A stretch of 64,000 nucleotides of DNA, taken from an uncultured Clostridia bacterium (lineage in GTDB: Bacteria > Bacillota > Clostridia > TANB77 > CAG-508). Position numbers and translations under genes: made by a program. Positions 1 to 64,000 of this stretch are shown piece after piece. Where the stretch lies: contig CAKOWY010000003.1 in the NCBI GenBank assembly GCA_934129895.1, positions 15,031 through 79,030 on the forward strand. The letters are read 5' to 3'. Under the pieces are notes generated by a model. The model had not been told where the DNA came from and did no database searches. It worked only from the letters and a program-made list of their open reading frames with translations. Numbering within the stretch: position 1 is the stretch's first letter; the number at the start of each line of letters is the position of its first letter.

Positions 1-531
1 TTATCTCCATAAATCTTCATTAATAAATCTGGTCAAAGCCATTATAAATGCGTTTCTAGTTAAATCAATTCTTGTTACTTCATCTTTAGTCAAAAAACTA
101 ATTCCGCCTTTTCCCTTTCCTAATTCTTTACCTTTAAATATTCTATCCATAACTCTTCCAAGTTCTGTTTCTTTTATCTCGTCTATATATTTATCTGGAA
201 TTGGAAATCCTTGACTTGTCCCAAAACTTTGAAAACCATTTATATCCTCTATAATAACCGCATTTATATCTATCCACTCTCCTAAAGAATTAGTTATTCC
301 CGCTTCACTTGCTACATAAAAATCAGCTTGTATATTATTCTTAACCGCATATTTCTTTAAATTTTTTACTCTATTTTTTGCGCCTTGTAATATTTTTTCA
401 TTAACTGGTTGGTTTCCAACCTCTGATTCTACAGATATTCCTTCTATTTCAACATTATCAAAATATTTTTCAAATGCTTGTCTTGCGCCTTCTATTTTTC
501 CAGGATTTTTGGTTCCCATCAATATTTTCAT
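1..531 (-). CDS. non-canonical purine NTP phosphatase (YjjX/DUF84-like inosine/xanthosine triphosphatase)
   Basis: 176-aa ORF with its stop at 1-3. The blocks GTKNPGKI, ESEVGNQP, GAKNR and ADFYVASEAGI occur in the order I recall for E. coli YjjX. RBS AAGGGAG lies upstream of the ATG. Confidence 0.65.
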   Translation of the reverse strand: MKILMGTKNPGKIEGARQAFEKYFDNVEIEGISVESEVGNQPVNEKILQGAKNRVKNLKKYAVKNNIQADFYVASEAGITNSLGEWIDINAVIIEDINGFQSFGTSQGFPIPDKYIDEIKETELGRVMDRIFKGKELGKGKGGISFLTKDEVTRIDLTRNAFIMALTRFINEDLWR

Positions 532-561
532 TTATTTATTCTCCCTTATTATAAAAATTTT

Positions 562-1146
562 CTAAATTAAATTTTTCATACACTTTATGTGTCTATAAAT
601 CTCTCCCCAATTATTAACTTCTTTAATATAGTTATTTTCTTTTAATTTCATTAAATTTGTATCTCTAAAATATAGTGTTTTTATTTTATTATCTGACAAT
701 CTTTTTATAATTCTCCAGTCATCATCAATCATAATATCTATATTTTCATTTTGGCAAATCTGTAATTTATCTTCAACCTTCCAATAATATTTATCAAATT
801 TAATATTATTTTCATCTAATAATCTCATTGCATCATCTTTCATTTCTTCTAAGAATCCACCTCTTGCAGTAATTACTACAAATTCATGCCCCTGTTTTTT
901 TAACAGATTATATACTCCAATAAATCCTGACATTAAATTACTTTCTTTTGAAACTGTCAAGAAATATTTTTTTATAAACTCCTCTTCTTGTTTATCTGTC
1001 CAATTATATCTAGCCTGGAATTTAGGTTCCTCTTTATTTACCAAATTATTTTCTTTCAAAACATCTATATCAAAAATTTCTTCATAAGTTCTAAATGTAG
1101 TTTCACTATCTATTACAACTCCATCTAAATCTATTCCTATTTTCAT
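562..1146 (-). CDS. HAD-superfamily 5'(3')-deoxyribonucleotidase-like phosphatase
   Basis: HAD motif I 'IGIDLDGVVID' and a late 'MIDDD' motif. Start moved to the internal ATG (MKIGIDLDG) because it is preceded by GGAGAG; the ORF-track start at 1173 has no RBS. Confidence 0.55.
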   Translation of the reverse strand: MKIGIDLDGVVIDSETTFRTYEEIFDIDVLKENNLVNKEEPKFQARYNWTDKQEEEFIKKYFLTVSKESNLMSGFIGVYNLLKKQGHEFVVITARGGFLEEMKDDAMRLLDENNIKFDKYYWKVEDKLQICQNENIDIMIDDDWRIIKRLSDNKIKTLYFRDTNLMKLKENNYIKEVNNWGEIYRHIKCMKNLI

Positions 1147-1526
1147 TACTCTCTCCATTCTTACAAAATTCAATACTTATTCTACATATCATTTTTATTT
1201 ATATGACTTAAGAAAATCTTCTAATTCATTTTCAAATATTGATTCAAAAATATTATATAATGTCACTTTTAGTCCAAGTGCTTCAAATTTTCTTCTGGAG
1301 TTTGATTTTGATTATCATATCCCAAATCATCTTCATTATATTGTAATTTTTTTACCAATTGTATCATTAATCATAAAATCTATCAATCTTTATATCAAAT
1401 TTTGCATATTTAATTTTTTTCTTTTCAAAAATGTTTTTACAAAAAAATAAATTCCACTGAAAAAGTAGAATTTATCTTTTCTTATTAATTTTACTATATA
1501 TCAATTATTATAAACTAATCTATTTT

Positions 1527-2981
1527 TTAATCTTCTATTTTTACATAATAAGTTGCCTCATAAGTTCCTGTATTAAGAACTTGTGCTTCTATTCCTTCAG
1601 CTCCATGATCTATTACTATCCATACATAAGTCCAAGTTGTTCCTTCTGGTATATTTGTATCGCTTCTATCTACACCACCAGAAACAATTTTAGTTGGTGT
1701 ACAAACTACCGTATATACATCATTTGCGGTTATTGTTCCATATGCACTAGAAATTAGTGAATCTAATTTACTTTCATCAATACCAGCTACTTTCAATCCT
1801 TCTTTACCAGTATATATTTTAGTTGTTCCATACCAATAATTGTCATTTAAGTTATTAATAGATTTAAACCACAAAAATTGTCCATTTCTAAATTTCCAGT
1901 AAATTTCTGAATCATTTAGAACTCTCCAACCTCCGTTGATTGAGTTAATCTTACCCAAATTACCTTTTCTTAACTCTGAATATCTATTCCAGTTACTTAA
2001 AGAATCCAAGTAATCATACATCAAATCAGTATCATCATAAGTTCCATTTGAATCACTATCTTGTTTTGTAGATGTTTGATCATAAATATTGATATTTTTT
2101 AACAATTCTAATGATTTTTCATCATTATCTTCTACATTTTCAACTGCATTAGACATAAATGACAACACTGCATTCTTTTCTGGAGATACAAGTAAAATAA
2201 ATTTTCCTCTAATCTGTGTTGTTGAAGCACCATTCGTATATGTAGCATAATAAATATCATCAGTTAATTTACTAAATCCATTACTTCCAGAGAAAATTTT
2301 TAATCCATTCCCATCGCTACTTCCAGTATTCCAATAATCATAAAATGCTTGATATAATCTTTTTTTCCCAGAATTTGTATCAAAATTAACAGAAAAATCA
2401 GATAATGCACTCTTTCCTATAGGTGCTAAAAATGATTTTTCAGTTTTATATTGAAAAGCCTCATTTCCACCAGATAAAGTTGTTATTGACCAATCCTTAT
2501 CATAATTTAAAGTATATCCATCTCCATAATATGTTTTACTACTTGGTATTAATGTTGTAACAAAAATAGAAATAGCAATAAATATACCTGTAAACACAAG
2601 ACCTATAATACTAAAAGCTTTACCAGCTTTTCCTACACTACTTTTCGACTTACTCTTAATTCCTAATATCAATCCTGCAATACCTGTTGGTATAGATACT
2701 ATAAATACTAAAGATGTAAAAAAAGAAATTATACCTAAAATTAAAGAAAATACACCTAAATTATTATTCCCAGAATCTTTAGTTTGTTGTTGATCACTAA
2801 ATGTATTCTGTTTTTCAATATTCATTTCAATTGCTTTACAATTCGTTTCTTGAGAATGTTGTGAATCACTGTTTTCTTTTATATTTACAAAACTATTTTT
2901 TTCTAATCCCTCCCCACTTTTTTCACGATAATCATTATTTGTGTTATTTTTTGTTTCATCATTTGAACAATTCATAAACAA
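1527..2981 (-). CDS. membrane protein, unknown function
   Basis: 484-aa ORF. It has a low-complexity N/S/Q-rich N-terminus, two hydrophobic helices (FSLILGIISFFTSLVFIVSIPTGIAGLILGI; FSIIGLVFTGIFIAISIFVTTLI), then a ~330-aa probably external domain. No family recognised. Confidence 0.45.
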   Translation of the reverse strand: MFMNCSNDETKNNTNNDYREKSGEGLEKNSFVNIKENSDSQHSQETNCKAIEMNIEKQNTFSDQQQTKDSGNNNLGVFSLILGIISFFTSLVFIVSIPTGIAGLILGIKSKSKSSVGKAGKAFSIIGLVFTGIFIAISIFVTTLIPSSKTYYGDGYTLNYDKDWSITTLSGGNEAFQYKTEKSFLAPIGKSALSDFSVNFDTNSGKKRLYQAFYDYWNTGSSDGNGLKIFSGSNGFSKLTDDIYYATYTNGASTTQIRGKFILLVSPEKNAVLSFMSNAVENVEDNDEKSLELLKNINIYDQTSTKQDSDSNGTYDDTDLMYDYLDSLSNWNRYSELRKGNLGKINSINGGWRVLNDSEIYWKFRNGQFLWFKSINNLNDNYWYGTTKIYTGKEGLKVAGIDESKLDSLISSAYGTITANDVYTVVCTPTKIVSGGVDRSDTNIPEGTTWTYVWIVIDHGAEGIEAQVLNTGTYEATYYVKIED

Positions 2982-3122
2982 ATTCTCCCCCTTTCTTTAG
3001 TATTAATTATAACATAAAATTTAGCATTTCAAGTATTGTTTAAAAAAATTTATATTATCAAAATCTTCTAAACATTAGTATTTTATTTTTCAATATTTTT
3101 TCGGTCTAGTACTGTTATGCAC

Positions 3123-4238
3123 TCAACATGTCCGCGTGAAAGGAAACATATCAACAGGTTGAACAACTTTAATATCATAATCCTTTTCAAGTAAAAGCAA
3201 ATTATCAACTAAAGTATCTGGATTACAGCTAATATAAACAAGCTTTTTTGGTCTTACTTTAAGAATAGTTTTAATTGTTTTTCCGTCTAATCCGCTTCTA
3301 GGTGGGTCAACAAAAACCACATCTGCTTTTTCTTTACTACATAATCTAGGTAGCAATTCTTCAACTTTTCCATCCATAAAAGATGTGTTTGTAATATTAT
3401 TCATTCTTGCATTTGCCCTTGCATCAATCACTGCCTCTTTTACTATTTCTATTCCATAAACCTTTTTAACTTTTGAAGAAACACTTAAAGATATAGTTCC
3501 AATTCCAGAATATAAATCATATACAACTTCATTTCCTGTAAGTTTTGCAAAATCAATAGCTGTATCATATAAAATTTTCATTTGAATAGGATTAACTTGA
3601 TAAAAAGATAATGGTGAAATTTTTATTTTTAAATTTCCGAGTTTGTCCATTATAAAATCTGTTCCATACATTTTAAAATTTTTATTTCCTAATATTGCAT
3701 TTGTTTCTTTTACATTAATATTTTGAATAATAGATTTTATATCTTTAAATTTGGTAGTTAAATCTTTTACAATCTCATTTTTTTTATACATTTTTCCATC
3801 TGTAGTAACAAATATAACCATTACTTCATCAGTAAAAAATCCATATCTAATTATAACATGTCTTAAAAATCCTTTTCCTGTATCTTCATTATAAATACTA
3901 ATATGATATTTTTTTACAAGCTCAAATATGTAATCTGCAACTTGATTTATTTTTTCATTCTGTATTGCACATTTTGCATATACAATTTTATGAGTTCCCT
4001 CTTCAAAAAAACCCATCTTTCCATTTTTAAAAGCATATTTTCCTTTATTTCTGTAATTGTATGGATTTTCCATTCCAATACAATAATTTACTTTTATATT
4101 TTGTTTTAACTTTTTTAATTGTTTTTCTACATATTCAGTTTTTGTTCTCAATTGTTGTGCATATTGCATTTTTCCATATACACAACCTCCACATTTTTCT
4201 TGAATTTCACAATTCATTTTCTCACATCCTATAACCAT
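3123..4238 (-). CDS. RNA (uracil-5)-methyltransferase, RumA/RlmCD family (3' end apparently frameshifted)
   Basis: N-terminal Cys cluster CEIQEKCGGC, SAM-MTase core 'VYDLYSGIGTISL', 'VDPPRSG', and C-terminal 'VDMFPFT'. The conserved HVEC... tail continues in another frame (see findings). Confidence 0.8.
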   Translation of the reverse strand: MVIGCEKMNCEIQEKCGGCVYGKMQYAQQLRTKTEYVEKQLKKLKQNIKVNYCIGMENPYNYRNKGKYAFKNGKMGFFEEGTHKIVYAKCAIQNEKINQVADYIFELVKKYHISIYNEDTGKGFLRHVIIRYGFFTDEVMVIFVTTDGKMYKKNEIVKDLTTKFKDIKSIIQNINVKETNAILGNKNFKMYGTDFIMDKLGNLKIKISPLSFYQVNPIQMKILYDTAIDFAKLTGNEVVYDLYSGIGTISLSVSSKVKKVYGIEIVKEAVIDARANARMNNITNTSFMDGKVEELLPRLCSKEKADVVFVDPPRSGLDGKTIKTILKVRPKKLVYISCNPDTLVDNLLLLEKDYDIKVVQPVDMFPFTRTC

Positions 4239-4390
4239 TTACTCTATTGATATATTATTATAAAACCCAAAACTTGTCAATCTTGTTTTACTATAATCAG
4301 TTTATAATACTGTTTTTTATTTTGGAATCCTTGTATTAAATTTTATATTATGCTATATTAATAATATCGAATTATAAAGGAGATTTACTT

Positions 4391-5539
4391 ATGAAAAAAA
4401 CAAAATATTCAACAGCTGAATATAAAGCTGAATTAACACCACCAATAATAATTGCAGGAATTATAATTTATGGAATTTTTCTGGTTTTACCAACTTGTTT
4501 TTTAATATATTATTTAATAGCTCGTCCAAATCTTAAAGACATCATCACACCTGCTTTTGAAGCTGGTATTTTACCATTTCTTCCACTTGTTTTTTGTGGA
4601 TATGTAATATGGGTTTTTATAATACTTCTTTCTTTAATAGGAAAATGTATGGGAAAATTAAAATTATTATTTAACCGTATATCTTCAGTTAATAAAAATC
4701 CATATATTTATTTTAGAGAATTACCAAATAACTTCGGAATAGGTGTAACTTCATTACTTTTTGACTCAACACTAGAAAATGAAAAAGATATTGTTGCTGT
4801 TATCCTTGATTTATGTGCCAGAAAATATCTCTCACTAGAATATACTAACAATAAATATGTTATACATATATTAGAAAAAAATCCTACAGATTTATTAAGT
4901 AATGAAAATTATATTTTCAATTTACTTAAAGAAAATAATATAAAAAAATTAAATTACAAAACCTGGTATAACTATTGTCTTGAAGATGGAATAAATTTTG
5001 GATTATATAATCCAAGTGTCGATGATACTTCAAAAAATAAAAGCAAAGATATGCATAACTTCTATAAATGGCTATATGGCATTATTTATGCTATTTGTGT
5101 TGCCGTTATTGCAGTTATACTTTATCATTACTCACCTTTTTTAGCAATTTTAGCAGGTCCAATTGGAATAGTATTAGAAAAAATAATTAGTTTAATTTTT
5201 TATATTATTCAAGGAATATTTCAAATTATATTTGAATCCAAAAACACTATTGTAAAACAATATAATAAAGAACTTTCAAAAACTCTAACACTTACTTCAA
5301 ATGGTATTAATGAATTAAACAAGTTAAAAGCTTTTAAGGCTTTTATAAATGATTTTGGAAATTTTGCTAATAAATATCCAGATGAAATTGTTCTATGGGA
5401 TAGATATTTATCTTATGCACAAGTCTTTGGATTAACTAAAGAGATAATGAAAACAGGATATTCACAACTAGTAAAAAATTCATCATTTCAAATTGATGAT
5501 ATTAATAATATAAATTTTGATAATATAGAAATTTCTTAA
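4391..5539 (+). CDS. DUF2207-like membrane protein
   Basis: 382-aa ORF with RBS AAGGAG. It has several TM helices and the C-terminal 'VLWDRYLSYAQVFGLTKE' block typical of DUF2207. Paralogous in layout to 15335-16549. Confidence 0.5.
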   Translation: MKKTKYSTAEYKAELTPPIIIAGIIIYGIFLVLPTCFLIYYLIARPNLKDIITPAFEAGILPFLPLVFCGYVIWVFIILLSLIGKCMGKLKLLFNRISSVNKNPYIYFRELPNNFGIGVTSLLFDSTLENEKDIVAVILDLCARKYLSLEYTNNKYVIHILEKNPTDLLSNENYIFNLLKENNIKKLNYKTWYNYCLEDGINFGLYNPSVDDTSKNKSKDMHNFYKWLYGIIYAICVAVIAVILYHYSPFLAILAGPIGIVLEKIISLIFYIIQGIFQIIFESKNTIVKQYNKELSKTLTLTSNGINELNKLKAFKAFINDFGNFANKYPDEIVLWDRYLSYAQVFGLTKEIMKTGYSQLVKNSSFQIDDINNINFDNIEIS

Positions 5540-5597
5540 AAAATAAATTCTATAATAAATGTTAATTTAACTATATTAACATTTATTATAGAATTTT

Positions 5598-7295
5598 TTA
5601 TCTTTCTTCTTTCTCACCTAATGTTTTATTAATAATACTTTCTTCATTAAAATAGCCTGCTTCATTATATTCTACAATCAAGCCTCTCCTAAAATTTGTT
5701 GCATATATATTATTGTGTGAAGTTGTTGGTTTACTAATATCACTTTTTTCTTCAACTTTAATTTCATACTTTCTTGAACTCAAAAACTTCTTTCCAAATT
5801 TCAATTTTTTTAAGTTTGGATTTATATATTTTCTTCCATTAACCAAAACATAATATTCTATGTTTCCACTATCATCTCTTTCTTTTCTTATATCTTTTCT
5901 ACTTATTACCTTTCCACAATTACAATACACACCTAATTCTTTCTCTAATTTTGTATATTGATCCAATGTCAATCTTCTACCTAATAATAATTCACTTACT
6001 TTTTTATTGATATTTACAGTAGTATAACGATTACGATAATCTTGCAAAAATAATTTCATATCAATCTTCTTTTGCCCATTTATTTTTTGTGCTATTTTTT
6101 CAAGTATACTTTTTTCTTCTTCCAATTGTATTTTCTTTATTGATTCTTCAAGTTTTTTTATAAATGCTCTATACCCACTATCATCAATTATACTAAATTT
6201 ATATATTAAATCATAATAAACGTCAAAAACTTTTTTCTTTTCCCATTTATCTATATTAGGTAGATTTTGTTTTGCATATTGAATAATTACTTTACTAACC
6301 AAACTATTTAATTTTTCATACTCGGCTTTTCCAATAAATTCAATAAATATATTTTTATCAGTACTGGCACATTCCAAATAATCTCGTATTAATTTTTCAC
6401 ATTTTAATGCTTTTTTTAAGGTTCCATCTTTATTATAATTTTCTTCAAAATATGGGATGATAAGTCTAATAATTAATTTAGTTTGAATATCAAACATTGT
6501 ATTCCTTATCTCATCATTTATATATTTTCCTTCTTCTTTATTAAACCTTTCCAATTTTTTATAGCCATCATCAAGTTCTAGTAAATTATCTTCAAAATTT
6601 TCTTTTAATGAATCAAGAAAACCTAGATAGTCCATTTGGTCACAAAAATTTCTAAATTCATTTTCACTCATATTCAATGCTTTATACATTTCCTCTGGTT
6701 TTCTATTTACTATCTCTAGAATTTTTCTTGCCCCTATAATATTTTCTATCTGTTCTACTACATTAACTTCCATATCATAAGTTGAACTTGAAGATACAGT
6801 TTGCATTTTTATCCATTCAGTTATTCCTTCATTTAATGCTGTACCAAAACATTTATTATCAGACCAATCATCTTGTATTTTTTTCAAATCTCTTATGTGT
6901 TCTAATATTGATTTTGAAGACTTATATCTCGCTTTTCTAAATCTTGCAAAGCCCTTTATATTTACCCTTTTTCTTTCTTTATCAATTCCGGTGTCAGTAT
7001 CATTTTTTCTAAATAAAGCATGTATTCCTTCATGTGCCAATACTCCAACTGTATCTTGTTCTTTTTTTATATCTTCAAGGCTTATTCCTTCACCCATATT
7101 CATTAAAGATATTGTTTTTTCTGAAGTATCATATTCTCCATCAAAATCTTCTGCTGTTCCTCCAGCTATTATTGTTGAAATATTATTTTCTAATATCCTA
7201 TACATTTCCTCTTCCGGAATTTCATCTGCTAATTCTGGAAACTTTCTATAACATTCTTCTATTAAAAATTTTATTGTTGATATCTTATCTATCAT
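5598..7295 (-). CDS. hypothetical protein with N-terminal gluzincin-like HExxH metallopeptidase motif
   Basis: 565-aa ORF with 'VLAHEGIHALF' (HExxH) followed ~65 aa later by 'ALNEGITEWI'. The rest is a long helical K/E-rich region. No signal peptide or TM seen. Confidence 0.45.
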   Translation of the reverse strand: MIDKISTIKFLIEECYRKFPELADEIPEEEMYRILENNISTIIAGGTAEDFDGEYDTSEKTISLMNMGEGISLEDIKKEQDTVGVLAHEGIHALFRKNDTDTGIDKERKRVNIKGFARFRKARYKSSKSILEHIRDLKKIQDDWSDNKCFGTALNEGITEWIKMQTVSSSSTYDMEVNVVEQIENIIGARKILEIVNRKPEEMYKALNMSENEFRNFCDQMDYLGFLDSLKENFEDNLLELDDGYKKLERFNKEEGKYINDEIRNTMFDIQTKLIIRLIIPYFEENYNKDGTLKKALKCEKLIRDYLECASTDKNIFIEFIGKAEYEKLNSLVSKVIIQYAKQNLPNIDKWEKKKVFDVYYDLIYKFSIIDDSGYRAFIKKLEESIKKIQLEEEKSILEKIAQKINGQKKIDMKLFLQDYRNRYTTVNINKKVSELLLGRRLTLDQYTKLEKELGVYCNCGKVISRKDIRKERDDSGNIEYYVLVNGRKYINPNLKKLKFGKKFLSSRKYEIKVEEKSDISKPTTSHNNIYATNFRRGLIVEYNEAGYFNEESIINKTLGEKEER

Positions 7296-7322
7296 TTATT
7301 TCTATCACATCCCATAAGTTGT

Positions 7323-8264
7323 TTATTTTTTCTCTTTATTTCTCTTATCTTGAATTATAGCCATTTCCTTTTCTGTAATTAGTGTTACATTATTTTCTTT
7401 TGCCCATGCAACACAACCTTTTAATACAGTATTTAAAAACACTCTTGGAACTTTTATTAATTTTGCACATGCTTCATCTGTAAATTTTATTTCTGGATCA
7501 ATTCTTGATGCAGCATATTTTACTGTATCTAAACTTATTCCTTTACTTGCCGGAATTGGTTCTGACACAGGCCTTTTAAATCTTGTATACCAGAAGTTTT
7601 TATTATCACGATATCCATAATCTACTGGAACCTGTGGAAATACGTTTGCATTCACTCCATTTATTATTGCATCATAATATTTTGGTTTCATTAATATATT
7701 ATCTACTTTTAATATAAAATGTGCTCCAAATTGGCTTGTTATTCCATTGAATTGATGATATGGTGGTAAATATTCATCTTGTACTTTATCATTTTCAGCT
7801 CCATCTAATTCTCTTACCCATGTACATTCAAATACTTGGAATGCTTCTTGGATTATTTTTGGATATTGTTCATTAGGATTTTCTCTTGCTCTTTTTCCAT
7901 CAACTAAATTAAAAATACAGTCTTTCATTTTCTCTTCAGTTGTTTCTCCTGGATATCCTAATCTTACTGCTTCTTTAAAGTATTTTCTTTTATCTGTTAT
8001 AAAATTAATTGTACATTTTCCTGTTCTTAATATATTTTTAGCTGTATTTGAACTGTTTCTGCAACAAAGTATCATTGCATAATAGTCCTTTCCTGCTATG
8101 TAATACGGAAAACATAGTGAATATGATCCCAAATTTGTTAATCCTGATTCACTTAATGTTCCTATTTCTGTTGTTGGCATTGGAAAAAAACTTGATGTTT
8201 GATAAAAATTATCAACTATTCTCAAATCTTTAAATCCATTCAATTCTTCGATTTTCTTTTCCAT
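7323..8264 (-). CDS. flavin-reductase-like domain protein with C-terminal PCP-reductase-like helical domain
   Basis: The N-terminal 'FFPMPTTEIGTLSESG...CTINFI' pattern resembles FMN-binding split-barrel flavin reductases. The C-terminal 'FTDEACAKLIKVPRVFLNTVLKGCVAWAKENNVTLITEKEM' resembles the protochlorophyllide-reductase C-terminal (PCP_red) motif. Called from memory only. Confidence 0.4.
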   Translation of the reverse strand: MEKKIEELNGFKDLRIVDNFYQTSSFFPMPTTEIGTLSESGLTNLGSYSLCFPYYIAGKDYYAMILCCRNSSNTAKNILRTGKCTINFITDKRKYFKEAVRLGYPGETTEEKMKDCIFNLVDGKRARENPNEQYPKIIQEAFQVFECTWVRELDGAENDKVQDEYLPPYHQFNGITSQFGAHFILKVDNILMKPKYYDAIINGVNANVFPQVPVDYGYRDNKNFWYTRFKRPVSEPIPASKGISLDTVKYAASRIDPEIKFTDEACAKLIKVPRVFLNTVLKGCVAWAKENNVTLITEKEMAIIQDKRNKEKK

Positions 8265-8322
8265 TGTATTTCTTCCTTTCTTTTTCTAATCTTATGTTTA
8301 TAATGATATATTTTTATAAAAA

Positions 8323-9366
8323 TTAAAAATTGTCAAAATCCAAATATGCATATTTAGGAGTTTTGTATTCTAGTGCCTTTTTTATTTCTTCTTTGGCAAC
8401 TTCAGATATTTCGCTTACCCTTTTTCCATTTACTAATGGATTTATATATCTTATTTTAGCATTAATACTCACACAGTATTTATTTTTAACTCCTTTATCG
8501 CTTTCTTTTATTTCACAGGCATTTTTCCAGAAATTAAATTTTTTTGAAATATTATCATAAGTACAATTTTCAATTTTTTCTATTACTTCTTTTTCTGATA
8601 ATTCATATAATTCTTTTTTAGTTATTAGTTTTTGATTAGACATATTTTTCATTATATCAGCTAAAAATTGCATTGAAAATTTCGTTTTATTATCTATATA
8701 AGAATTGGATAATATTCTCATTCCATTTACAAATTTTTCAGCAATTGTTTTATCCTTAAAACCAAGTTCATCAATTCCTTGCTCATTTTTTTGTACTTCT
8801 ATATTATCATAAATTTCTTTTATATCGTTTAAATTCCATACTTTTTTTCTGACGCCAAATCCATTTGATAATGTATATTCCAATCTATCTGCTGACAACA
8901 TTGGAGTATCATTATCTGCAATTGGATATATATGATAATCATTAACTTCTTCTATTTTTATTCCATCTCTTTTTAACAATGACATTATTTCTTGAGACTC
9001 ACTTATTATTTGTGTTGTAAGCTCTTCTGTTGATTCCTGCTTTTTATAATCTCCATTCATAAAGTCTATGCTATGTTTAAATACTGGTGTTGCTATATCA
9101 TGAAATAATCCTGCAAGAGTTTGTTTTTTGTCTTTTGTAAAATTCCATACAATTAAACTCACAGCTACACTGTGATCTAAACCAGAATACCATATCATTT
9201 TATCAAATAACTTTGTATAATATGTACCACATGTTACACTTATTCCAGCCTGTTTTTGCATTTCTTTTGTATTTATGTAATCATCTAAAAAATCAGGAAT
9301 TTCACTTGATAATATTTTAAAATATTCTTTAATTTGGCCATCTAAATTTTTAAAATAATCATTCAT
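8323..9366 (-). CDS. HD-domain phosphohydrolase
   Basis: 347-aa ORF with 'LDHSVAVS' and 'GLFHDIATPVFKH' (H...HD metal ligands). Confidence 0.6.
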   Translation of the reverse strand: MNDYFKNLDGQIKEYFKILSSEIPDFLDDYINTKEMQKQAGISVTCGTYYTKLFDKMIWYSGLDHSVAVSLIVWNFTKDKKQTLAGLFHDIATPVFKHSIDFMNGDYKKQESTEELTTQIISESQEIMSLLKRDGIKIEEVNDYHIYPIADNDTPMLSADRLEYTLSNGFGVRKKVWNLNDIKEIYDNIEVQKNEQGIDELGFKDKTIAEKFVNGMRILSNSYIDNKTKFSMQFLADIMKNMSNQKLITKKELYELSEKEVIEKIENCTYDNISKKFNFWKNACEIKESDKGVKNKYCVSINAKIRYINPLVNGKRVSEISEVAKEEIKKALEYKTPKYAYLDFDNF

Positions 9367-9500
9367 TATACATATTATTCCTTTCTAATTTTTGTTTTAA
9401 TTTTATCATAACAGAATTAAGTTTACAAGCAATTAACTTGCACTTTTAGACTTAAAATGTTATAATATCCACATATTATTTACAAGAAAGGAATTTAATT

Positions 9501-10082
9501 ATGATAATAAAAAATCCACGTTTTGAAGTTTCTGCTGTAAAAGAAAGTCAATATCCCAAAAATGGTCTACCAGAAGTTGTTTTAGTTGGAAAATCTAATG
9601 TTGGAAAATCTAGCTTTGTTAATACAATGATCAATAGAAGAAAACTAGCTCGTACAAGTAGTGAACCTGGTAAAACCCGTCAACTAAATTTTTATAATAT
9701 GGATGACAAATTTTATTTTGTTGACTTACCTGGTTATGGTTATAGTAAAATGTCAAAACAAGAACAAATAAAAGTTGGAGAATTTATTGAAAGTTATTTA
9801 AAACATCGTAAAGAAATTTGTTTAATTATATTTTTAGTTGATATTAGACATGATCCTACTTCAAATGATTTCTTAATGTATGATTATGTCATTAGAAGTG
9901 GTCTTCCTTGTATGATTTTAACAAATAAAGCTGATAAAATTGCCAAAACAAAAGTTAATGATGCATCTAAAAATATTCAAAATCAACTAAACCCTATTGG
10001 GGACATTACAACTCTTCCTTTCTCTTCTGAAAAGAAAATTTATTGTGAAGATGTTTGGAATATAATTGAATCTTATATTTAA
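9501..10082 (+). CDS. engB: ribosome-biogenesis GTPase YsxC/EngB
   Basis: G1 'GKSNVGKSS', G3 'DLPGYG', G4 'TNKADK'. RBS AAAGGAA. A TTGCAC-17-TATAAT promoter lies upstream (9450-9480). Confidence 0.85.
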   Translation: MIIKNPRFEVSAVKESQYPKNGLPEVVLVGKSNVGKSSFVNTMINRRKLARTSSEPGKTRQLNFYNMDDKFYFVDLPGYGYSKMSKQEQIKVGEFIESYLKHRKEICLIIFLVDIRHDPTSNDFLMYDYVIRSGLPCMILTNKADKIAKTKVNDASKNIQNQLNPIGDITTLPFSSEKKIYCEDVWNIIESYI

Positions 10083-10103
10083 ACTATTTGTCTTAATAAA
10101 AAT

Positions 10104-10132
10104 TTGACATTATTGGTAAATTTTGGTATAAT
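10104..10132 (+). promoter_or_regulatory. near-consensus sigma-A promoter (TTGACA-17-TATAAT with TGn extension)
   Basis: TTGACA at 10104-10109 and TATAAT at 10127-10132, with a 17-nt spacer ending ...TTTTGG. It drives a ~90-nt leader containing the 8-bp inverted repeat AGATGATA...TATCATCT. Confidence 0.6.
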
Positions 10133-10226
10133 ATTTAGATAGATGATATGCTCTGTTCGCACTCCTATCATCTTATGTAAAAAACACATCATACGTAAAA
10201 GGACACTGTCCAAGGAGGAAAAAGAA

Positions 10227-10541
10227 ATGAATGATGTATTTGTCGAAACCCCTGAATACCAAAGAAACAAAGATAAAAGTCACATTTTAACTTTGCAGTC
10301 ACTCTTTGGTAAGGATGCTCGCAAACTTTACCAGGCATGCAGCATGATGGAAAGCTATAACCGGCCTCCATATCAGAAGCCTACCGAAGTTCAAAAGCTC
10401 AAAAAAGCTCAGCTGAACATCATCCATGCTATCGGAGAAAAACATCACCTTTCTATCAGGTTTGACCAAACAAACATGGAAGAAAGCTGGGTGATTTCTA
10501 ATCCGACTAGCTTGAAGGAAATCGGATCATTCAGAGTCTAA
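10227..10541 (+). CDS. hypothetical protein (104 aa), G+C-rich orphan
   Basis: The ATG at 10227 is preceded by AAGGAGG. The ORF-track start at 10143 would lie almost at the transcription start and has no RBS. No family recognised. A hand count of one 60-nt line gives ~48% G+C. Confidence 0.5.
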   Translation: MNDVFVETPEYQRNKDKSHILTLQSLFGKDARKLYQACSMMESYNRPPYQKPTEVQKLKKAQLNIIHAIGEKHHLSIRFDQTNMEESWVISNPTSLKEIGSFRV

Positions 10542-10558
10542 AAAAGATGTATCTTTTC

Positions 10559-10600
10559 CCCCATCGCCTTATTCATTCGAATTAAGGCGGTGGGGTTTTA
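10559..10600 (+). terminator. rho-independent terminator
   Basis: 13-bp GC-rich stem CCCCATCGCCTTA/TAAGGCGGTGGGG followed by TTTTATTATT. Confidence 0.7.
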
Positions 10601-10711
10601 TTATTCTTAAATTTTCATAAAAAATTTGCTTTATATTTTGCTATGTGCTATAATACCTTTTGTTTATAAGCCCTTTGGGGTAAAAATCATCACATCATAG
10701 GAGGAGACATT

Positions 10712-11179
10712 ATGAAACGGTTTATGGCTTTGATTGTAGGAATTATTCTTTGCATCTTTGCATTCTCTTTGTCAGGATGCTCTAACACAAACTTTTATAA
10801 AAAAGAGCAAAATCAAAAACAATTACAAGAAGAAATTAAAAGTTTACAAACTGAATGTTTAGATTTAATCGGACAAATAAACGAACTAAAAGATATAAAA
10901 CAACGTTTGATGGACAATGAAGAGGTTTCTTATGTTATTGAATTAAGTATTTCTCAAATACATTATACTTTGGATGTTCAAGAAATACTAAAAGATCCAA
11001 TGAACACAATTACCATTCCAATTGAAGTATCTCAAGAATACTACTATAATGTTAAAGTTGGCCAAACTTTAAACGATGATTTACGTGTTGGATCTCTCAT
11101 TTTTGAGGGATCTTGGGAAAATTATAATGTAGTCGTATCTAGCAAACAAATCGTTACAAAAAAAATTGATCCAAACTAA
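10712..11179 (+). CDS. lipoprotein, unknown function
   Basis: Signal peptide plus lipobox 'FAFSLSGCSN'. RBS AGGAGG. Own TTGCTT-17-TATAAT promoter. Confidence 0.65.
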   Translation: MKRFMALIVGIILCIFAFSLSGCSNTNFYKKEQNQKQLQEEIKSLQTECLDLIGQINELKDIKQRLMDNEEVSYVIELSISQIHYTLDVQEILKDPMNTITIPIEVSQEYYYNVKVGQTLNDDLRVGSLIFEGSWENYNVVVSSKQIVTKKIDPN

Positions 11180-11189
11180 TAAAGCCAAA

Positions 11190-11220
11190 GAGACTTACCA
11201 AATGGTAAGTCTCCTTTTTT
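11190..11220. terminator. bidirectional rho-independent terminator
   Basis: GAGACTTACC-AAAT-GGTAAGTCTC stem followed by CTTTTTT. It sits between convergent genes. Confidence 0.7.
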
Positions 11221-11223
11221 ATA

Positions 11224-11412
11224 TTATTCTTCTGCTTTTTTTTCTAATTTAGTTATTGCTTTTAAAGCTTTAGGTCTTTCAAGAACAACAATATGTCCAC
11301 ATCCTAGACATTTTAGTTTAAAATCTACTCCAACTCTAGTTATCTCCCAGAGTTTACTTCCACATGGATGAGTTTTTTTTGTTCTAACTATATCTCCAAT
11401 GTTATATTCCAT
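11224..11412 (-). CDS. DUF951-family small protein
   Basis: 62 aa. 'HPCGSKLWEITRVGVDFKLKCLGCGH' matches the DUF951 Cys pattern as I remember it. Confidence 0.6.
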   Translation of the reverse strand: MEYNIGDIVRTKKTHPCGSKLWEITRVGVDFKLKCLGCGHIVVLERPKALKAITKLEKKAEE

Positions 11413-11423
11413 ATTGTTCCTCC

Positions 11424-11894
11424 TTATCTCTCTATATCTTTAAAATCCTTTTTTCTTCCAAATCTTCTGATAATCTCTTCTACATCTTTTTCTTGAAGCC
11501 CTTTTCCTATTCCTCTTGAATTGGTATCATCCATTTTTATTAAATGTTCTAATAATTCATCATCAAAATCTGGAAATATAACATCATCTAGCAAAATATA
11601 ATCTTCAATATCTTTATGTTCTGCTAAATATTGTTTTATTTCTTTTCCTCTCTCATTATCTATAAAAGGTGTTTTATCAAATAAAATCCCGTTTTGTAAT
11701 AACATTTCTTGAACCTTCAAAAATGATTTTGTATATCTAAAAGATGTATCCATCACAATTTTGGCACCAGTTTCATTTACTGCATTTTTTAATAACCTAA
11801 TTGTTTTTATATCAATATCTTGACTTCCTTTTACACTATCTATAAAATCATCAGAATTTAATACTCCATCAACATCTACAAAAATTACTTTCAC
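11424..11894 (-). CDS. small HAD-like phosphatase
   Basis: Motif I 'VIFVDVDGVLN' and a later 'ILLDD'. Its stop abuts the gltX-proximal gene boundary. Confidence 0.45.
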   Translation of the reverse strand: MKVIFVDVDGVLNSDDFIDSVKGSQDIDIKTIRLLKNAVNETGAKIVMDTSFRYTKSFLKVQEMLLQNGILFDKTPFIDNERGKEIKQYLAEHKDIEDYILLDDVIFPDFDDELLEHLIKMDDTNSRGIGKGLQEKDVEEIIRRFGRKKDFKDIER

Positions 11895-13565
11895 TTATTT
11901 TAAGTTCTCCTTAGCAACTTCTAAACGTTTGGAAATTCTATCTTTTCCCAATACTTGCATAATTTCATACATATCTGGTGTATTTGTTCTAGCTGTTAAA
12001 GCAACTCTTAATACTGTGCTTACATCTCCAACATGAGCTTTATACATTCCTGGATTTGCTTTAAATTCTTTAACCTCTCCTGCATATCCCATTTTTACTG
12101 CTAATTCTTTAATTTTATCAAACCATGTTTGTTTATCATCTAATTCATTGTAATATTTTGAAATATATAAATCTAGTATTTTTGCAATATCTTCTTTATC
12201 AGAAATAACTTGATATGAATATTCATTAACTTTTCCATAAAATTCATCATCATACATATATCCAATATTATACATTACATCAGACCATTTTGAAATATCT
12301 TTTCTTGGCTTTTTATTTCCTCTTTCTATTCCAAATACTTTTAATGCATATTCTTTATCTTCTAACATTTTAGCTAATTCTTCATCATATTCTTTTGCCC
12401 AGATTAATGAATAATTGTATACTTCTTCAGCTGTCATTTTTGATATTACTGTTTTTCCAATATCAAGTAATTTTATCATATCAAATAATGCACCACTTAC
12501 ACTCATTTTGTTTAATTGAAAATCAAATTCATCTATTGATTTATCTGGATTTGCTTTTCTCCAATTTTCGAATGTTGAGTTTGCAATATTTAATAAATAT
12601 TCTTTAACAGCTTCTGATGGAATACCTTCTTTTTTATAATATTCAACAGCTGCTTCTGGATCTTTTCTTTTACTTAATTTTCTTTTTCCTCCATTATCAT
12701 TTTTCATGATTGGTGAAATATGTGCATATTTTGGTGCTTTAAATCCTAACTCATGGAATAATTGTAAATGTAATGGTACTGATGATAACCATTCATCACT
12801 TCTTATTACATGTGTTGTATGCATTAAATGATCATCAACTGCATGTGCAAAATGATATGTTGGAAGTCCATCTGCTTTTATAATTACTATATCTAAATCA
12901 TTTTCTGGAAAATCTACATTTCCTTTTATTACATCTTTATGTTTGATTTTTCTGTCTTCTCTTCCTGGTGATTTGAATCTTATTATATATGATTCTCCAT
13001 TTTTTATTTTTTCAGCAGATTCTTCAACTGTTAAATTTCTACATTTTGCCCAAACTCCATAATATCCAGGTCTTATTTTAGCTGATTCTTGTTTTTGTCT
13101 AATTTCATCTAACTCTTCTTGTGTACAGAAACAAGGATATGCTTTTCCTTGTGCTATTAAATATTTAGCATAAGCTTGATATATTTCTTTTCTTAATGAT
13201 TGCTTATATGGTCCATAATTTCCTATTTCTTCTGTATCTGAAATCATTCCTTCATCTGGTGCCATATCAAAATCTTTTAATGAATTAACTATTCCTGTTA
13301 CTCCATTTTCAACTTCTCTCTTTTGGTCTGTATCTTCAACTCTTAAGAAAAATACTCCACTTGTTTTCTTTGCAACTGTTCTTGCTACTAGTGCTTGATA
13401 CAATCCTCCAATATGTACAAATCCTGTAGGACTTGGTGCAAATCTTGTTACAACAGCTCCTTCTGGTAAGTTTCTTTCAGGATATTTTTCCTCATAATAT
13501 GATATGTCTTTCGCATCTGGAAAGATTAATTCTGCTAAATCTTTATAATCCATAATTTTCAACAT
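11895..13565 (-). CDS. gltX: glutamate--tRNA ligase (long form)
   Basis: HIGH region 'FAPSPTGFVHIGG' and KMSKS region 'KLSKRK'. 556 aa. Confidence 0.85.
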   Translation of the reverse strand: MLKIMDYKDLAELIFPDAKDISYYEEKYPERNLPEGAVVTRFAPSPTGFVHIGGLYQALVARTVAKKTSGVFFLRVEDTDQKREVENGVTGIVNSLKDFDMAPDEGMISDTEEIGNYGPYKQSLRKEIYQAYAKYLIAQGKAYPCFCTQEELDEIRQKQESAKIRPGYYGVWAKCRNLTVEESAEKIKNGESYIIRFKSPGREDRKIKHKDVIKGNVDFPENDLDIVIIKADGLPTYHFAHAVDDHLMHTTHVIRSDEWLSSVPLHLQLFHELGFKAPKYAHISPIMKNDNGGKRKLSKRKDPEAAVEYYKKEGIPSEAVKEYLLNIANSTFENWRKANPDKSIDEFDFQLNKMSVSGALFDMIKLLDIGKTVISKMTAEEVYNYSLIWAKEYDEELAKMLEDKEYALKVFGIERGNKKPRKDISKWSDVMYNIGYMYDDEFYGKVNEYSYQVISDKEDIAKILDLYISKYYNELDDKQTWFDKIKELAVKMGYAGEVKEFKANPGMYKAHVGDVSTVLRVALTARTNTPDMYEIMQVLGKDRISKRLEVAKENLK

Positions 13566-13659
13566 TCCTTGCTCTTCTATATTTAGGTTTTCTGGATTTA
13601 CCTATAAACCTTTTAAAATCCAATCTATTATACTATAAACTTCAGAATAATTCAAGTCC

Positions 13660-14373
13660 TTATATCTCAACAATTTTAGCTTTAAATAGACATATTGTTT
13701 TTGTTCCATTTTTTAAATATTCTTCACTTTCTTCATGTAAATGACCGTGTATATGTAATGGAACCTGATTTTTATACAAATATTTTGTTATTCCTTTTAA
13801 TCCATCATGTGCATTATCATGCAAATCTTTAGTAAATGGCTTATCATGGCTCACTAAGATATCAGCTTTTTCCATTTTATCTGCAATTTCAATACTTTCT
13901 TCATGTGTATATAATGCATATTGATCTGTATTTTTATATTTAAAGCTTCCACTTATTCCTGCAATTTTTGTTCCTTTAATTTCAATAGTTTTTCCATCAA
14001 TATTATTAATACCATTTTCTTTATATTTATCCCAACTATCGTGATTTCCAAGAACTCCACATATTTTATCTTTTGGAATTATTTGAGTTATTTCATATAA
14101 ATCTTCTGCAGAATGATCACCTAATAAAATACAATAATCATAATCCTTTGCATTTTTTATATATTCTATACATTCTTTATCATAAGTTAAACAATTATGA
14201 GTATCTGTTATAAATAAAATTTTCAAATTATATTTTTTGATATCTCTACATCTTCCATATTGTTCATATAACTCATCTTCATAAGTTTTTTCAATTTCTT
14301 CTTTTTTTTCTTCTATTAGTTGTGTTTTATTGTTTCTAAATAAAAATTCTTTAATTTTTTCAAAAATATTCAT
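13660..14373 (-). CDS. metallophosphoesterase
   Basis: Calcineurin-like motifs 'FITDTHN', 'LLGDHS', 'GNHD', 'GHLH'. Confidence 0.7.
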   Translation of the reverse strand: MNIFEKIKEFLFRNNKTQLIEEKKEEIEKTYEDELYEQYGRCRDIKKYNLKILFITDTHNCLTYDKECIEYIKNAKDYDYCILLGDHSAEDLYEITQIIPKDKICGVLGNHDSWDKYKENGINNIDGKTIEIKGTKIAGISGSFKYKNTDQYALYTHEESIEIADKMEKADILVSHDKPFTKDLHDNAHDGLKGITKYLYKNQVPLHIHGHLHEESEEYLKNGTKTICLFKAKIVEI

Positions 14374-14391
14374 ATTTAATCTCCACTTATT

Positions 14392-15318
14392 CTATTTAAA
14401 TAAAATAAAAAACAATACACTTAATACTATTTGTATTAATACAACTATTTTTGTAACCTTATATATTTTTTCTATAATTGCTCTCTTTTTACCATTGTTA
14501 GCATTTTTTCCTATCTGTACCTCATTTTCAGATATAAAACTTTCAACATCATCAACATACACTGATTTATGTGTAGATGTATTGTAATGTGAATATTTTC
14601 CACTTGGTATTAGTGTTTTATACAAAATTTTCATTATAGGAAGACCAAATATATTTCCTATTAAAAATGCTAAAAACCATTGTCCAAAAATTAAAACATA
14701 CTTATTAGTAATATAGTTAGTAATTTCATTTGGTAACTTATTCATATTAACTTTTAATATAAAATATATTATATATGATAAAATTAAACCTATACTTAAG
14801 CAAAAACTTTGAATTCTTATTTGTCTATTCTTTATAGTCTTATTATATCTTTCTTCATTATCTTCTATAGTTCCTCTAATATATGAATGTAGTTTATGAA
14901 CTTGTTCTTCCATGTTAGTTCCATCAACATGAAGAGTTATTGTATCTTCTCTAAAATTCACCCATGTATATAAACTCATATATTCAAAATGATCTATATC
15001 TTTTACATTTGATGAATAATTAACATCATAATTAATTGTTATTAATTCAATAGAAGATAAATTGTTTATATTAGCAATAAACCAATTATAATCATTTTCA
15101 GTAATATCTTTTCCATCTTTATATTTTATTGTATATTGAACTTTAGGAACATTTCCTTTATATTCATATACTTGTTCATTATATTTTAAATTTTGATTTT
15201 TATTTTCATCTCTTTCAAAAAGCTTTCTATATTCTTCTTTTTGATCTTCTAAATAATTTGCTACATCTATTATTGTTTCAATAGGCACAATTTTATTTAC
15301 TATTTTTTCTTCACTCAT
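14392..15318 (-). CDS. membrane protein, unknown function
   Basis: 308-aa ORF with RBS AGGGGGA. A soluble N-terminal ~165 aa is followed by several TM helices. Confidence 0.45.
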   Translation of the reverse strand: MSEEKIVNKIVPIETIIDVANYLEDQKEEYRKLFERDENKNQNLKYNEQVYEYKGNVPKVQYTIKYKDGKDITENDYNWFIANINNLSSIELITINYDVNYSSNVKDIDHFEYMSLYTWVNFREDTITLHVDGTNMEEQVHKLHSYIRGTIEDNEERYNKTIKNRQIRIQSFCLSIGLILSYIIYFILKVNMNKLPNEITNYITNKYVLIFGQWFLAFLIGNIFGLPIMKILYKTLIPSGKYSHYNTSTHKSVYVDDVESFISENEVQIGKNANNGKKRAIIEKIYKVTKIVVLIQIVLSVLFFILFK

Positions 15319-15334
15319 TTTTTATCCCCCTAAA

Positions 15335-16549
15335 TTATTCTAAATATTCTATATATAATTTTTTTATATATTTTTCATCAATTAAATAATTTTTACTTAG
15401 TTTACTATATTGTTTTATAACTTTTTTATTAATTCCAAGTGAAATTGCATATATTAAATATTTTTCCCATATTACTATTGCATTTTCTTCTTGTGTATCA
15501 AGCATTGAATAATCTTCCAAAAATCTTTTAAATGCTTCCCATTTGCATAAATTCTCATCATCTCTAATTTTCAGATGCTTTGGAGATTTAAAAAAGATAT
15601 AAGTTGCAAAAAACATTATATTTATACACATTGTAATTTTCCAATTCATTATTATTGAAAACACACCTACAACCACAAAAAAGTAATACCAATATTCTCT
15701 TTTTTCATCATGTTTTATAATATTAAACATATATAACAATACAATTATAGATAATACTTGATTTATCATAATTTTATATAACATTCCATCTGATTTGAAA
15801 ATAGATATAATATTTTTTACATTCCCCGTTATTATAATAATTCCAAATATAATAAATATAGCTATATATGTTATATATAAATTTATATTTTCTCTTTCTG
15901 ATGTAGATTTACTTATATATGATATATACACATATATAAAACCAATCGTTATAATTATGCTTAAAATTATACCAATTACTATTGCTTTTTCATTTTCTAG
16001 TTTAAAAATATCAGAAATACCTATTAATAATGGTTGTATTAAAGAATAGAAAATAACTATTCCTATACTTGCAAAAACAATTAAAAATATAATTTTGTTT
16101 ATATTCTTTAATATTGAATTTTTATAAATACTGTTCTTTTCTACTTTTCTTTCTAACATTTTATCAAATTCTATAAAGTCTTGTTTAAATTTTTTACTAT
16201 TTATATAATCATCAAAAACTACTCTATCACTATTATGAAATATTCTTTTTAATAAAAATGTTTCATGCTCTTGAAGTTTCAAAGTATTTATTTCTTTTTG
16301 TAATATTAATATTTTCTTGTCTTTTCCTTTTATTGTTTCATTTTTTATTTCAATATATCCTTTTTCTTTTAAATCAATAATTGTTGCTATTATATCATTG
16401 CCATTTACATGACCTTTGATTATTTTTCCTACATATGCTGGTGCATCATCACTGGGAATATCTCTATAATATTGTAAATTTTCTTTAGATACTATTTTTT
16501 TTAGTACTACACTATATATTATTAAAAAAATTAGAATTGCTGTTAACAT
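15335..16549 (-). CDS. DUF2207-like membrane protein
   Basis: 404 aa and polytopic. The C-terminal 'VIWEKYLIYAISLGINKK' block is shared with 4391-5539. Confidence 0.5.
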   Translation of the reverse strand: MLTAILIFLIIYSVVLKKIVSKENLQYYRDIPSDDAPAYVGKIIKGHVNGNDIIATIIDLKEKGYIEIKNETIKGKDKKILILQKEINTLKLQEHETFLLKRIFHNSDRVVFDDYINSKKFKQDFIEFDKMLERKVEKNSIYKNSILKNINKIIFLIVFASIGIVIFYSLIQPLLIGISDIFKLENEKAIVIGIILSIIITIGFIYVYISYISKSTSERENINLYITYIAIFIIFGIIIITGNVKNIISIFKSDGMLYKIMINQVLSIIVLLYMFNIIKHDEKREYWYYFFVVVGVFSIIMNWKITMCINIMFFATYIFFKSPKHLKIRDDENLCKWEAFKRFLEDYSMLDTQEENAIVIWEKYLIYAISLGINKKVIKQYSKLSKNYLIDEKYIKKLYIEYLE

Positions 16550-16562
16550 ATTTTTCTCCTAT

Positions 16563-18017
16563 TTAATTATAAACATTTTCCTTTTTTACCCAAACAGATA
16601 CACTTCCTCCATTACAATAAAATATTCCATTTCCATCTTGATCTACATATACTGTTTCTTGAACATTTCCAAGCCAATCGTAAAATACTGTATTAGCAAG
16701 TTTTGCTCCTACATTAACTGTTTTTGATCCACCTGGTCCATCACTTAATATTACAACCATTCCTGAGTCTATATGATCACTATCACCAGTTCTAACCCAA
16801 GAAATAATATCATGATGATCAAAATAATCAATCTGTTCTCCATAAGCAAAATATTTTCTTGCCTTTATTATCTTTTCTAATTTTTCTCCCATAGGTTTTA
16901 TATTCTGTGATGGTATTCCATAAAAATCGCCATAGAAAACACAAGGTAATCCGTCTTTTCTTAATAAAATTAAAGCATAAGCTAATGGTTTAAACCACTC
17001 TTGTACATAAGAAAATAATGCTTGACCTGGTTCTGTATCATGATTATCTACAAATGTTACTGCTAATTGTGGCATTTCTTTTACCAATGTATTATCAAAT
17101 ATTCTCGCCATATCATAATTTCCATTGCTATTTGAAGCATCAAATAAATTATAATGTAATGGTACATCAAATAATGGAATACTTGAATTTGTTTTGGTAA
17201 TATAATTTTCTAATGCTTTTAAATCTCTGTTCCAATATTCACCAACACAATCTATTTTCTTTATTTTTCTCATCTCATGTATCCACTCTGCCATAAATCC
17301 TGATTTTATATGTTTTACAGCATCTAGTCTAAATCCATCAACATTAGTTGTTTCTAAATACCACTTTCCCCATTTTTTTATTTCTTCTACAACTTCTGGA
17401 TTATTATAATCAACATCAGCTCCCATTAAATAATCATAATTTCCATTTTCTAAATCAACATTTTGATCCCACTTTTTTCCACTAAATCTAAATATACCAT
17501 TTCTTCTTCCACTTTCGTCCCAATCAGTACCATTAAAATGATTATAATTCCACTTGAAATCTGAATATTTATTATTTCTTCCTTTAAAATTATATACTGT
17601 CCATGCTGTTATCTTTTTTGGAAGAGATGTATCTACATTTCGATTTGTCTGTTCTTCTTCACTCGCATAAACTGTTTCCGCTTCATCAGCTCCAATTTTA
17701 TGATTTAATACTGTATCTGCATAGACTTTTATATCATTTTGATGTAATATTTTTATTGCATTTATATATTCTTCCTTTGTTCCATATTTTGTCTCTATAC
17801 TTCCCTTTTGATCAAATTCACCTAAATCATATAAGTCATAAGCTGAATATCCGACATCATATTTTCCTCCTGCTCCTTTATATGCTGGCGGAAACCAAAT
17901 ATCTGTTATTCCTATTGCCGAAAGGTATTTTGCATTTATAGCCGCTTTATTCCACAACATACATTCTGGTTTTAAATACCATTCAAAATATTGCATTAAA
18001 ATTCTATTTTCTTTCAT
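16563..18017 (-). CDS. cytoplasmic alpha-amylase (GH13)
   Basis: 'MQYFEWY', 'GFRLDAVKHI', 'GEYW', 'FVDNHD'. No signal peptide. Confidence 0.85.
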   Translation of the reverse strand: MKENRILMQYFEWYLKPECMLWNKAAINAKYLSAIGITDIWFPPAYKGAGGKYDVGYSAYDLYDLGEFDQKGSIETKYGTKEEYINAIKILHQNDIKVYADTVLNHKIGADEAETVYASEEEQTNRNVDTSLPKKITAWTVYNFKGRNNKYSDFKWNYNHFNGTDWDESGRRNGIFRFSGKKWDQNVDLENGNYDYLMGADVDYNNPEVVEEIKKWGKWYLETTNVDGFRLDAVKHIKSGFMAEWIHEMRKIKKIDCVGEYWNRDLKALENYITKTNSSIPLFDVPLHYNLFDASNSNGNYDMARIFDNTLVKEMPQLAVTFVDNHDTEPGQALFSYVQEWFKPLAYALILLRKDGLPCVFYGDFYGIPSQNIKPMGEKLEKIIKARKYFAYGEQIDYFDHHDIISWVRTGDSDHIDSGMVVILSDGPGGSKTVNVGAKLANTVFYDWLGNVQETVYVDQDGNGIFYCNGGSVSVWVKKENVYN

Positions 18018-18136
18018 TTGTATTTCTTCCTTTTTTATCTTTTTCTAGTACTAATATACTATATTAATAAAAAAAAATCAATCTAAAAAATATTTTTAAT
18101 ATATATTAATATTTGTTATTTCTTATTTTTTCGACT

Positions 18137-18169
18137 AAAAAAAGATCTCTATTTTTTTAGAGATCTTTT
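18137..18169 (-). terminator. rho-independent terminator after spo0A
   Basis: AAAGATCTCT/AGAGATCTTT stem with A/T runs on both sides. Confidence 0.7.
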
Positions 18170-19006
18170 CTATGCACTTTTTAATTCCAATCTTAATTTG
18201 TCGCTAATCATTGCTATAAATTCACTATTTGTTGGCTTTCCCTTTGCTGCTGAAACTGTATAACCAAATATATTTTCAACAACATCTTGTTGTCCTCTTC
18301 CCCATGCAACTTCTATTGCGTGGCGGATTGCACGTTCAACTCTTGATGGAGTTGTATGAAATTTTTCAGCTATTTGCGGATATAAGCATTTTGTTATTTG
18401 ATTTATCACGTCTATATCGTTAATTACCATTATTATTGCCTCTCGTAAATATTGATAACCTTTAATATGTGCAGGAACACCTACTTCGTGTATTATATTT
18501 GTTACTAATGCTTCTATACTATCATCTTTATTACTAGACATATTTTTCAAATCTATATATTGAGATTTAGATGTTGGAGCATTAAATGTACTTTCCCTCG
18601 AAATAAAGTTATTAACTTGTGCCGGTTTATAATTTTTCAATTCACGTATTCGTGTTATTAACAAATCAATATCAAAAGGCTTAACAACATAATACTCTGC
18701 ACCTAATTCTATAGCTCTTCTCGTAATTTTATCTTGACCTACAGCAGACAACATAATACAGATAGGTTTTTTGTTCATCTTTATCATATTAATCTGTTCT
18801 AAAACTCCTATTCCATCTAAATGTGGCATTATAACATCTAATAATATTACATCTGGCATTAAGCTAGAAATCATATCAAGTGCTTCATTCCCATCTTTTG
18901 CTCTTCCAACCACTACCATGTCATCTTGATTTTTTAAATATGTTGCTAGTGTAGTACTAAATTCTTGATTATCATCCGCAATTAAAACTGAAATTTTTTC
19001 TCTCAT
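18170..19006 (-). CDS. spo0A: sporulation master regulator Spo0A
   Basis: Receiver domain 'VLIADDN...[14 protein letters not shown]'. C-terminal signature '[22 protein letters not shown]'. Start set at the ATG preceded by AGGAGG (MREKISV...). Confidence 0.9.
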
Positions 19007-19066
19007 AATTTTTCCTCCTAATTTTTTCAATCGTATCTGTAAAAAGTATTAATTTCTACATTTTGG

Positions 19067-19095
19067 ATTATATTACAATATTGATATTATTTCAA
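19067..19095 (-). promoter_or_regulatory. sigma-A-type promoter upstream of spo0A (TTGAAA-17-TATAAT)
   Basis: On the minus strand the -35 is at 19095-19090 and the -10 at 19072-19067, with a 17-nt spacer. Confidence 0.45.
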
Positions 19096-19124
19096 TATAT
19101 TTTTGGAATTTTTTTCCATTTATT

Positions 19125-19766
19125 TTAGATGTTTATACCTTTATTTATCATTTTTCCAGCTAATTCGACAAAACTAATAACACTAATTTTTTTATCTTCT
19201 ATATCATTTACTAATTTTTCTTCTTTGGAAATCTCCATTTCAATAATTAATTTTATATCCTCAAAATATTCTATTTGTATTATATTTATATCATTATTTT
19301 TACAATAATATTTAAAATTTTCCAAACTAGAATATTCTAATTCAACTTCTGCAGTTTTTCCAGGAACTTTACAAACCAATTGACATTTTTCAATAGCCAT
19401 TCTGGTAACATCTGTATAAGCTCTAACAAGACCTCCCGTTCCAAGCAAGATTCCTCCAAAATATCTTGTAACAATTACAACCACATTACATAGTTCTCTT
19501 CCTTGAAGCAAATTCAACATAGGTGCTCCTGCTGTTCCAGAAGGCTCGCCATCATCACTAGATTTTTCTGTTATCATGCCATTATCCATAATTCTATATG
19601 CAATACAATGATGTTTTGCATCATAATACTTCTTTTTTACTGCTTTTATTATATTTTCTGCTTCATTTTTATCAGATACATTATATATTTCTGCAATAAA
19701 TTTTGATTTTTTTTCAACTAATTCTGCATTTTCTTCTTTTAATATTGTATAAAAATGTTCTACCAT
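19125..19766 (-). CDS. YigZ/IMPACT-family protein
   Basis: 'KKSKFIAEI', 'KHHCIAYRI', 'DDGEPSGTAGAPML'. Confidence 0.75.
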   Translation of the reverse strand: MVEHFYTILKEENAELVEKKSKFIAEIYNVSDKNEAENIIKAVKKKYYDAKHHCIAYRIMDNGMITEKSSDDGEPSGTAGAPMLNLLQGRELCNVVVIVTRYFGGILLGTGGLVRAYTDVTRMAIEKCQLVCKVPGKTAEVELEYSSLENFKYYCKNNDINIIQIEYFEDIKLIIEMEISKEEKLVNDIEDKKISVISFVELAGKMINKGINI

Positions 19767-21030
19767 TTATTCTATATCTCCTACGTGCATTCCAGCAGTA
19801 TATCCTGTTGAATATGCAATTTGCAAGTTAAATCCTCCTGTATATGAATCTACATCTATTATTTCCCCTGCAAAATATAATCCTTTCACAATTTTAGATT
19901 CCATAGTCTTTGGATTTATTTCTTTAATATTAACACCACCACTTGTTATAATTGCTTCTTCTACTGGTCTAAATCCTTTTATTGTTAGTTCATATCTTTT
20001 TAATATATTTATTAACTTTCTTCTCTCTTCCCTTGTTACTTCATTTACTCTTTTTTCTTCAGGGATTTGTGATTTTTTTATAACAACTGGTATCATTTTT
20101 TGAGGCAATAATTTATCTAATGCATGTTTAAATTGTTTATTTTTCATTTCTTTAAAATCTCTTAAAATTCTATCATCTAACTGTTCTTCTGTTAATGCTG
20201 GTTTTAAGTCAATTTGAATTTTTAATTTTCCTTCATGTAATAAATACTCAATATCCTTGTATCTAACTAAATGTGCTGAACTACTTAAAATTGTTGGACC
20301 AGATATACCGAAATGCGTAAATATCATTTCTCCAAAATCATCATATATAACCTTTTTTCTACTTTCATCAATTAATTTTATTCCAACATTTCTTAAACTT
20401 AAACCTTGCATTTCTTTACATTCATCTTTTTCATATACAACAAGTGGAACAAGTGAAGGCTTTATTTTTGTGATAGTATGTCCTAAATTTGCAGCAATCA
20501 AATATCCATCTCCTGTTGAACCTGTTAAAGGATAACTTTTTCCTCCTGTTGCAAGAATTATTTTATTAGCATATAAAATTTCTCTATTTGTTCTTACACC
20601 TAATATTGTTTTATTCTGCATTAAAATCTTTTCAACTGGCGTATTATATATACATTTTATATTTAATTCTTCAATTCTTTTTTTGAAGCAATTTAATACA
20701 TCTATTGATTTATCTGTAACAGGAAATATCCTACTTCCTCTTTCCTCTTTTGTTTCAAGTCCCTGTCTTTTCAAAAAATCAATTATATCTCTATTTGTAT
20801 AGTTTTGAAACGCACTATATAAAAATTGACCATTTCCAGGTGTATTTTTTATAAAATCACTCATATATAATGAACTTGTTATATTACACCTTCCTTTGCC
20901 TGTTATTAATAATTTTTTTCCAAATCCGTGCATTTTTTTCTATTATAGTAACATCATTTCCATATTCTGCTGCAGTTATTGCAGCCATCATACCAGCAGG
21001 TCCTCCACCAATTACAATTACTTTTGCCAT
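19767..21030 (-). pseudogene. HI0933/BaiN-like NAD(FAD)-utilising flavoprotein, reading frame broken in a homopolymer run
   Basis: The 388-aa ORF begins at 'GKKLLITGKGRCNIT' and lacks the dinucleotide-binding N-terminus. That part, 'MAKVIVIGGGPAGMMAAITAAEYGNDVTIIEK', is encoded at 21030-20940 in another frame. The junction is the T7 run at 20933-20939. Confidence 0.7.
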
Positions 21031-21132
21031 AAATTTTCTTGTTAGATTTTTTCTAACATCCTCCGTTCTTTATTTATTACTACAATATTAACAAATTTTT
21101 CATAAAAAATCAAATAAAATGTTGAAAATATC

Positions 21133-21161
21133 TTGACAAATATAAAAAAAAATACTAAAAT
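21133..21161 (+). promoter_or_regulatory. promoter of the tRNA-His/tRNA-Gln unit (TTGACA-17-TAAAAT)
   Basis: TTGACA at 21133-21138 and TAAAAT at 21156-21161, ~30 nt before tRNA-His. Confidence 0.55.
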
Positions 21162-21192
21162 ATGTAATGTGCTCACAAATGAGCTTAACAAT

Positions 21193-21270
21193 GGTGGATG
21201 TGGCGTAGTTGGTTAACGCGCCAGTTTGTGGCACTGGAGACCGTGGGTTCGAGTCCCATCTTCCACCCCA
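21193..21270 (+). tRNA. tRNA-His (GTG)
   Basis: Cloverleaf folded by hand. It has an extra 5' G(-1), anticodon loop TTGTGGC, T-loop GGTTCGAGTCC and an encoded CCA. Confidence 0.85.
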
Positions 21271-21282
21271 TAACATATATAT

Positions 21283-21357
21283 TGGGCTGTAGCCAAGCGG
21301 TAAGGCATTAGACTTTGACTCTAACATGCGCTAGTTCGAATCTAGCCAGCCCAACCA
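21283..21357 (+). tRNA. tRNA-Gln (TTG)
   Basis: Acceptor TGGGCTG/CAGCCCA, anticodon stem-loop TTAGA-CTTTGAC-TCTAA, T-arm GCTAGTTCGAATCTAGC and an encoded CCA. Confidence 0.85.
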
Positions 21358-21361
21358 AAAT

Positions 21362-21396
21362 AACGAGATATGCTAATATCTCGTTTATTTTTTTTT
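21362..21396 (+). terminator. rho-independent terminator after the tRNAs
   Basis: AACGAGATAT-GCTA-ATATCTCGTT stem followed by a T-run. Confidence 0.75.
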
Positions 21397-21399
21397 CAT

Positions 21400-21438
21400 A
21401 AAAACGCCTCCAGGGGCGGTATAAAACCGCCCCCGGAG
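21400..21438 (-). terminator. GC-rich rho-independent terminator of the S1-domain gene
   Basis: The minus strand reads CTCCGGGGGCGGT-TTTAT-ACCGCCCCTGGAG followed by GCGTTTTT. Confidence 0.7.
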
Positions 21439-21446
21439 TGAGATAA

Positions 21447-22247
21447 TTATACTTTTACCTCAGAGAAAAGTTCTCTCAGTCTCAAACCTTCCGGTTCGAT
21501 TTTGGTCAAAACTCCATACACCTTCTGCCCTACTTTAAGCTTTTCGCCTCCAGTTACATGATAGATTCCCTTTTGAGCCGGATTAATCTCGCAGAAATAC
21601 GAATCATAATTCAGCCTGCTTGTAATGGTTGCATCAATCAGGTCTCCAACAATGTATGTTTCAGGTTCAGGAGTTGCCGTCTGTTTCCGCGATACACTGA
21701 TACGATAGTAATCAGCATAAGTTTCTTTCGAAACAACCTTCACTTTGATCTTTTCCCCAATCTTAAAATAGTTCTGAAGTTCATAGATCTTTGCACGAGA
21801 AACTTCAGTGCAGTGGCACAAGGCGATAAGGTTGCCAATCTTGACAAAAATGCCCCAGGGAGCAAATGAGTAAATCGGAGCAAAATATGTTTCTCCAATT
21901 ACAACATTTTCGAGCTCCTTTTTCAGGAACTCTTTCCGAGACACGCTATACAGCCATGTTCTCTTCTTTTTCCCATGAACGGAAAAAACTTTTTTCCGCT
22001 TGCTTTTGACAATCACCCCAACAGGGTTCTCAAATATGGTCAAAATTTCCTTTATTCCTTTAGGGTAACTCGGAGAAACATCGTACTCCAACTCACCAAA
22101 TGGAATTTCTACCTGGCTTTGAGGATCAATCCAAATCAAAGCCTTCTTTTCCATCTTGTCGATTATGACTTGTTCGCCTTGGCAATCAATCATAATCGAC
22201 TGACCAATTTTCAATCCACCGTTGTTCTTGTTTTTGTTTCTTTTCAT
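21447..22247 (-). CDS. S1 RNA-binding-domain protein (two S1-like OB folds), G+C-rich orphan
   Basis: 'GETYFAPIYSFAPWGIFVKIGNLIALCHCTEVS...IGEKIKVKVV' and 'VGDLIDATITS...GQKVYGVLTKIEPEGLRL' fit the S1 pattern. The basic N-terminus is KRNKNKNNGG. Start set at the ATG preceded by AAAGGTGA; the ORF-track start is 22265. Confidence 0.55.
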   Translation of the reverse strand: MKRNKNKNNGGLKIGQSIMIDCQGEQVIIDKMEKKALIWIDPQSQVEIPFGELEYDVSPSYPKGIKEILTIFENPVGVIVKSKRKKVFSVHGKKKRTWLYSVSRKEFLKKELENVVIGETYFAPIYSFAPWGIFVKIGNLIALCHCTEVSRAKIYELQNYFKIGEKIKVKVVSKETYADYYRISVSRKQTATPEPETYIVGDLIDATITSRLNYDSYFCEINPAQKGIYHVTGGEKLKVGQKVYGVLTKIEPEGLRLRELFSEVKV

Positions 22248-22356
22248 TTTTTTCACCTTTCTCATGTTGTTTGATTTTTAGCTTATGAAAATTTTTATAA
22301 TTATCTCCTTTCTTAAGATTTGGTTATTAACCATCTCTTATATTATACCATTATTT

Positions 22357-23385
22357 TTATGTTAAGTCAATTTTACAAGCATTTTCTATTAATTTATCAA
22401 GTAATTCTGTATATCCAATTCCTATGTTTTCAAATAATTTTGGATACATGCTTATTTGTGTAAAACCTGGCATTGTATTTATTTCATTTATATAAATTTT
22501 GTTTGTTTCATTTTCAATAAAAAAATCAACTCTTGCTAAACCTTTTCCATCTATTGCTTTAAATGCTTTTATTGCAAGTTCTTTAATTCTTTGTGCTTCA
22601 TCATTTGCTATCTCTGCTGGTATTATAGTCTTTGATTCTGGAATATTATATTTTGCATCAAAACTATAATATTCTTCTGCCGATTTTATTTCTCCAACAG
22701 TTGATACATTTATTTTTTCGTCTTCTAATATTGCACACTCTACTTCTTTTCCAACAATCTCTTCTTCTATTAAAATTTTATTATCATATTGTTGAGAATT
22801 TTCTATTGCTGATTTTAATTCCTCAATAGTAGTAACTTTTTTTACGCCAACAGAAGACCCTGAATTTGATGGCTTTACAAACATAGGGAATTTTAATTTT
22901 GAAGTTATTTTTTCTATTTTTAATTCTTCCTCTTCAAAATTATCATTTACCATATAATATCCATTTTCTCTTTTTCTTATATATATATATTTAGTTTGTG
23001 GAATACCAGCTCTTTCAAATATTATTTTTGTATAAGCTTTATCCATTCCAATAGCTGAAGCTAATACACCACATCCAACATAAGGAATACCCAACATTTC
23101 TAGCATTCCTTGAATTGTTCCATCTTCTCCGTACTTTCCATGTAAAACAGGAAATACAACATCTAATTCTTTGAGAGTCCATAATAGATTATAAATTTCT
23201 TCTATCTGTCCATTCTTATTTTCAAACCATTTTCCATATTTGTTTATATAAATTTCATGTACTTCATATTTTTCCTTGTTTAAATTTTCTATTACTGATT
23301 TGGCAGACATTTCTGATATATCATGTTCTGTAGATTTTCCACCATATATTACTCCTAATTTGATCATTCTCATCATTCCTTTCAT
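22357..23385 (-). CDS. ddl: D-alanine--D-alanine ligase
   Basis: 'GGKSTEHDIS', 'HGKYGEDGTIQG', 'NEINTMPGFT'. The true start may be the internal ATG at 23367 (MIKLGVIYGG). Confidence 0.85.
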   Translation of the reverse strand: MKGMMRMIKLGVIYGGKSTEHDISEMSAKSVIENLNKEKYEVHEIYINKYGKWFENKNGQIEEIYNLLWTLKELDVVFPVLHGKYGEDGTIQGMLEMLGIPYVGCGVLASAIGMDKAYTKIIFERAGIPQTKYIYIRKRENGYYMVNDNFEEEELKIEKITSKLKFPMFVKPSNSGSSVGVKKVTTIEELKSAIENSQQYDNKILIEEEIVGKEVECAILEDEKINVSTVGEIKSAEEYYSFDAKYNIPESKTIIPAEIANDEAQRIKELAIKAFKAIDGKGLARVDFFIENETNKIYINEINTMPGFTQISMYPKLFENIGIGYTELLDKLIENACKIDLT

Positions 23386-23433
23386 ATATAATTATAAAAA
23401 TTTTATCATATTATTTTCTCTGTTTCAATTAAT

Positions 23434-25200
23434 TTACTTTAAACTGTCTAAATATGGTAAAACTTCACTTAATATTTTTCCTCCAACAGGTGCTGCAACT
23501 CCACCTCCTTGATGTCCTCCTTCTCCAGTTGGATTATACAATGTAATTAATAAAACTATCTCTGGGTCATCAGTATTAGCAACTCCACAAAAAGATGTTA
23601 CATACTTTCCTGTATTTACACCATCTTCTGATGTCCCTGTTTTTCCTCCTACTTGATATCCTTCAACTCTTGCATTTTTTCCAGTTCCTTCTGATACAAC
23701 ACTATTCATCATACTTAAAACTTTTTCTGCATTTTCTTTTGATATTATTTGCTCTCCTGTTTCTATTGGCATATCTACTTTTTCTCCAGTTTCACTATTT
23801 ATAATACTTTTTACTATTCGTGGTTTTATGTATATACCTTTATTAGCAATACTAGATACTGCTGTTATCATTTGAAGTGGCGTTATTTCAAATCTTTGCC
23901 CAAAACTAATTGTCGCAAGTTCTACTGGTCCAGCTTTTTCCTCTTTTACAAATATGCTATTTGCCTCACCAGGAAGATTTATTCCTGTTTTATTAAATAA
24001 TCCGAATTTACGTAAATATTCATAATATTTAGTAACTCCTATTTTTTGTCCTAAACCTATAAATACAGGATTACATGAATTCATTAATGCTAATCTTAAA
24101 CTTTCAGAACCATGTGGTCTATAATATCTCCAACATTTTATACGGACACCTGCAACTTCAATTCCTCCTGTACAACAAAATTGCCCTTGCCTATCTATAT
24201 CTGTAACAATCCCCTCTTGTAGTGCTGCTGATGATGTTATTGTTTTAAATACAGAACCTGGTTCATAAGTATCTGATATTGCCTTGTTTCTCCACATTTT
24301 CTGCATTGCTTCTGTTTTGGCCTTTCCTTCTAATGTATTCCATTCTTCTTTTTGAGCATCTGTATGTGGCTCATAAGGACTATTTAAATCATAAGAAGGA
24401 TATGTTGCCATAGCAAGAATATCTCCATTTCTTGGATCCATTGCAATAATACTACCGCCATCAGTACATACATTATCAATACATGCTTCTTCTAGGTATT
24501 TTTCAACAATTGATTGTATTGTCATATCAATTGTTAAAATTAAATCATTTCCATCTATAGCAGAAATATATTCTTCATCCCCTAAACTTTCTCCTGCAGC
24601 ATTTGTTTGTCTTTCTATTTTCCCATTTGTTCCTTTTAATTCTTTATCATATTTAGCTTCTATTCCATCTAATCCTTGATTATCACTTCCGCAAAATCCT
24701 ATTACTTGTGCCGCTAAATCTCCATAGGGATAATATCTTTTTGTATCTTCATCTATATTTATTCCAGATATTATTTTATTTTCTTCCATCCATTTTCTCA
24801 ATTCATCTGTTTTAGATTTTTCTACTTGCCTTATAATTGTTTCTATAGAACTCTTTTTATTTACCTTTTTTAATACTTTATCATAATCTAATTCAAATAT
24901 GTCACTTAAAGCTTTTGCCACTTTTTCTTTATCTTCTTTAACGATATTTGTTGGATTCACAGTTACTGCTTCTACATTAGAACTTATTGCTAATGTATAT
25001 TTTCCTGTTGAATCATATATCGTTCCTCTCTTTGCTGTTACTTTTCTAGCTTGTGATTGTTGATTTGAAGCTTTTAAACTTAATTCATTTCCCATGACAA
25101 ATTGGATATATCCTAATCTGATTGTTAAAGCAACTATTATAATTAGAACTATAAAAAGTACATTCTTCATTTTTCTCTTATTTGATAATGTTATTGGCAT
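23434..25200 (-). CDS. class-B penicillin-binding protein (FtsI/SpoVD-type transpeptidase)
   Basis: N-terminal TM anchor, then SxxK 'SVFK', SxN 'SCN', KTG 'KTGT'. RBS GAGGTGG. No PASTA domain seen. Confidence 0.85.
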   Translation of the reverse strand: MPITLSNKRKMKNVLFIVLIIIVALTIRLGYIQFVMGNELSLKASNQQSQARKVTAKRGTIYDSTGKYTLAISSNVEAVTVNPTNIVKEDKEKVAKALSDIFELDYDKVLKKVNKKSSIETIIRQVEKSKTDELRKWMEENKIISGINIDEDTKRYYPYGDLAAQVIGFCGSDNQGLDGIEAKYDKELKGTNGKIERQTNAAGESLGDEEYISAIDGNDLILTIDMTIQSIVEKYLEEACIDNVCTDGGSIIAMDPRNGDILAMATYPSYDLNSPYEPHTDAQKEEWNTLEGKAKTEAMQKMWRNKAISDTYEPGSVFKTITSSAALQEGIVTDIDRQGQFCCTGGIEVAGVRIKCWRYYRPHGSESLRLALMNSCNPVFIGLGQKIGVTKYYEYLRKFGLFNKTGINLPGEANSIFVKEEKAGPVELATISFGQRFEITPLQMITAVSSIANKGIYIKPRIVKSIINSETGEKVDMPIETGEQIISKENAEKVLSMMNSVVSEGTGKNARVEGYQVGGKTGTSEDGVNTGKYVTSFCGVANTDDPEIVLLITLYNPTGEGGHQGGGVAAPVGGKILSEVLPYLDSLK

Positions 25201-25232
25201 AGAACCACCTCTTGTAATGATATGTATTCAGC

Positions 25233-25264
25233 CAAAAAAAAGAACAGATTTCTCTGTTCTTTTT
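25233..25264 (-). terminator. rho-independent terminator closing the type VII-like operon
   Basis: AGAACAGA-GAAA-TCTGTTCT stem followed by T8 on the minus strand. Confidence 0.75.
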
Positions 25265-25907
25265 ATGCCTTTTTTATAACATCACTTAATCCACTTACTA
25301 ATTTATTTGTTTTTTCAGCCAATTCAATTTGAGCCTTTGCAGTATTCATCAATTTTGTGAAACTTTGTATAATATTTGCAATCACGTCTTTATATACATT
25401 TATAAGTTTTGTTAATTCAGAATTAAATTCATCAATTCCATCACATTTTATATTAATTTGTACCATTGCTCTTTGGATTGAATCTATTAATGTACTAGTG
25501 TCATTAAAGTCTGTTGTTATTAATTTTTGTATTCTTTCAGCATCACTTGTTATAAATTTCATTCCTTCATCTTTTTTTATTTCTATTTCTTGTATTTTTA
25601 TTGCATCTTCTTTTTGAATTGTTGCAATATTCTTTTGTATATCAACATTTGAAAATTCATTTGCTATTTGTTCATATACACTTGGTACTTCAAGAACAAG
25701 AATATTTAGAAATTGATTTAAATTAGCTACTATTTTATTAAATTCTGCAACTAATTCATTATATCTTTGTCCATACCAATATTCATGCAATCCTTCAATT
25801 TGCTTATATACATCTAATAGTTTTTGATTTATTTCTTTTGCATAATTTCTAATAGCATTAGAATTAGTTGGTATGTTTTCATAATCTATTACTACAACTG
25901 AACTCAT
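25263..25907 (-). CDS. double-length WXG100-like protein (214 aa)
   Basis: The 'HEYWYGQRYNELV' W-x-G motif sits at the end of a helix, and the whole protein is helical. Paralogue of 34383-34997. RBS AAGGAGG. Confidence 0.6.
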   Translation of the reverse strand: MSSVVVIDYENIPTNSNAIRNYAKEINQKLLDVYKQIEGLHEYWYGQRYNELVAEFNKIVANLNQFLNILVLEVPSVYEQIANEFSNVDIQKNIATIQKEDAIKIQEIEIKKDEGMKFITSDAERIQKLITTDFNDTSTLIDSIQRAMVQINIKCDGIDEFNSELTKLINVYKDVIANIIQSFTKLMNTAKAQIELAEKTNKLVSGLSDVIKKA

Positions 25908-25935
25908 TTTTTCCTCCTTTAATTAAATCTTTATC

Positions 25936-27573
25936 TTATCCAAAAAGCCAACTCTTTACATTTTCATAAGCTTCTTTTGCACCTGTTTTTACAGTATCAT
26001 TTATTTTTTGTGATACATCCTTGCTTATTTGATTTATATTTTCTCCTGCATTTTCTATCGCATCATTCCATCCTTGTGTTACATCATTACTTATTTTATT
26101 TACATTTTCTTTTGCCTTTGATTTTGCTTCATTCCATTTTTGTGATATATCACTACTTATCTTATCTATATTTTCTTTTGCATTTGATGCAATTCCTAAA
26201 TCATCTATAACTGATTTAACCTTACCTTCAACAGTCTTTTTAGCTCCTGTTATTCCTTCTTTTACAAATGAAATTCCTTTACCAGCGAAATCTATAAGAG
26301 ATGTTCCAGCATCAACAACTAAGTTTGCTGATGTATTAACTATAACACCTGATATTTCTACAATTTTTCCAGGTAGCTCTTTTCCAATCTCTGATATTTT
26401 TCCACCAATCTTTTCAATTAAAGGTTTTGTATTGTCTTTAATTGTTTTTACTGCACCTGTTGCTTTATTTGCAATATCTCCAGCAATTCCTGAAATGTTA
26501 GTAACCAAAGATTTTATATTTTCTCCTGTTGATTTTACTGCACCTGTTATTTTATCCCAAGCTTTAGGAACTTGACTAATAACTTTATTTGCTACATCTC
26601 CAACTAAATTAAATGTAGTATCAACTATAGTGCCTGCAATTGGGACAAGTGACTTAGTAACAGAACCAATAATATTCTTTGCTCCTGTAAGTATTCCGCT
26701 TCCGAATTTTTTAGCTCCTTCAACTGCTCCTTCTATAGCACCAACTACTGACTTTGACACACTTCCTACTACTTTCTTTGCACCTGTAATTACATTTTCT
26801 GCTTTTTTTACTATCCCTCCAACTATTTCAGACACTTTGTTATTTGCTGTAACTAAAGCTGATGTTATTTTTTCTCCAAATTTTGCACCAGTTTTTAAAT
26901 TCTCGAAAAATTTTTTTCCACCACTTATTATGCTTGTAACTCCACCAACTAACATTGGCAATAGTGCACTACTAAATTTTTCTTTAATATATTTAGCTCC
27001 AGTTTTTACTGTTTCATATCCTTTTTTTATTATATCTCCAAAAAATCCTAATATTGAAGAATTCTTTTTTGATGATACTGCATTTGTATTACCAGTTTCA
27101 CCAGTTTTATCTGAAATACTAGTATTGCTAAATAAAGATGCTGTCTTTGCTATTAACGCACTTTTTTCATTTAGTAAACTTTTAGTTGAACTTACAGCTT
27201 TTTCAGAAAGCTCTCCTGCTTCTACAAATTTTTTTCTTTTTTTCTCAAGTTCTTCAGCAGAATTTGTCAACTGAACAGCTAATTTTTCCAAAGCAACAAT
27301 TTTATTTTCTATTTTTTCTTTATTTTGTGCAGTAACATTAATTGTTGTATCAGTTGAATTTTGTATTAACCCAATTTTATATATGTTATTAACTGAACTT
27401 ATAACACTTGATATTATTGAATTAATACTTGAGGGATTATCTAATGCTGAAACAACTTGTTTTAAGTTAGTAGCTTGTTTTTTATAATTTTCAGCATCTT
27501 GTAATTGTAACTCTTTTGTACTTTTTAAACTTGTACATATTTTATCTAGTACTTCTTTACTATATCCAAACAT
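25936..27573 (-). CDS. glycine-zipper / 'TGAK'-repeat protein, candidate type VII substrate
   Basis: 545 aa. The helical N-terminus (~150 aa) is followed by about eight [KIL]TGA[KV] repeats rich in GxxxG/GxxxA. Three ~20-aa C-terminal repeats (ENIDKISSDISQKWNEA...) follow. No signal peptide. Confidence 0.5.
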   Translation of the reverse strand: MFGYSKEVLDKICTSLKSTKELQLQDAENYKKQATNLKQVVSALDNPSSINSIISSVISSVNNIYKIGLIQNSTDTTINVTAQNKEKIENKIVALEKLAVQLTNSAEELEKKRKKFVEAGELSEKAVSSTKSLLNEKSALIAKTASLFSNTSISDKTGETGNTNAVSSKKNSSILGFFGDIIKKGYETVKTGAKYIKEKFSSALLPMLVGGVTSIISGGKKFFENLKTGAKFGEKITSALVTANNKVSEIVGGIVKKAENVITGAKKVVGSVSKSVVGAIEGAVEGAKKFGSGILTGAKNIIGSVTKSLVPIAGTIVDTTFNLVGDVANKVISQVPKAWDKITGAVKSTGENIKSLVTNISGIAGDIANKATGAVKTIKDNTKPLIEKIGGKISEIGKELPGKIVEISGVIVNTSANLVVDAGTSLIDFAGKGISFVKEGITGAKKTVEGKVKSVIDDLGIASNAKENIDKISSDISQKWNEAKSKAKENVNKISNDVTQGWNDAIENAGENINQISKDVSQKINDTVKTGAKEAYENVKSWLFG

Positions 27574-27594
27574 ATACTCCTCCTAATTTAATTT

Positions 27595-27942
27595 TTATTC
27601 AAAATTATTTATGTATTCTTTTCTATTCTTATTTGCTTCTTCTATAATTTCATTAGTTTCATTTATCAACTTTGGAAATAAGTTTCCTAAAAGTTGATTC
27701 TCACCACTAATTGTATTATACCTGCCTCCACTTAATTTGTTAACTAATTCACTCATATTATTAATGCAATCTTTTAAATTATCAGTTACTGTTGGATACT
27801 CAATAGCAGTAGAAGTTCCTGGATTTAATTTTTTTGTACTATCATTATTATTTTTAAATATTGAATTAAAAAACTTTTTTATTGTCGATGTACTTGCTTT
27901 TAAATTAGTTATTTTTTTTAATATATTTCCAAAAAATTTCAT
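27595..27942 (-). CDS. hypothetical protein (115 aa) in the type VII-like operon
   Basis: ORF with RBS AAGGAGG. No TM and no recognised motif. Confidence 0.45.
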   Translation of the reverse strand: MKFFGNILKKITNLKASTSTIKKFFNSIFKNNNDSTKKLNPGTSTAIEYPTVTDNLKDCINNMSELVNKLSGGRYNTISGENQLLGNLFPKLINETNEIIEEANKNRKEYINNFE

Positions 27943-27979
27943 AAAAACCTCCTTATACTTTCTTTTGTAATATCATTTA

Positions 27980-28834
27980 TTAACCATTTATGACATCTTC
28001 TGCTAAGCTCTCTAATTGACTTAACAATGTAGGAGATTCATTTGGTATAGAAAATTGATATTTTGCAACATCCTGTAAATGCATTACATAAGCTTGTTGA
28101 CTATATGGTATTGTTGTATATTTTGAACCATTTTTTTCAAAAAGCTGTTGCATGTATGACATTGATGGATCATTATAAAATGCTAAATTCTCTATTATTT
28201 GTTTTACTGATACTTCTTCTAAATCAATATATTTATTTAAAATAATTCGTATTTTTTCATCATTCAAAGCGTTTTTTATTTTCAACATAGATAAAAATTC
28301 TGTTAATTCTTGTATCGTTAAAATATCCATTGTTTGTACAATATATATTTGTTGAGAATATGCAAAAAAATCTATATTTGTACTAAAGTCTGAATCTATA
28401 AGAACAACTTGATGTCTTTTTAATAATGTTTCTAACAATTTATCAATATTCAAATCATATTTTTCATCATTTATATCGTCCTTTTTTTCACTTGGTAAAT
28501 TTGTATAAAGAGTTAAATTATTTTCAATTTGTAATCCTTCTGCTTTTCCTTCACTTAAATTTTTAAAACAATCTTTTAATTTTAATCTTATAGCTTCTTT
28601 GTTTTGTGTATAAATATAATAAAATGCTTTATTTTTTGTCATATCCAAAATTGCTACATCAATGTTTTTATATGCAAGAATTTTGGCAACACTATTAATA
28701 AGTGATGTACTTCCACTTTGTCTTGGTCCAACAAATGAAGCCAATCTTTTCTCATTGCCTTTTAATAGTTCTCCTATACTCACATTTGAATAATTATTTT
28801 GATACATATTATCTGTTTTTAATATTTCCATCAT
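27980..28834 (-). CDS. ParA/MinD-fold protein with degenerate Walker A
   Basis: 'LASFVGPRQSGSTSLINSVAKILAYKNIDVAILDMT' aligns to the ParA/MinD P-loop region, but both lysines are absent. A Walker-B-like 'VVLIDSDFS' is present. Confidence 0.55.
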   Translation of the reverse strand: MMEILKTDNMYQNNYSNVSIGELLKGNEKRLASFVGPRQSGSTSLINSVAKILAYKNIDVAILDMTKNKAFYYIYTQNKEAIRLKLKDCFKNLSEGKAEGLQIENNLTLYTNLPSEKKDDINDEKYDLNIDKLLETLLKRHQVVLIDSDFSTNIDFFAYSQQIYIVQTMDILTIQELTEFLSMLKIKNALNDEKIRIILNKYIDLEEVSVKQIIENLAFYNDPSMSYMQQLFEKNGSKYTTIPYSQQAYVMHLQDVAKYQFSIPNESPTLLSQLESLAEDVING

Positions 28835-28865
28835 AAAGTTCCTTTCACATTTTAATTATTTCTTC

Positions 28866-29117
28866 TTATATTAATATCACTTCTGTTCCATTTCTTATTG
28901 TTGTATCTTTCAATATTAAATTATAATTAAATTCTTCTGCTGTAATTTTATCATACAATGATGGCATCTTTAATGGTTGATAATTTCCTTCACTTAAATC
29001 ATTAATTGCTTTTACAAGCAATACAATTATATCATATATCTTTTTGTTAGAAGGAATCCATACATCATAGATTTCTTCTAACATAGGAACATATATTTTT
29101 ACTAATACTTTATCCAT
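28866..29117 (-). CDS. esaB: YukD/EsaB ubiquitin-like type VII secretion protein
   Basis: ~83 aa. 'KVLVKIYVP..EEIYDVWIPSNKKIYDIIVLLVKAI...TIRNGTEVILI' fits the YukD beta-grasp pattern. The ATG at 29117 overlaps the essC stop (ATGGATAA). The ORF-track start is 29132. Confidence 0.7.
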   Translation of the reverse strand: MDKVLVKIYVPMLEEIYDVWIPSNKKIYDIIVLLVKAINDLSEGNYQPLKMPSLYDKITAEEFNYNLILKDTTIRNGTEVILI

Positions 29118-32100
29118 CTTCATCACCAGCATCTTTCATTCCTACAAGTTTTACAATTGCTGCTTCTTCCTGTTTTATCAAATATCCAAAACTATCTCCA
29201 CAATTATTAATTACATCTCTATTATTTGAATTTAAATGTATTAAATATTGATCTCTAACACCATTTCCAATCCAAATTCCACTATCTTTAGAAGCATAAC
29301 TTCTGTACCAATCATCATATTCGTGATTCTTTAGTTTAAATACACTCTCAACAATAATAAATGTATAATTTTTTAATTCTTCTGCTTTCTTTAAATCAGA
29401 AACAATACTATTTTCGACTGATGTTAAAAATTTGTCCATTCCAATAATTATACAAATGTTATGTTTGTTTTTTCCTAAATTATTTTGAATTTTTAATGAA
29501 TAATTTTGATAATCCAATTTTAGATTTTTTCTTGCTTCTTGCACTAATCCTTCAGAATCAAATATAGTTATATTTATACTATTTATTAAATTTAATTCTT
29601 CATAAATATGTGTTATATATTCAGCTGCAATATCTATATTTTTAGCAGAAACAATATTCATAAAATTATTTTTAAAATCATAGCTTGCAATTTTTAATGA
29701 TGATTTATATATACCTAATGGTACCTTATCTAATTGTGTTATATATTCCTGTATATCTTTTACTTTTATTTGTTTTGGTAAAACCGGAATTGCCATCGCT
29801 TTTTCAGTACTTTTTTCATTTAGTTCTTTTATTTTTTCTTTTATATAAGAATTCCATTTTTCAGGTTCACATATTCTTGCTGTTTGAAATTCATATATAT
29901 CATCCAATTTAATAAGTCCTCTTCCAAAAATATGTGCTGGTCTTTTCTTTCTAACACCCTCAAGAATATTTATGAAATCATCCTCATTATTTAACTGTAA
30001 TACTATCTTTTGTCTAAAGTTTTGTGATAATCTATATCTTATACTATTATATGCACTTGCAGTTAGTACAAACGAAATTCCATACTTTGTTCCTTCTCTA
30101 CAAAGTGTTAATAATATATCATCATATTTATCACTATAATTCTCAACAAAGCCTTCATAGTTATTAATAACTATAATAATTCTAGCCATTTGCTCTCCAG
30201 TATCATTTATATAAAGTCTTAAATTTCCTCCATAACTAGATAAAAGTTCTGTTCTTCTTTTCATTTCTTTTTGAATCATTTCAAATAATCTATTAATTTT
30301 TTCTTCTTCTGTGCTTAATACTACATCACCAACAGATGGTGCATCTTTAAAAATCTTTAAAGCTTCACTGCCAAAGTCTAACAAATATAATTGTGCTTCT
30401 CTTACTTCATAATTTGTTATTACATCATATACCATTGTACTTAACAATGTTTCTTTTCCACTTTCTGCATTACCAAAGACAATAACATTTCCTTGTTTTT
30501 CAAAATCAATTTCAACAGGACCTTGTCTTTGATTAAATGGATCATCATATTCTCCTAGTACAGAAACTACATTATTATCTTCTTTTATAATATTGTATTT
30601 CTTTCTAACATCCATTAAATTTATTATACTTGGTATATTTTCTAACCATAATGGCTTTAATTTTATATTTTCTTCTTTTCCAATCTCATAAATATATTTT
30701 ACTATATTAGTTAATTGTTCTCCATCTTTTTTGGCTTGATTCTTTTTCGTATCATCTATTTTCTTTATAACCATTCCAATATTTGAAACAAATTTAATTG
30801 AATTATCTACATTTTTCTTTATTATATCAGCTGGTTCATAATTTGCTCCAGCCCATGCAGATTGTCCTAATACAAAATATTCATTATTTCCAACTTGCAT
30901 ATAAAATTGTCCTGCTCTTTTTAATTCAGCAGCTTCAGGTCTTTTTATTACATCTATACTATCTTGTCTATCTTGTACTTTTAAACATATTCCAAATTTA
31001 CTATTACTACGAATTTGGTCATTTACAACACCAGCTGGTTTTTGAGTAGCTAATATTAAATGAACACCTAAACTACGTCCAATTCTAGCTACACTTATTA
31101 ATTCATCCATAAAGTCTGGTTGTTGTTGTTTTAATTCAGCAAATTCATCACATATTATCAACAAATGTGGTATTGGTTCTTTTACTATTCCTTCATGAAA
31201 CAATTTTTGATATTTGTATATATCAATAGTTCCTTCATCTGTCTTATCTCTTGCTTGATTAAATTTTACTTGTCTTCTTCTTAATTCACTTTGTATAGAT
31301 ACAAGTGATCTCTGTAATCCAACTTTATCTATGTTTGTAATTGTTCCTACAATGTGTGGTAGTTTTATATTTCCTTTTTGAAATGCTCCAGCTAATCCTC
31401 CACCTTTATAATCAATTAAAATCATTGAAACATCATTTGGATGGTAATTTATAGCTAATGATAAAATATATGTAATTATAAATTCACTCTTACCAGAACC
31501 TGTACTTCCTGCAATTAATCCATGTGGTCCATGAGCTTTTTCATGTATATCCAATACAATTGGCATTCCATTTGTATCTATTCCAATTGGTGCTTGTAAT
31601 GATTTTGTAGAATCATTAGTTTTCCATCTCTGTAATATATTTAATTGTTCAATCCTTCCACAATCATACATCTCTAAAAATGTATATACTTCTGGTAAAG
31701 AAAATTTTGATGATGTTGTTGCTCTTATTGGTATATTTGACAATCTTTGACCTATATTTTCAAAGAAAAATGTAAAAGATGAATCAAAATAAAATTCTTT
31801 TTTTGTTGTAGATGTTATCTCATTTTCAAATAATTTTCCATTTTTACCATTTTCTATATTTATAAATAATTGACATTCATTTGGTAAATGTAATAAATTG
31901 TCTGTTAAACAAAATATTCCAAACCCTAAATTTCTTTTCAAATTTAAGATTTCAGTTATTATTTTTAAATTTTCAATTTTCTTATAATCATCTGTTATTA
32001 TTAAATAATATGGTGAAAAAGATCTATAATCAAACTTATCTTCATATTGTTTTCTATTATTTAATTCTTCTTCTAGATATCTTGATATATCTTTCATATC

Positions 32101-33690
32101 ATCGTATTCGTCTGCCCAAAATCTTATTTGTTTTTGATCATCCCATATATGTGGTAATGTTTTCATATATTCCCATTTGATTTTCTTTTCTTTTTTTAAT
32201 AAAAATACTATTTTTAAATCTGCATAACTATGTAATGCTATTAATTGCATTATCAAATTTTGTGCAAATTTTTCCATAGTTCTATCATCATTTCTTACTA
32301 TTAATGCTGCTATATTTTTATTTGTAAGATTTGCTACTATTGGTACATTTTTAATTACTTTTGATTTTTTCTCAACAGAATCTATTAACTCAACTAAATT
32401 ATCTTCTTCTAATGAAAATCCTTTTTTTGGATATTCTATATCCGCAAAAATTGGTACATCACCTAATCCAACTCTTATTGATAAAAAATCATCATCTTCG
32501 ATTCTTCTTTCCCATAATCTAGAATTTTTATTTATAATTATTTGTGCACATTCTTGTGCTGAAATATATTTGTTATATAATATATTTTTTTGCTTATTCA
32601 TTATCTCGTCAATTTGTTCGATTTTTTTATTTATATATTCTTTATATTTTTCTTGTCTTCTTTTTTCTAGCTTTATTTGTCTTTTCTTATCATACTTATT
32701 ATTTAAAATCGGAAACATAACCATACTCAATAACATAGCACCAGTCATTGAAGCAGACATTATTATACTACTTTTGGAAGCTGTTCCTTTTGAGATACCA
32801 TTTATTGTCATAATCATTGAAATAACCATAACAATTCCCATAAGAAAACTTGGACCAATAGAATAAATTAATGGTTTTTCATTTGGCTCTTGTTTATGTG
32901 GTGGAGAATCTATTATAATCCTCTCCCTTTCCAATTTTCTAACAATTCTTGGTGCTCTCGCAAAAAAATCTTTTTCAGAAAATAATTCGATATCGGTATC
33001 ATCCTTTTCCTGACTTACAATCATTTTTTTTTCATTATTTATAACTTGAAAAATGTTTGTATTATATGAAACTCTATTAAAAGGATTATTTATAAAAAAA
33101 TTATTTCCAACAATTACAATTTTAAGTCCCATAATAAATATTACATCGCCATTAAAAAGTAATCTTAATTTATTAGATACTGGTATACCATTTAAGAACA
33201 CACCATAATTATTATCATAATTTTCTAACATTAATTTTCCATTACTAAAAAATATTTTAGCTTGAACTTTTTTTATTAGAGAATTATCATATATAATATC
33301 GCAATTAGTATCTCGACCTATTGTTAATTGTTGGAAATTTTGTGATTTTATATGTATAAAATTTTTTTCATATATCGGCTCACATAGTAATATATAAAAT
33401 AAATTAGTATTACTACTCAAAGATATATAATGTATACTATTTTCTTTTAAATTTATTTTCTGTATAATGTTTTTTTTATCTTTTATTATTTTGGAAGCAT
33501 TAAATGTTTTTATAGAATTGGGATTTAATATTTTTACCTGTTCATTACTATATATTTGCCATTCACTGTCTTTTCCAATTATGTTGATTAACTTTTTTCC
33601 ATCTTCATTTGTTAGCCAATAATCACCCTTTTTCTCTTTAGGTAGTTTTAGCTTATATATTACATTTTCTCCTATTAATGTTACTAACAT
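29110..33690 (-). CDS. essC: EssC/YukB-type FtsK-SpoIIIE ATPase of type VII secretion
   Basis: 1526 aa. FHA-like 'LTIGRDTNCDIIYD', two TM helices, P-loop 1 'GSTGSGKSEF' plus 'ICDEFAELK', P-loop 2 'GNAESGKE'. The third module has no Walker A. Confidence 0.9.
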   Translation of the reverse strand: MLVTLIGENVIYKLKLPKEKKGDYWLTNEDGKKLINIIGKDSEWQIYSNEQVKILNPNSIKTFNASKIIKDKKNIIQKINLKENSIHYISLSSNTNLFYILLCEPIYEKNFIHIKSQNFQQLTIGRDTNCDIIYDNSLIKKVQAKIFFSNGKLMLENYDNNYGVFLNGIPVSNKLRLLFNGDVIFIMGLKIVIVGNNFFINNPFNRVSYNTNIFQVINNEKKMIVSQEKDDTDIELFSEKDFFARAPRIVRKLERERIIIDSPPHKQEPNEKPLIYSIGPSFLMGIVMVISMIMTINGISKGTASKSSIIMSASMTGAMLLSMVMFPILNNKYDKKRQIKLEKRRQEKYKEYINKKIEQIDEIMNKQKNILYNKYISAQECAQIIINKNSRLWERRIEDDDFLSIRVGLGDVPIFADIEYPKKGFSLEEDNLVELIDSVEKKSKVIKNVPIVANLTNKNIAALIVRNDDRTMEKFAQNLIMQLIALHSYADLKIVFLLKKEKKIKWEYMKTLPHIWDDQKQIRFWADEYDDMKDISRYLEEELNNRKQYEDKFDYRSFSPYYLIITDDYKKIENLKIITEILNLKRNLGFGIFCLTDNLLHLPNECQLFINIENGKNGKLFENEITSTTKKEFYFDSSFTFFFENIGQRLSNIPIRATTSSKFSLPEVYTFLEMYDCGRIEQLNILQRWKTNDSTKSLQAPIGIDTNGMPIVLDIHEKAHGPHGLIAGSTGSGKSEFIITYILSLAINYHPNDVSMILIDYKGGGLAGAFQKGNIKLPHIVGTITNIDKVGLQRSLVSIQSELRRRQVKFNQARDKTDEGTIDIYKYQKLFHEGIVKEPIPHLLIICDEFAELKQQQPDFMDELISVARIGRSLGVHLILATQKPAGVVNDQIRSNSKFGICLKVQDRQDSIDVIKRPEAAELKRAGQFYMQVGNNEYFVLGQSAWAGANYEPADIIKKNVDNSIKFVSNIGMVIKKIDDTKKNQAKKDGEQLTNIVKYIYEIGKEENIKLKPLWLENIPSIINLMDVRKKYNIIKEDNNVVSVLGEYDDPFNQRQGPVEIDFEKQGNVIVFGNAESGKETLLSTMVYDVITNYEVREAQLYLLDFGSEALKIFKDAPSVGDVVLSTEEEKINRLFEMIQKEMKRRTELLSSYGGNLRLYINDTGEQMARIIIVINNYEGFVENYSDKYDDILLTLCREGTKYGISFVLTASAYNSIRYRLSQNFRQKIVLQLNNEDDFINILEGVRKKRPAHIFGRGLIKLDDIYEFQTARICEPEKWNSYIKEKIKELNEKSTEKAMAIPVLPKQIKVKDIQEYITQLDKVPLGIYKSSLKIASYDFKNNFMNIVSAKNIDIAAEYITHIYEELNLINSINITIFDSEGLVQEARKNLKLDYQNYSLKIQNNLGKNKHNICIIIGMDKFLTSVENSIVSDLKKAEELKNYTFIIVESVFKLKNHEYDDWYRSYASKDSGIWIGNGVRDQYLIHLNSNNRDVINNCGDSFGYLIKQEEAAIVKLVGMKDAGDEDG

Positions 33691-33705
33691 ATTTTTTTCT
33701 TTCTT

Positions 33706-33987
33706 TTATGATTTTATTTCTTTTACAGCTTCAGATAATTTATTTCTAAATTCTTCTTCTTCATCATCAATTAATCCCATAAAGTGGATCTCTTCTATTT
33801 GTGAATGATCAAATAAATAATTACTTGTTGATACTAGCATTCCCTCTGGATATAAGCATCCACAATAATCCCATATTTTTTTCTCTTTGCTATCATCTTC
33901 AATAGGTAAATATCCTGTTATCATTAATCTTTTTTCACCATCTTTTAGTTTTACAACACTTCCTATAGGTAAATATTTTTCTTCCAT
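33706..33987 (-). CDS. DUF4176-like small protein (type VII-associated)
   Basis: 'LPIGSVVKLKDGEKRLMITG...DYCGCLYPEG...YLFDHSQIEEIHFMGLIDDEE' matches my memory of DUF4176. Tandem paralogue of the next gene. Confidence 0.65.
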   Translation of the reverse strand: MEEKYLPIGSVVKLKDGEKRLMITGYLPIEDDSKEKKIWDYCGCLYPEGMLVSTSNYLFDHSQIEEIHFMGLIDDEEEEFRNKLSEAVKEIKS

Positions 33988-34011
33988 TACAAATTTCCTC
34001 TTTCTTTAGTT

Positions 34012-34305
34012 TTAGTTATTTTGACTATTAAATTGTTTTAAAGCTTCTGTTAATTTATTCTTAAATTCTTTTTCTTCATCATTTACAAGTCCAACATGAG
34101 CTATTTCTTCTATTTGTGAATGATTAAATAAATAATTATCTGTTGATGTAATTATTCCCTCTGGATATAAACATCCACAATAATCATATATTTCCTTTTT
34201 TCCATCTTTATTATCTTCGTATTGTAAAAAACCTGTTATCATTAAATTCTTTTCTCCATCTTTTAATTTTACAACACTTCCTATTGGTAAATATTTTTCT
34301 TCCAT
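34012..34305 (-). CDS. DUF4176-like small protein (type VII-associated)
   Basis: The first 19 residues are nearly identical to 33706-33987, and the same conserved blocks follow. Confidence 0.65.
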   Translation of the reverse strand: MEEKYLPIGSVVKLKDGEKNLMITGFLQYEDNKDGKKEIYDYCGCLYPEGIITSTDNYLFNHSQIEEIAHVGLVNDEEKEFKNKLTEALKQFNSQNN

Positions 34306-34382
34306 ATTATTTTTCTCCCTTCATTTGTTTTATACCTTATTAGAGGCATACATATTTTTTTATGATGCCTCTTAATTTTTTA

Positions 34383-34997
34383 TTATTGAACTGTATTTGA
34401 TTTTTCTGCATTTTCTATATCTTGTTGTGTTTGATTCATTAATCTTACAAATTGTGTATTAATATTATCAAAAGCAGAATTAATTTTATCTTCTAATTCT
34501 TTCATTTTTGATCTATATGTATCTGCAGCTTCACTTTTCCATGATACATTATCTAATTGTGCTTTTACTTTGCTCATTAAATCTTTTGTTTTGTTAAATC
34601 CTTCTGATATTGTTCTTTGTGCATTGTTAACATCACCTGATACAAATCTCATTCCAACATCATTTGTAATTGGTAATGCTGATATTAAATTTGCATTTGT
34701 TTCTTCTGCTGATGTTACATTTTGGAATCTATCAGCATTTGAATATGTATTAGCTATTGTTTCCATTGAGAATGGAATATCAGTAACAATTAATTTTAAT
34801 AATTCATTTAATTGTGGTTCCATTTCATTAAATATTTTAACTAATTCATTATATCTTGCTCCATACCATGAATTATGCATTTCTTCAACCTTTGCATATA
34901 CATTTTTTAGTTCTGTATTTAATTCTACAGCTCCTTCTCTCATATCTTTTGCAACTTTTGCCATTTGTTCATAATCTGCATCTGCTATATTTGCCAT
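34383..34997 (-). CDS. double-length WXG100-like protein (204 aa)
   Basis: 'HNSWYGARYNELV' (W-x-G) in the first half and 'VSWKSEAADTYRSKM' in the second half. RBS AAGGAGG. First gene after the promoter. A hairpin at 34347-34377 follows it. Confidence 0.6.
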   Translation of the reverse strand: MANIADADYEQMAKVAKDMREGAVELNTELKNVYAKVEEMHNSWYGARYNELVKIFNEMEPQLNELLKLIVTDIPFSMETIANTYSNADRFQNVTSAEETNANLISALPITNDVGMRFVSGDVNNAQRTISEGFNKTKDLMSKVKAQLDNVSWKSEAADTYRSKMKELEDKINSAFDNINTQFVRLMNQTQQDIENAEKSNTVQ

Positions 34998-35050
34998 TTT
35001 TATTTCCTCCTTTATATTTTTATTACTTTATTGTAATGTTTTATATATTT

Positions 35051-35079
35051 TTTATACACTTAATTACTGTATTTGTCAA
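35051..35079 (-). promoter_or_regulatory. promoter of the type VII-like operon (TTGACA-17-TATAAA)
   Basis: On the minus strand the -35 is at 35079-35074 and the -10 at 35056-35051. A ~54-nt leader runs to the ATG at 34997. Confidence 0.55.
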
Positions 35080-35089
35080 CGTTTTTTTT

Positions 35090-35122
35090 ATTACATTTCT
35101 ATTACATTTTTATTACGATTTT
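35090..35122. repeat. three tandem 11-nt direct repeats immediately upstream of the -35
   Basis: ATTACATTTCT / ATTACATTTTT / ATTACGATTTT, read on the plus strand. Confidence 0.7.
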
Positions 35123-35127
35123 TGCCA

Positions 35128-35165
35128 TAAAAAGAAGCTCCCCAGGGAACTATTCCCTAGGGAGC
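35128..35165 (-). terminator. GC-rich rho-independent terminator of the RelA/SpoT-like gene
   Basis: The minus strand reads GCTCCCTAGGGAAT-AG-TTCCCTGGGGAGC followed by TTCTTTTTA. Confidence 0.7.
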
Positions 35166-35181
35166 AAAAGGATATTAGGCC

Positions 35182-36165
35182 TTATTGCGGAATCAGCGTT
35201 GTGGAGACTCGACGCTCGGTATACTCCTTAGCATTATGGATACCATTGATATCCTCATCCTTGCTTTCATATCCGCTAAAACCAATGATGTGAACTTTAC
35301 TAAAGTCATCCACACAAAAAACCTTGTTGATGTACTTGTCAACTTCAGAAAGCTCCTCTTCTGATAAGCCTCCTGTCATTTTGTACACGTCATGCGAGGC
35401 TTTGCCATGTTCGGCTTCCTCTTCCATCTGCCGACTTTTCAGTTGAATTTCAAACAAGCACCCTGCAAGCACCTCAGAATACATCTGAATAGACATTGTA
35501 AACTGATATGCTCGATAGCCATTTTCTTTTGGCTCCTTGATGTAATCCTTTATAAAGTCAATGCCAAACGGAGTGTTTAAGACACACTTGATAACTTCTT
35601 TGTCGGGCAACAAAATGTTTTTGTTATTTGCTACCCAATCTGCAAATTCCTTTCTCATCTTACGGTTTTTGGCTGCAAGAATACCCGAAATGCATTCGAA
35701 TATTTTGTAAATTATCTGCTCCACTTCAGTCTCAGGCAGTTCGTTTTGCACAATTGCCTTAATTCCGAATCTATCCCTTATGTTCGCAGATAATGTTCCG
35801 TTGGACTTCTTTAAGAGTTTGGTTAACTCACTTTCCAGTGCTTTGCATCTCGCCTTAAGCTTGATGTCAATATGCATATTCCTTGTGCTGTTGAGCCAAA
35901 GGATAATATACATCATCGTAATGATAATGTATATAGAAAAGTTTGTTATCTCAAAAGTCCTTTGTCTTGTTCCAATACATCCTCTCATTCCATCCAAGAA
36001 TGTTTCAAAAGCTTCTACATCCTCCTCATCATCAAGTTCAACTTGATTCAAAATGTCGTATAGGTTATTTGCGATTTCCAAAAGGTTGGATGATTTTTCT
36101 ACAGCCTGTTGATAGGCCTCGTGAATCATCCGGAGTGTTTTCATTTGAAATTTTTGTACTGACAC
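35182..36165 (-). CDS. RelA/SpoT-homologue (small-alarmone-synthetase-like nucleotide pyrophosphokinase) with N-terminal TM helix
   Basis: Synthetase motifs appear in order: 'KARCKALESELTKLLKK', 'IRDRFGIKAIV', 'KENGYRAYQFTM', 'FEIQLKSRQMEEEAEHGKASHDVYK'. A TM-like 'FSIYIIITMMYIILWL' lies at residues ~76-91. GTG start after GAGGAA. Hand counts give ~40% G+C. Confidence 0.7.
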   Translation of the reverse strand: MSVQKFQMKTLRMIHEAYQQAVEKSSNLLEIANNLYDILNQVELDDEEDVEAFETFLDGMRGCIGTRQRTFEITNFSIYIIITMMYIILWLNSTRNMHIDIKLKARCKALESELTKLLKKSNGTLSANIRDRFGIKAIVQNELPETEVEQIIYKIFECISGILAAKNRKMRKEFADWVANNKNILLPDKEVIKCVLNTPFGIDFIKDYIKEPKENGYRAYQFTMSIQMYSEVLAGCLFEIQLKSRQMEEEAEHGKASHDVYKMTGGLSEEELSEVDKYINKVFCVDDFSKVHIIGFSGYESKDEDINGIHNAKEYTERRVSTTLIPQ

Positions 36166-36311
36166 TATTCCTCAATCCTTTCTATTCCGCTTTACGCGTT
36201 TATGTTAACATTATAACATAAAATCGAAAAAAAGTATAGATTTTCCAGTCAAAAAGTGATATAATCTCAATCGAAATATGTATTTTTCATAAAAAGAAGG
36301 AGGAAATTAAA

Positions 36312-37433
36312 ATGAAAACTGTACCAATTACATTATTAACAGGATATTTAGGAGCTGGAAAAACAACTCTTATAAATCATATTTTAAATAATCAAGATGG
36401 TTACAAAGTTGCTGTAATTGTTAATGATATTGGAGAAGTAAATATAGATGCATCTTTAATTGGAAAAGGTGGTGTTGTTACAGAAACAAATGACAGCCTT
36501 GTTCCTTTACAAAATGGTTGTATATGTTGTACTTTAAAAGTTGATTTAATGCAACAAATTGTTGACTTAGTAAAAACAGGAAATTTTGATTATATATTAA
36601 TAGAGGCTAGTGGAATTTGTGAACCTATTCCAATTGCTCAAACAATAACTGTTTTACAAGATTCTACAAAACAATATGGATTACCAAAAATCTGTAGATT
36701 AGACAATGTTGTATCTGTTGTTGATGCATTAAGATTAAGAGATGAATTCAATTGTGGTGAAGAACTTGAAAAAAAAGAAATTGATGATGAAGATATCGAA
36801 AATTTATTAATTCAACAAATTGAATTCTGCAATACTTTAATTTTAAACAAGGTAGATGAACTTTCTAAAGACGAACTTGCCAAAGTTAAAGCTGTTGTAA
36901 AAAAATTACAACCAAGTGCAAAAATAATAGAAACGAACTATTCAGATGTTGATTTCAGAGAAATTATGGATACTAAAGCTTTTGATTTTGAAAAAGCTTC
37001 ACTTTCAGCTGGATGGGCTCAAGAACTTGACAAAACAGAGGAAGAAGCTGAAGAAGGAGAAACAGAAGAATATGGAATTGGAACATTTGTATATTATAGA
37101 AGAAAACCATTAGTTGAATCAAAATTCCATAACTTTGTTAATTCCTTACCAAGAAATATAATTAGATGTAAAGGTATTGTTTGGTTTGAAAATGATGATG
37201 AAATGTCTTATGTTTTTGAACAAGCAGGAAAGCAAACAGGAGTATATGAAGCTGGCGAATGGATTGCTACTTATCCATTAAAAGATCAACAAGCATTTAG
37301 AAAAGCTAATGCTGATTTGGAAAGAGATTGGGATGAAAATGTTGGAGATAGAATGGTTAAACTTGTTTTCATCGGTCAAAAAATGGATAAAAAATCTATA
37401 TGTGAAGAACTTGATAAATGTTTAGAAAAATAA
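36312..37433 (+). CDS. COG0523/CobW-family G3E GTPase (putative metal chaperone)
   Basis: P-loop 'GYLGAGKTTL', 'GCICCTL' CxCC motif, acidic linker 'EEEAEEGETEEYG'. RBS GAAGGAGG. Confidence 0.8.
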   Translation: MKTVPITLLTGYLGAGKTTLINHILNNQDGYKVAVIVNDIGEVNIDASLIGKGGVVTETNDSLVPLQNGCICCTLKVDLMQQIVDLVKTGNFDYILIEASGICEPIPIAQTITVLQDSTKQYGLPKICRLDNVVSVVDALRLRDEFNCGEELEKKEIDDEDIENLLIQQIEFCNTLILNKVDELSKDELAKVKAVVKKLQPSAKIIETNYSDVDFREIMDTKAFDFEKASLSAGWAQELDKTEEEAEEGETEEYGIGTFVYYRRKPLVESKFHNFVNSLPRNIIRCKGIVWFENDDEMSYVFEQAGKQTGVYEAGEWIATYPLKDQQAFRKANADLERDWDENVGDRMVKLVFIGQKMDKKSICEELDKCLEK

Positions 37434-37477
37434 TATAGAAAAAGGATTTAAGAAATATAATCTTAAATCCTTTTATT

Positions 37478-38488
37478 TTATTCAAAGTAATCTAACTTCA
37501 TTGCTTTTTTTACTTTTTTCATAGTTTCTTTTGCAACTTTTCTTGCTTTTTCAGTTCCTTCTATTAACACTTTATCCACTTCATCTAAATGTTGTTCATA
37601 ATATTCTCTTTTTTCTCTAATTGGTTGTAAATAGTCACTTATATTTTGAGCTAATTGTTTTTTACATGCTACACAACCTCTTTTTCCTGCTCTACACTCT
37701 TCGCAAACTTTTTTATAATCTTCTTTATCTGTAAATAAATTGTGATAATAAGAAACCATACAAACATCTGGATTACCTGGATCATCTTTTTTTATTCTAT
37801 TTTTATCAGTCACTGCTCCCATTACCTTTTCTTTAATTACTTCTGGTGTATCTGATAAATATATTGCATTTCCAAGAGATTTTCCCATTTTTTCATTTCC
37901 ATCTAATCCCTTTATTCTTTTTCCTTCTGAAAGTACTGCTTTAGGTTCTTTTAATGTTTCTCCATATATGCTATTAAATTTTCTTACTATTTCTCTACAT
38001 TGTTCTATTAAAGGTTCTTGATCTTCTCCAGTTGGTACGATTTCACCTTCAAATGTTGTAATATCTGCTGCTTGACTTACAGGATATCCTAAAAATCCAT
38101 AAGTAACACTTTCTCCAAAAATATCTCTTTTTTGTGCTATTTCTGTTTTTACTGTTGGATTTCTTTCTAATCTTGCTATTGTTACCAAATTTGAATAAAA
38201 CACTGTCAATTCCGCTGTTTCTGGTATCATTGATTGTACATATATAGTTGTCTTTGTAGGATCTATTCCACAAGATAAATAATCAATTGCTAACTCTCTT
38301 ACATTTTTTCTTACTTTATCTGGATTATTAAAGTTGTCTGTTAATGCTTGAACATCTGCTATTAATATGTATTGGTCATATTCCCCACTATTTTGCAATT
38401 CAACTCTTTTTTTCAATGATCCAAAATAATGTCCTATATGTAATCTTCCTGTTGGTCTATCTCCTGTTAATATTCTCTTTTTATTCAT
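37478..38488 (-). CDS. trpS: tryptophan--tRNA ligase with C-terminal Cys cluster
   Basis: HIGH 'GRLHIGHYFG' and KMSKS 'KMGKS'. Cys pattern 'DVCMVSY...VCEECRAGKRGCVACK'. Confidence 0.85.
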   Translation of the reverse strand: MNKKRILTGDRPTGRLHIGHYFGSLKKRVELQNSGEYDQYILIADVQALTDNFNNPDKVRKNVRELAIDYLSCGIDPTKTTIYVQSMIPETAELTVFYSNLVTIARLERNPTVKTEIAQKRDIFGESVTYGFLGYPVSQAADITTFEGEIVPTGEDQEPLIEQCREIVRKFNSIYGETLKEPKAVLSEGKRIKGLDGNEKMGKSLGNAIYLSDTPEVIKEKVMGAVTDKNRIKKDDPGNPDVCMVSYYHNLFTDKEDYKKVCEECRAGKRGCVACKKQLAQNISDYLQPIREKREYYEQHLDEVDKVLIEGTEKARKVAKETMKKVKKAMKLDYFE

Positions 38489-38510
38489 ATTGTTGTTGCC
38501 CCCTAATTTG

Positions 38511-40334
38511 TTATTTTTTTCTATGTAATGGTATTATAATATTAAATTCTGTACCTTTTCCTTCTTCTGTTTTATATACTATGTCTCCTCCAAAATGTGC
38601 TTTTATATTTGAGTATGACATATATAATCCTAATCCTGTTCCATTTTTTCCTTTTGTTGTAACCATTTCTTTAAATAGTTTTTCTTGAACTTCTTTTGGT
38701 AATCCTCCAGCAAAATCTCTAACTGTAAAGATTATATCTTCACCATTTTTATTTACTTCTAATTCTATATTTTGATTTCGCTTTCCATTATACGCTTGGA
38801 TTGCATTTGATATCATATTATTTACTACCTGAACTAAACTATTTACATCCCCATCTAATGTTATATTTTCATCTGTTCTCATTAAAACATTTAAATATAT
38901 ATATGCATTTTTTAATTCGTGCTTCATTAATATATCTACTCTTTTTACAAGTTCTTCTATTGTAAATGTTACTGCTTGATCATTTGACAATGCTACCGCT
39001 TGTCCTTTTACTGTTGTAATAATATCTGACATATATTCAATATGTGCTCTTATCTTAGGAATCCAACTTTCCATTTCTGCTGCTATTTCATGATGATCTT
39101 GCGAATTTACTAATGGATCATCTATTGATTCGTCATATTCTTTTATTAGATTTTCTAGCCCCTCTGCTGCACCTGCTATTGACATTATTGGTGTTTTTAA
39201 GTTATGTGCTATTCCTCCTATTAATTGTCCTAATGATGCTAAACGTTCTCTTTCCATTAATATTTCTTGGTTATTTTTTATTGTTTCCATATCTTCTTTA
39301 TGTTGAGTTATATCTTTCAATAAAAATAATGTTCCTAATGAATTATTATCCGAGCTTATTGGTGTTATCTCTATTTTAAAATATTTCTTTATTTTTTCAA
39401 AATGTTGTTCAAAAGATATTGTTGTTTCTGTTGTATTTGCTTTATTAATTGAACTCTCGATTTTGGTAACTGCTCTACTTGATATTTGTTTTTGTTGTAA
39501 AAATTTTATAAAATTTTTACTTCTAATATCTGCTGGCTTTAATTTAAAAATATCTAAAAATGTTTTATTAAAATCTGTTATCATATTATTTTCATCTAAA
39601 ACAACATATCCATCAGAAATTCTATCTACTATCTCTTGTAATGCAATTGGGGTTAATTTGAATAGATCAAATTTAAATATTCCAATAGTAAAACATATAA
39701 TAGTTACAGAAAATGCTATTGGTGTAGCATATATTGAAACACTAACACTTCCTATACTTCCAAGCATATTTACAACAATAGGTACCAAAGAACCTATTAT
39801 TAACATTATAGCTTGCTTTGAAAAGAACCCAGAATTTTTTATAGAATATCTTAATAATTTTATTAAAGATATTGCTAATAATAAATATGTATAATATGTA
39901 TGTACATAAAACCATGGTCCATAAGCTGTAGACAAACTCATTGAATATTCTTTATAAAATAAATGATGAAAATCATTTGTCCATAATAATATTAATGATG
40001 TTATTGGTATAATACAAAGTAATAAATACCATTTTTTAAATTTGAATTTTCCATTTTCAAATATGTTTGTCATAATATAAAATGCTACAGGCAAAAAGCA
40101 AATACTTATATAGTACAAATCAAAAAAGTACTTTAATTTTATATTATATTTGTCTAAAAATATAATCTGTAATATCATTCCTATTACCCAAAATAAAATT
40201 AATGCAAATATAACTATAAATATTTTAGACAAATCTTTTTTCTTTTTTGGTTTTACCAATTGTGTTAAAAATAATATTAATATTGCAGAAACAAAAACGA
40301 GTATCCAAAATACTATTGAATCAGTTGTTGACAT
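38511..40334 (-). CDS. orphan sensor histidine kinase (N-terminal 7TM domain, PAS, HisKA, HATPase)
   Basis: About seven TM helices, a PAS-like middle region, H-box 'GGIAHNLKTP', N-box 'NMISNAIQA', 'RDFAGGL', 'GTGLGL'. No response regulator is adjacent. Confidence 0.8.
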   Translation of the reverse strand: MSTTDSIVFWILVFVSAILILFLTQLVKPKKKKDLSKIFIVIFALILFWVIGMILQIIFLDKYNIKLKYFFDLYYISICFLPVAFYIMTNIFENGKFKFKKWYLLLCIIPITSLILLWTNDFHHLFYKEYSMSLSTAYGPWFYVHTYYTYLLLAISLIKLLRYSIKNSGFFSKQAIMLIIGSLVPIVVNMLGSIGSVSVSIYATPIAFSVTIICFTIGIFKFDLFKLTPIALQEIVDRISDGYVVLDENNMITDFNKTFLDIFKLKPADIRSKNFIKFLQQKQISSRAVTKIESSINKANTTETTISFEQHFEKIKKYFKIEITPISSDNNSLGTLFLLKDITQHKEDMETIKNNQEILMERERLASLGQLIGGIAHNLKTPIMSIAGAAEGLENLIKEYDESIDDPLVNSQDHHEIAAEMESWIPKIRAHIEYMSDIITTVKGQAVALSNDQAVTFTIEELVKRVDILMKHELKNAYIYLNVLMRTDENITLDGDVNSLVQVVNNMISNAIQAYNGKRNQNIELEVNKNGEDIIFTVRDFAGGLPKEVQEKLFKEMVTTKGKNGTGLGLYMSYSNIKAHFGGDIVYKTEEGKGTEFNIIIPLHRKK

Positions 40335-40337
40335 CTG

Positions 40338-42062
40338 TTATATCTCCTTCCTTATCAATTCAATAAATTTACTTATGTAATTATTTGAAATCTCTGGCCA
40401 ATTAAATTTACATTTTTTCAAATAATTAATTGTAAAGTTAGAATTTAAAATTATATCACTATTATAATTTAAATGATAATTATTATCAAGATCACTAACT
40501 ATATTTTGTAAATTTATTTTTTTCTGTTCATTTTGTAAAATTTCTGATATCTGCTTTTTAAATATTGTTTCTGGCACAACTTCCATTTTATATCCAAATT
40601 CTTTTATTATATCAAAATAATCTTTTAAAGTAACTGTATTATGATTATATACATGAAATATCCTATTTGTTTTTGAAAAATTAGTTACAATTTTATATAT
40701 AGCATTTGCAGCAATATCTACAGGTGTAAACTCAAGTTGATTTTCTAATAAATACTCAGGAACTATTCCTAGTTTCATAAATAATGCCACTTTAGTTATA
40801 AATGCGTTTTCATTTATATTTTCTTGAAAATGTCCATCACATAGTCTTGGCATTAAATTTCCTAGACGAAGAATATATGCATCAACACCATTTGCAATTG
40901 CATTTAAAATAATTGTTTCCGCTTCAAATTTTGTATATGTATATACATTATCAAGATATTGACCTATATACAAAGAACTTTCATTAAATTCTTTTTTATT
41001 TCCATACTCACCACTTAATTTTTTTCCTGAAACTCCAGTTGTAGAAATTTGATAAAATCTCTTGTTAAATGTTTTACAAAAGTCAACAATGTATTTTACA
41101 CTTTTAACATTTGTATCATAAAATTTGTCATATACACCAAAATGGGCAACATTTGCAGCACTATTTATTACTAAATCAGCCTCTTCTGAAATTTTTAACA
41201 GATCCTTATCTGACAATCCAAAATTCGGTTGACATATATCTCCTTGAACAAGAACTATTTTATCTCCAATATATTTGTTATATTTCTCACCAAAATAATA
41301 AGTTAATTTTTGAGTTATTTTTCTTGTTATAGACATACCTGGTTCTTTTCTAATTATACAATAAATTTTTCCATTTTCGTTTTTCAAAAATTCCTCTAGT
41401 ATATGTATTCCTAAATATCCTGTAACTCCTGTAAGTAATATATTACGAGGATGATACTCTTGGATTTTTTCATCATTTCTTGTATTTTTTAATATATTTA
41501 AAGAACTTTCTGGAATTTCTTCAATTTTATTATGTTGAAATTCATCATTTGAATTTATTTTTTCTTCAATATCTAAAACTGTTGAACACTTAAATATATC
41601 AGAATAAGAAATCTTATTTGTAATTTCTAATAATTCTATATTTAATTTCATAGCTAATAAAGAATCTCCCCCAAGTTCAAAGAAATTATCATTTATTCCA
41701 ATTGGACTAACATTTAAAACTTTTTGAAAAATATCAACTAATTTTTTCTCTAATTCATTTCCAGGAGCAATATATTCTTCACCACATAACTTTGATAAAT
41801 TTTGTGGTAATGGTAATTTTTTTCTATCTATTTTTCCATTTGGAGTATATATAAACTCATCTAATGGAACATAATATGATGGAACCATATATCGTGGCAA
41901 ACTTTTAGAAAGATATTTTCTCAATTCATTTATAGAAATTCTTTTATTTGCAACAAAATATGCAGAAATAAAATCTCTATTGTTAGCAGTTTGTTTTAAA
42001 ACTGCTACTTTTTCTATATTTGGATATTTTGAAATTAAATTTTCGATTTCTCCGTAATTCAA
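40338..42062 (-). CDS. NRPS fragment: end of A2, T2 and terminal thioester reductase (downstream half of one frameshifted gene)
   Basis: A10 'NGKIDRKKLP', T 'LGGDSLLAMKL', R domain 'LLTGVTGYLGIHILEEF' and 'YTYTKFEAE'. The ORF-track Met is not a real start; the frame continues from 41983-47739. Confidence 0.8.
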   Translation of the reverse strand: MNYGEIENLISKYPNIEKVAVLKQTANNRDFISAYFVANKRISINELRKYLSKSLPRYMVPSYYVPLDEFIYTPNGKIDRKKLPLPQNLSKLCGEEYIAPGNELEKKLVDIFQKVLNVSPIGINDNFFELGGDSLLAMKLNIELLEITNKISYSDIFKCSTVLDIEEKINSNDEFQHNKIEEIPESSLNILKNTRNDEKIQEYHPRNILLTGVTGYLGIHILEEFLKNENGKIYCIIRKEPGMSITRKITQKLTYYFGEKYNKYIGDKIVLVQGDICQPNFGLSDKDLLKISEEADLVINSAANVAHFGVYDKFYDTNVKSVKYIVDFCKTFNKRFYQISTTGVSGKKLSGEYGNKKEFNESSLYIGQYLDNVYTYTKFEAETIILNAIANGVDAYILRLGNLMPRLCDGHFQENINENAFITKVALFMKLGIVPEYLLENQLEFTPVDIAANAIYKIVTNFSKTNRIFHVYNHNTVTLKDYFDIIKEFGYKMEVVPETIFKKQISEILQNEQKKINLQNIVSDLDNNYHLNYNSDIILNSNFTINYLKKCKFNWPEISNNYISKFIELIRKEI

Positions 42063-45000
42063 TTCGTAATCCTCTAATTTTTATTTGATTGTCACTTCTT
42101 CCTAAGCAAATAATATTTCCATCATCTAAATATCTTCCTAAATCACCACTTTTATACATTAGTGTATCTTTTATGAATGGATTCTTTACAAAACTTTTAC
42201 TTGTTAGTTCTAAATTATTAAGATATCCTCTTGCTAATCCATCACCAGAAATATATATTTCCCCAACAACTCCTACTGGAACTGGTTGTAAATCTTTATC
42301 TAATATATACATTTGATCATTGTAAAATGGTTTTCCTATTGTAATAAAATCATCTTTTACTTCTGTAAGTGTACAATAATATGTTTCAGTTGGTCCATAT
42401 CCATCATATATAGTTATATTTGCCAAACTCTTTAATTTTTTTACTAATGCTATAGGCACTTGTTCACCAGTTAATGTTAGATATTTTAAATCTTTTAAAC
42501 TAGGAATATTTTCTATATCATTAACAAATATTTGCATTACAGATGGTGTTGCCTGTGTTGCTGTAACATTATTTTTTATAATTACATCATTTAATAATTT
42601 TGGAGTAGTTTGTTCATCTTCATTTGCAATTACAACTTTCACTCCTCTTTGCAATGGAATAAGAGCTTCGTATGAAAATATATCAAAACTTACTGTTGAA
42701 ATAGATACTATAGCTTGATCTTGTGGATTTTTTAAATATCCCACATAATCATTGCAATAATTTGCAAAGTTTACAAGTGTTTTATGTTTTTGCATAACTC
42801 CCTTTGGTTTTCCTGTTGAACCAGAAGTAAAAATAATATAAAGTAAATCATTTAAGCTATTTATATTCTTTATATTTTCATTAGGTAATCCATATATGTC
42901 ATTATTGTCCAAATCTACTATTATTTGATTTTTATAGTTCATTTTTTTAGCAATTTTCTTACATGTAAGCAATATAGATGCAGATGCTTCTTCTAGCATA
43001 TAATTTATTCTTTCTTCTGGGTAATTTGGATCGATTGGAATATAAGTTCCTCCAGCTTTCATAATTCCCAATATAGCAATAATCATTTCTAATGATCTGT
43101 TTACCATTACACCTATTGCATCTTCTCTTTTAACTTGCTTTACATTTCTTAAGTAATATGCTAAACTATTAGCTTTTTCATTTAATTCTTTATAAGTCAA
43201 TTTTTTATCTTCAAATACTAGAGCTATTTTGTCTGGTGTTTTGTTTACTTGCTCTTCAAAAAGAGTAGAAAATGTTTTTTCTGGATATTCTTTATAAGTA
43301 TTATTAAATCCATAAAGTATTTTATTTTTCTCTTTAGCTGAAAGTATTTGTATTTCTTTTATTTTTGAGTTCGTATTTCTCATAATATAATCTATTGTAT
43401 TCATATAATTTTCAAATAGATTTTCTATAGTTTCTTTCTTAAATAAGTCAGTACAATATTCAATATTAATTGAATGTGTTTTGGGTTGAATTTCTAAAGA
43501 CAAATTGAATTTTGAAATCTTATTATTAATTGATACTACTTGTGCTTCTTTATCATTTATTTTTAAGAATGTTTCCTGCTTATTTTGGTAAGTAAACATT
43601 ACATCAAATAATGGATTTCTTGAAGCATCTGTATCAACTTTTAATTTTTTTATCAGCATATCAAATGGATATGGTTGATATGTCAAATCCTCTAATAATT
43701 GTTCTTTTATTTCAATCAAAAATTCTTCAAATGTCTTTTCTGAATCTATTTTTCCTCTTAAAACTATATTATTAACAAACATTCCGAACATTCTCTTTGT
43801 TTCATTTCTATCTCTATTTGCAATAGGACTACCTATGTTTATATCGTCTTGTCCTGTGTATTTATATAATATTACAAAAAGAATTGAAACAAAAAACATA
43901 TATGGAGATACTCCTAATTTTTTCGCATATCTCTCCATTTTTCTAAAAAGTTTTTCATCAATAACATTTATTATTTTCTTTCCATTATAAGATCTTAATG
44001 TAGGAACTTTATAATCATAAGGTAAGTTTAATTGTGAAAAACTGCAGTCTTTAAATTTATTTACCCAATAATCTTCTTGAGTTTTTATTAGTGAACTATT
44101 ATTATATTCATTTTCCCATACTGCATAATCTTTATATTGAATTGGTATATTCTTTAAATCCTCTCCATTATATAATCTATTAAATTCTATAACTAAATTA
44201 TTTAAAGCTGTTCCATCCATTATTATATGATGTGTATCTAATAACAATAATGTCTTTTTATTATCTATATAATGCATTTCAACTCTGAATAATGGAGCCT
44301 TCTCAAGTTCAAATGGTTTAGAAAAAGTATTTACTATATCTTGAATTTCACTTTCACTATTCTGATATGTATCAATATTAAATTTAACCTTATCTTCAAC
44401 TTTTTGTACAACTGATTCATTCTCAACAACAAATGATGTTCTTAACGTACTATGTCTATTAATTATTTTTTCAAATACATTTTGTACTTTATCTTTATCT
44501 AAAATTTCATCAATAATCATTGCCCATGGCATATTATAAACAATATTATTGTCCCCAATCATTTTTACATTATAATAAATTCTTTTTTGAGCTGATGACA
44601 AAGGATAACTTTCTTGAATTGGAGCTTTTTCTATTTTAATTTTCAAAGTATTATTTGTTCTATTTTGTTTTATATAATCAGACATATCTTTTATTGTATA
44701 ATTTGATAAAAGATCTTTTATATTTATTTGTACATTAAATTTAGATAAAATCTTTGTTGATAATGTAATCGCTGTTAATGAATCTCCTCCAAGTTCTAAT
44801 AAAGTATTATTTATTCCAACATTAGTAACTTGCAACATTTTTTCTATTATTTTAATTAATTCTTTATCTATTTCATTTCTTGGTTTTATAGCTTTTTTAT
44901 TATTTCCCTTAAATTCAGGATCTGGCAATGATTTTCTATCTATCTTACCATTTAATGTATATGGAAATTTCTCTAATTGGATAAAATATTGTGGAATCAT

Positions 45001-47739
45001 ATATTCTGGTAATTCTTTATTTATTGATTCTTTCAACAAATTTTTGTCGACTTTTTCTGATGTATAATATGCAATTAATGCATCTCTGTTATTTACTTTT
45101 CTTTTTAAAACAACTGCTTGCTTTATTCCACTATAATTTTCTATTACGTTTTCAATTTCCCCTAATTCAATTCTAAATCCTCTAATTTTAACTTGGAAAT
45201 CGGTTCTTCCAAGATGAACAATATCTCCACTTTCTTTATAATATGCTAAATCATTTGTATTATATATTGTTTTCCCATTAAATGGATTTTTTACGAACTT
45301 TTCATTTGTTAACTCTTCTCTATTTAAGTACCCTTTTGAAACACCATTTCCACCAATATAAAGTTCACCTGGTATTCCAAATGGTAATAATTTGCAATTT
45401 TTATTTAAAATATAACATTGTGTATTAGCAATTGGATATCCTATTGTTATTTCTTTTTCATTTGTTAATTCTTTTACTGTTGACCAAATTGTTGTTTCTG
45501 TCGGTCCATACATATTAAATATTTTTGCTTTTGTGTTTTTTTGCATTTTACATAACAGTTTATTTCCAATTGATTCTCCTCCAACTAAAATTTCTGTCAA
45601 GTTCTTTATAAACTCTAAATTATTTTTTTCTGCAAATATTGTTGAATATCTTGATGGAGTTGTTTGTATCATATTTACTTTATTTTTTAGGCATAATTCA
45701 TTTAACAATACTGGCATATTTTGTTCCTCTTCATTAGCAATTACTAATGTCATTCCAGATGTTAATGCTCCCCATATTTCTAATCCAAATATATCAAAAC
45801 AAATAGTTGTTACAGATACCATTGTTTTTTGTGAATTAAAGTCTATTATCTTTTTTATTCCATTTATAAAATTGCATAAATTTTTATTTGTTACCATTAC
45901 TCCTTTTGGTTTTCCTGTAGAACCTGATGTATAAATAACATACGCTAATGTATTTGGATCAATTTTTGTTTTTATATTCTCATTTTCACTATTATATATA
46001 TGATTTTCTTTTATACCTATATTAATTTTTAAACAATCATCCAAACTTACTTTATCTGTATTTTCATTTACTAAAATAACCTTTGTACTACTATTTTCAA
46101 TCATATATTTTATTCTATCAATTGGATATTCTGGATCTATTGGTAAATAAGTTGCACCACATTTTAAAATTGCTATTAGTCCAATAATCATTTCAGGTGA
46201 TCTATTAACCATAATTCCAACAATATCTTCTTGATTTATATCATTTTTCATTAATTCTCTTGCTAATTGATTTGCTCTTCTATTTAACTCAAAATAAGTC
46301 ATTTTCTCTTCATTACTAACAATAGCAATCTTATTTGGTGTATTAATTACTTGTTTTTCAAAATATTCTATAATAGTTTTCTCTTCATCATATTCCAAAT
46401 CTGTTTTATTAAATTCCACAAGCAATTTTTCTTTTTCATCTGGAGTAACAATATCAATCTGACTAAGCTTTACATCTTCGTTTGAAATTACTTGTTTCAT
46501 AATATTTAATATTCTTTTGTGAATATTTGAAATATCTTCTGAATTATAAATACTTGTTTTATAATCATAAGCAACATTCAAATTTCCAGTATCATTCAAA
46601 TCATAAATTTGAATATCAATATTATCTGCACAACATCCATTAAATGTCCATTCTGTTTCATATTCAATATTTCCTTCGTTTTGTTTTGCATTTGTAATTT
46701 GATATGATAACAAAATATTATATAAATTTGGAATGCTTTTATTTTCTTTTCTTAGCTCTTCTAATAAACTTTGATATGAATATTTTTGATGTTTCAACAT
46801 ATCCATAGAATCTCTTGATATATTTTTTACAAATTCCTTAAATTCTATATCTTCATTAAGATTAATCTTAAATGGAATCATATTTATAAACATTCCAGCA
46901 GCATTCTTTTCTTTAAAATTAGTTCTGTTTAAAATAGGTGTGCCTATAACAAATTCATCTAAATTTGAAATTTCACCAATATATATTGCAGATACTGCCA
47001 TAAAGAAGTTATATAATGATATTTTATTTTCTTTACAATAATTTTTTATTTTTGTTACATTTTCTTTTGAAATTTCATATTGTTTTCTCTCTCCAGTAGG
47101 ATCTGTTTCGTCAATATCTCCCTTTACACTTCCTGGTATTCTTGCAATTTCTGGAATAGTTTTAAATCTATCTATCCAATATTTTTTATCTTTGTTAAAT
47201 TTTTCACTTTTTTGGTATTCTTGCTCTGATTTAATATAGTCTATATAAGAATATATAGCCTTTGTTTCAACTTCTTTATTTTGAATTAATTCTGAATAAG
47301 TCTTTATAATGTCATTACAAATAAGCGCTAATGTCCACGCGTCTGAAATTAGATGGTGTATATTAAGCATAAAAGCCCCTTTTCCATCTATAAATTTAAA
47401 GATATAAAATTTAAATAATTTTGAATTCTCTAATTGAAATTTTGTTTTTATAATTCTGTTTCTTTCTTCTTCTAGCTGATTTTTGCCCGCAATATTAATA
47501 GTGTCTATCTGAATTTCTTTTTTTTCAGATAACACCTGTTCAACATTTCCATTATTCAATTTAAACTCTAGCCAGAAATTATCATGTTTTTTGCACACAA
47601 TTTGTATAGATTCTTTTAGTTTTTCGAAATCTACCTTTTCATTAATTATTGCTGTTCCGCAAATAGAATTTACTGAACTACCTTTATAATATTGTTCAGT
47701 AACCCAAATTGATTTTTGAGAATAGGTTAGTTCTTTCAT
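41983..47739 (-). CDS. NRPS fragment: C-A-T-C-A (upstream part of one frameshifted gene)
   Basis: C1 'HHLISDAW', A1 'YTSGSTGKPKGV...NGKIDRKSLP', T1 'LGGDSLTAI', C2 'HHIIMDGT', A2 'FTSGSTGKPKGV...IKIRGLRIEL', then out-of-frame nonsense. Confidence 0.85.
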   Translation of the reverse strand: MKELTYSQKSIWVTEQYYKGSSVNSICGTAIINEKVDFEKLKESIQIVCKKHDNFWLEFKLNNGNVEQVLSEKKEIQIDTINIAGKNQLEEERNRIIKTKFQLENSKLFKFYIFKFIDGKGAFMLNIHHLISDAWTLALICNDIIKTYSELIQNKEVETKAIYSYIDYIKSEQEYQKSEKFNKDKKYWIDRFKTIPEIARIPGSVKGDIDETDPTGERKQYEISKENVTKIKNYCKENKISLYNFFMAVSAIYIGEISNLDEFVIGTPILNRTNFKEKNAAGMFINMIPFKINLNEDIEFKEFVKNISRDSMDMLKHQKYSYQSLLEELRKENKSIPNLYNILLSYQITNAKQNEGNIEYETEWTFNGCCADNIDIQIYDLNDTGNLNVAYDYKTSIYNSEDISNIHKRILNIMKQVISNEDVKLSQIDIVTPDEKEKLLVEFNKTDLEYDEEKTIIEYFEKQVINTPNKIAIVSNEEKMTYFELNRRANQLARELMKNDINQEDIVGIMVNRSPEMIIGLIAILKCGATYLPIDPEYPIDRIKYMIENSSTKVILVNENTDKVSLDDCLKINIGIKENHIYNSENENIKTKIDPNTLAYVIYTSGSTGKPKGVMVTNKNLCNFINGIKKIIDFNSQKTMVSVTTICFDIFGLEIWGALTSGMTLVIANEEEQNMPVLLNELCLKNKVNMIQTTPSRYSTIFAEKNNLEFIKNLTEILVGGESIGNKLLCKMQKNTKAKIFNMYGPTETTIWSTVKELTNEKEITIGYPIANTQCYILNKNCKLLPFGIPGELYIGGNGVSKGYLNREELTNEKFVKNPFNGKTIYNTNDLAYYKESGDIVHLGRTDFQVKIRGFRIELGEIENVIENYSGIKQAVVLKRKVNNRDALIAYYTSEKVDKNLLKESINKELPEYMIPQYFIQLEKFPYTLNGKIDRKSLPDPEFKGNNKKAIKPRNEIDKELIKIIEKMLQVTNVGINNTLLELGGDSLTAITLSTKILSKFNVQINIKDLLSNYTIKDMSDYIKQNRTNNTLKIKIEKAPIQESYPLSSAQKRIYYNVKMIGDNNIVYNMPWAMIIDEILDKDKVQNVFEKIINRHSTLRTSFVVENESVVQKVEDKVKFNIDTYQNSESEIQDIVNTFSKPFELEKAPLFRVEMHYIDNKKTLLLLDTHHIIMDGTALNNLVIEFNRLYNGEDLKNIPIQYKDYAVWENEYNNSSLIKTQEDYWVNKFKDCSFSQLNLPYDYKVPTLRSYNGKKIINVIDEKLFRKMERYAKKLGVSPYMFFVSILFVILYKYTGQDDINIGSPIANRDRNETKRMFGMFVNNIVLRGKIDSEKTFEEFLIEIKEQLLEDLTYQPYPFDMLIKKLKVDTDASRNPLFDVMFTYQNKQETFLKINDKEAQVVSINNKISKFNLSLEIQPKTHSINIEYCTDLFKKETIENLFENYMNTIDYIMRNTNSKIKEIQILSAKEKNKILYGFNNTYKEYPEKTFSTLFEEQVNKTPDKIALVFEDKKLTYKELNEKANSLAYYLRNVKQVKREDAIGVMVNRSLEMIIAILGIMKAGGTYIPIDPNYPEERINYMLEEASASILLTCKKIAKKMNYKNQIIVDLDNNDIYGLPNENIKNINSLNDLLYIIFTSGSTGKPKGVMQKHKTLVNFANYCNDYVGYLKNPQDQAIVSISTVSFDIFSYEALIPLQRGVKVVIANEDEQTTPKLLNDVIIKNNVTATQATPSVMQIFVNDIENIPSLKDLKYLTLTGEQVPIALVKKLKSLANITIYDGYGPTETYYCTLTEVKDDFITIGKPFYNDQMYILDKDLQPVPVGVVGEIYISGDGLARGYLNNLELTSKSFVKNPFIKDTLMYKSGDLGRYLDDGNIICLGRSDNQIKIRGLRIELRRNRKFNFKISKYRKSSSFKTNC

Positions 47740-47779
47740 TTTTTTACATCCTTTTATTTTGAGTTTTCAACACTTTATC

Positions 47780-47809
47780 ATTATAGCATATTTTAACAAA
47801 TTATGTCAA
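47780..47809 (-). promoter_or_regulatory. promoter of the NRPS gene (TTGACA-18-TATAAT)
   Basis: On the minus strand the -35 is at 47809-47804 and the -10 at 47785-47780 with TGC just upstream. RBS AAGGA precedes the ATG at 47739. Confidence 0.55.
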
Positions 47810-47821
47810 ATTTTTTTATGC

Positions 47822-47852
47822 AAAAAAAAGATGAATTTTACATTCATCTTTT
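47822..47852 (-). terminator. rho-independent terminator after the cmk-HD unit
   Basis: AAGATGAAT-GTAAA-ATTCATCTT stem followed by T8 on the minus strand. Confidence 0.7.
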
Positions 47853-47858
47853 TCCTTT

Positions 47859-64000: not shown

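What the first reader, a model, noticed from the sequence alone, without database searches (positions are those of the whole stretch)
25263..35125. Stripped-down, non-canonical type VII (EssC/YukD/WXG) secretion locus lacking EssA, EssB, EsaA and a 100-aa EsxA
Seen: nine co-directional genes lie between a near-consensus promoter (35051-35079) and a hairpin+T8 terminator (25233-25264).
- A 204-aa double-WXG protein.
- Two DUF4176-like paralogues.
- A 1526-aa EssC. It has an FHA-like N-terminus, two TM helices and a canonical P-loop 1 (GSTGSGKS plus ICDEFAE). P-loop 2 is degenerate (GNAESGKE) and the third module has no Walker A.
- A YukD/EsaB ubiquitin-like protein whose ATG overlaps the essC stop.
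- A 284-aa ParA/MinD-fold protein.
- A 115-aa protein and a 545-aa protein of no recognisable family.
- A second (214-aa) double-WXG protein.

Established: the firmicute T7SSb core is EsxA (~100 aa), EsaA, EssA, EssB, EsaB and EssC.

Not seen: an EssB-like pseudokinase with a TM, an EssA-like small membrane protein, a polytopic EsaA/YueB, a ~100-aa WXG100 protein, or an LXG toxin/immunity array.

Inference: this is a reduced or alternative architecture. The membrane partners of EssC are either replaced by the locus-specific proteins or encoded elsewhere.
Basis: partly seen in the sequence, partly recalled or inferred. Interest (0 to 1): 0.8.

Follow-up and report, generated by a model that had tools for sequence, protein, structure and literature searches.

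The report
Minimal type VII secretion locus variant
This is a real, conserved but undescribed variant of the Gram-positive type VII protein-secretion system, common in uncultured human-gut Clostridia, in which the membrane ATPase is accompanied only by soluble helpers, among them a ParA/MinD-like protein that has lost its ATP-binding lysine.

Summary
Nine co-directional, tightly packed genes (25263-34997, minus strand) lie between a TTGACA-17-TATAAA site and a hairpin+T8. They encode two ~200-aa tandem-WXG proteins, two DUF4176 proteins, a 1526-aa FHA-EssC, a YukD-like protein, a ParA/MinD-fold protein, and 115-aa and 545-aa proteins.

This is an alternative architecture, not T7SSb. The ATPase and the ubiquitin-like protein are closest to TseC and TseB of T7SSe (Garrett et al. 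2024). The T7SSe kinase, phosphatase, FHA protein, Ig-like giant and single-pass membrane proteins are all absent. The FHA phosphothreonine motifs are degenerate.

EssC-YukD-ParA stay adjacent in 12 of 12 related loci from about ten species, in several genomic contexts. One locus holds only WXG204-EssC-YukD-ParA, between housekeeping genes. All four genes are under purifying selection.

The ParA-like protein lacks the Walker A lysine. No locus protein other than EssC has a clear transmembrane segment, so none can replace EssA, EssB or EsaA in the membrane.

The 115-aa, 545-aa and 214-aa proteins look like a variable cargo module, not core parts. I could not test for partners encoded elsewhere in the genome.

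Verdict: a new variant of a known kind, of moderate interest.

The parts
35137..35165 (-). Terminator of the upstream RelA/SpoT-like gene. It marks the 5' boundary of the T7 operon.
   Evidence: Stem of 13 pairs (8 G-C) followed by a T-run. Sequence read.
35085..35123 (-). 11-nt direct repeat, 3.5 copies, just upstream of the -35 hexamer. It could be a regulator-binding or UP-like element; this was not tested.
   Evidence: TRF score 62, 89% matches. Sequence.
35051..35079 (-). Promoter-like site: TTGACA, 17 nt, TATAAA.
   Evidence: Read directly. It matches 11 of 12 consensus positions. Such sites are not enriched over shuffles, so only its position supports it.
34383..34997 (-). 204-aa tandem-WXG protein, the candidate core secreted WXG component (TsxA-like). 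It has two helical hairpins in one chain.
   Evidence: WXG100 above cut-offs. The N-half matches an ESAT-6-like PDB chain and the C-half matches the SAG1039 EsxA chain (E 0.013 and 0.022). The AF2 model has four helices, pLDDT 84.7 and pTM 0.81. It is present in 11 of 12 related loci. dN/dS is 0.13-0.22.
34012..34305 (-). DUF4176 protein (97 aa), a candidate effector chaperone.
   Evidence: PF13780, E 2.3e-26. DUF4176 proteins stabilise LXG effectors in S. suis (PMC12482557).
33706..33987 (-). Second DUF4176 protein (93 aa), a paralogue of the first.
   Evidence: PF13780, E 6.2e-28. Most related loci carry one copy.
29110..33690 (-). EssC/TsxC ATPase (1526 aa): N-terminal FHA, two TM helices, one canonical and one degenerate P-loop. 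It is the only integral membrane protein of the operon.
   Evidence: TIGR03928 at 1008 bits. FHA E 1e-9. Motifs. TM segments. It is 37-40% identical over its full length to TseC of T7SSe loci. It is closest to TseC among the ten published representatives. dN/dS is 0.05-0.09.
28866..29132 (-). YukD/EsaB-like ubiquitin-fold protein (TsxB). The likely start is Met6, at 29117.
   Evidence: 36% identity, E 2e-20, to TseB of L107, which passes Pfam YukD (28.1 bits, cut-off 27). 5 of 40 family members hit YukD. It directly follows essC in 12 of 12 loci.
27980..28834 (-). ParA/MinD-fold protein (284 aa) without the Walker A lysines. It is a candidate non-catalytic scaffold or positioning factor.
   Evidence: AF2 plus Foldseek. 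The P-loop reads G-x-x-Q/K-S-G-[ST]-[ST] in all T7-linked copies. It directly follows the YukD-like gene in 12 of 12 loci. dN/dS is 0.11-0.14.
27595..27942 (-). 115-aa helical protein, a candidate accessory or targeting partner of the cargo.
   Evidence: Only its C-terminal ~45 aa are conserved (43-52%), in 6 of 12 loci, and always next to the large variable protein. It has no family hit.
25936..27573 (-). 545-aa candidate secreted cargo. It has a conserved ~45-aa N-terminal motif, a K/G/S/I/V-rich amphipathic region with seven TGAK motifs, and three 22-aa C-terminal repeats.
   Evidence: Its N-terminus matches the large proteins at the same slot in L015, L016, L001, L012 and L014. The rest is unrelated to them. 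A 66-nt tandem repeat lies at 26008-26188. The 497-aa allele in the same species differs at the C-terminal repeat end. It gives a weak apolipoprotein-repeat hit.
25263..25907 (-). 214-aa paralogue of the 204-aa tandem-WXG protein. It travels with the cargo module.
   Evidence: 33% identity over 201 aa, E 1e-41. Its homologues (40-43%) flank the variable large protein in L001 and L012-L016.
25233..25264 (-). Intrinsic-terminator-like hairpin followed by T8; the 3' end of the operon.

Best explanation

Core. The conserved core is four genes:
- a ~200-aa tandem-WXG protein;
- an FHA-EssC ATPase of the TseC (T7SSe) lineage;
- a YukD-like ubiquitin-fold protein;
- a ParA/MinD-fold protein that has lost both Walker A lysines.
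DUF4176 chaperone genes usually accompany them.

Proposed mechanism (all inferred; nothing here was tested experimentally):
- EssC multimers form the membrane channel and motor. EssC is the only integral membrane protein the operon encodes.
- The YukD-like protein binds EssC and helps it assemble, as YukD does for YukB in B. subtilis.
- The ParA-like protein, probably unable to hydrolyse ATP, acts as a cytoplasmic scaffold or positioning factor on the EssC cytoplasmic face.
- In that role it would stand where T7SSb uses the EssB pseudokinase and where T7SSf has the TadZ-like TsfV.
- The tandem-WXG protein is a single-chain equivalent of an EsxA/EsxB-type dimer. It is co-secreted and primes the ATPase.
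- The last three genes (115 aa, 545 aa, 214 aa) are a strain- and species-variable cargo module.
- In that module, the 545-aa protein is a secreted, probably membrane-active effector. The small helical protein and the second tandem-WXG protein target it to the machine. DUF4176 stabilises it.
For: Shown:
- EssC, WXG100 and DUF4176 pass their family thresholds.
- The 88-aa protein is homologous to TseB/YukD.
- The 284-aa protein has a ParA/MinD fold with no Walker A lysine in any T7-linked copy.
- EssC-YukD-ParA keep the same order in 12 of 12 loci from about ten species, with at least four different sets of flanking genes.
- L032 holds only WXG204-EssC-YukD-ParA, between MurJ/HU and ClpC.
- dN/dS is 0.05-0.22 for all four core genes.
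- Homologues are very common in human-gut assemblies. P0033 is indexed in 2647 collection blocks.
- The EssC N-terminal 720 aa score 339 bits against TseC, 221 against TsdC, 139 against TsfC and 108 against S. aureus EssC.
- EssC is 37-40% identical over its full length to TseC in loci that Pfam confirms as T7SSe.
- The FHA phosphothreonine motifs are largely lost across the clade, which fits the missing kinase.
- No protein of the operon other than EssC has a 19-residue window with mean Kyte-Doolittle hydropathy of 1.6 or more.
- No EssB, EssA, EsaA, kinase or PP2C domain turned up in any window ORF scanned.

Cargo reading:
- The 545-aa protein shares only an N-terminal motif with the variable large proteins at the same slot.
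- Those large proteins move upstream or downstream of the core together with the WXG214-like gene. Often a ~170-aa partner gene moves with them.
- There is allelic length variation within the species.
- Between L012 and L013, EssC is 99% identical. WXG204 is only 72% identical and the cargo differs.

Precedents from papers:
- YukD is needed for T7SSb assembly (PMC12637312).
- DUF4176 proteins stabilise LXG effectors (PMC12482557).
- T7SSf includes TsfV, and T7SSg has the ATPase as its only predicted membrane component (PMC11217815).
Against: - No whole genome could be searched, so membrane partners encoded elsewhere are not excluded.
- Every functional role is inferred from homology and gene position. 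There are no expression, interaction or secretion data.
- The ParA-like protein has a close, much more widespread paralogue that is not next to EssC (70 of 80 genome loci). Its T7 role therefore rests on adjacency alone.
- In L032 the T7 cluster lies downstream of MurJ-HU, as the non-T7 paralogue does in L008. This leaves some doubt about how the linkage arose.
- The tandem-WXG fold gave no significant Foldseek match (best E 0.034, generic four-helix bundles).
- The links from its two halves to TseA1 and TseA2 are weak (E 0.11 and 4e-4).
- The 545-aa protein has no LXG hit, no recognisable toxin domain and no obvious immunity gene in this window. 'Effector' is therefore a positional inference.
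- The comparison with the published TsxC representatives used OCR text from a supplementary PDF, with errors, and covered only the N-terminal ~45% of the protein.
Confidence: 0.68

Rival explanations
1. It is an ordinary T7SS (b- or e-type) whose membrane and regulatory partners are encoded at a second locus. Candidates are EssA/EssB/EsaA, or the TseD kinase, the TseI giant and the single-pass proteins. On this reading the operon only looks stripped down.
For: Only 64 kb of this genome and 10 kb of flank around each relative could be inspected. T7 components can be split between loci in other bacteria (my own knowledge, not tested here). EssC still passes the firmicute EssC equivalog model.
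Against: - The cluster sits in at least four different genomic contexts and never carries such genes with it.
- In genuine T7SSe loci these genes lie directly beside tseC.
- The FHA phosphothreonine motifs that would read a kinase signal are degenerate.
- Nothing of the kind is found in the window.
- T7SSg is a published type with the ATPase as its only predicted membrane component.
Confidence: 0.2
2. One reading: the locus-specific 284-, 115- and 545-aa proteins are the functional replacements of EssB, EssA and EsaA. That would make them new core machinery.
For: They occupy the operon positions downstream of essC and esaB, where T7SSb has membrane components. The 284-aa protein is indeed invariably linked. 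The 545-aa protein has a weakly hydrophobic stretch (peak hydropathy 1.5 at residues 200-218).
Against: - None has a clear TM helix.
- The 545-aa protein is found only in this species; other species carry unrelated bodies at that slot.
- The 115-aa protein is conserved only in its C-terminal third, and only in half of the loci.
- L032 lacks both proteins, as do L009, L018, L034, L056 and L091.
- The module moves upstream of essC in L016 and L091.
Confidence: 0.07
3. The cluster is a decaying, non-functional remnant of a T7SSe-like system.
For: It has lost most T7SSe accessory genes, the FHA motifs, and the second and third P-loops.
Against: - All ORFs are intact in every locus examined.
- dN/dS is 0.05-0.22.
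- The same four-gene core is kept across about ten species that have diverged to 58-79% EssC identity.
- Degenerate D2 and D3 P-loops are also usual in working T7SSb EssC proteins (my own knowledge).
Confidence: 0.03

Closest known systems
T7SSe (Garrett, Higginson & Palmer 2024, PMC11217815); example loci L105-L107 fetched here
   Same: - The ATPase is the nearest relative: 37-40% identity over the full length, the same N-terminal 'LPxxxxGxYW' start, an FHA domain, and the 'GPSxxMG' first TM region.
- The ubiquitin-like protein is 36% identical to TseB and also follows the ATPase gene directly.
- There are two WXG-family genes per locus.
   Different: - T7SSe has a PP2C phosphatase, a membrane Ser/Thr kinase, single-pass membrane proteins, a ~2000-aa Ig-like envelope protein and a DUF6382-FHA protein (the phosphatase, kinase and Ig-like protein were confirmed in L107). 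None is present here.
- T7SSe has two separate 100-aa WXG proteins. Here there are ~200-aa tandem forms.
- T7SSe keeps the phosphothreonine motifs (98-99% of sequences for two of them). Here they are largely lost.
- T7SSe has no ParA-like gene.
T7SSf of Clostridium acetobutylicum/felsineum (same paper), component TsfV
   Same: It is a clostridial T7SS with an FHA-ATPase, a YukD-like protein and a cytoplasmic ParA/MinD-family P-loop protein inside the cluster.
   Different: - TsfV carries an N-terminal TadZ-like receiver domain. The 284-aa protein has none.
- T7SSf also has a PP2C phosphatase and a two-TM DUF6382-FHA protein, both absent here.
- TsfC is a more distant relative of this EssC than TseC is (139 against 339 bits).
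- No TsfV sequence was available, so direct homology was not tested.
T7SSb of Staphylococcus aureus / Bacillus subtilis (EsxA, EsaA, EssA, EssB, EsaB/YukD, EssC/YukB)
   Same: FHA-EssC with two TM helices, one active and two degenerate ATPase modules, and a YukD-like partner. DUF4176 genes and polymorphic cargo lie next to the machinery.
   Different: - There is no EssB pseudokinase, EssA or EsaA in the locus or in the window ORFs scanned.
- There is no 100-aa EsxA.
- The N-terminal half of S. aureus EssC scores lowest of the FHA-bearing representatives against this EssC (108 bits, 22% identity).
T7SSg (same paper)
   Same: It is a 'simple' system in which the ATPase is the only component with predicted TM helices. 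It has two WXG genes and a YukD-like protein.
   Different: TsgC lacks FHA domains. T7SSg has a DUF5050 beta-propeller (TsgL) and lies next to Tad pilus genes. It has no ParA-like gene.
ParA/MinD-family positioning and assembly factors of envelope machines (TadZ/CpaE, FlhG/FleN, BcsQ)
   Same: The fold is the same: Foldseek E 3e-9 to 1e-6 and TM-score (target-normalised) 0.6-0.74 to ParA, FleN, MinD, BcsQ and FlhG. Like them, it is encoded inside the operon of a secretion or appendage machine.
   Different: - The deviant Walker A (KGGxxGK[ST]) is replaced by a P-loop one residue shorter, with no lysine at either position.
- There is no basic amphipathic C-terminal membrane-targeting helix like that of MinD.
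- ATP binding and dimerisation were not tested.

Membership tests
Type VII secretion system (any subtype) | Membrane FtsK/SpoIIIE-type ATPase of the EccC/EssC family | tested here: met
   TIGR03928 at 1008 bits against a cut-off of 778.4. PF01580 E 7e-49. Two TM segments.
Type VII secretion system (any subtype) | WXG100-family protein encoded in the cluster | tested here: met
   The 204-aa protein scores 48.4 bits on PF06013 (cut-off 27.3) and 53.3 on TIGR03930 (cut-off 44.85). It is twice the usual length.
T7SSb | EssB/YukC pseudokinase with a TM helix | tested here: not met
   No PF10140-type or kinase hit in the nine products or in the 20 other window ORFs scanned. The rest of the genome was not available.
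T7SSb | EssA and polytopic EsaA/YueB | tested here: not met
   No hit. No operon protein other than EssC has a TM-grade hydrophobic segment. No intergenic gap exceeds 77 nt.
T7SSb | EsaB/YukD ubiquitin-like protein | tested here: met
   Met indirectly. It is 36% identical (E 2e-20) to a TseB that passes Pfam YukD, and 5 of 40 family members hit PF08817.
T7SSb | EsxA of about 100 aa forming a homodimer | tested here: not met
   The only WXG proteins are 204 and 214 aa. The model shows four helices in one chain.
T7SSe | TseC-type ATPase with an FHA domain that keeps the GR / SxxH / NG phosphothreonine motifs | tested here: inconclusive
   TseC is the nearest ATPase lineage. The motifs are not kept: GR survives in only some members, SxxH is mostly lost, and NG is replaced by YG or FG in all.
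T7SSe | TseD membrane kinase, TseF PP2C, TseJ DUF6382-FHA, TseI Ig-like giant, TseH and TseK single-pass proteins | tested here: not met
   Absent from the operon and from 12 of 12 related loci. The kinase, PP2C, Ig-like giant and a single-pass protein lie next to tseC in the control locus L107.
T7SSe | Two separate ~100-aa WXG100 proteins (TseA1, TseA2) | tested here: not met
   L107 has 100- and 101-aa WXG100 genes. Here there are two ~200-aa tandem forms. The C-half resembles TseA2 weakly (hhalign E 4e-4, probability 34%) and the N-half resembles TseA1 more weakly still (E 0.11).
T7SSf | TsfV: TadZ-like receiver domain plus ParA/MinD P-loop domain | tested here: inconclusive
   The ParA/MinD fold is met. 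The receiver domain is absent from the 284-aa protein. A receiver-like N-domain does occur in the non-T7 paralogue. No TsfV sequence was at hand for a direct comparison.
T7SSf | TsfF PP2C phosphatase and TsfJ two-TM DUF6382-FHA protein | tested here: not met
   No such domains in the operon.
ParA/MinD ATPases | Deviant Walker A, KGGxxGK[ST], with signature and catalytic lysines | tested here: not met
   The window protein reads GPRQSGSTS. All 12 T7-linked copies read have S or T where the GK[ST] lysine should be, and the loop is one residue short.
ParA/MinD ATPases | Overall fold | tested here: met
   Foldseek probability 1.00 and E 3e-9 to 1e-6 to ParA, MinD, FleN, BcsQ and FlhG, from a model with pTM 0.80.
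LXG polymorphic toxins | N-terminal LXG domain (PF04740) on the large cargo protein | tested here: not met
   No LXG hit for the 545-aa protein at E up to 1. The 214-aa WXG paralogue aligns end to end with the LXG profile, but only at E 0.18.

The most novel reading that the evidence does not exclude
A T7SS can work with EssC as its only membrane protein. In this reading:
- a catalytically dead ParA/MinD-fold scaffold assembles or positions it, filling the structural role that pseudokinases or kinases play in other subtypes;
- it exports single-chain, covalently fused WXG 'dimers' together with polymorphic membrane-active cargo;
- the minimal four-gene machine is one of the commonest T7SS forms in the human gut, yet it is unknown because all its hosts are uncultured.
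Probability: 0.35. Interest if true: 0.7.

Novelty: new variant of a known kind. Interest (0 to 1): 0.55.

Why it matters
T7SS research has centred on mycobacteria, staphylococci and bacilli, where several membrane partners surround the ATPase. A four-gene core that is conserved, under selection and very common in human-gut metagenomes would matter in three ways:
- It would give a natural minimal system for asking what EssC needs in order to form a working channel.
- It would show a second case, after the EssB pseudokinase, of a dead enzyme fold recruited as a T7 scaffold.
- It would point to contact-dependent or secreted antagonism among abundant uncultured gut Clostridia.

It would also extend the published T7SSa-j catalogue. 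That catalogue was built from a BLAST search of RefSeq. Every carrier found here is a metagenome assembly or an uncultured-organism record, and I infer (not checked) that RefSeq holds few or none of these, so the survey probably did not sample this lineage.

Tried and rejected
- Direct sequence searches of the 88-aa and 284-aa proteins and their profiles against PDB gave nothing significant. The fold and the homology had to be reached through AF2 plus Foldseek and through TseB.
The YukD fold was therefore not modelled.
- Large protein searches with EssC and with WXG204 listed only close relatives, at 59% identity or more. They did not reveal the neighbouring subtypes.
- Cluster look-ups returned no accession numbers, so the hits could not be matched to the paper's lists.
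- Foldseek of the tandem-WXG model gave only generic four-helix bundles. EspB PE-PPE ranked 10th at E 0.14.
- The promoter scan showed no enrichment over shuffles.
- Rfam and tRNA scans found nothing in the locus.
- Pfam and PDB searches of the 115-aa and 545-aa proteins, and Pfam scans of the cargo proteins of other species, gave no family. A coiled-coil hit of the 115-aa protein to a viral heptad-repeat construct (E 9e-5) is taken as compositional.
- A midpoint-rooted tree of the ParA-like proteins was uninformative and a first bootstrap script timed out. The unrooted test then showed that the 72 non-T7 copies form one clade (29 of 30 bootstraps).
- I considered an FtsK/ParA conjugation or partition module. 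I rejected it because of the EssC equivalog score and the WXG100, DUF4176 and YukD genes.
- Literature searches for a further named subtype, for tandem WXG proteins, or for ParA-linked T7SS found only Garrett et al. 2024.

Full report
**1. What is in the sequence**

Nine ORFs lie on the minus strand from 34997 down to 25263. Gaps between them are 15-77 nt, and essC and the next gene overlap or abut.
- Upstream, a strong hairpin terminator (35165-35137) ends a RelA/SpoT-like gene.
- It is followed by 3.5 copies of an 11-nt direct repeat, then TTGACA-17 nt-TATAAA (35079-35051), a GGAGG ribosome-binding site and the first ATG.
- Downstream, the last stop codon runs into a hairpin plus T8.
- Promoter-like hexamer pairs are no commoner here than in shuffled sequence (80 found, 84 expected). 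The promoter call rests on position only.
- The window is about 26% G+C.
- Identical or near-identical contigs come from human-gut (Hadza) metagenomes.

**2. Identities of the products**

- *EssC.* It scores 1008 bits on TIGR03928 (cut-off 778) and has an FHA domain (E 1e-9). It has two hydrophobic helices, one canonical Walker A/B pair (GSTGSGKS at 728, LIICDE at 844), a degenerate second P-loop (GNAESGKE at 1073) and no third.
- *DUF4176.* Both small proteins match (E about 1e-26 to 1e-28).
- *204-aa protein.* It passes both WXG100 models.
  - A profile of its family hits an ESAT-6-like chain with the N-half and S. agalactiae EsxA (SAG1039) with the C-half (E 0.013 and 0.022).
  - AlphaFold2 gives four long helices arranged as two hairpins. 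The turns fall at W-Y-G (44-46) and W-x-S (153-155). pLDDT is 84.7 and pTM 0.81.
  - Foldseek finds only generic four-helix bundles.
- *214-aa protein.* It is a full-length paralogue of the 204-aa protein (33% identity, E 1e-41).
- *88-aa protein.* It has no direct Pfam or PDB sequence hit.
  - Its family has 401 representatives. Five of 40 diverse members hit Pfam YukD.
  - It is 36% identical (E 2e-20) to the TseB of a bona fide T7SSe locus, and that TseB passes the YukD threshold.
- *284-aa protein.* It misses the CbiA cut-off by about 1 bit.
  - Its model (pTM 0.80) matches ParA, MinD, FleN, BcsQ and FlhG structures with probability 1.00.
  - Its P-loop is one residue short and has serine or threonine where the GK[ST] lysine belongs. 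It also lacks the KGG signature lysine. This holds for every T7-linked copy.
- *115-aa and 545-aa proteins.* Neither has a family.

**3. Conservation and core**

A search with the ParA-like protein found 89 clusters and at least 573 relatives in species-representative genomes. All 80 loci kept are from uncultured Clostridia.
- In 12 loci from about ten species, EssC, the YukD-like gene and the ParA-like gene are adjacent in the same order.
- The flanking genes differ between loci:
  - murT/gatD and rlmN-stp-prkC in L001, L012 and L013;
  - a relA-like gene and PBP-ddl in the window;
  - prfB in L009;
  - MurJ-HU and ClpC in L032.
- L032 contains only WXG204-EssC-YukD-ParA. That defines a four-gene core.
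- For unsaturated pairs, dN/dS is 0.05-0.09 (EssC), 0.10-0.19 (YukD-like), 0.11-0.14 (ParA-like) and 0.13-0.22 (WXG204).
- One homologue of the ParA-like protein (P0033) is indexed in 2647 blocks of the assembly collection. Two WXG204 homologues are each seen on at least 1000 contigs.

**4. The last three genes are cargo, not machinery**

- The 545-aa protein has detectable full-length relatives only in its own species.
- Its first ~45 residues (MF[GSE][YF]xExV...) align with the N-termini of the large proteins at the same slot in L015, L016, L001, L012 and L014.
- Most of those proteins end in a different domain with an IIHEVGGHGTG motif (absent in L016). Most are followed by a ~170-aa gene.
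- A second family (L009, L034, L056, L091) has its own N-terminus, hydrophobic central segments, and in L009 and L091 an HExxH motif.
- These modules lie downstream of the core in some species and upstream in others. They travel with a WXG214-like gene and often with a 115-aa-like gene.
- Within the window's species, a 497-aa allele differs at the C-terminal 22-residue repeats.
- Between L012 and L013 the machinery is 99-100% identical. WXG204 is only 72% identical and the cargo differs.
- This is the pattern of polymorphic T7 substrates with dedicated targeting partners.
- The body of the 545-aa protein points to a membrane-active protein, by inference. It has 75 lysines, seven TGAK motifs, a GxxxGxxxG stretch that I read by eye (not computed), apolipoprotein-like 22-mers and peak hydropathy of 1.5.
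- DUF4176 proteins stabilise such effectors in S. suis (PMC12482557).

**5. No membrane partner is encoded here**

- Apart from EssC, no operon product has a 19-residue window with mean hydropathy of 1.6 or more.
- The intergenic gaps are too short to hide a small gene.
- Pfam scans of 20 other window ORFs found an NRPS, cmk, a sigma factor, HtrA, ABC transporters, Spo0A and similar genes. They found no YukC, EssA, EsaA, kinase or PP2C.
- The rest of the genome could not be examined.

**6. Relation to known systems**

Garrett, Higginson and Palmer (2024, PMC11217815) defined T7SSc-j.
- I extracted the N-terminal ~45% of their ten representative ATPases from Supplementary Figure S2. This is OCR text and contains errors. 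The window's EssC scores 339 bits against TseC. It scores 221 (TsdC), 173 (TsiC), 139 (TsjC, TsfC) and 108 (S. aureus EssC).
- Using the TseC N-terminus as query, I fetched T7SSe loci from metagenomes.
- In L107, Pfam confirms PP2C, a membrane kinase, a 2121-aa Ig-like protein, TseC, TseB (YukD) and two 100-aa WXG100 genes.
- The window's EssC is 37-40% identical to these TseC proteins over its full length.
- None of the other T7SSe components has a counterpart in the window's operon.
- The FHA phosphothreonine motifs are near-invariant in TseC. In this clade they are largely lost.
- A ParA/MinD-type component is known only from T7SSf (TsfV, with a TadZ-like receiver domain). TsfC is a more distant relative, and T7SSf also has PP2C and DUF6382-FHA genes.
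- T7SSg already shows that a T7SS can lack any predicted membrane protein other than the ATPase.
- Weak profile matches suggest that the tandem-WXG protein could have arisen by fusing TseA1- and TseA2-like halves. The C-half matches TseA2 at E 4e-4 and the N-half matches TseA1 at E 0.11. This is only a lead.
- Further literature searches found no description of this arrangement.

**7. Origin of the ParA-like gene**

- Seventy of the 80 genome loci carry a paralogue that is not next to EssC.
- In L011 this paralogue appears to be one long ORF. It has a receiver-like N-domain, two AT-hooks, acidic repeats and then the ParA-like domain. It lies next to GGDEF-IreB-RuvX.
- The 72 non-T7 copies form a single clade in an unrooted tree (29 of 30 bootstraps), next to the L018/L032 T7-linked copies.
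- They too lack the GK[ST] lysine, although a lysine sits two positions earlier.
- The T7-linked gene is therefore a stand-alone relative of a lineage-wide TadZ-like protein. Which came first is open.

**8. Mechanism proposed (inferred)**

- EssC multimers form the channel and motor.
- The YukD-like protein promotes their assembly, as shown for YukD and YukB (PMC12637312).
- The lysine-less ParA-fold protein acts as a cytoplasmic scaffold or localisation factor.
- The tandem-WXG protein acts as a single-chain WXG 'dimer' that is co-exported.
- DUF4176, the 115-aa protein and the 214-aa WXG paralogue prepare and target the 545-aa effector.

**9. Verdict**

The architecture is alternative and conserved. 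The locus-specific proteins are soluble, and two of them are cargo rather than replacements for membrane partners.
- Relative to the published T7SSa-j set, this is a new variant of a known kind. It has a TseC-lineage ATPase with a T7SSf-like ParA-type accessory, tandem WXG proteins, and no kinase or phosphatase module.
- The main uncertainty is whether partners are encoded elsewhere in the genome.

Noticed in passing
window 40338-47739 (minus strand): A non-ribosomal peptide synthetase. A 1918-aa ORF carries two condensation and two adenylation stretches plus a PP-binding domain. It overlaps by 80 nt a 574-aa ORF with AMP-binding_C, PP-binding and an NAD_binding_4 reductase domain. This looks like a reductase-terminated two-module NRPS. 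From memory, it is the kind reported to make dipeptide aldehydes or pyrazinones in gut Clostridia. The overlap may be a frameshift or two genes.
   Followed up: no
L008, L011 and about 70 further loci among L017-L090 (e.g. L011 8185-11011): A lineage-wide paralogue of the ParA-like protein that is not linked to EssC. In L011 it is probably one long ORF, interrupted by masked N's. It has a receiver-like N-domain, two RGRPRKNP AT-hooks, acidic PIIPGFENYN repeats and the ParA-like domain. It lies next to GGDEF, IreB and RuvX genes. The 72 copies form one clade.
   Followed up: partly
L032 2144-13723 compared with L008 4041-11302: In L032 the four-gene T7 core lies directly downstream of MurJ-like and HU genes. 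In L008 the non-T7 ParA paralogue lies a few genes downstream of the same MurJ-HU pair. This may be a clue to where the ParA-EssC linkage arose, or it may be coincidence.
   Followed up: no
window 35085-35123: An 11-nt direct repeat (consensus TTTTTATTACA as reported on the + strand), 3.5 copies, immediately upstream of the -35 hexamer of the T7 operon. It may be a regulator site.
   Followed up: no
L012 compared with L013 (4115-13943 and 4112-13143): These two genomes have 99-100% identical EssC, YukD-like and ParA-like proteins. Their WXG204 is only 72% identical. Their cargo differs too: 550 aa plus a 172-aa partner in one, 464 aa alone in the other. The 'core' WXG gene seems to vary together with the cargo.
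   Followed up: partly
window 25936-27573 compared with L005 11262-12755: Length polymorphism of the 545-aa protein within one species. The 497-aa allele is 98% identical over residues 1-491 and differs at the C-terminal 22-residue repeat end.
   Followed up: partly
window 35182-36165 (minus strand): A 327-aa protein whose RelA/SpoT synthetase-like region is confined to its C-terminal half (PF04607, E 1e-14). It lies just upstream of the T7 operon and is separated from it by a strong terminator. It does not accompany the T7 cluster in other species.
   Followed up: no
L105-L107 (e.g. L107 15454-20020): Metagenomic T7SSe loci carry Mbeg1-like / class-3-lipase-domain proteins with predicted TM segments directly after the two WXG100 genes. 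This fits the 'reverse lipase' cargo that Garrett et al. mention.
   Followed up: no

What the first reader, a model, noticed from the sequence alone, without database searches (positions are those of the whole stretch)
35128..36225. Foreign, membrane-anchored RelA/SpoT-homologue (toxSAS-like?) inserted as a solitary cassette next to the type VII promoter
Seen: a ~1.1-kb block interrupts ~18-25% G+C surroundings; two 60-nt lines in it count 37% and 43% G+C. It has its own GC-rich terminator (35128-35165). Its TATAAT -10 (36210-36215) is overlapped by the 10-bp palindrome ATGTTAACAT (36202-36211).

The 327-aa product has all four synthetase motifs of RelA/SpoT homologues in order: R-x-K-x3-S 'KARCKALES', 'DRFGIKAIV', 'ENGYRAYQ', and 'EIQLKSRQMEEEAEHGKASHDVYK'. 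There is no hydrolase domain.

Unusually, the catalytic domain is preceded by ~70 helical residues and a strongly hydrophobic helix (FSIYIIITMMYIILWL). A ~65-aa tail follows it.

Established: stand-alone RSH synthetases include housekeeping SAS (RelQ/RelP), toxic toxSAS of toxin-antitoxin pairs, fused CapRel-type phage-defence proteins, and the secreted (p)ppApp synthetase effector Tas1.

Inference: its horizontal origin, solitary state (no adjacent antitoxin-sized ORF) and extra domains argue against a housekeeping SAS. They favour a fused, self-regulated toxin or defence module, or a membrane-signal-controlled alarmone or tRNA pyrophosphokinase.
Basis: partly seen in the sequence, partly recalled or inferred. 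Interest (0 to 1): 0.7.

Follow-up and report, generated by a model that had tools for sequence, protein, structure and literature searches.

The report
Odd-composition stand-alone alarmone synthetase gene
This is a real single-gene unit encoding a stand-alone RelA/SpoT-type alarmone synthetase from an undescribed family of uncultured low-G+C gut Clostridia; it is soluble and long-resident rather than membrane-anchored or newly inserted, yet its codon composition is abnormal in every genome that carries it.

Summary
ORF 35182-36165(-) encodes 327 aa with a RelA_SpoT synthetase domain and all catalytic motifs. It has no hydrolase domain. It has its own extended -10 promoter, a conserved ribosome-binding site and a strong terminator. 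G+C is 0.39 against 0.27 for the window, and third-codon-position G+C (GC3) is 0.43 against about 0.10.

- The N-terminal helices, the hydrophobic helix and the C-terminal tail occur in all ~120 relatives.
- The hydrophobic stretch is only 10-16 residues and is often interrupted by K/H/N/D. AlphaFold2 gives one compact domain (pLDDT 91, pTM 0.88). It is therefore not a membrane anchor.
- The gene is fixed at this site in the species, syntenic in sister species, and found at a few conserved housekeeping sites across a clade of 1.5-1.8 Mb Clostridia.
- Its closest solved relatives are Rel, RelP and RelQ, not toxic small alarmone synthetases.

It is still an outlier.
- GC3 exceeds the neighbour median in 48 of 48 genomes.
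- Identity between near-identical flanks drops sharply across the cassette, so alleles have been replaced.
- dN/dS is 0.03-0.16.
- Eight of 52 relatives carry an upstream small ORF copied from the N-terminal module.

Best reading: a soluble, regulated (p)ppGpp-type synthetase of a new subfamily. A toxin- or defence-like role is not excluded.

The parts
36233..36238 (-). -35-like hexamer TATACT, 17 nt upstream of the -10
   Evidence: Read from the sequence. The pattern T(A/G)TAC(T/A)-17 nt-TGnTATAAT recurs upstream of orthologues in at least 8 diverged genomes.
36210..36218 (-). extended -10 promoter element TGTTATAAT
   Evidence: Read from the sequence. TGnTATAAT is conserved in orthologous upstream regions. 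Promoter function is inferred, not shown.
36202..36211 (.). 10-bp palindrome ATGTTAACAT overlapping the -10; probably not a functional site
   Evidence: One match in the window. The exact 10-mer appears in 36 of 100 shuffles. It is not conserved in orthologous promoters.
36176..36183 (-). ribosome-binding site AGAAAGGA, 10 nt before the GTG start
   Evidence: AGAAAGGA sits 8-13 nt before the start codon in orthologues. This supports GTG 36165 as the start, which adds 7 residues relative to the family's usual M-T-x-x-T-L start.
35182..36165 (-). coding sequence of the 327-aa stand-alone RelA/SpoT-homologue synthetase (stop codon included)
   Evidence: ORF. PF04607 at 55 bits. About 120 full-length homologue clusters. 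AlphaFold2 pLDDT 91 and pTM 0.88. Foldseek top hits are RelP, RelQ and Rel.
35881..36165 (-). N-terminal four-helix module, residues 1-95; its last helix (residues 70-95, nt 35881-35958) is the hydrophobic helix
   Evidence: Predicted helices 8-23, 28-40, 47-68 and 70-95, with pLDDT 91-98. Present in all relatives. Not a conserved transmembrane segment. Helices 1-3 are duplicated as a separate upstream ORF in 8 of 52 related loci.
35374..35880 (-). catalytic synthetase core, residues 96-264 (five strands, RxKxxxS, D131, KxNGY, EIQ, H..YK)
   Evidence: Invariant columns R106, K108, S112, D131, K213, Y217, E239, Q241, H258 and Y261, with N215 nearly invariant. These align with Rel_Seq 1vj7 and RelP 6fgk.
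35185..35373 (-). conserved C-terminal tail, residues 265-327 (VDDFSK..I.GF.SY..DD.DGIH..RRIS.TLVP)
   Evidence: Strongly conserved across the family: F283, D287, F288, G295, F296, D305 and G308 are invariant. The model has a strand at residues 313-320. A similar I.GF tail is seen in an outgroup of ~290-aa synthetases.
35128..35165 (-). intrinsic terminator (13-bp stem with 8 G-C pairs, loop 3, T run)
   Evidence: Terminator scan. The hairpin is kept with different sequence in the sister species L012.

Best explanation
The gene encodes a soluble, cytoplasmic, stand-alone RelA/SpoT-homologue pyrophosphokinase, that is, a small alarmone synthetase. It belongs to an uncharacterised subfamily confined to a clade of uncultured, small-genome (about 1.5-1.8 Mb), 25-31% G+C gut Clostridia.

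**Shown**
- It has the synthetase fold and every residue that Rel, RelP and RelQ use to bind the ATP pyrophosphate donor (R106, K108, S112, K116), Mg2+ (D131, E239) and the guanine-nucleotide acceptor (K213, N215, Y217, Q241).
- It has no hydrolase domain.
- It is transcribed as its own unit: extended -10 promoter, conserved ribosome-binding site, GTG start and strong terminator.
- The N-terminal four-helix module, including the hydrophobic helix, and the C-terminal tail are family-wide parts of one compact domain.
- The protein is under purifying selection.

**Inferred**
- It transfers pyrophosphate from ATP to the 3'-OH of GDP, GTP or GMP to make (p)ppGpp or pGpp.
- The N-terminal module is a regulatory or oligomerisation module. 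Some lineages duplicated it as a separate small upstream protein that could act on the enzyme in trans.

The gene is not a recent insertion in this genome. It is a long-term resident of the clade at a few conserved sites. Nevertheless it behaves as a replaceable cassette whose synonymous sites stay 2-4 times richer in G+C than the rest of the genome. The cause of that composition is not explained. The leading candidates are selection on codon usage or composition tied to its expression, and recurrent allele replacement.
For: **Domain and motifs**
- PF04607 scores 55 bits against a cut-off of 27, with no other domain.
- The catalytic residues sit on invariant columns.
- A profile of the family finds Rel_Seq 1vj7 (E 3e-11), RelP 6fgk (6e-11), RelA and RelQ. 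No toxic small alarmone synthetase appears even at E<=10.

**Fold**
- AlphaFold2 gives pLDDT 91 and pTM 0.88.
- The top 50 Foldseek hits in the PDB are all RelP, RelQ, Rel, RelA or SpoT.

**Not a membrane protein**
- The apolar run is 10-16 residues in relatives, with H/K/N/D inside it in many.
- M85 and N92 are invariant and W90 nearly invariant.

**Long-term resident**
- 22 contigs with the identical protein and 23 with the identical CobW all show cobW|RSH|WXG100.
- The 71%-identical orthologue has the same synteny.
- 21 loci show the TrhP-like U32 gene next to RSH, usually with RlmN beyond it and OMT-BipA or MtaB downstream.
- RSH and U32 pairwise identities correlate (Pearson 0.82).

**Selection**
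- dN/dS is 0.03-0.16.

**Own transcription unit**
- Promoter and ribosome-binding-site pattern are conserved, and the terminator is present.

**No mobile reservoir found**
- No family member was found in IMG/VR, GenBank phages, PLSDB plasmids or PHROGs.
Against: Several features are unlike a housekeeping alarmone synthetase.

- GC3 exceeds the neighbour median in 48 of 48 genomes, and the gene ranks top in 39 of 48. Outgroup-type synthetases in equally low-G+C hosts are mostly normal.
- The family evolves much faster than its flanks: mean 51% amino-acid identity where the U32 neighbour is 82%.
- Alleles 46-50% identical sit beside flanks that are 97-98% identical.
- Identity drops sharply exactly across the cassette.
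- Eight of 52 relatives have a toxin-antitoxin-like two-gene layout with a small upstream ORF.

Several things could not be determined.
- Product identity (ppGpp, ppApp or tRNA pyrophosphorylation) cannot be read from sequence.
- Whether the host also has a long Rel or a hydrolase could not be checked.
Confidence: 0.5

Rival explanations
1. It is a self-regulated toxic synthetase, a fused toxin-antitoxin or phage-defence module. The N-terminal helical module or the C-terminal tail holds the enzyme off. A trigger such as phage infection or stress releases it, and it arrests growth through an alarmone burst, (p)ppApp synthesis or tRNA pyrophosphorylation.
For: - Deeply divergent alleles sit at a fixed site between near-identical flanks, with sharp boundaries.
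- The composition is atypical, as in the window's other rare accessory genes.
- The unit is self-contained.
- Eight of 52 relatives carry a translationally coupled upstream ORF of 55-68 aa that is paralogous to N-terminal helices 1-3, which is an antitoxin-like layout.
- There is a partial PADLOC hit to the candidate defence family PDC-S33, E 9e-8, covering only residues 204-245.
Against: - Every sampled genome of the clade that had enough sequence at the site carried the gene, and its position is kept over deep divergence. Defence genes are usually patchy.
- No solved toxic small alarmone synthetase is matched by profile at E<=10, and none is in the Foldseek top 50.
- The acceptor motif KxNGYxS is that of genuine (p)ppGpp synthetases.
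- The C-terminal tail is among the most conserved parts, not a hypervariable sensor.
- dN/dS is 0.03-0.16 with no sign of diversifying selection.
- No phage or plasmid copies were found.
- The window itself has no partner ORF.
Confidence: 0.27
2. It is a recently acquired foreign gene, inserted as a cassette next to the type VII secretion promoter from a donor of about 40% G+C. Its composition simply reflects that donor.
For: - GC3 is 0.43 against 0.10 in neighbours.
- It has its own promoter and terminator.
- The window's other high-GC3 genes look like rare accessory genes. The S1-domain protein, for example, has only 4 homologue clusters.
- Allele replacement at the site has happened in the clade.
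Against: - The gene is fixed in the species.
- The nearest relative outside the species, at 71-72% identity, is the syntenic orthologue. No closer candidate donor exists among 5.8 billion proteins.
- All 48 homologue-bearing genomes examined are themselves 25-32% G+C, yet the gene is GC3-rich in all of them.
- Polarised synonymous changes show no excess of G/C-to-A/T: 60 against 100 in the other direction. The parsimony bias behind these counts is acknowledged.
- No copy was found on phages, plasmids or viral contigs.
Confidence: 0.1
3. It is a type VII-secreted alarmone synthetase effector used against neighbouring bacteria, like the LXG/WXG-fused exported alarmone synthetases.
For: - It lies directly upstream of a WXG100-DUF4176-EssC cluster.
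- Type VII-associated exported alarmone synthetases exist (PMC12691689).
Against: - No LXG, WXG or other export domain was found at E<=1.
- There is no adjacent immunity gene.
- Its own terminator separates it from the secretion operon.
- Most relatives lie between housekeeping genes with no type VII genes nearby.
- One allele group sits beside cobW where the EssC cluster is absent.
Confidence: 0.03
4. It is a membrane-anchored, signal-controlled synthetase, with the hydrophobic helix serving as a transmembrane anchor.
For: In the window protein the Kyte-Doolittle 19-residue maximum is 1.92, over a 16-residue apolar run.
Against: - In relatives the run is 10-16 residues and often contains K, H, N or D, for example TIMHIIKWLN and SYLLKTIMYLILWMN.
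- Specific residues are invariant (M85, N92), with W90 nearly so, which suggests packing rather than lipid contact.
- pTM of 0.88 for a single compact domain places the helix confidently against the rest.
- A transmembrane topology would put either the conserved N-module or the ATP-using domain outside the cell.
Confidence: 0.05

Closest known systems
RelP / RelQ (SAS2 / SAS1) small alarmone synthetases of Bacillota
   Same: - Single synthetase domain with no hydrolase.
- Same five-strand core and the same motifs: RxKxxxS, the D-Mg site, KxNGY(R/Q)S and EIQ(I/L)R.
- Best Foldseek hits: 6ex0, 6fgk and 5ded, probability 1.0.
- A stand-alone gene.
   Different: - About 100 residues longer.
- It has an N-terminal four-helix module and a 63-residue conserved tail instead of the RelQ/RelP termini.
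- TM-score normalised to the query is only 0.3-0.36.
- The NCBIfam RelQ equivalog scores 14 bits against a cut-off of 320.
- It evolves fast and has atypical codon composition.
Synthetase domain of long Rel/RelA (e.g. Rel_Seq, PDB 1vj7)
   Same: - Best profile-to-sequence match, E 3e-11.
- The stretch KDYI..PK.NGYQS...EIQ(I/L)RT..MH..AE.G.A.H..YK is almost collinear with the Rel consensus.
   Different: It has no HD hydrolase domain and no TGS, ZFD or ACT regulatory region, so it has no ribosome-sensing apparatus.
CapRel-type fused toxin-antitoxin alarmone-synthetase-fold defence proteins and two-gene toxic small alarmone synthetase modules (FaRel2, PhRel2)
   Same: - A stand-alone RelA/SpoT-homologue synthetase with an extra module in the same polypeptide.
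- Cassette-like evolution.
- A small upstream ORF in 8 of 52 relatives.
   Different: - No detectable sequence or fold match to solved members.
- The extra module is N-terminal and helical, not a C-terminal pseudo-zinc-finger.
- The tail is conserved rather than hypervariable.
- The gene was present in every sampled genome of its clade that had enough sequence at the site.
- Toxicity is untested.
cloRel, a small alarmone synthetase subgroup of Clostridia (Atkinson et al. 2011, PMC3153485)
   Same: A Clostridia-restricted, uncharacterised small alarmone synthetase subgroup, listed for C. difficile 630 together with Rel and RelP.
   Different: No cloRel sequence was available here, so identity with this family was not tested. 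The genome scan found the family only in uncultured metagenome-assembled genomes and not in C. difficile, but that scan relied on family-specific peptide patterns.

Membership tests
RelA/SpoT homologue (RSH) synthetase superfamily | RelA_SpoT (PF04607) domain above Pfam's gathering score | tested here: met
   55.1 bits against a cut-off of 27, E 1e-14.
RelA/SpoT homologue (RSH) synthetase superfamily | Catalytic motifs RxKxxxS, the Mg-binding Asp, the G-loop KxNGY and EIQ(I/L)(R/K), in order | tested here: met
   R106, K108, S112, D131, K213, Y217, E239 and Q241 are invariant in 28 family members and N215 is nearly invariant. All align to Rel_Seq and RelP.
RelA/SpoT homologue (RSH) synthetase superfamily | Synthetase fold | tested here: met
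   AlphaFold2 pLDDT 91. The top 50 Foldseek PDB hits are all RelP, RelQ, Rel, RelA or SpoT, at probability 0.96-1.0.
Small alarmone synthetase (single-domain RSH) | No HD hydrolase domain and no TGS/ACT C-terminal region | tested here: met
   No such Pfam or NCBIfam hit at E<=1. The protein is 327 aa.
RelQ/RelP housekeeping small alarmone synthetases | Passes the equivalog model and has the ~210-230 aa architecture | tested here: not met
   NF053588 (GTP diphosphokinase YjbM) scores 14.4 bits against a cut-off of 320. The N- and C-terminal extensions differ.
Toxic small alarmone synthetase toxin-antitoxin modules (FaRel, FaRel2, PhRel, PhRel2) | Conserved two- or three-gene operon with a small antitoxin gene | tested here: inconclusive
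   The window and 44 of 52 relatives are single-gene units. Eight of 52 have a coupled upstream ORF of 55-68 aa paralogous to the N-module.
Toxic small alarmone synthetase toxin-antitoxin modules (FaRel, FaRel2, PhRel, PhRel2) | Phylogenetic placement in those subfamilies | tested here: inconclusive
   No solved toxic member is matched by the family profile at E<=10 or appears in the Foldseek top 50. The published subfamily models were not available.
Toxic small alarmone synthetase toxin-antitoxin modules (FaRel, FaRel2, PhRel, PhRel2) | Growth arrest on expression that depends on the synthetase active site | not testable with these tools
   Needs expression assays.
CapRel-type fused toxin-antitoxin defence | C-terminal pseudo-zinc-finger antitoxin or sensor domain, variable between homologues | tested here: not met
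   The C-terminal tail is among the most conserved regions. PADLOC matches only residues 204-245 to PDC-S33, with no CapRel model hit.
Exported alarmone synthetases (Tas1/Apk1, LXG/WXG-fused, Sec-dependent) | N-terminal export domain (LXG/WXG, PAAR/Rhs, MuF or signal peptide) and usually an adjacent immunity gene | tested here: not met
   No such domain at E<=1. There is no adjacent small ORF in the window. Type VII adjacency is limited to one sublineage. Defining criteria are taken from PMC12691689.
Membrane-anchored protein | A hydrophobic helix of transmembrane length conserved across orthologues | tested here: not met
   Apolar run of 10-16 residues, interrupted by charged or polar residues in many orthologues. 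No dedicated transmembrane predictor was available.
cloRel subgroup (Atkinson 2011) | Match to the cloRel model or clustering with C. difficile YP_001088212 | not tested
   Neither the sequence nor the model is held here.

The most novel reading that the evidence does not exclude
The gene could be a positionally fixed but allele-swapping 'conflict' cassette. In this reading it is a stringent-type synthetase kept off by its own N-terminal module (copied as a free antitoxin-like protein in some lineages) and switched on by phage or stress to arrest growth. Its persistently G+C-rich, rare-codon coding sequence, with at least one CGG codon in all 52 genes, would act as a translational gate on expression. 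That would be comparable in logic to the bldA/TTA system of Streptomyces, but in an extremely A+T-rich genome.
Probability: 0.15. Interest if true: 0.75.

Novelty: new variant of a known kind. Interest (0 to 1): 0.45.

Why it matters
Small alarmone synthetases are usually sorted into quiet housekeeping enzymes and toxic or defence enzymes. This family blurs that line. Every sampled genome of a whole clade of reduced-genome gut Clostridia with enough sequence at the site carries the gene, at conserved sites. Its catalytic site looks like that of a (p)ppGpp synthetase. Yet it evolves like an accessory cassette, and its synonymous sites are far from the genome's composition in all 48 genomes examined.

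If the composition is maintained by selection, it would be a clear natural case of codon or composition-based control of a stress regulator. If it reflects constant allele replacement, the stringent-response machinery of these bacteria is a target of genetic conflict.

Either way, the N-terminal module and its free-standing copies offer a testable handle on how a stand-alone synthetase is regulated.

Tried and rejected
- **Palindrome as operator.** Rejected. It is at chance level and is not conserved.
- **Transmembrane anchor.** Rejected on family comparison and the structure model.
- **Rfam scan of the window.** Only 4 tRNAs were found. There is no riboswitch or leader near the gene.
- **Localised RNA structure or site-specific rare codons.** GC3 enrichment is uniform along the gene, 0.24-0.33 in every 20-codon block. 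There is only mild column overdispersion, z = 3.7.
- **tRNA-isoacceptor-specific codon choice.** Rejected as the sole cause. C-ending codons also double in two-fold pyrimidine pairs that are read by a single tRNA.
- **Hypermutation.** Within-species diversity in the gene, 0-0.019, is no higher than in the flanks. The sample was partly selected for an identical protein.
- **Comparing the gene with cobW as the 'flank'.** This was misleading. cobW is itself unusually conserved, at about 95% DNA identity, even between genomes whose other flanks do not align.
- **Polarised substitution counts.** Parsimony bias is evident in the control genes, so the result only argues against strong decay of G+C and is not decisive.
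- **dS ratios.** They are inflated by the Jukes-Cantor correction under skewed composition, so only the direction is used.
- **Short representative-library hits to profile positions 1-60/110.** The eight examined (of ten such hits) were frameshifted or truncated fragments, not free N-modules.
- **Naming the outgroup ~290-aa synthetases.** Cluster look-up and NCBIfam gave no names.
- **HD protein at 47859-48446.** It is a generic HD domain, not a SpoT/Mesh1-type hydrolase.
- **cloRel identity.** No sequence was obtainable.
- **Second RSH gene in the genome.** Not testable. No long Rel lies in the clade's held loci (about 1.3 Mb of the 2.1 Mb held), which is uninformative.
Full report
**1. What is in the window**

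ORF 35182..36165 on the - strand encodes 327 aa from a GTG start. Pfam finds only RelA_SpoT (PF04607), at 55.1 bits against a gathering score of 27. NCBIfam gives only partial matches to long RelA/SpoT models, and 14 bits against a cut-off of 320 for the RelQ equivalog. There is no HD, TGS or ACT domain.

The gene has G+C of 0.387 in a window of 0.267. The excess is confined to the third codon position (GC3): 0.43 against 0.09-0.12 in the neighbours, with positions 1 and 2 normal.

Downstream lies a terminator with a 13-bp stem and 8 G-C pairs at 35165-35137, followed by a T run. Upstream lies an extended -10, TGTTATAAT, at 36218-36210. It is preceded at 17 nt by TATACT and followed by the ribosome-binding site AGAAAGGA, 10 nt before the GTG.

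The exact 10-mer turns up in 36 of 100 shuffles, and orthologous promoters do not have it. Rfam finds nothing but four tRNAs in the whole window.

**2. The protein family**

A search of 5.8 billion proteins returns about 120 clusters. Apart from a handful of truncated or fragmentary entries, they are 297-373 aa long and cover 91-100% of the query. An exhaustive profile search of 1.84 billion representatives gives 69 clusters at E<1e-30.

A 28-member alignment shows that the N-terminal helices, the hydrophobic helix (consensus TYIxITxMYIIxWLN) and the C-terminal tail (VDDFSK..I.GF.SY..DD.DGIH..RRIS.TLVP) are family hallmarks. The catalytic residues R106, K108, S112, D131, K213, Y217, E239, Q241, H258 and Y261 are invariant, and N215 is nearly so.

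AlphaFold2 with this alignment gives pLDDT 91 and pTM 0.88. It predicts helices at residues 8-23, 28-40, 47-68 and 70-95, five core strands, and an extra strand at 313-320.

All of the top 50 Foldseek hits in the PDB are RelP, RelQ, Rel, RelA or SpoT. The family profile finds Rel_Seq, RelP, RelA and RelQ (E 3e-11 to 5e-5) and no toxic small alarmone synthetase even at E<=10. The stretch KDYI..PK.NGYQS...EIQLRT..MH.EA..G.ASH..YK is nearly the Rel consensus.

**3. The hydrophobic helix is not a membrane anchor**

In the window protein the Kyte-Doolittle 19-residue maximum is 1.92. In relatives the uninterrupted apolar run is only 10-16 residues. Many carry N, D, H or K inside it, for example TIMHIIKWLN. 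M85 and N92 are invariant and W90 is nearly invariant. The model places the helix with pLDDT of about 95 in a single compact domain.

I could not read the model coordinates or run a dedicated transmembrane predictor. Burial of the helix is therefore inferred.

**4. It is not a recent insertion at this site**

All 22 contigs read that encode the identical protein, and all 23 that encode the identical CobW neighbour, show cobW | RSH | WXG100-DUF4176-EssC. A 71%-identical orthologue in sister species has the same order.

A scan of one genome per GTDB species finds the family only in uncultured Clostridia or Bacillota metagenome-assembled genomes of 25-32% G+C. Three of these are complete chromosomes of 1.55-1.81 Mb.

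Clustering the neighbours of 49 loci gives a few recurrent contexts.
- In 21 loci a TrhP-like U32 gene lies immediately or one gene upstream of RSH, in most of them with RlmN (and PP2C) beyond it. Downstream lies either Methyltransf_3 OMT-BipA or MtaB-ROK.
- In 8 loci, including the window, RSH lies divergently next to cobW.

The gene is a single-gene unit separated from its neighbours by intergenic gaps on both sides (51-453 nt upstream, 9-666 nt downstream). In the commonest context it runs opposite to both neighbours. Pairwise identities of RSH and the U32 neighbour correlate (Pearson 0.82).

**5. It is an outlier everywhere**

*Composition.* GC3 of the RSH gene exceeds the median of its neighbours in 48 of 48 loci. 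The mean excess is 0.18, and the gene ranks highest in 39 of 48.
- The codon shift is generic. A-ending codons fall: ATA 0.17 against 0.53, TTA 0.27 against 0.64, AGA 0.40 against 0.85.
- C- and G-ending codons rise, including pairs read by one tRNA.
- The enrichment is uniform along the gene.
- Every one of 52 genes has 1-5 CGG codons. CGG accounts for 24 of roughly 150,000 neighbour codons.
- Outgroup-type synthetases in equally A+T-rich hosts are mostly normal, and those in G+C-rich hosts match their hosts.
- Synonymous sites of the flanks are near saturation across much of the clade. A single old acquisition should therefore have decayed by now.
- Polarised synonymous changes give 100 A/T-to-G/C against 60 G/C-to-A/T in RSH. 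This is not the 3-5-fold excess of G/C-to-A/T expected from decay. Parsimony bias is visible in the control genes, so the test is only indicative.

*Divergence.* Mean RSH identity is 51% where U32 is 82%, BipA 88% and RlmN 94%.
- L042 has a U32 that is 97-98% identical to five other genomes, but its RSH is only 48-50% identical to theirs.
- In DNA comparisons, flanks at 85-95% identity fall to 50-75% exactly across the cassette and then recover.
- Next to a CobW that is 97-98% identical to the window's, metagenome contigs carry at least four RSH allele types, 46-98% identical to one another. Every such contig with enough upstream sequence has one.
- cobW is itself unusually conserved, at about 95% DNA identity, even where the other flanks do not align. 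It is therefore a poor yardstick on its own.
- Replacement of alleles at a fixed site has therefore occurred. The protein is nevertheless under purifying selection, with dN/dS of 0.03-0.16. Within-species diversity is no higher than in the flanks.
- No family member was found in IMG/VR, GenBank phages, PLSDB plasmids or PHROGs.

**6. A partner ORF in some relatives**

In 8 of 52 loci a 55-68-aa ORF lies immediately upstream. These fall into two groups: L030/32/36/53 and L034/37/39/41. The ORF's stop lies about 4-16 nt before the RSH start where it was read (L030 and the L034 group), and the ribosome-binding site sits at or within its end.

Its product is 29-41% identical to N-terminal helices 1-3 of the window protein. 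It is kept intact between diverged lineages, and in the L034 group its GC3 is 0.38-0.47, like that of RSH.

The window has no such ORF. This shows that the N-terminal module is a separable unit. It is the best evidence for a regulatory or antitoxin-like role.

**7. Interpretation**

The best-supported reading is a soluble small alarmone synthetase of an undescribed subfamily, most likely making (p)ppGpp or pGpp. Built-in N- and C-terminal modules would regulate it or assemble it. It is expressed from its own sigma-A-type promoter.

The housekeeping-like evidence is fold, motifs, presence in every sampled genome of the clade that had enough sequence at the site, neighbours that act on the translation apparatus, and purifying selection. 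This outweighs the accessory-like evidence, which is composition, allele replacement and the occasional two-gene layout, but it does not cancel it.

I put a self-regulated toxin or defence role at about 0.27. A simple recent acquisition gets about 0.1. The type VII effector and membrane-anchor readings get 0.05 or less. Type VII-associated exported synthetases are known, but they carry LXG/WXG domains and have immunity genes, which are absent here.

The cause of the persistent composition anomaly is unexplained. The options I can name are selection on codon usage or composition linked to expression, recurrent replacement from an unsampled richer pool, and biased gene conversion at a recombination hot spot.

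**8. Comparison with known families, and novelty**

It works like RelP or RelQ and like the Rel synthetase domain. It fails the RelQ/RelP membership test, and it shows neither the domain hallmarks nor a conserved operon layout of the toxic, CapRel or exported families. Whether it equals the old 'cloRel' subgroup of Clostridia (PMC3153485) could not be tested.

I rate it a new variant of a known kind. The enzyme class is familiar. The architecture, and above all the evolutionary and compositional behaviour across a whole clade, is not.

Noticed in passing
window 21447-22265 (-), with tRNA-His and tRNA-Gln at 21194-21357 (+): A second G+C-rich single-gene cassette. It encodes a 272-aa S1-domain protein with GC3 of 0.43, the same as the RSH gene, and has its own G+C-rich terminator. 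It lies beside two tRNA genes. Only 4 homologue clusters exist among 5.8 billion proteins, so it looks like a rare accessory gene.
   Followed up: partly
window 10143-10541 (+); 56300-56713; 57444-59267 (-): GC3 across the window's ORFs is bimodal: 48 ORFs fall at 0.08-0.21. The further outliers are a 132-aa ORF with no family (0.44), an unclear ORF pair at 56.3-56.7 kb (0.52), and a 607-aa ABC/AAA_21-like ATPase (0.31) next to tRNA-Arg(ACG) and tRNA-Pro.
   Followed up: partly
window 36312-37433 (+): The divergent neighbour is a COG0523 GTPase, ZigA-like and below the NCBIfam cut-off. It is about 95% identical at the DNA level, and 97-98% at the protein level, in genomes whose other flanks do not align at all. 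It is far more conserved than anything around it, and in that sublineage it is always paired head-to-head with an RSH allele.
   Followed up: partly
window 35051-35079 (-) and the 90 nt around it; L002, L003, L005, L006 and L008 compared with L001: The WXG100/type VII operon has a TTGACA-17-TATAAA promoter just after the RSH terminator. In several same-species contigs a 90-nt deletion between direct repeats (GTAATAAAAAT) removes it. That leaves the WXG100 ribosome-binding site about 30 nt beyond the terminator's T run (94 nt after the RSH stop codon).
   Followed up: partly
window 39317-40566 and 40338-47739: Within the species, the N-terminal half of the histidine kinase (38511-40334) exists in two forms that are about 50% different: 607 aa with HisKA_7TM and PAS, against 664 aa. 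The adjacent non-ribosomal peptide synthetase is either 1918+516 aa or a single 1437-aa protein.
   Followed up: no
loci L030, L032, L036, L053, L034, L037, L039, L041 (just upstream of the RSH gene): A translationally coupled 55-68-aa ORF paralogous to N-terminal helices 1-3 of the synthetase. It is conserved between diverged lineages, and in the L034/37/39/41 group it is G+C-rich at third positions like the synthetase. It is absent from the window.
   Followed up: partly
loci L014, L018, L027-L064 (majority context): In most of the clade the synthetase gene sits on the opposite strand between a TrhP-like U32 (tRNA U34 hydroxylase-like) gene, with RlmN beyond it in most of these loci, and a Methyltransf_3 O-methyltransferase-BipA pair or MtaB. 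All of these act on tRNA, rRNA or the ribosome.
   Followed up: partly
loci L038 and L059 (L047 likely, by a shared upstream gene cluster): A second, outgroup-type synthetase of about 280-290 aa lies immediately upstream of the family gene in L038, and a second such ORF is also present in L059. In L038 both genes have near-normal GC3 (0.17-0.18), the lowest in the family.
   Followed up: no
window 33706-34305 (-) and 34383-34997 (-): Two tandem DUF4176 genes (93 and 97 aa, both beginning MEEKYLPIGSVVKLKDGEK) and a 204-aa WXG100-domain protein head the EssC (1526 aa, with an FHA domain) type VII cluster. The sister species has one DUF4176 gene, and the DNA alignment breaks down at this spot.
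   Followed up: no
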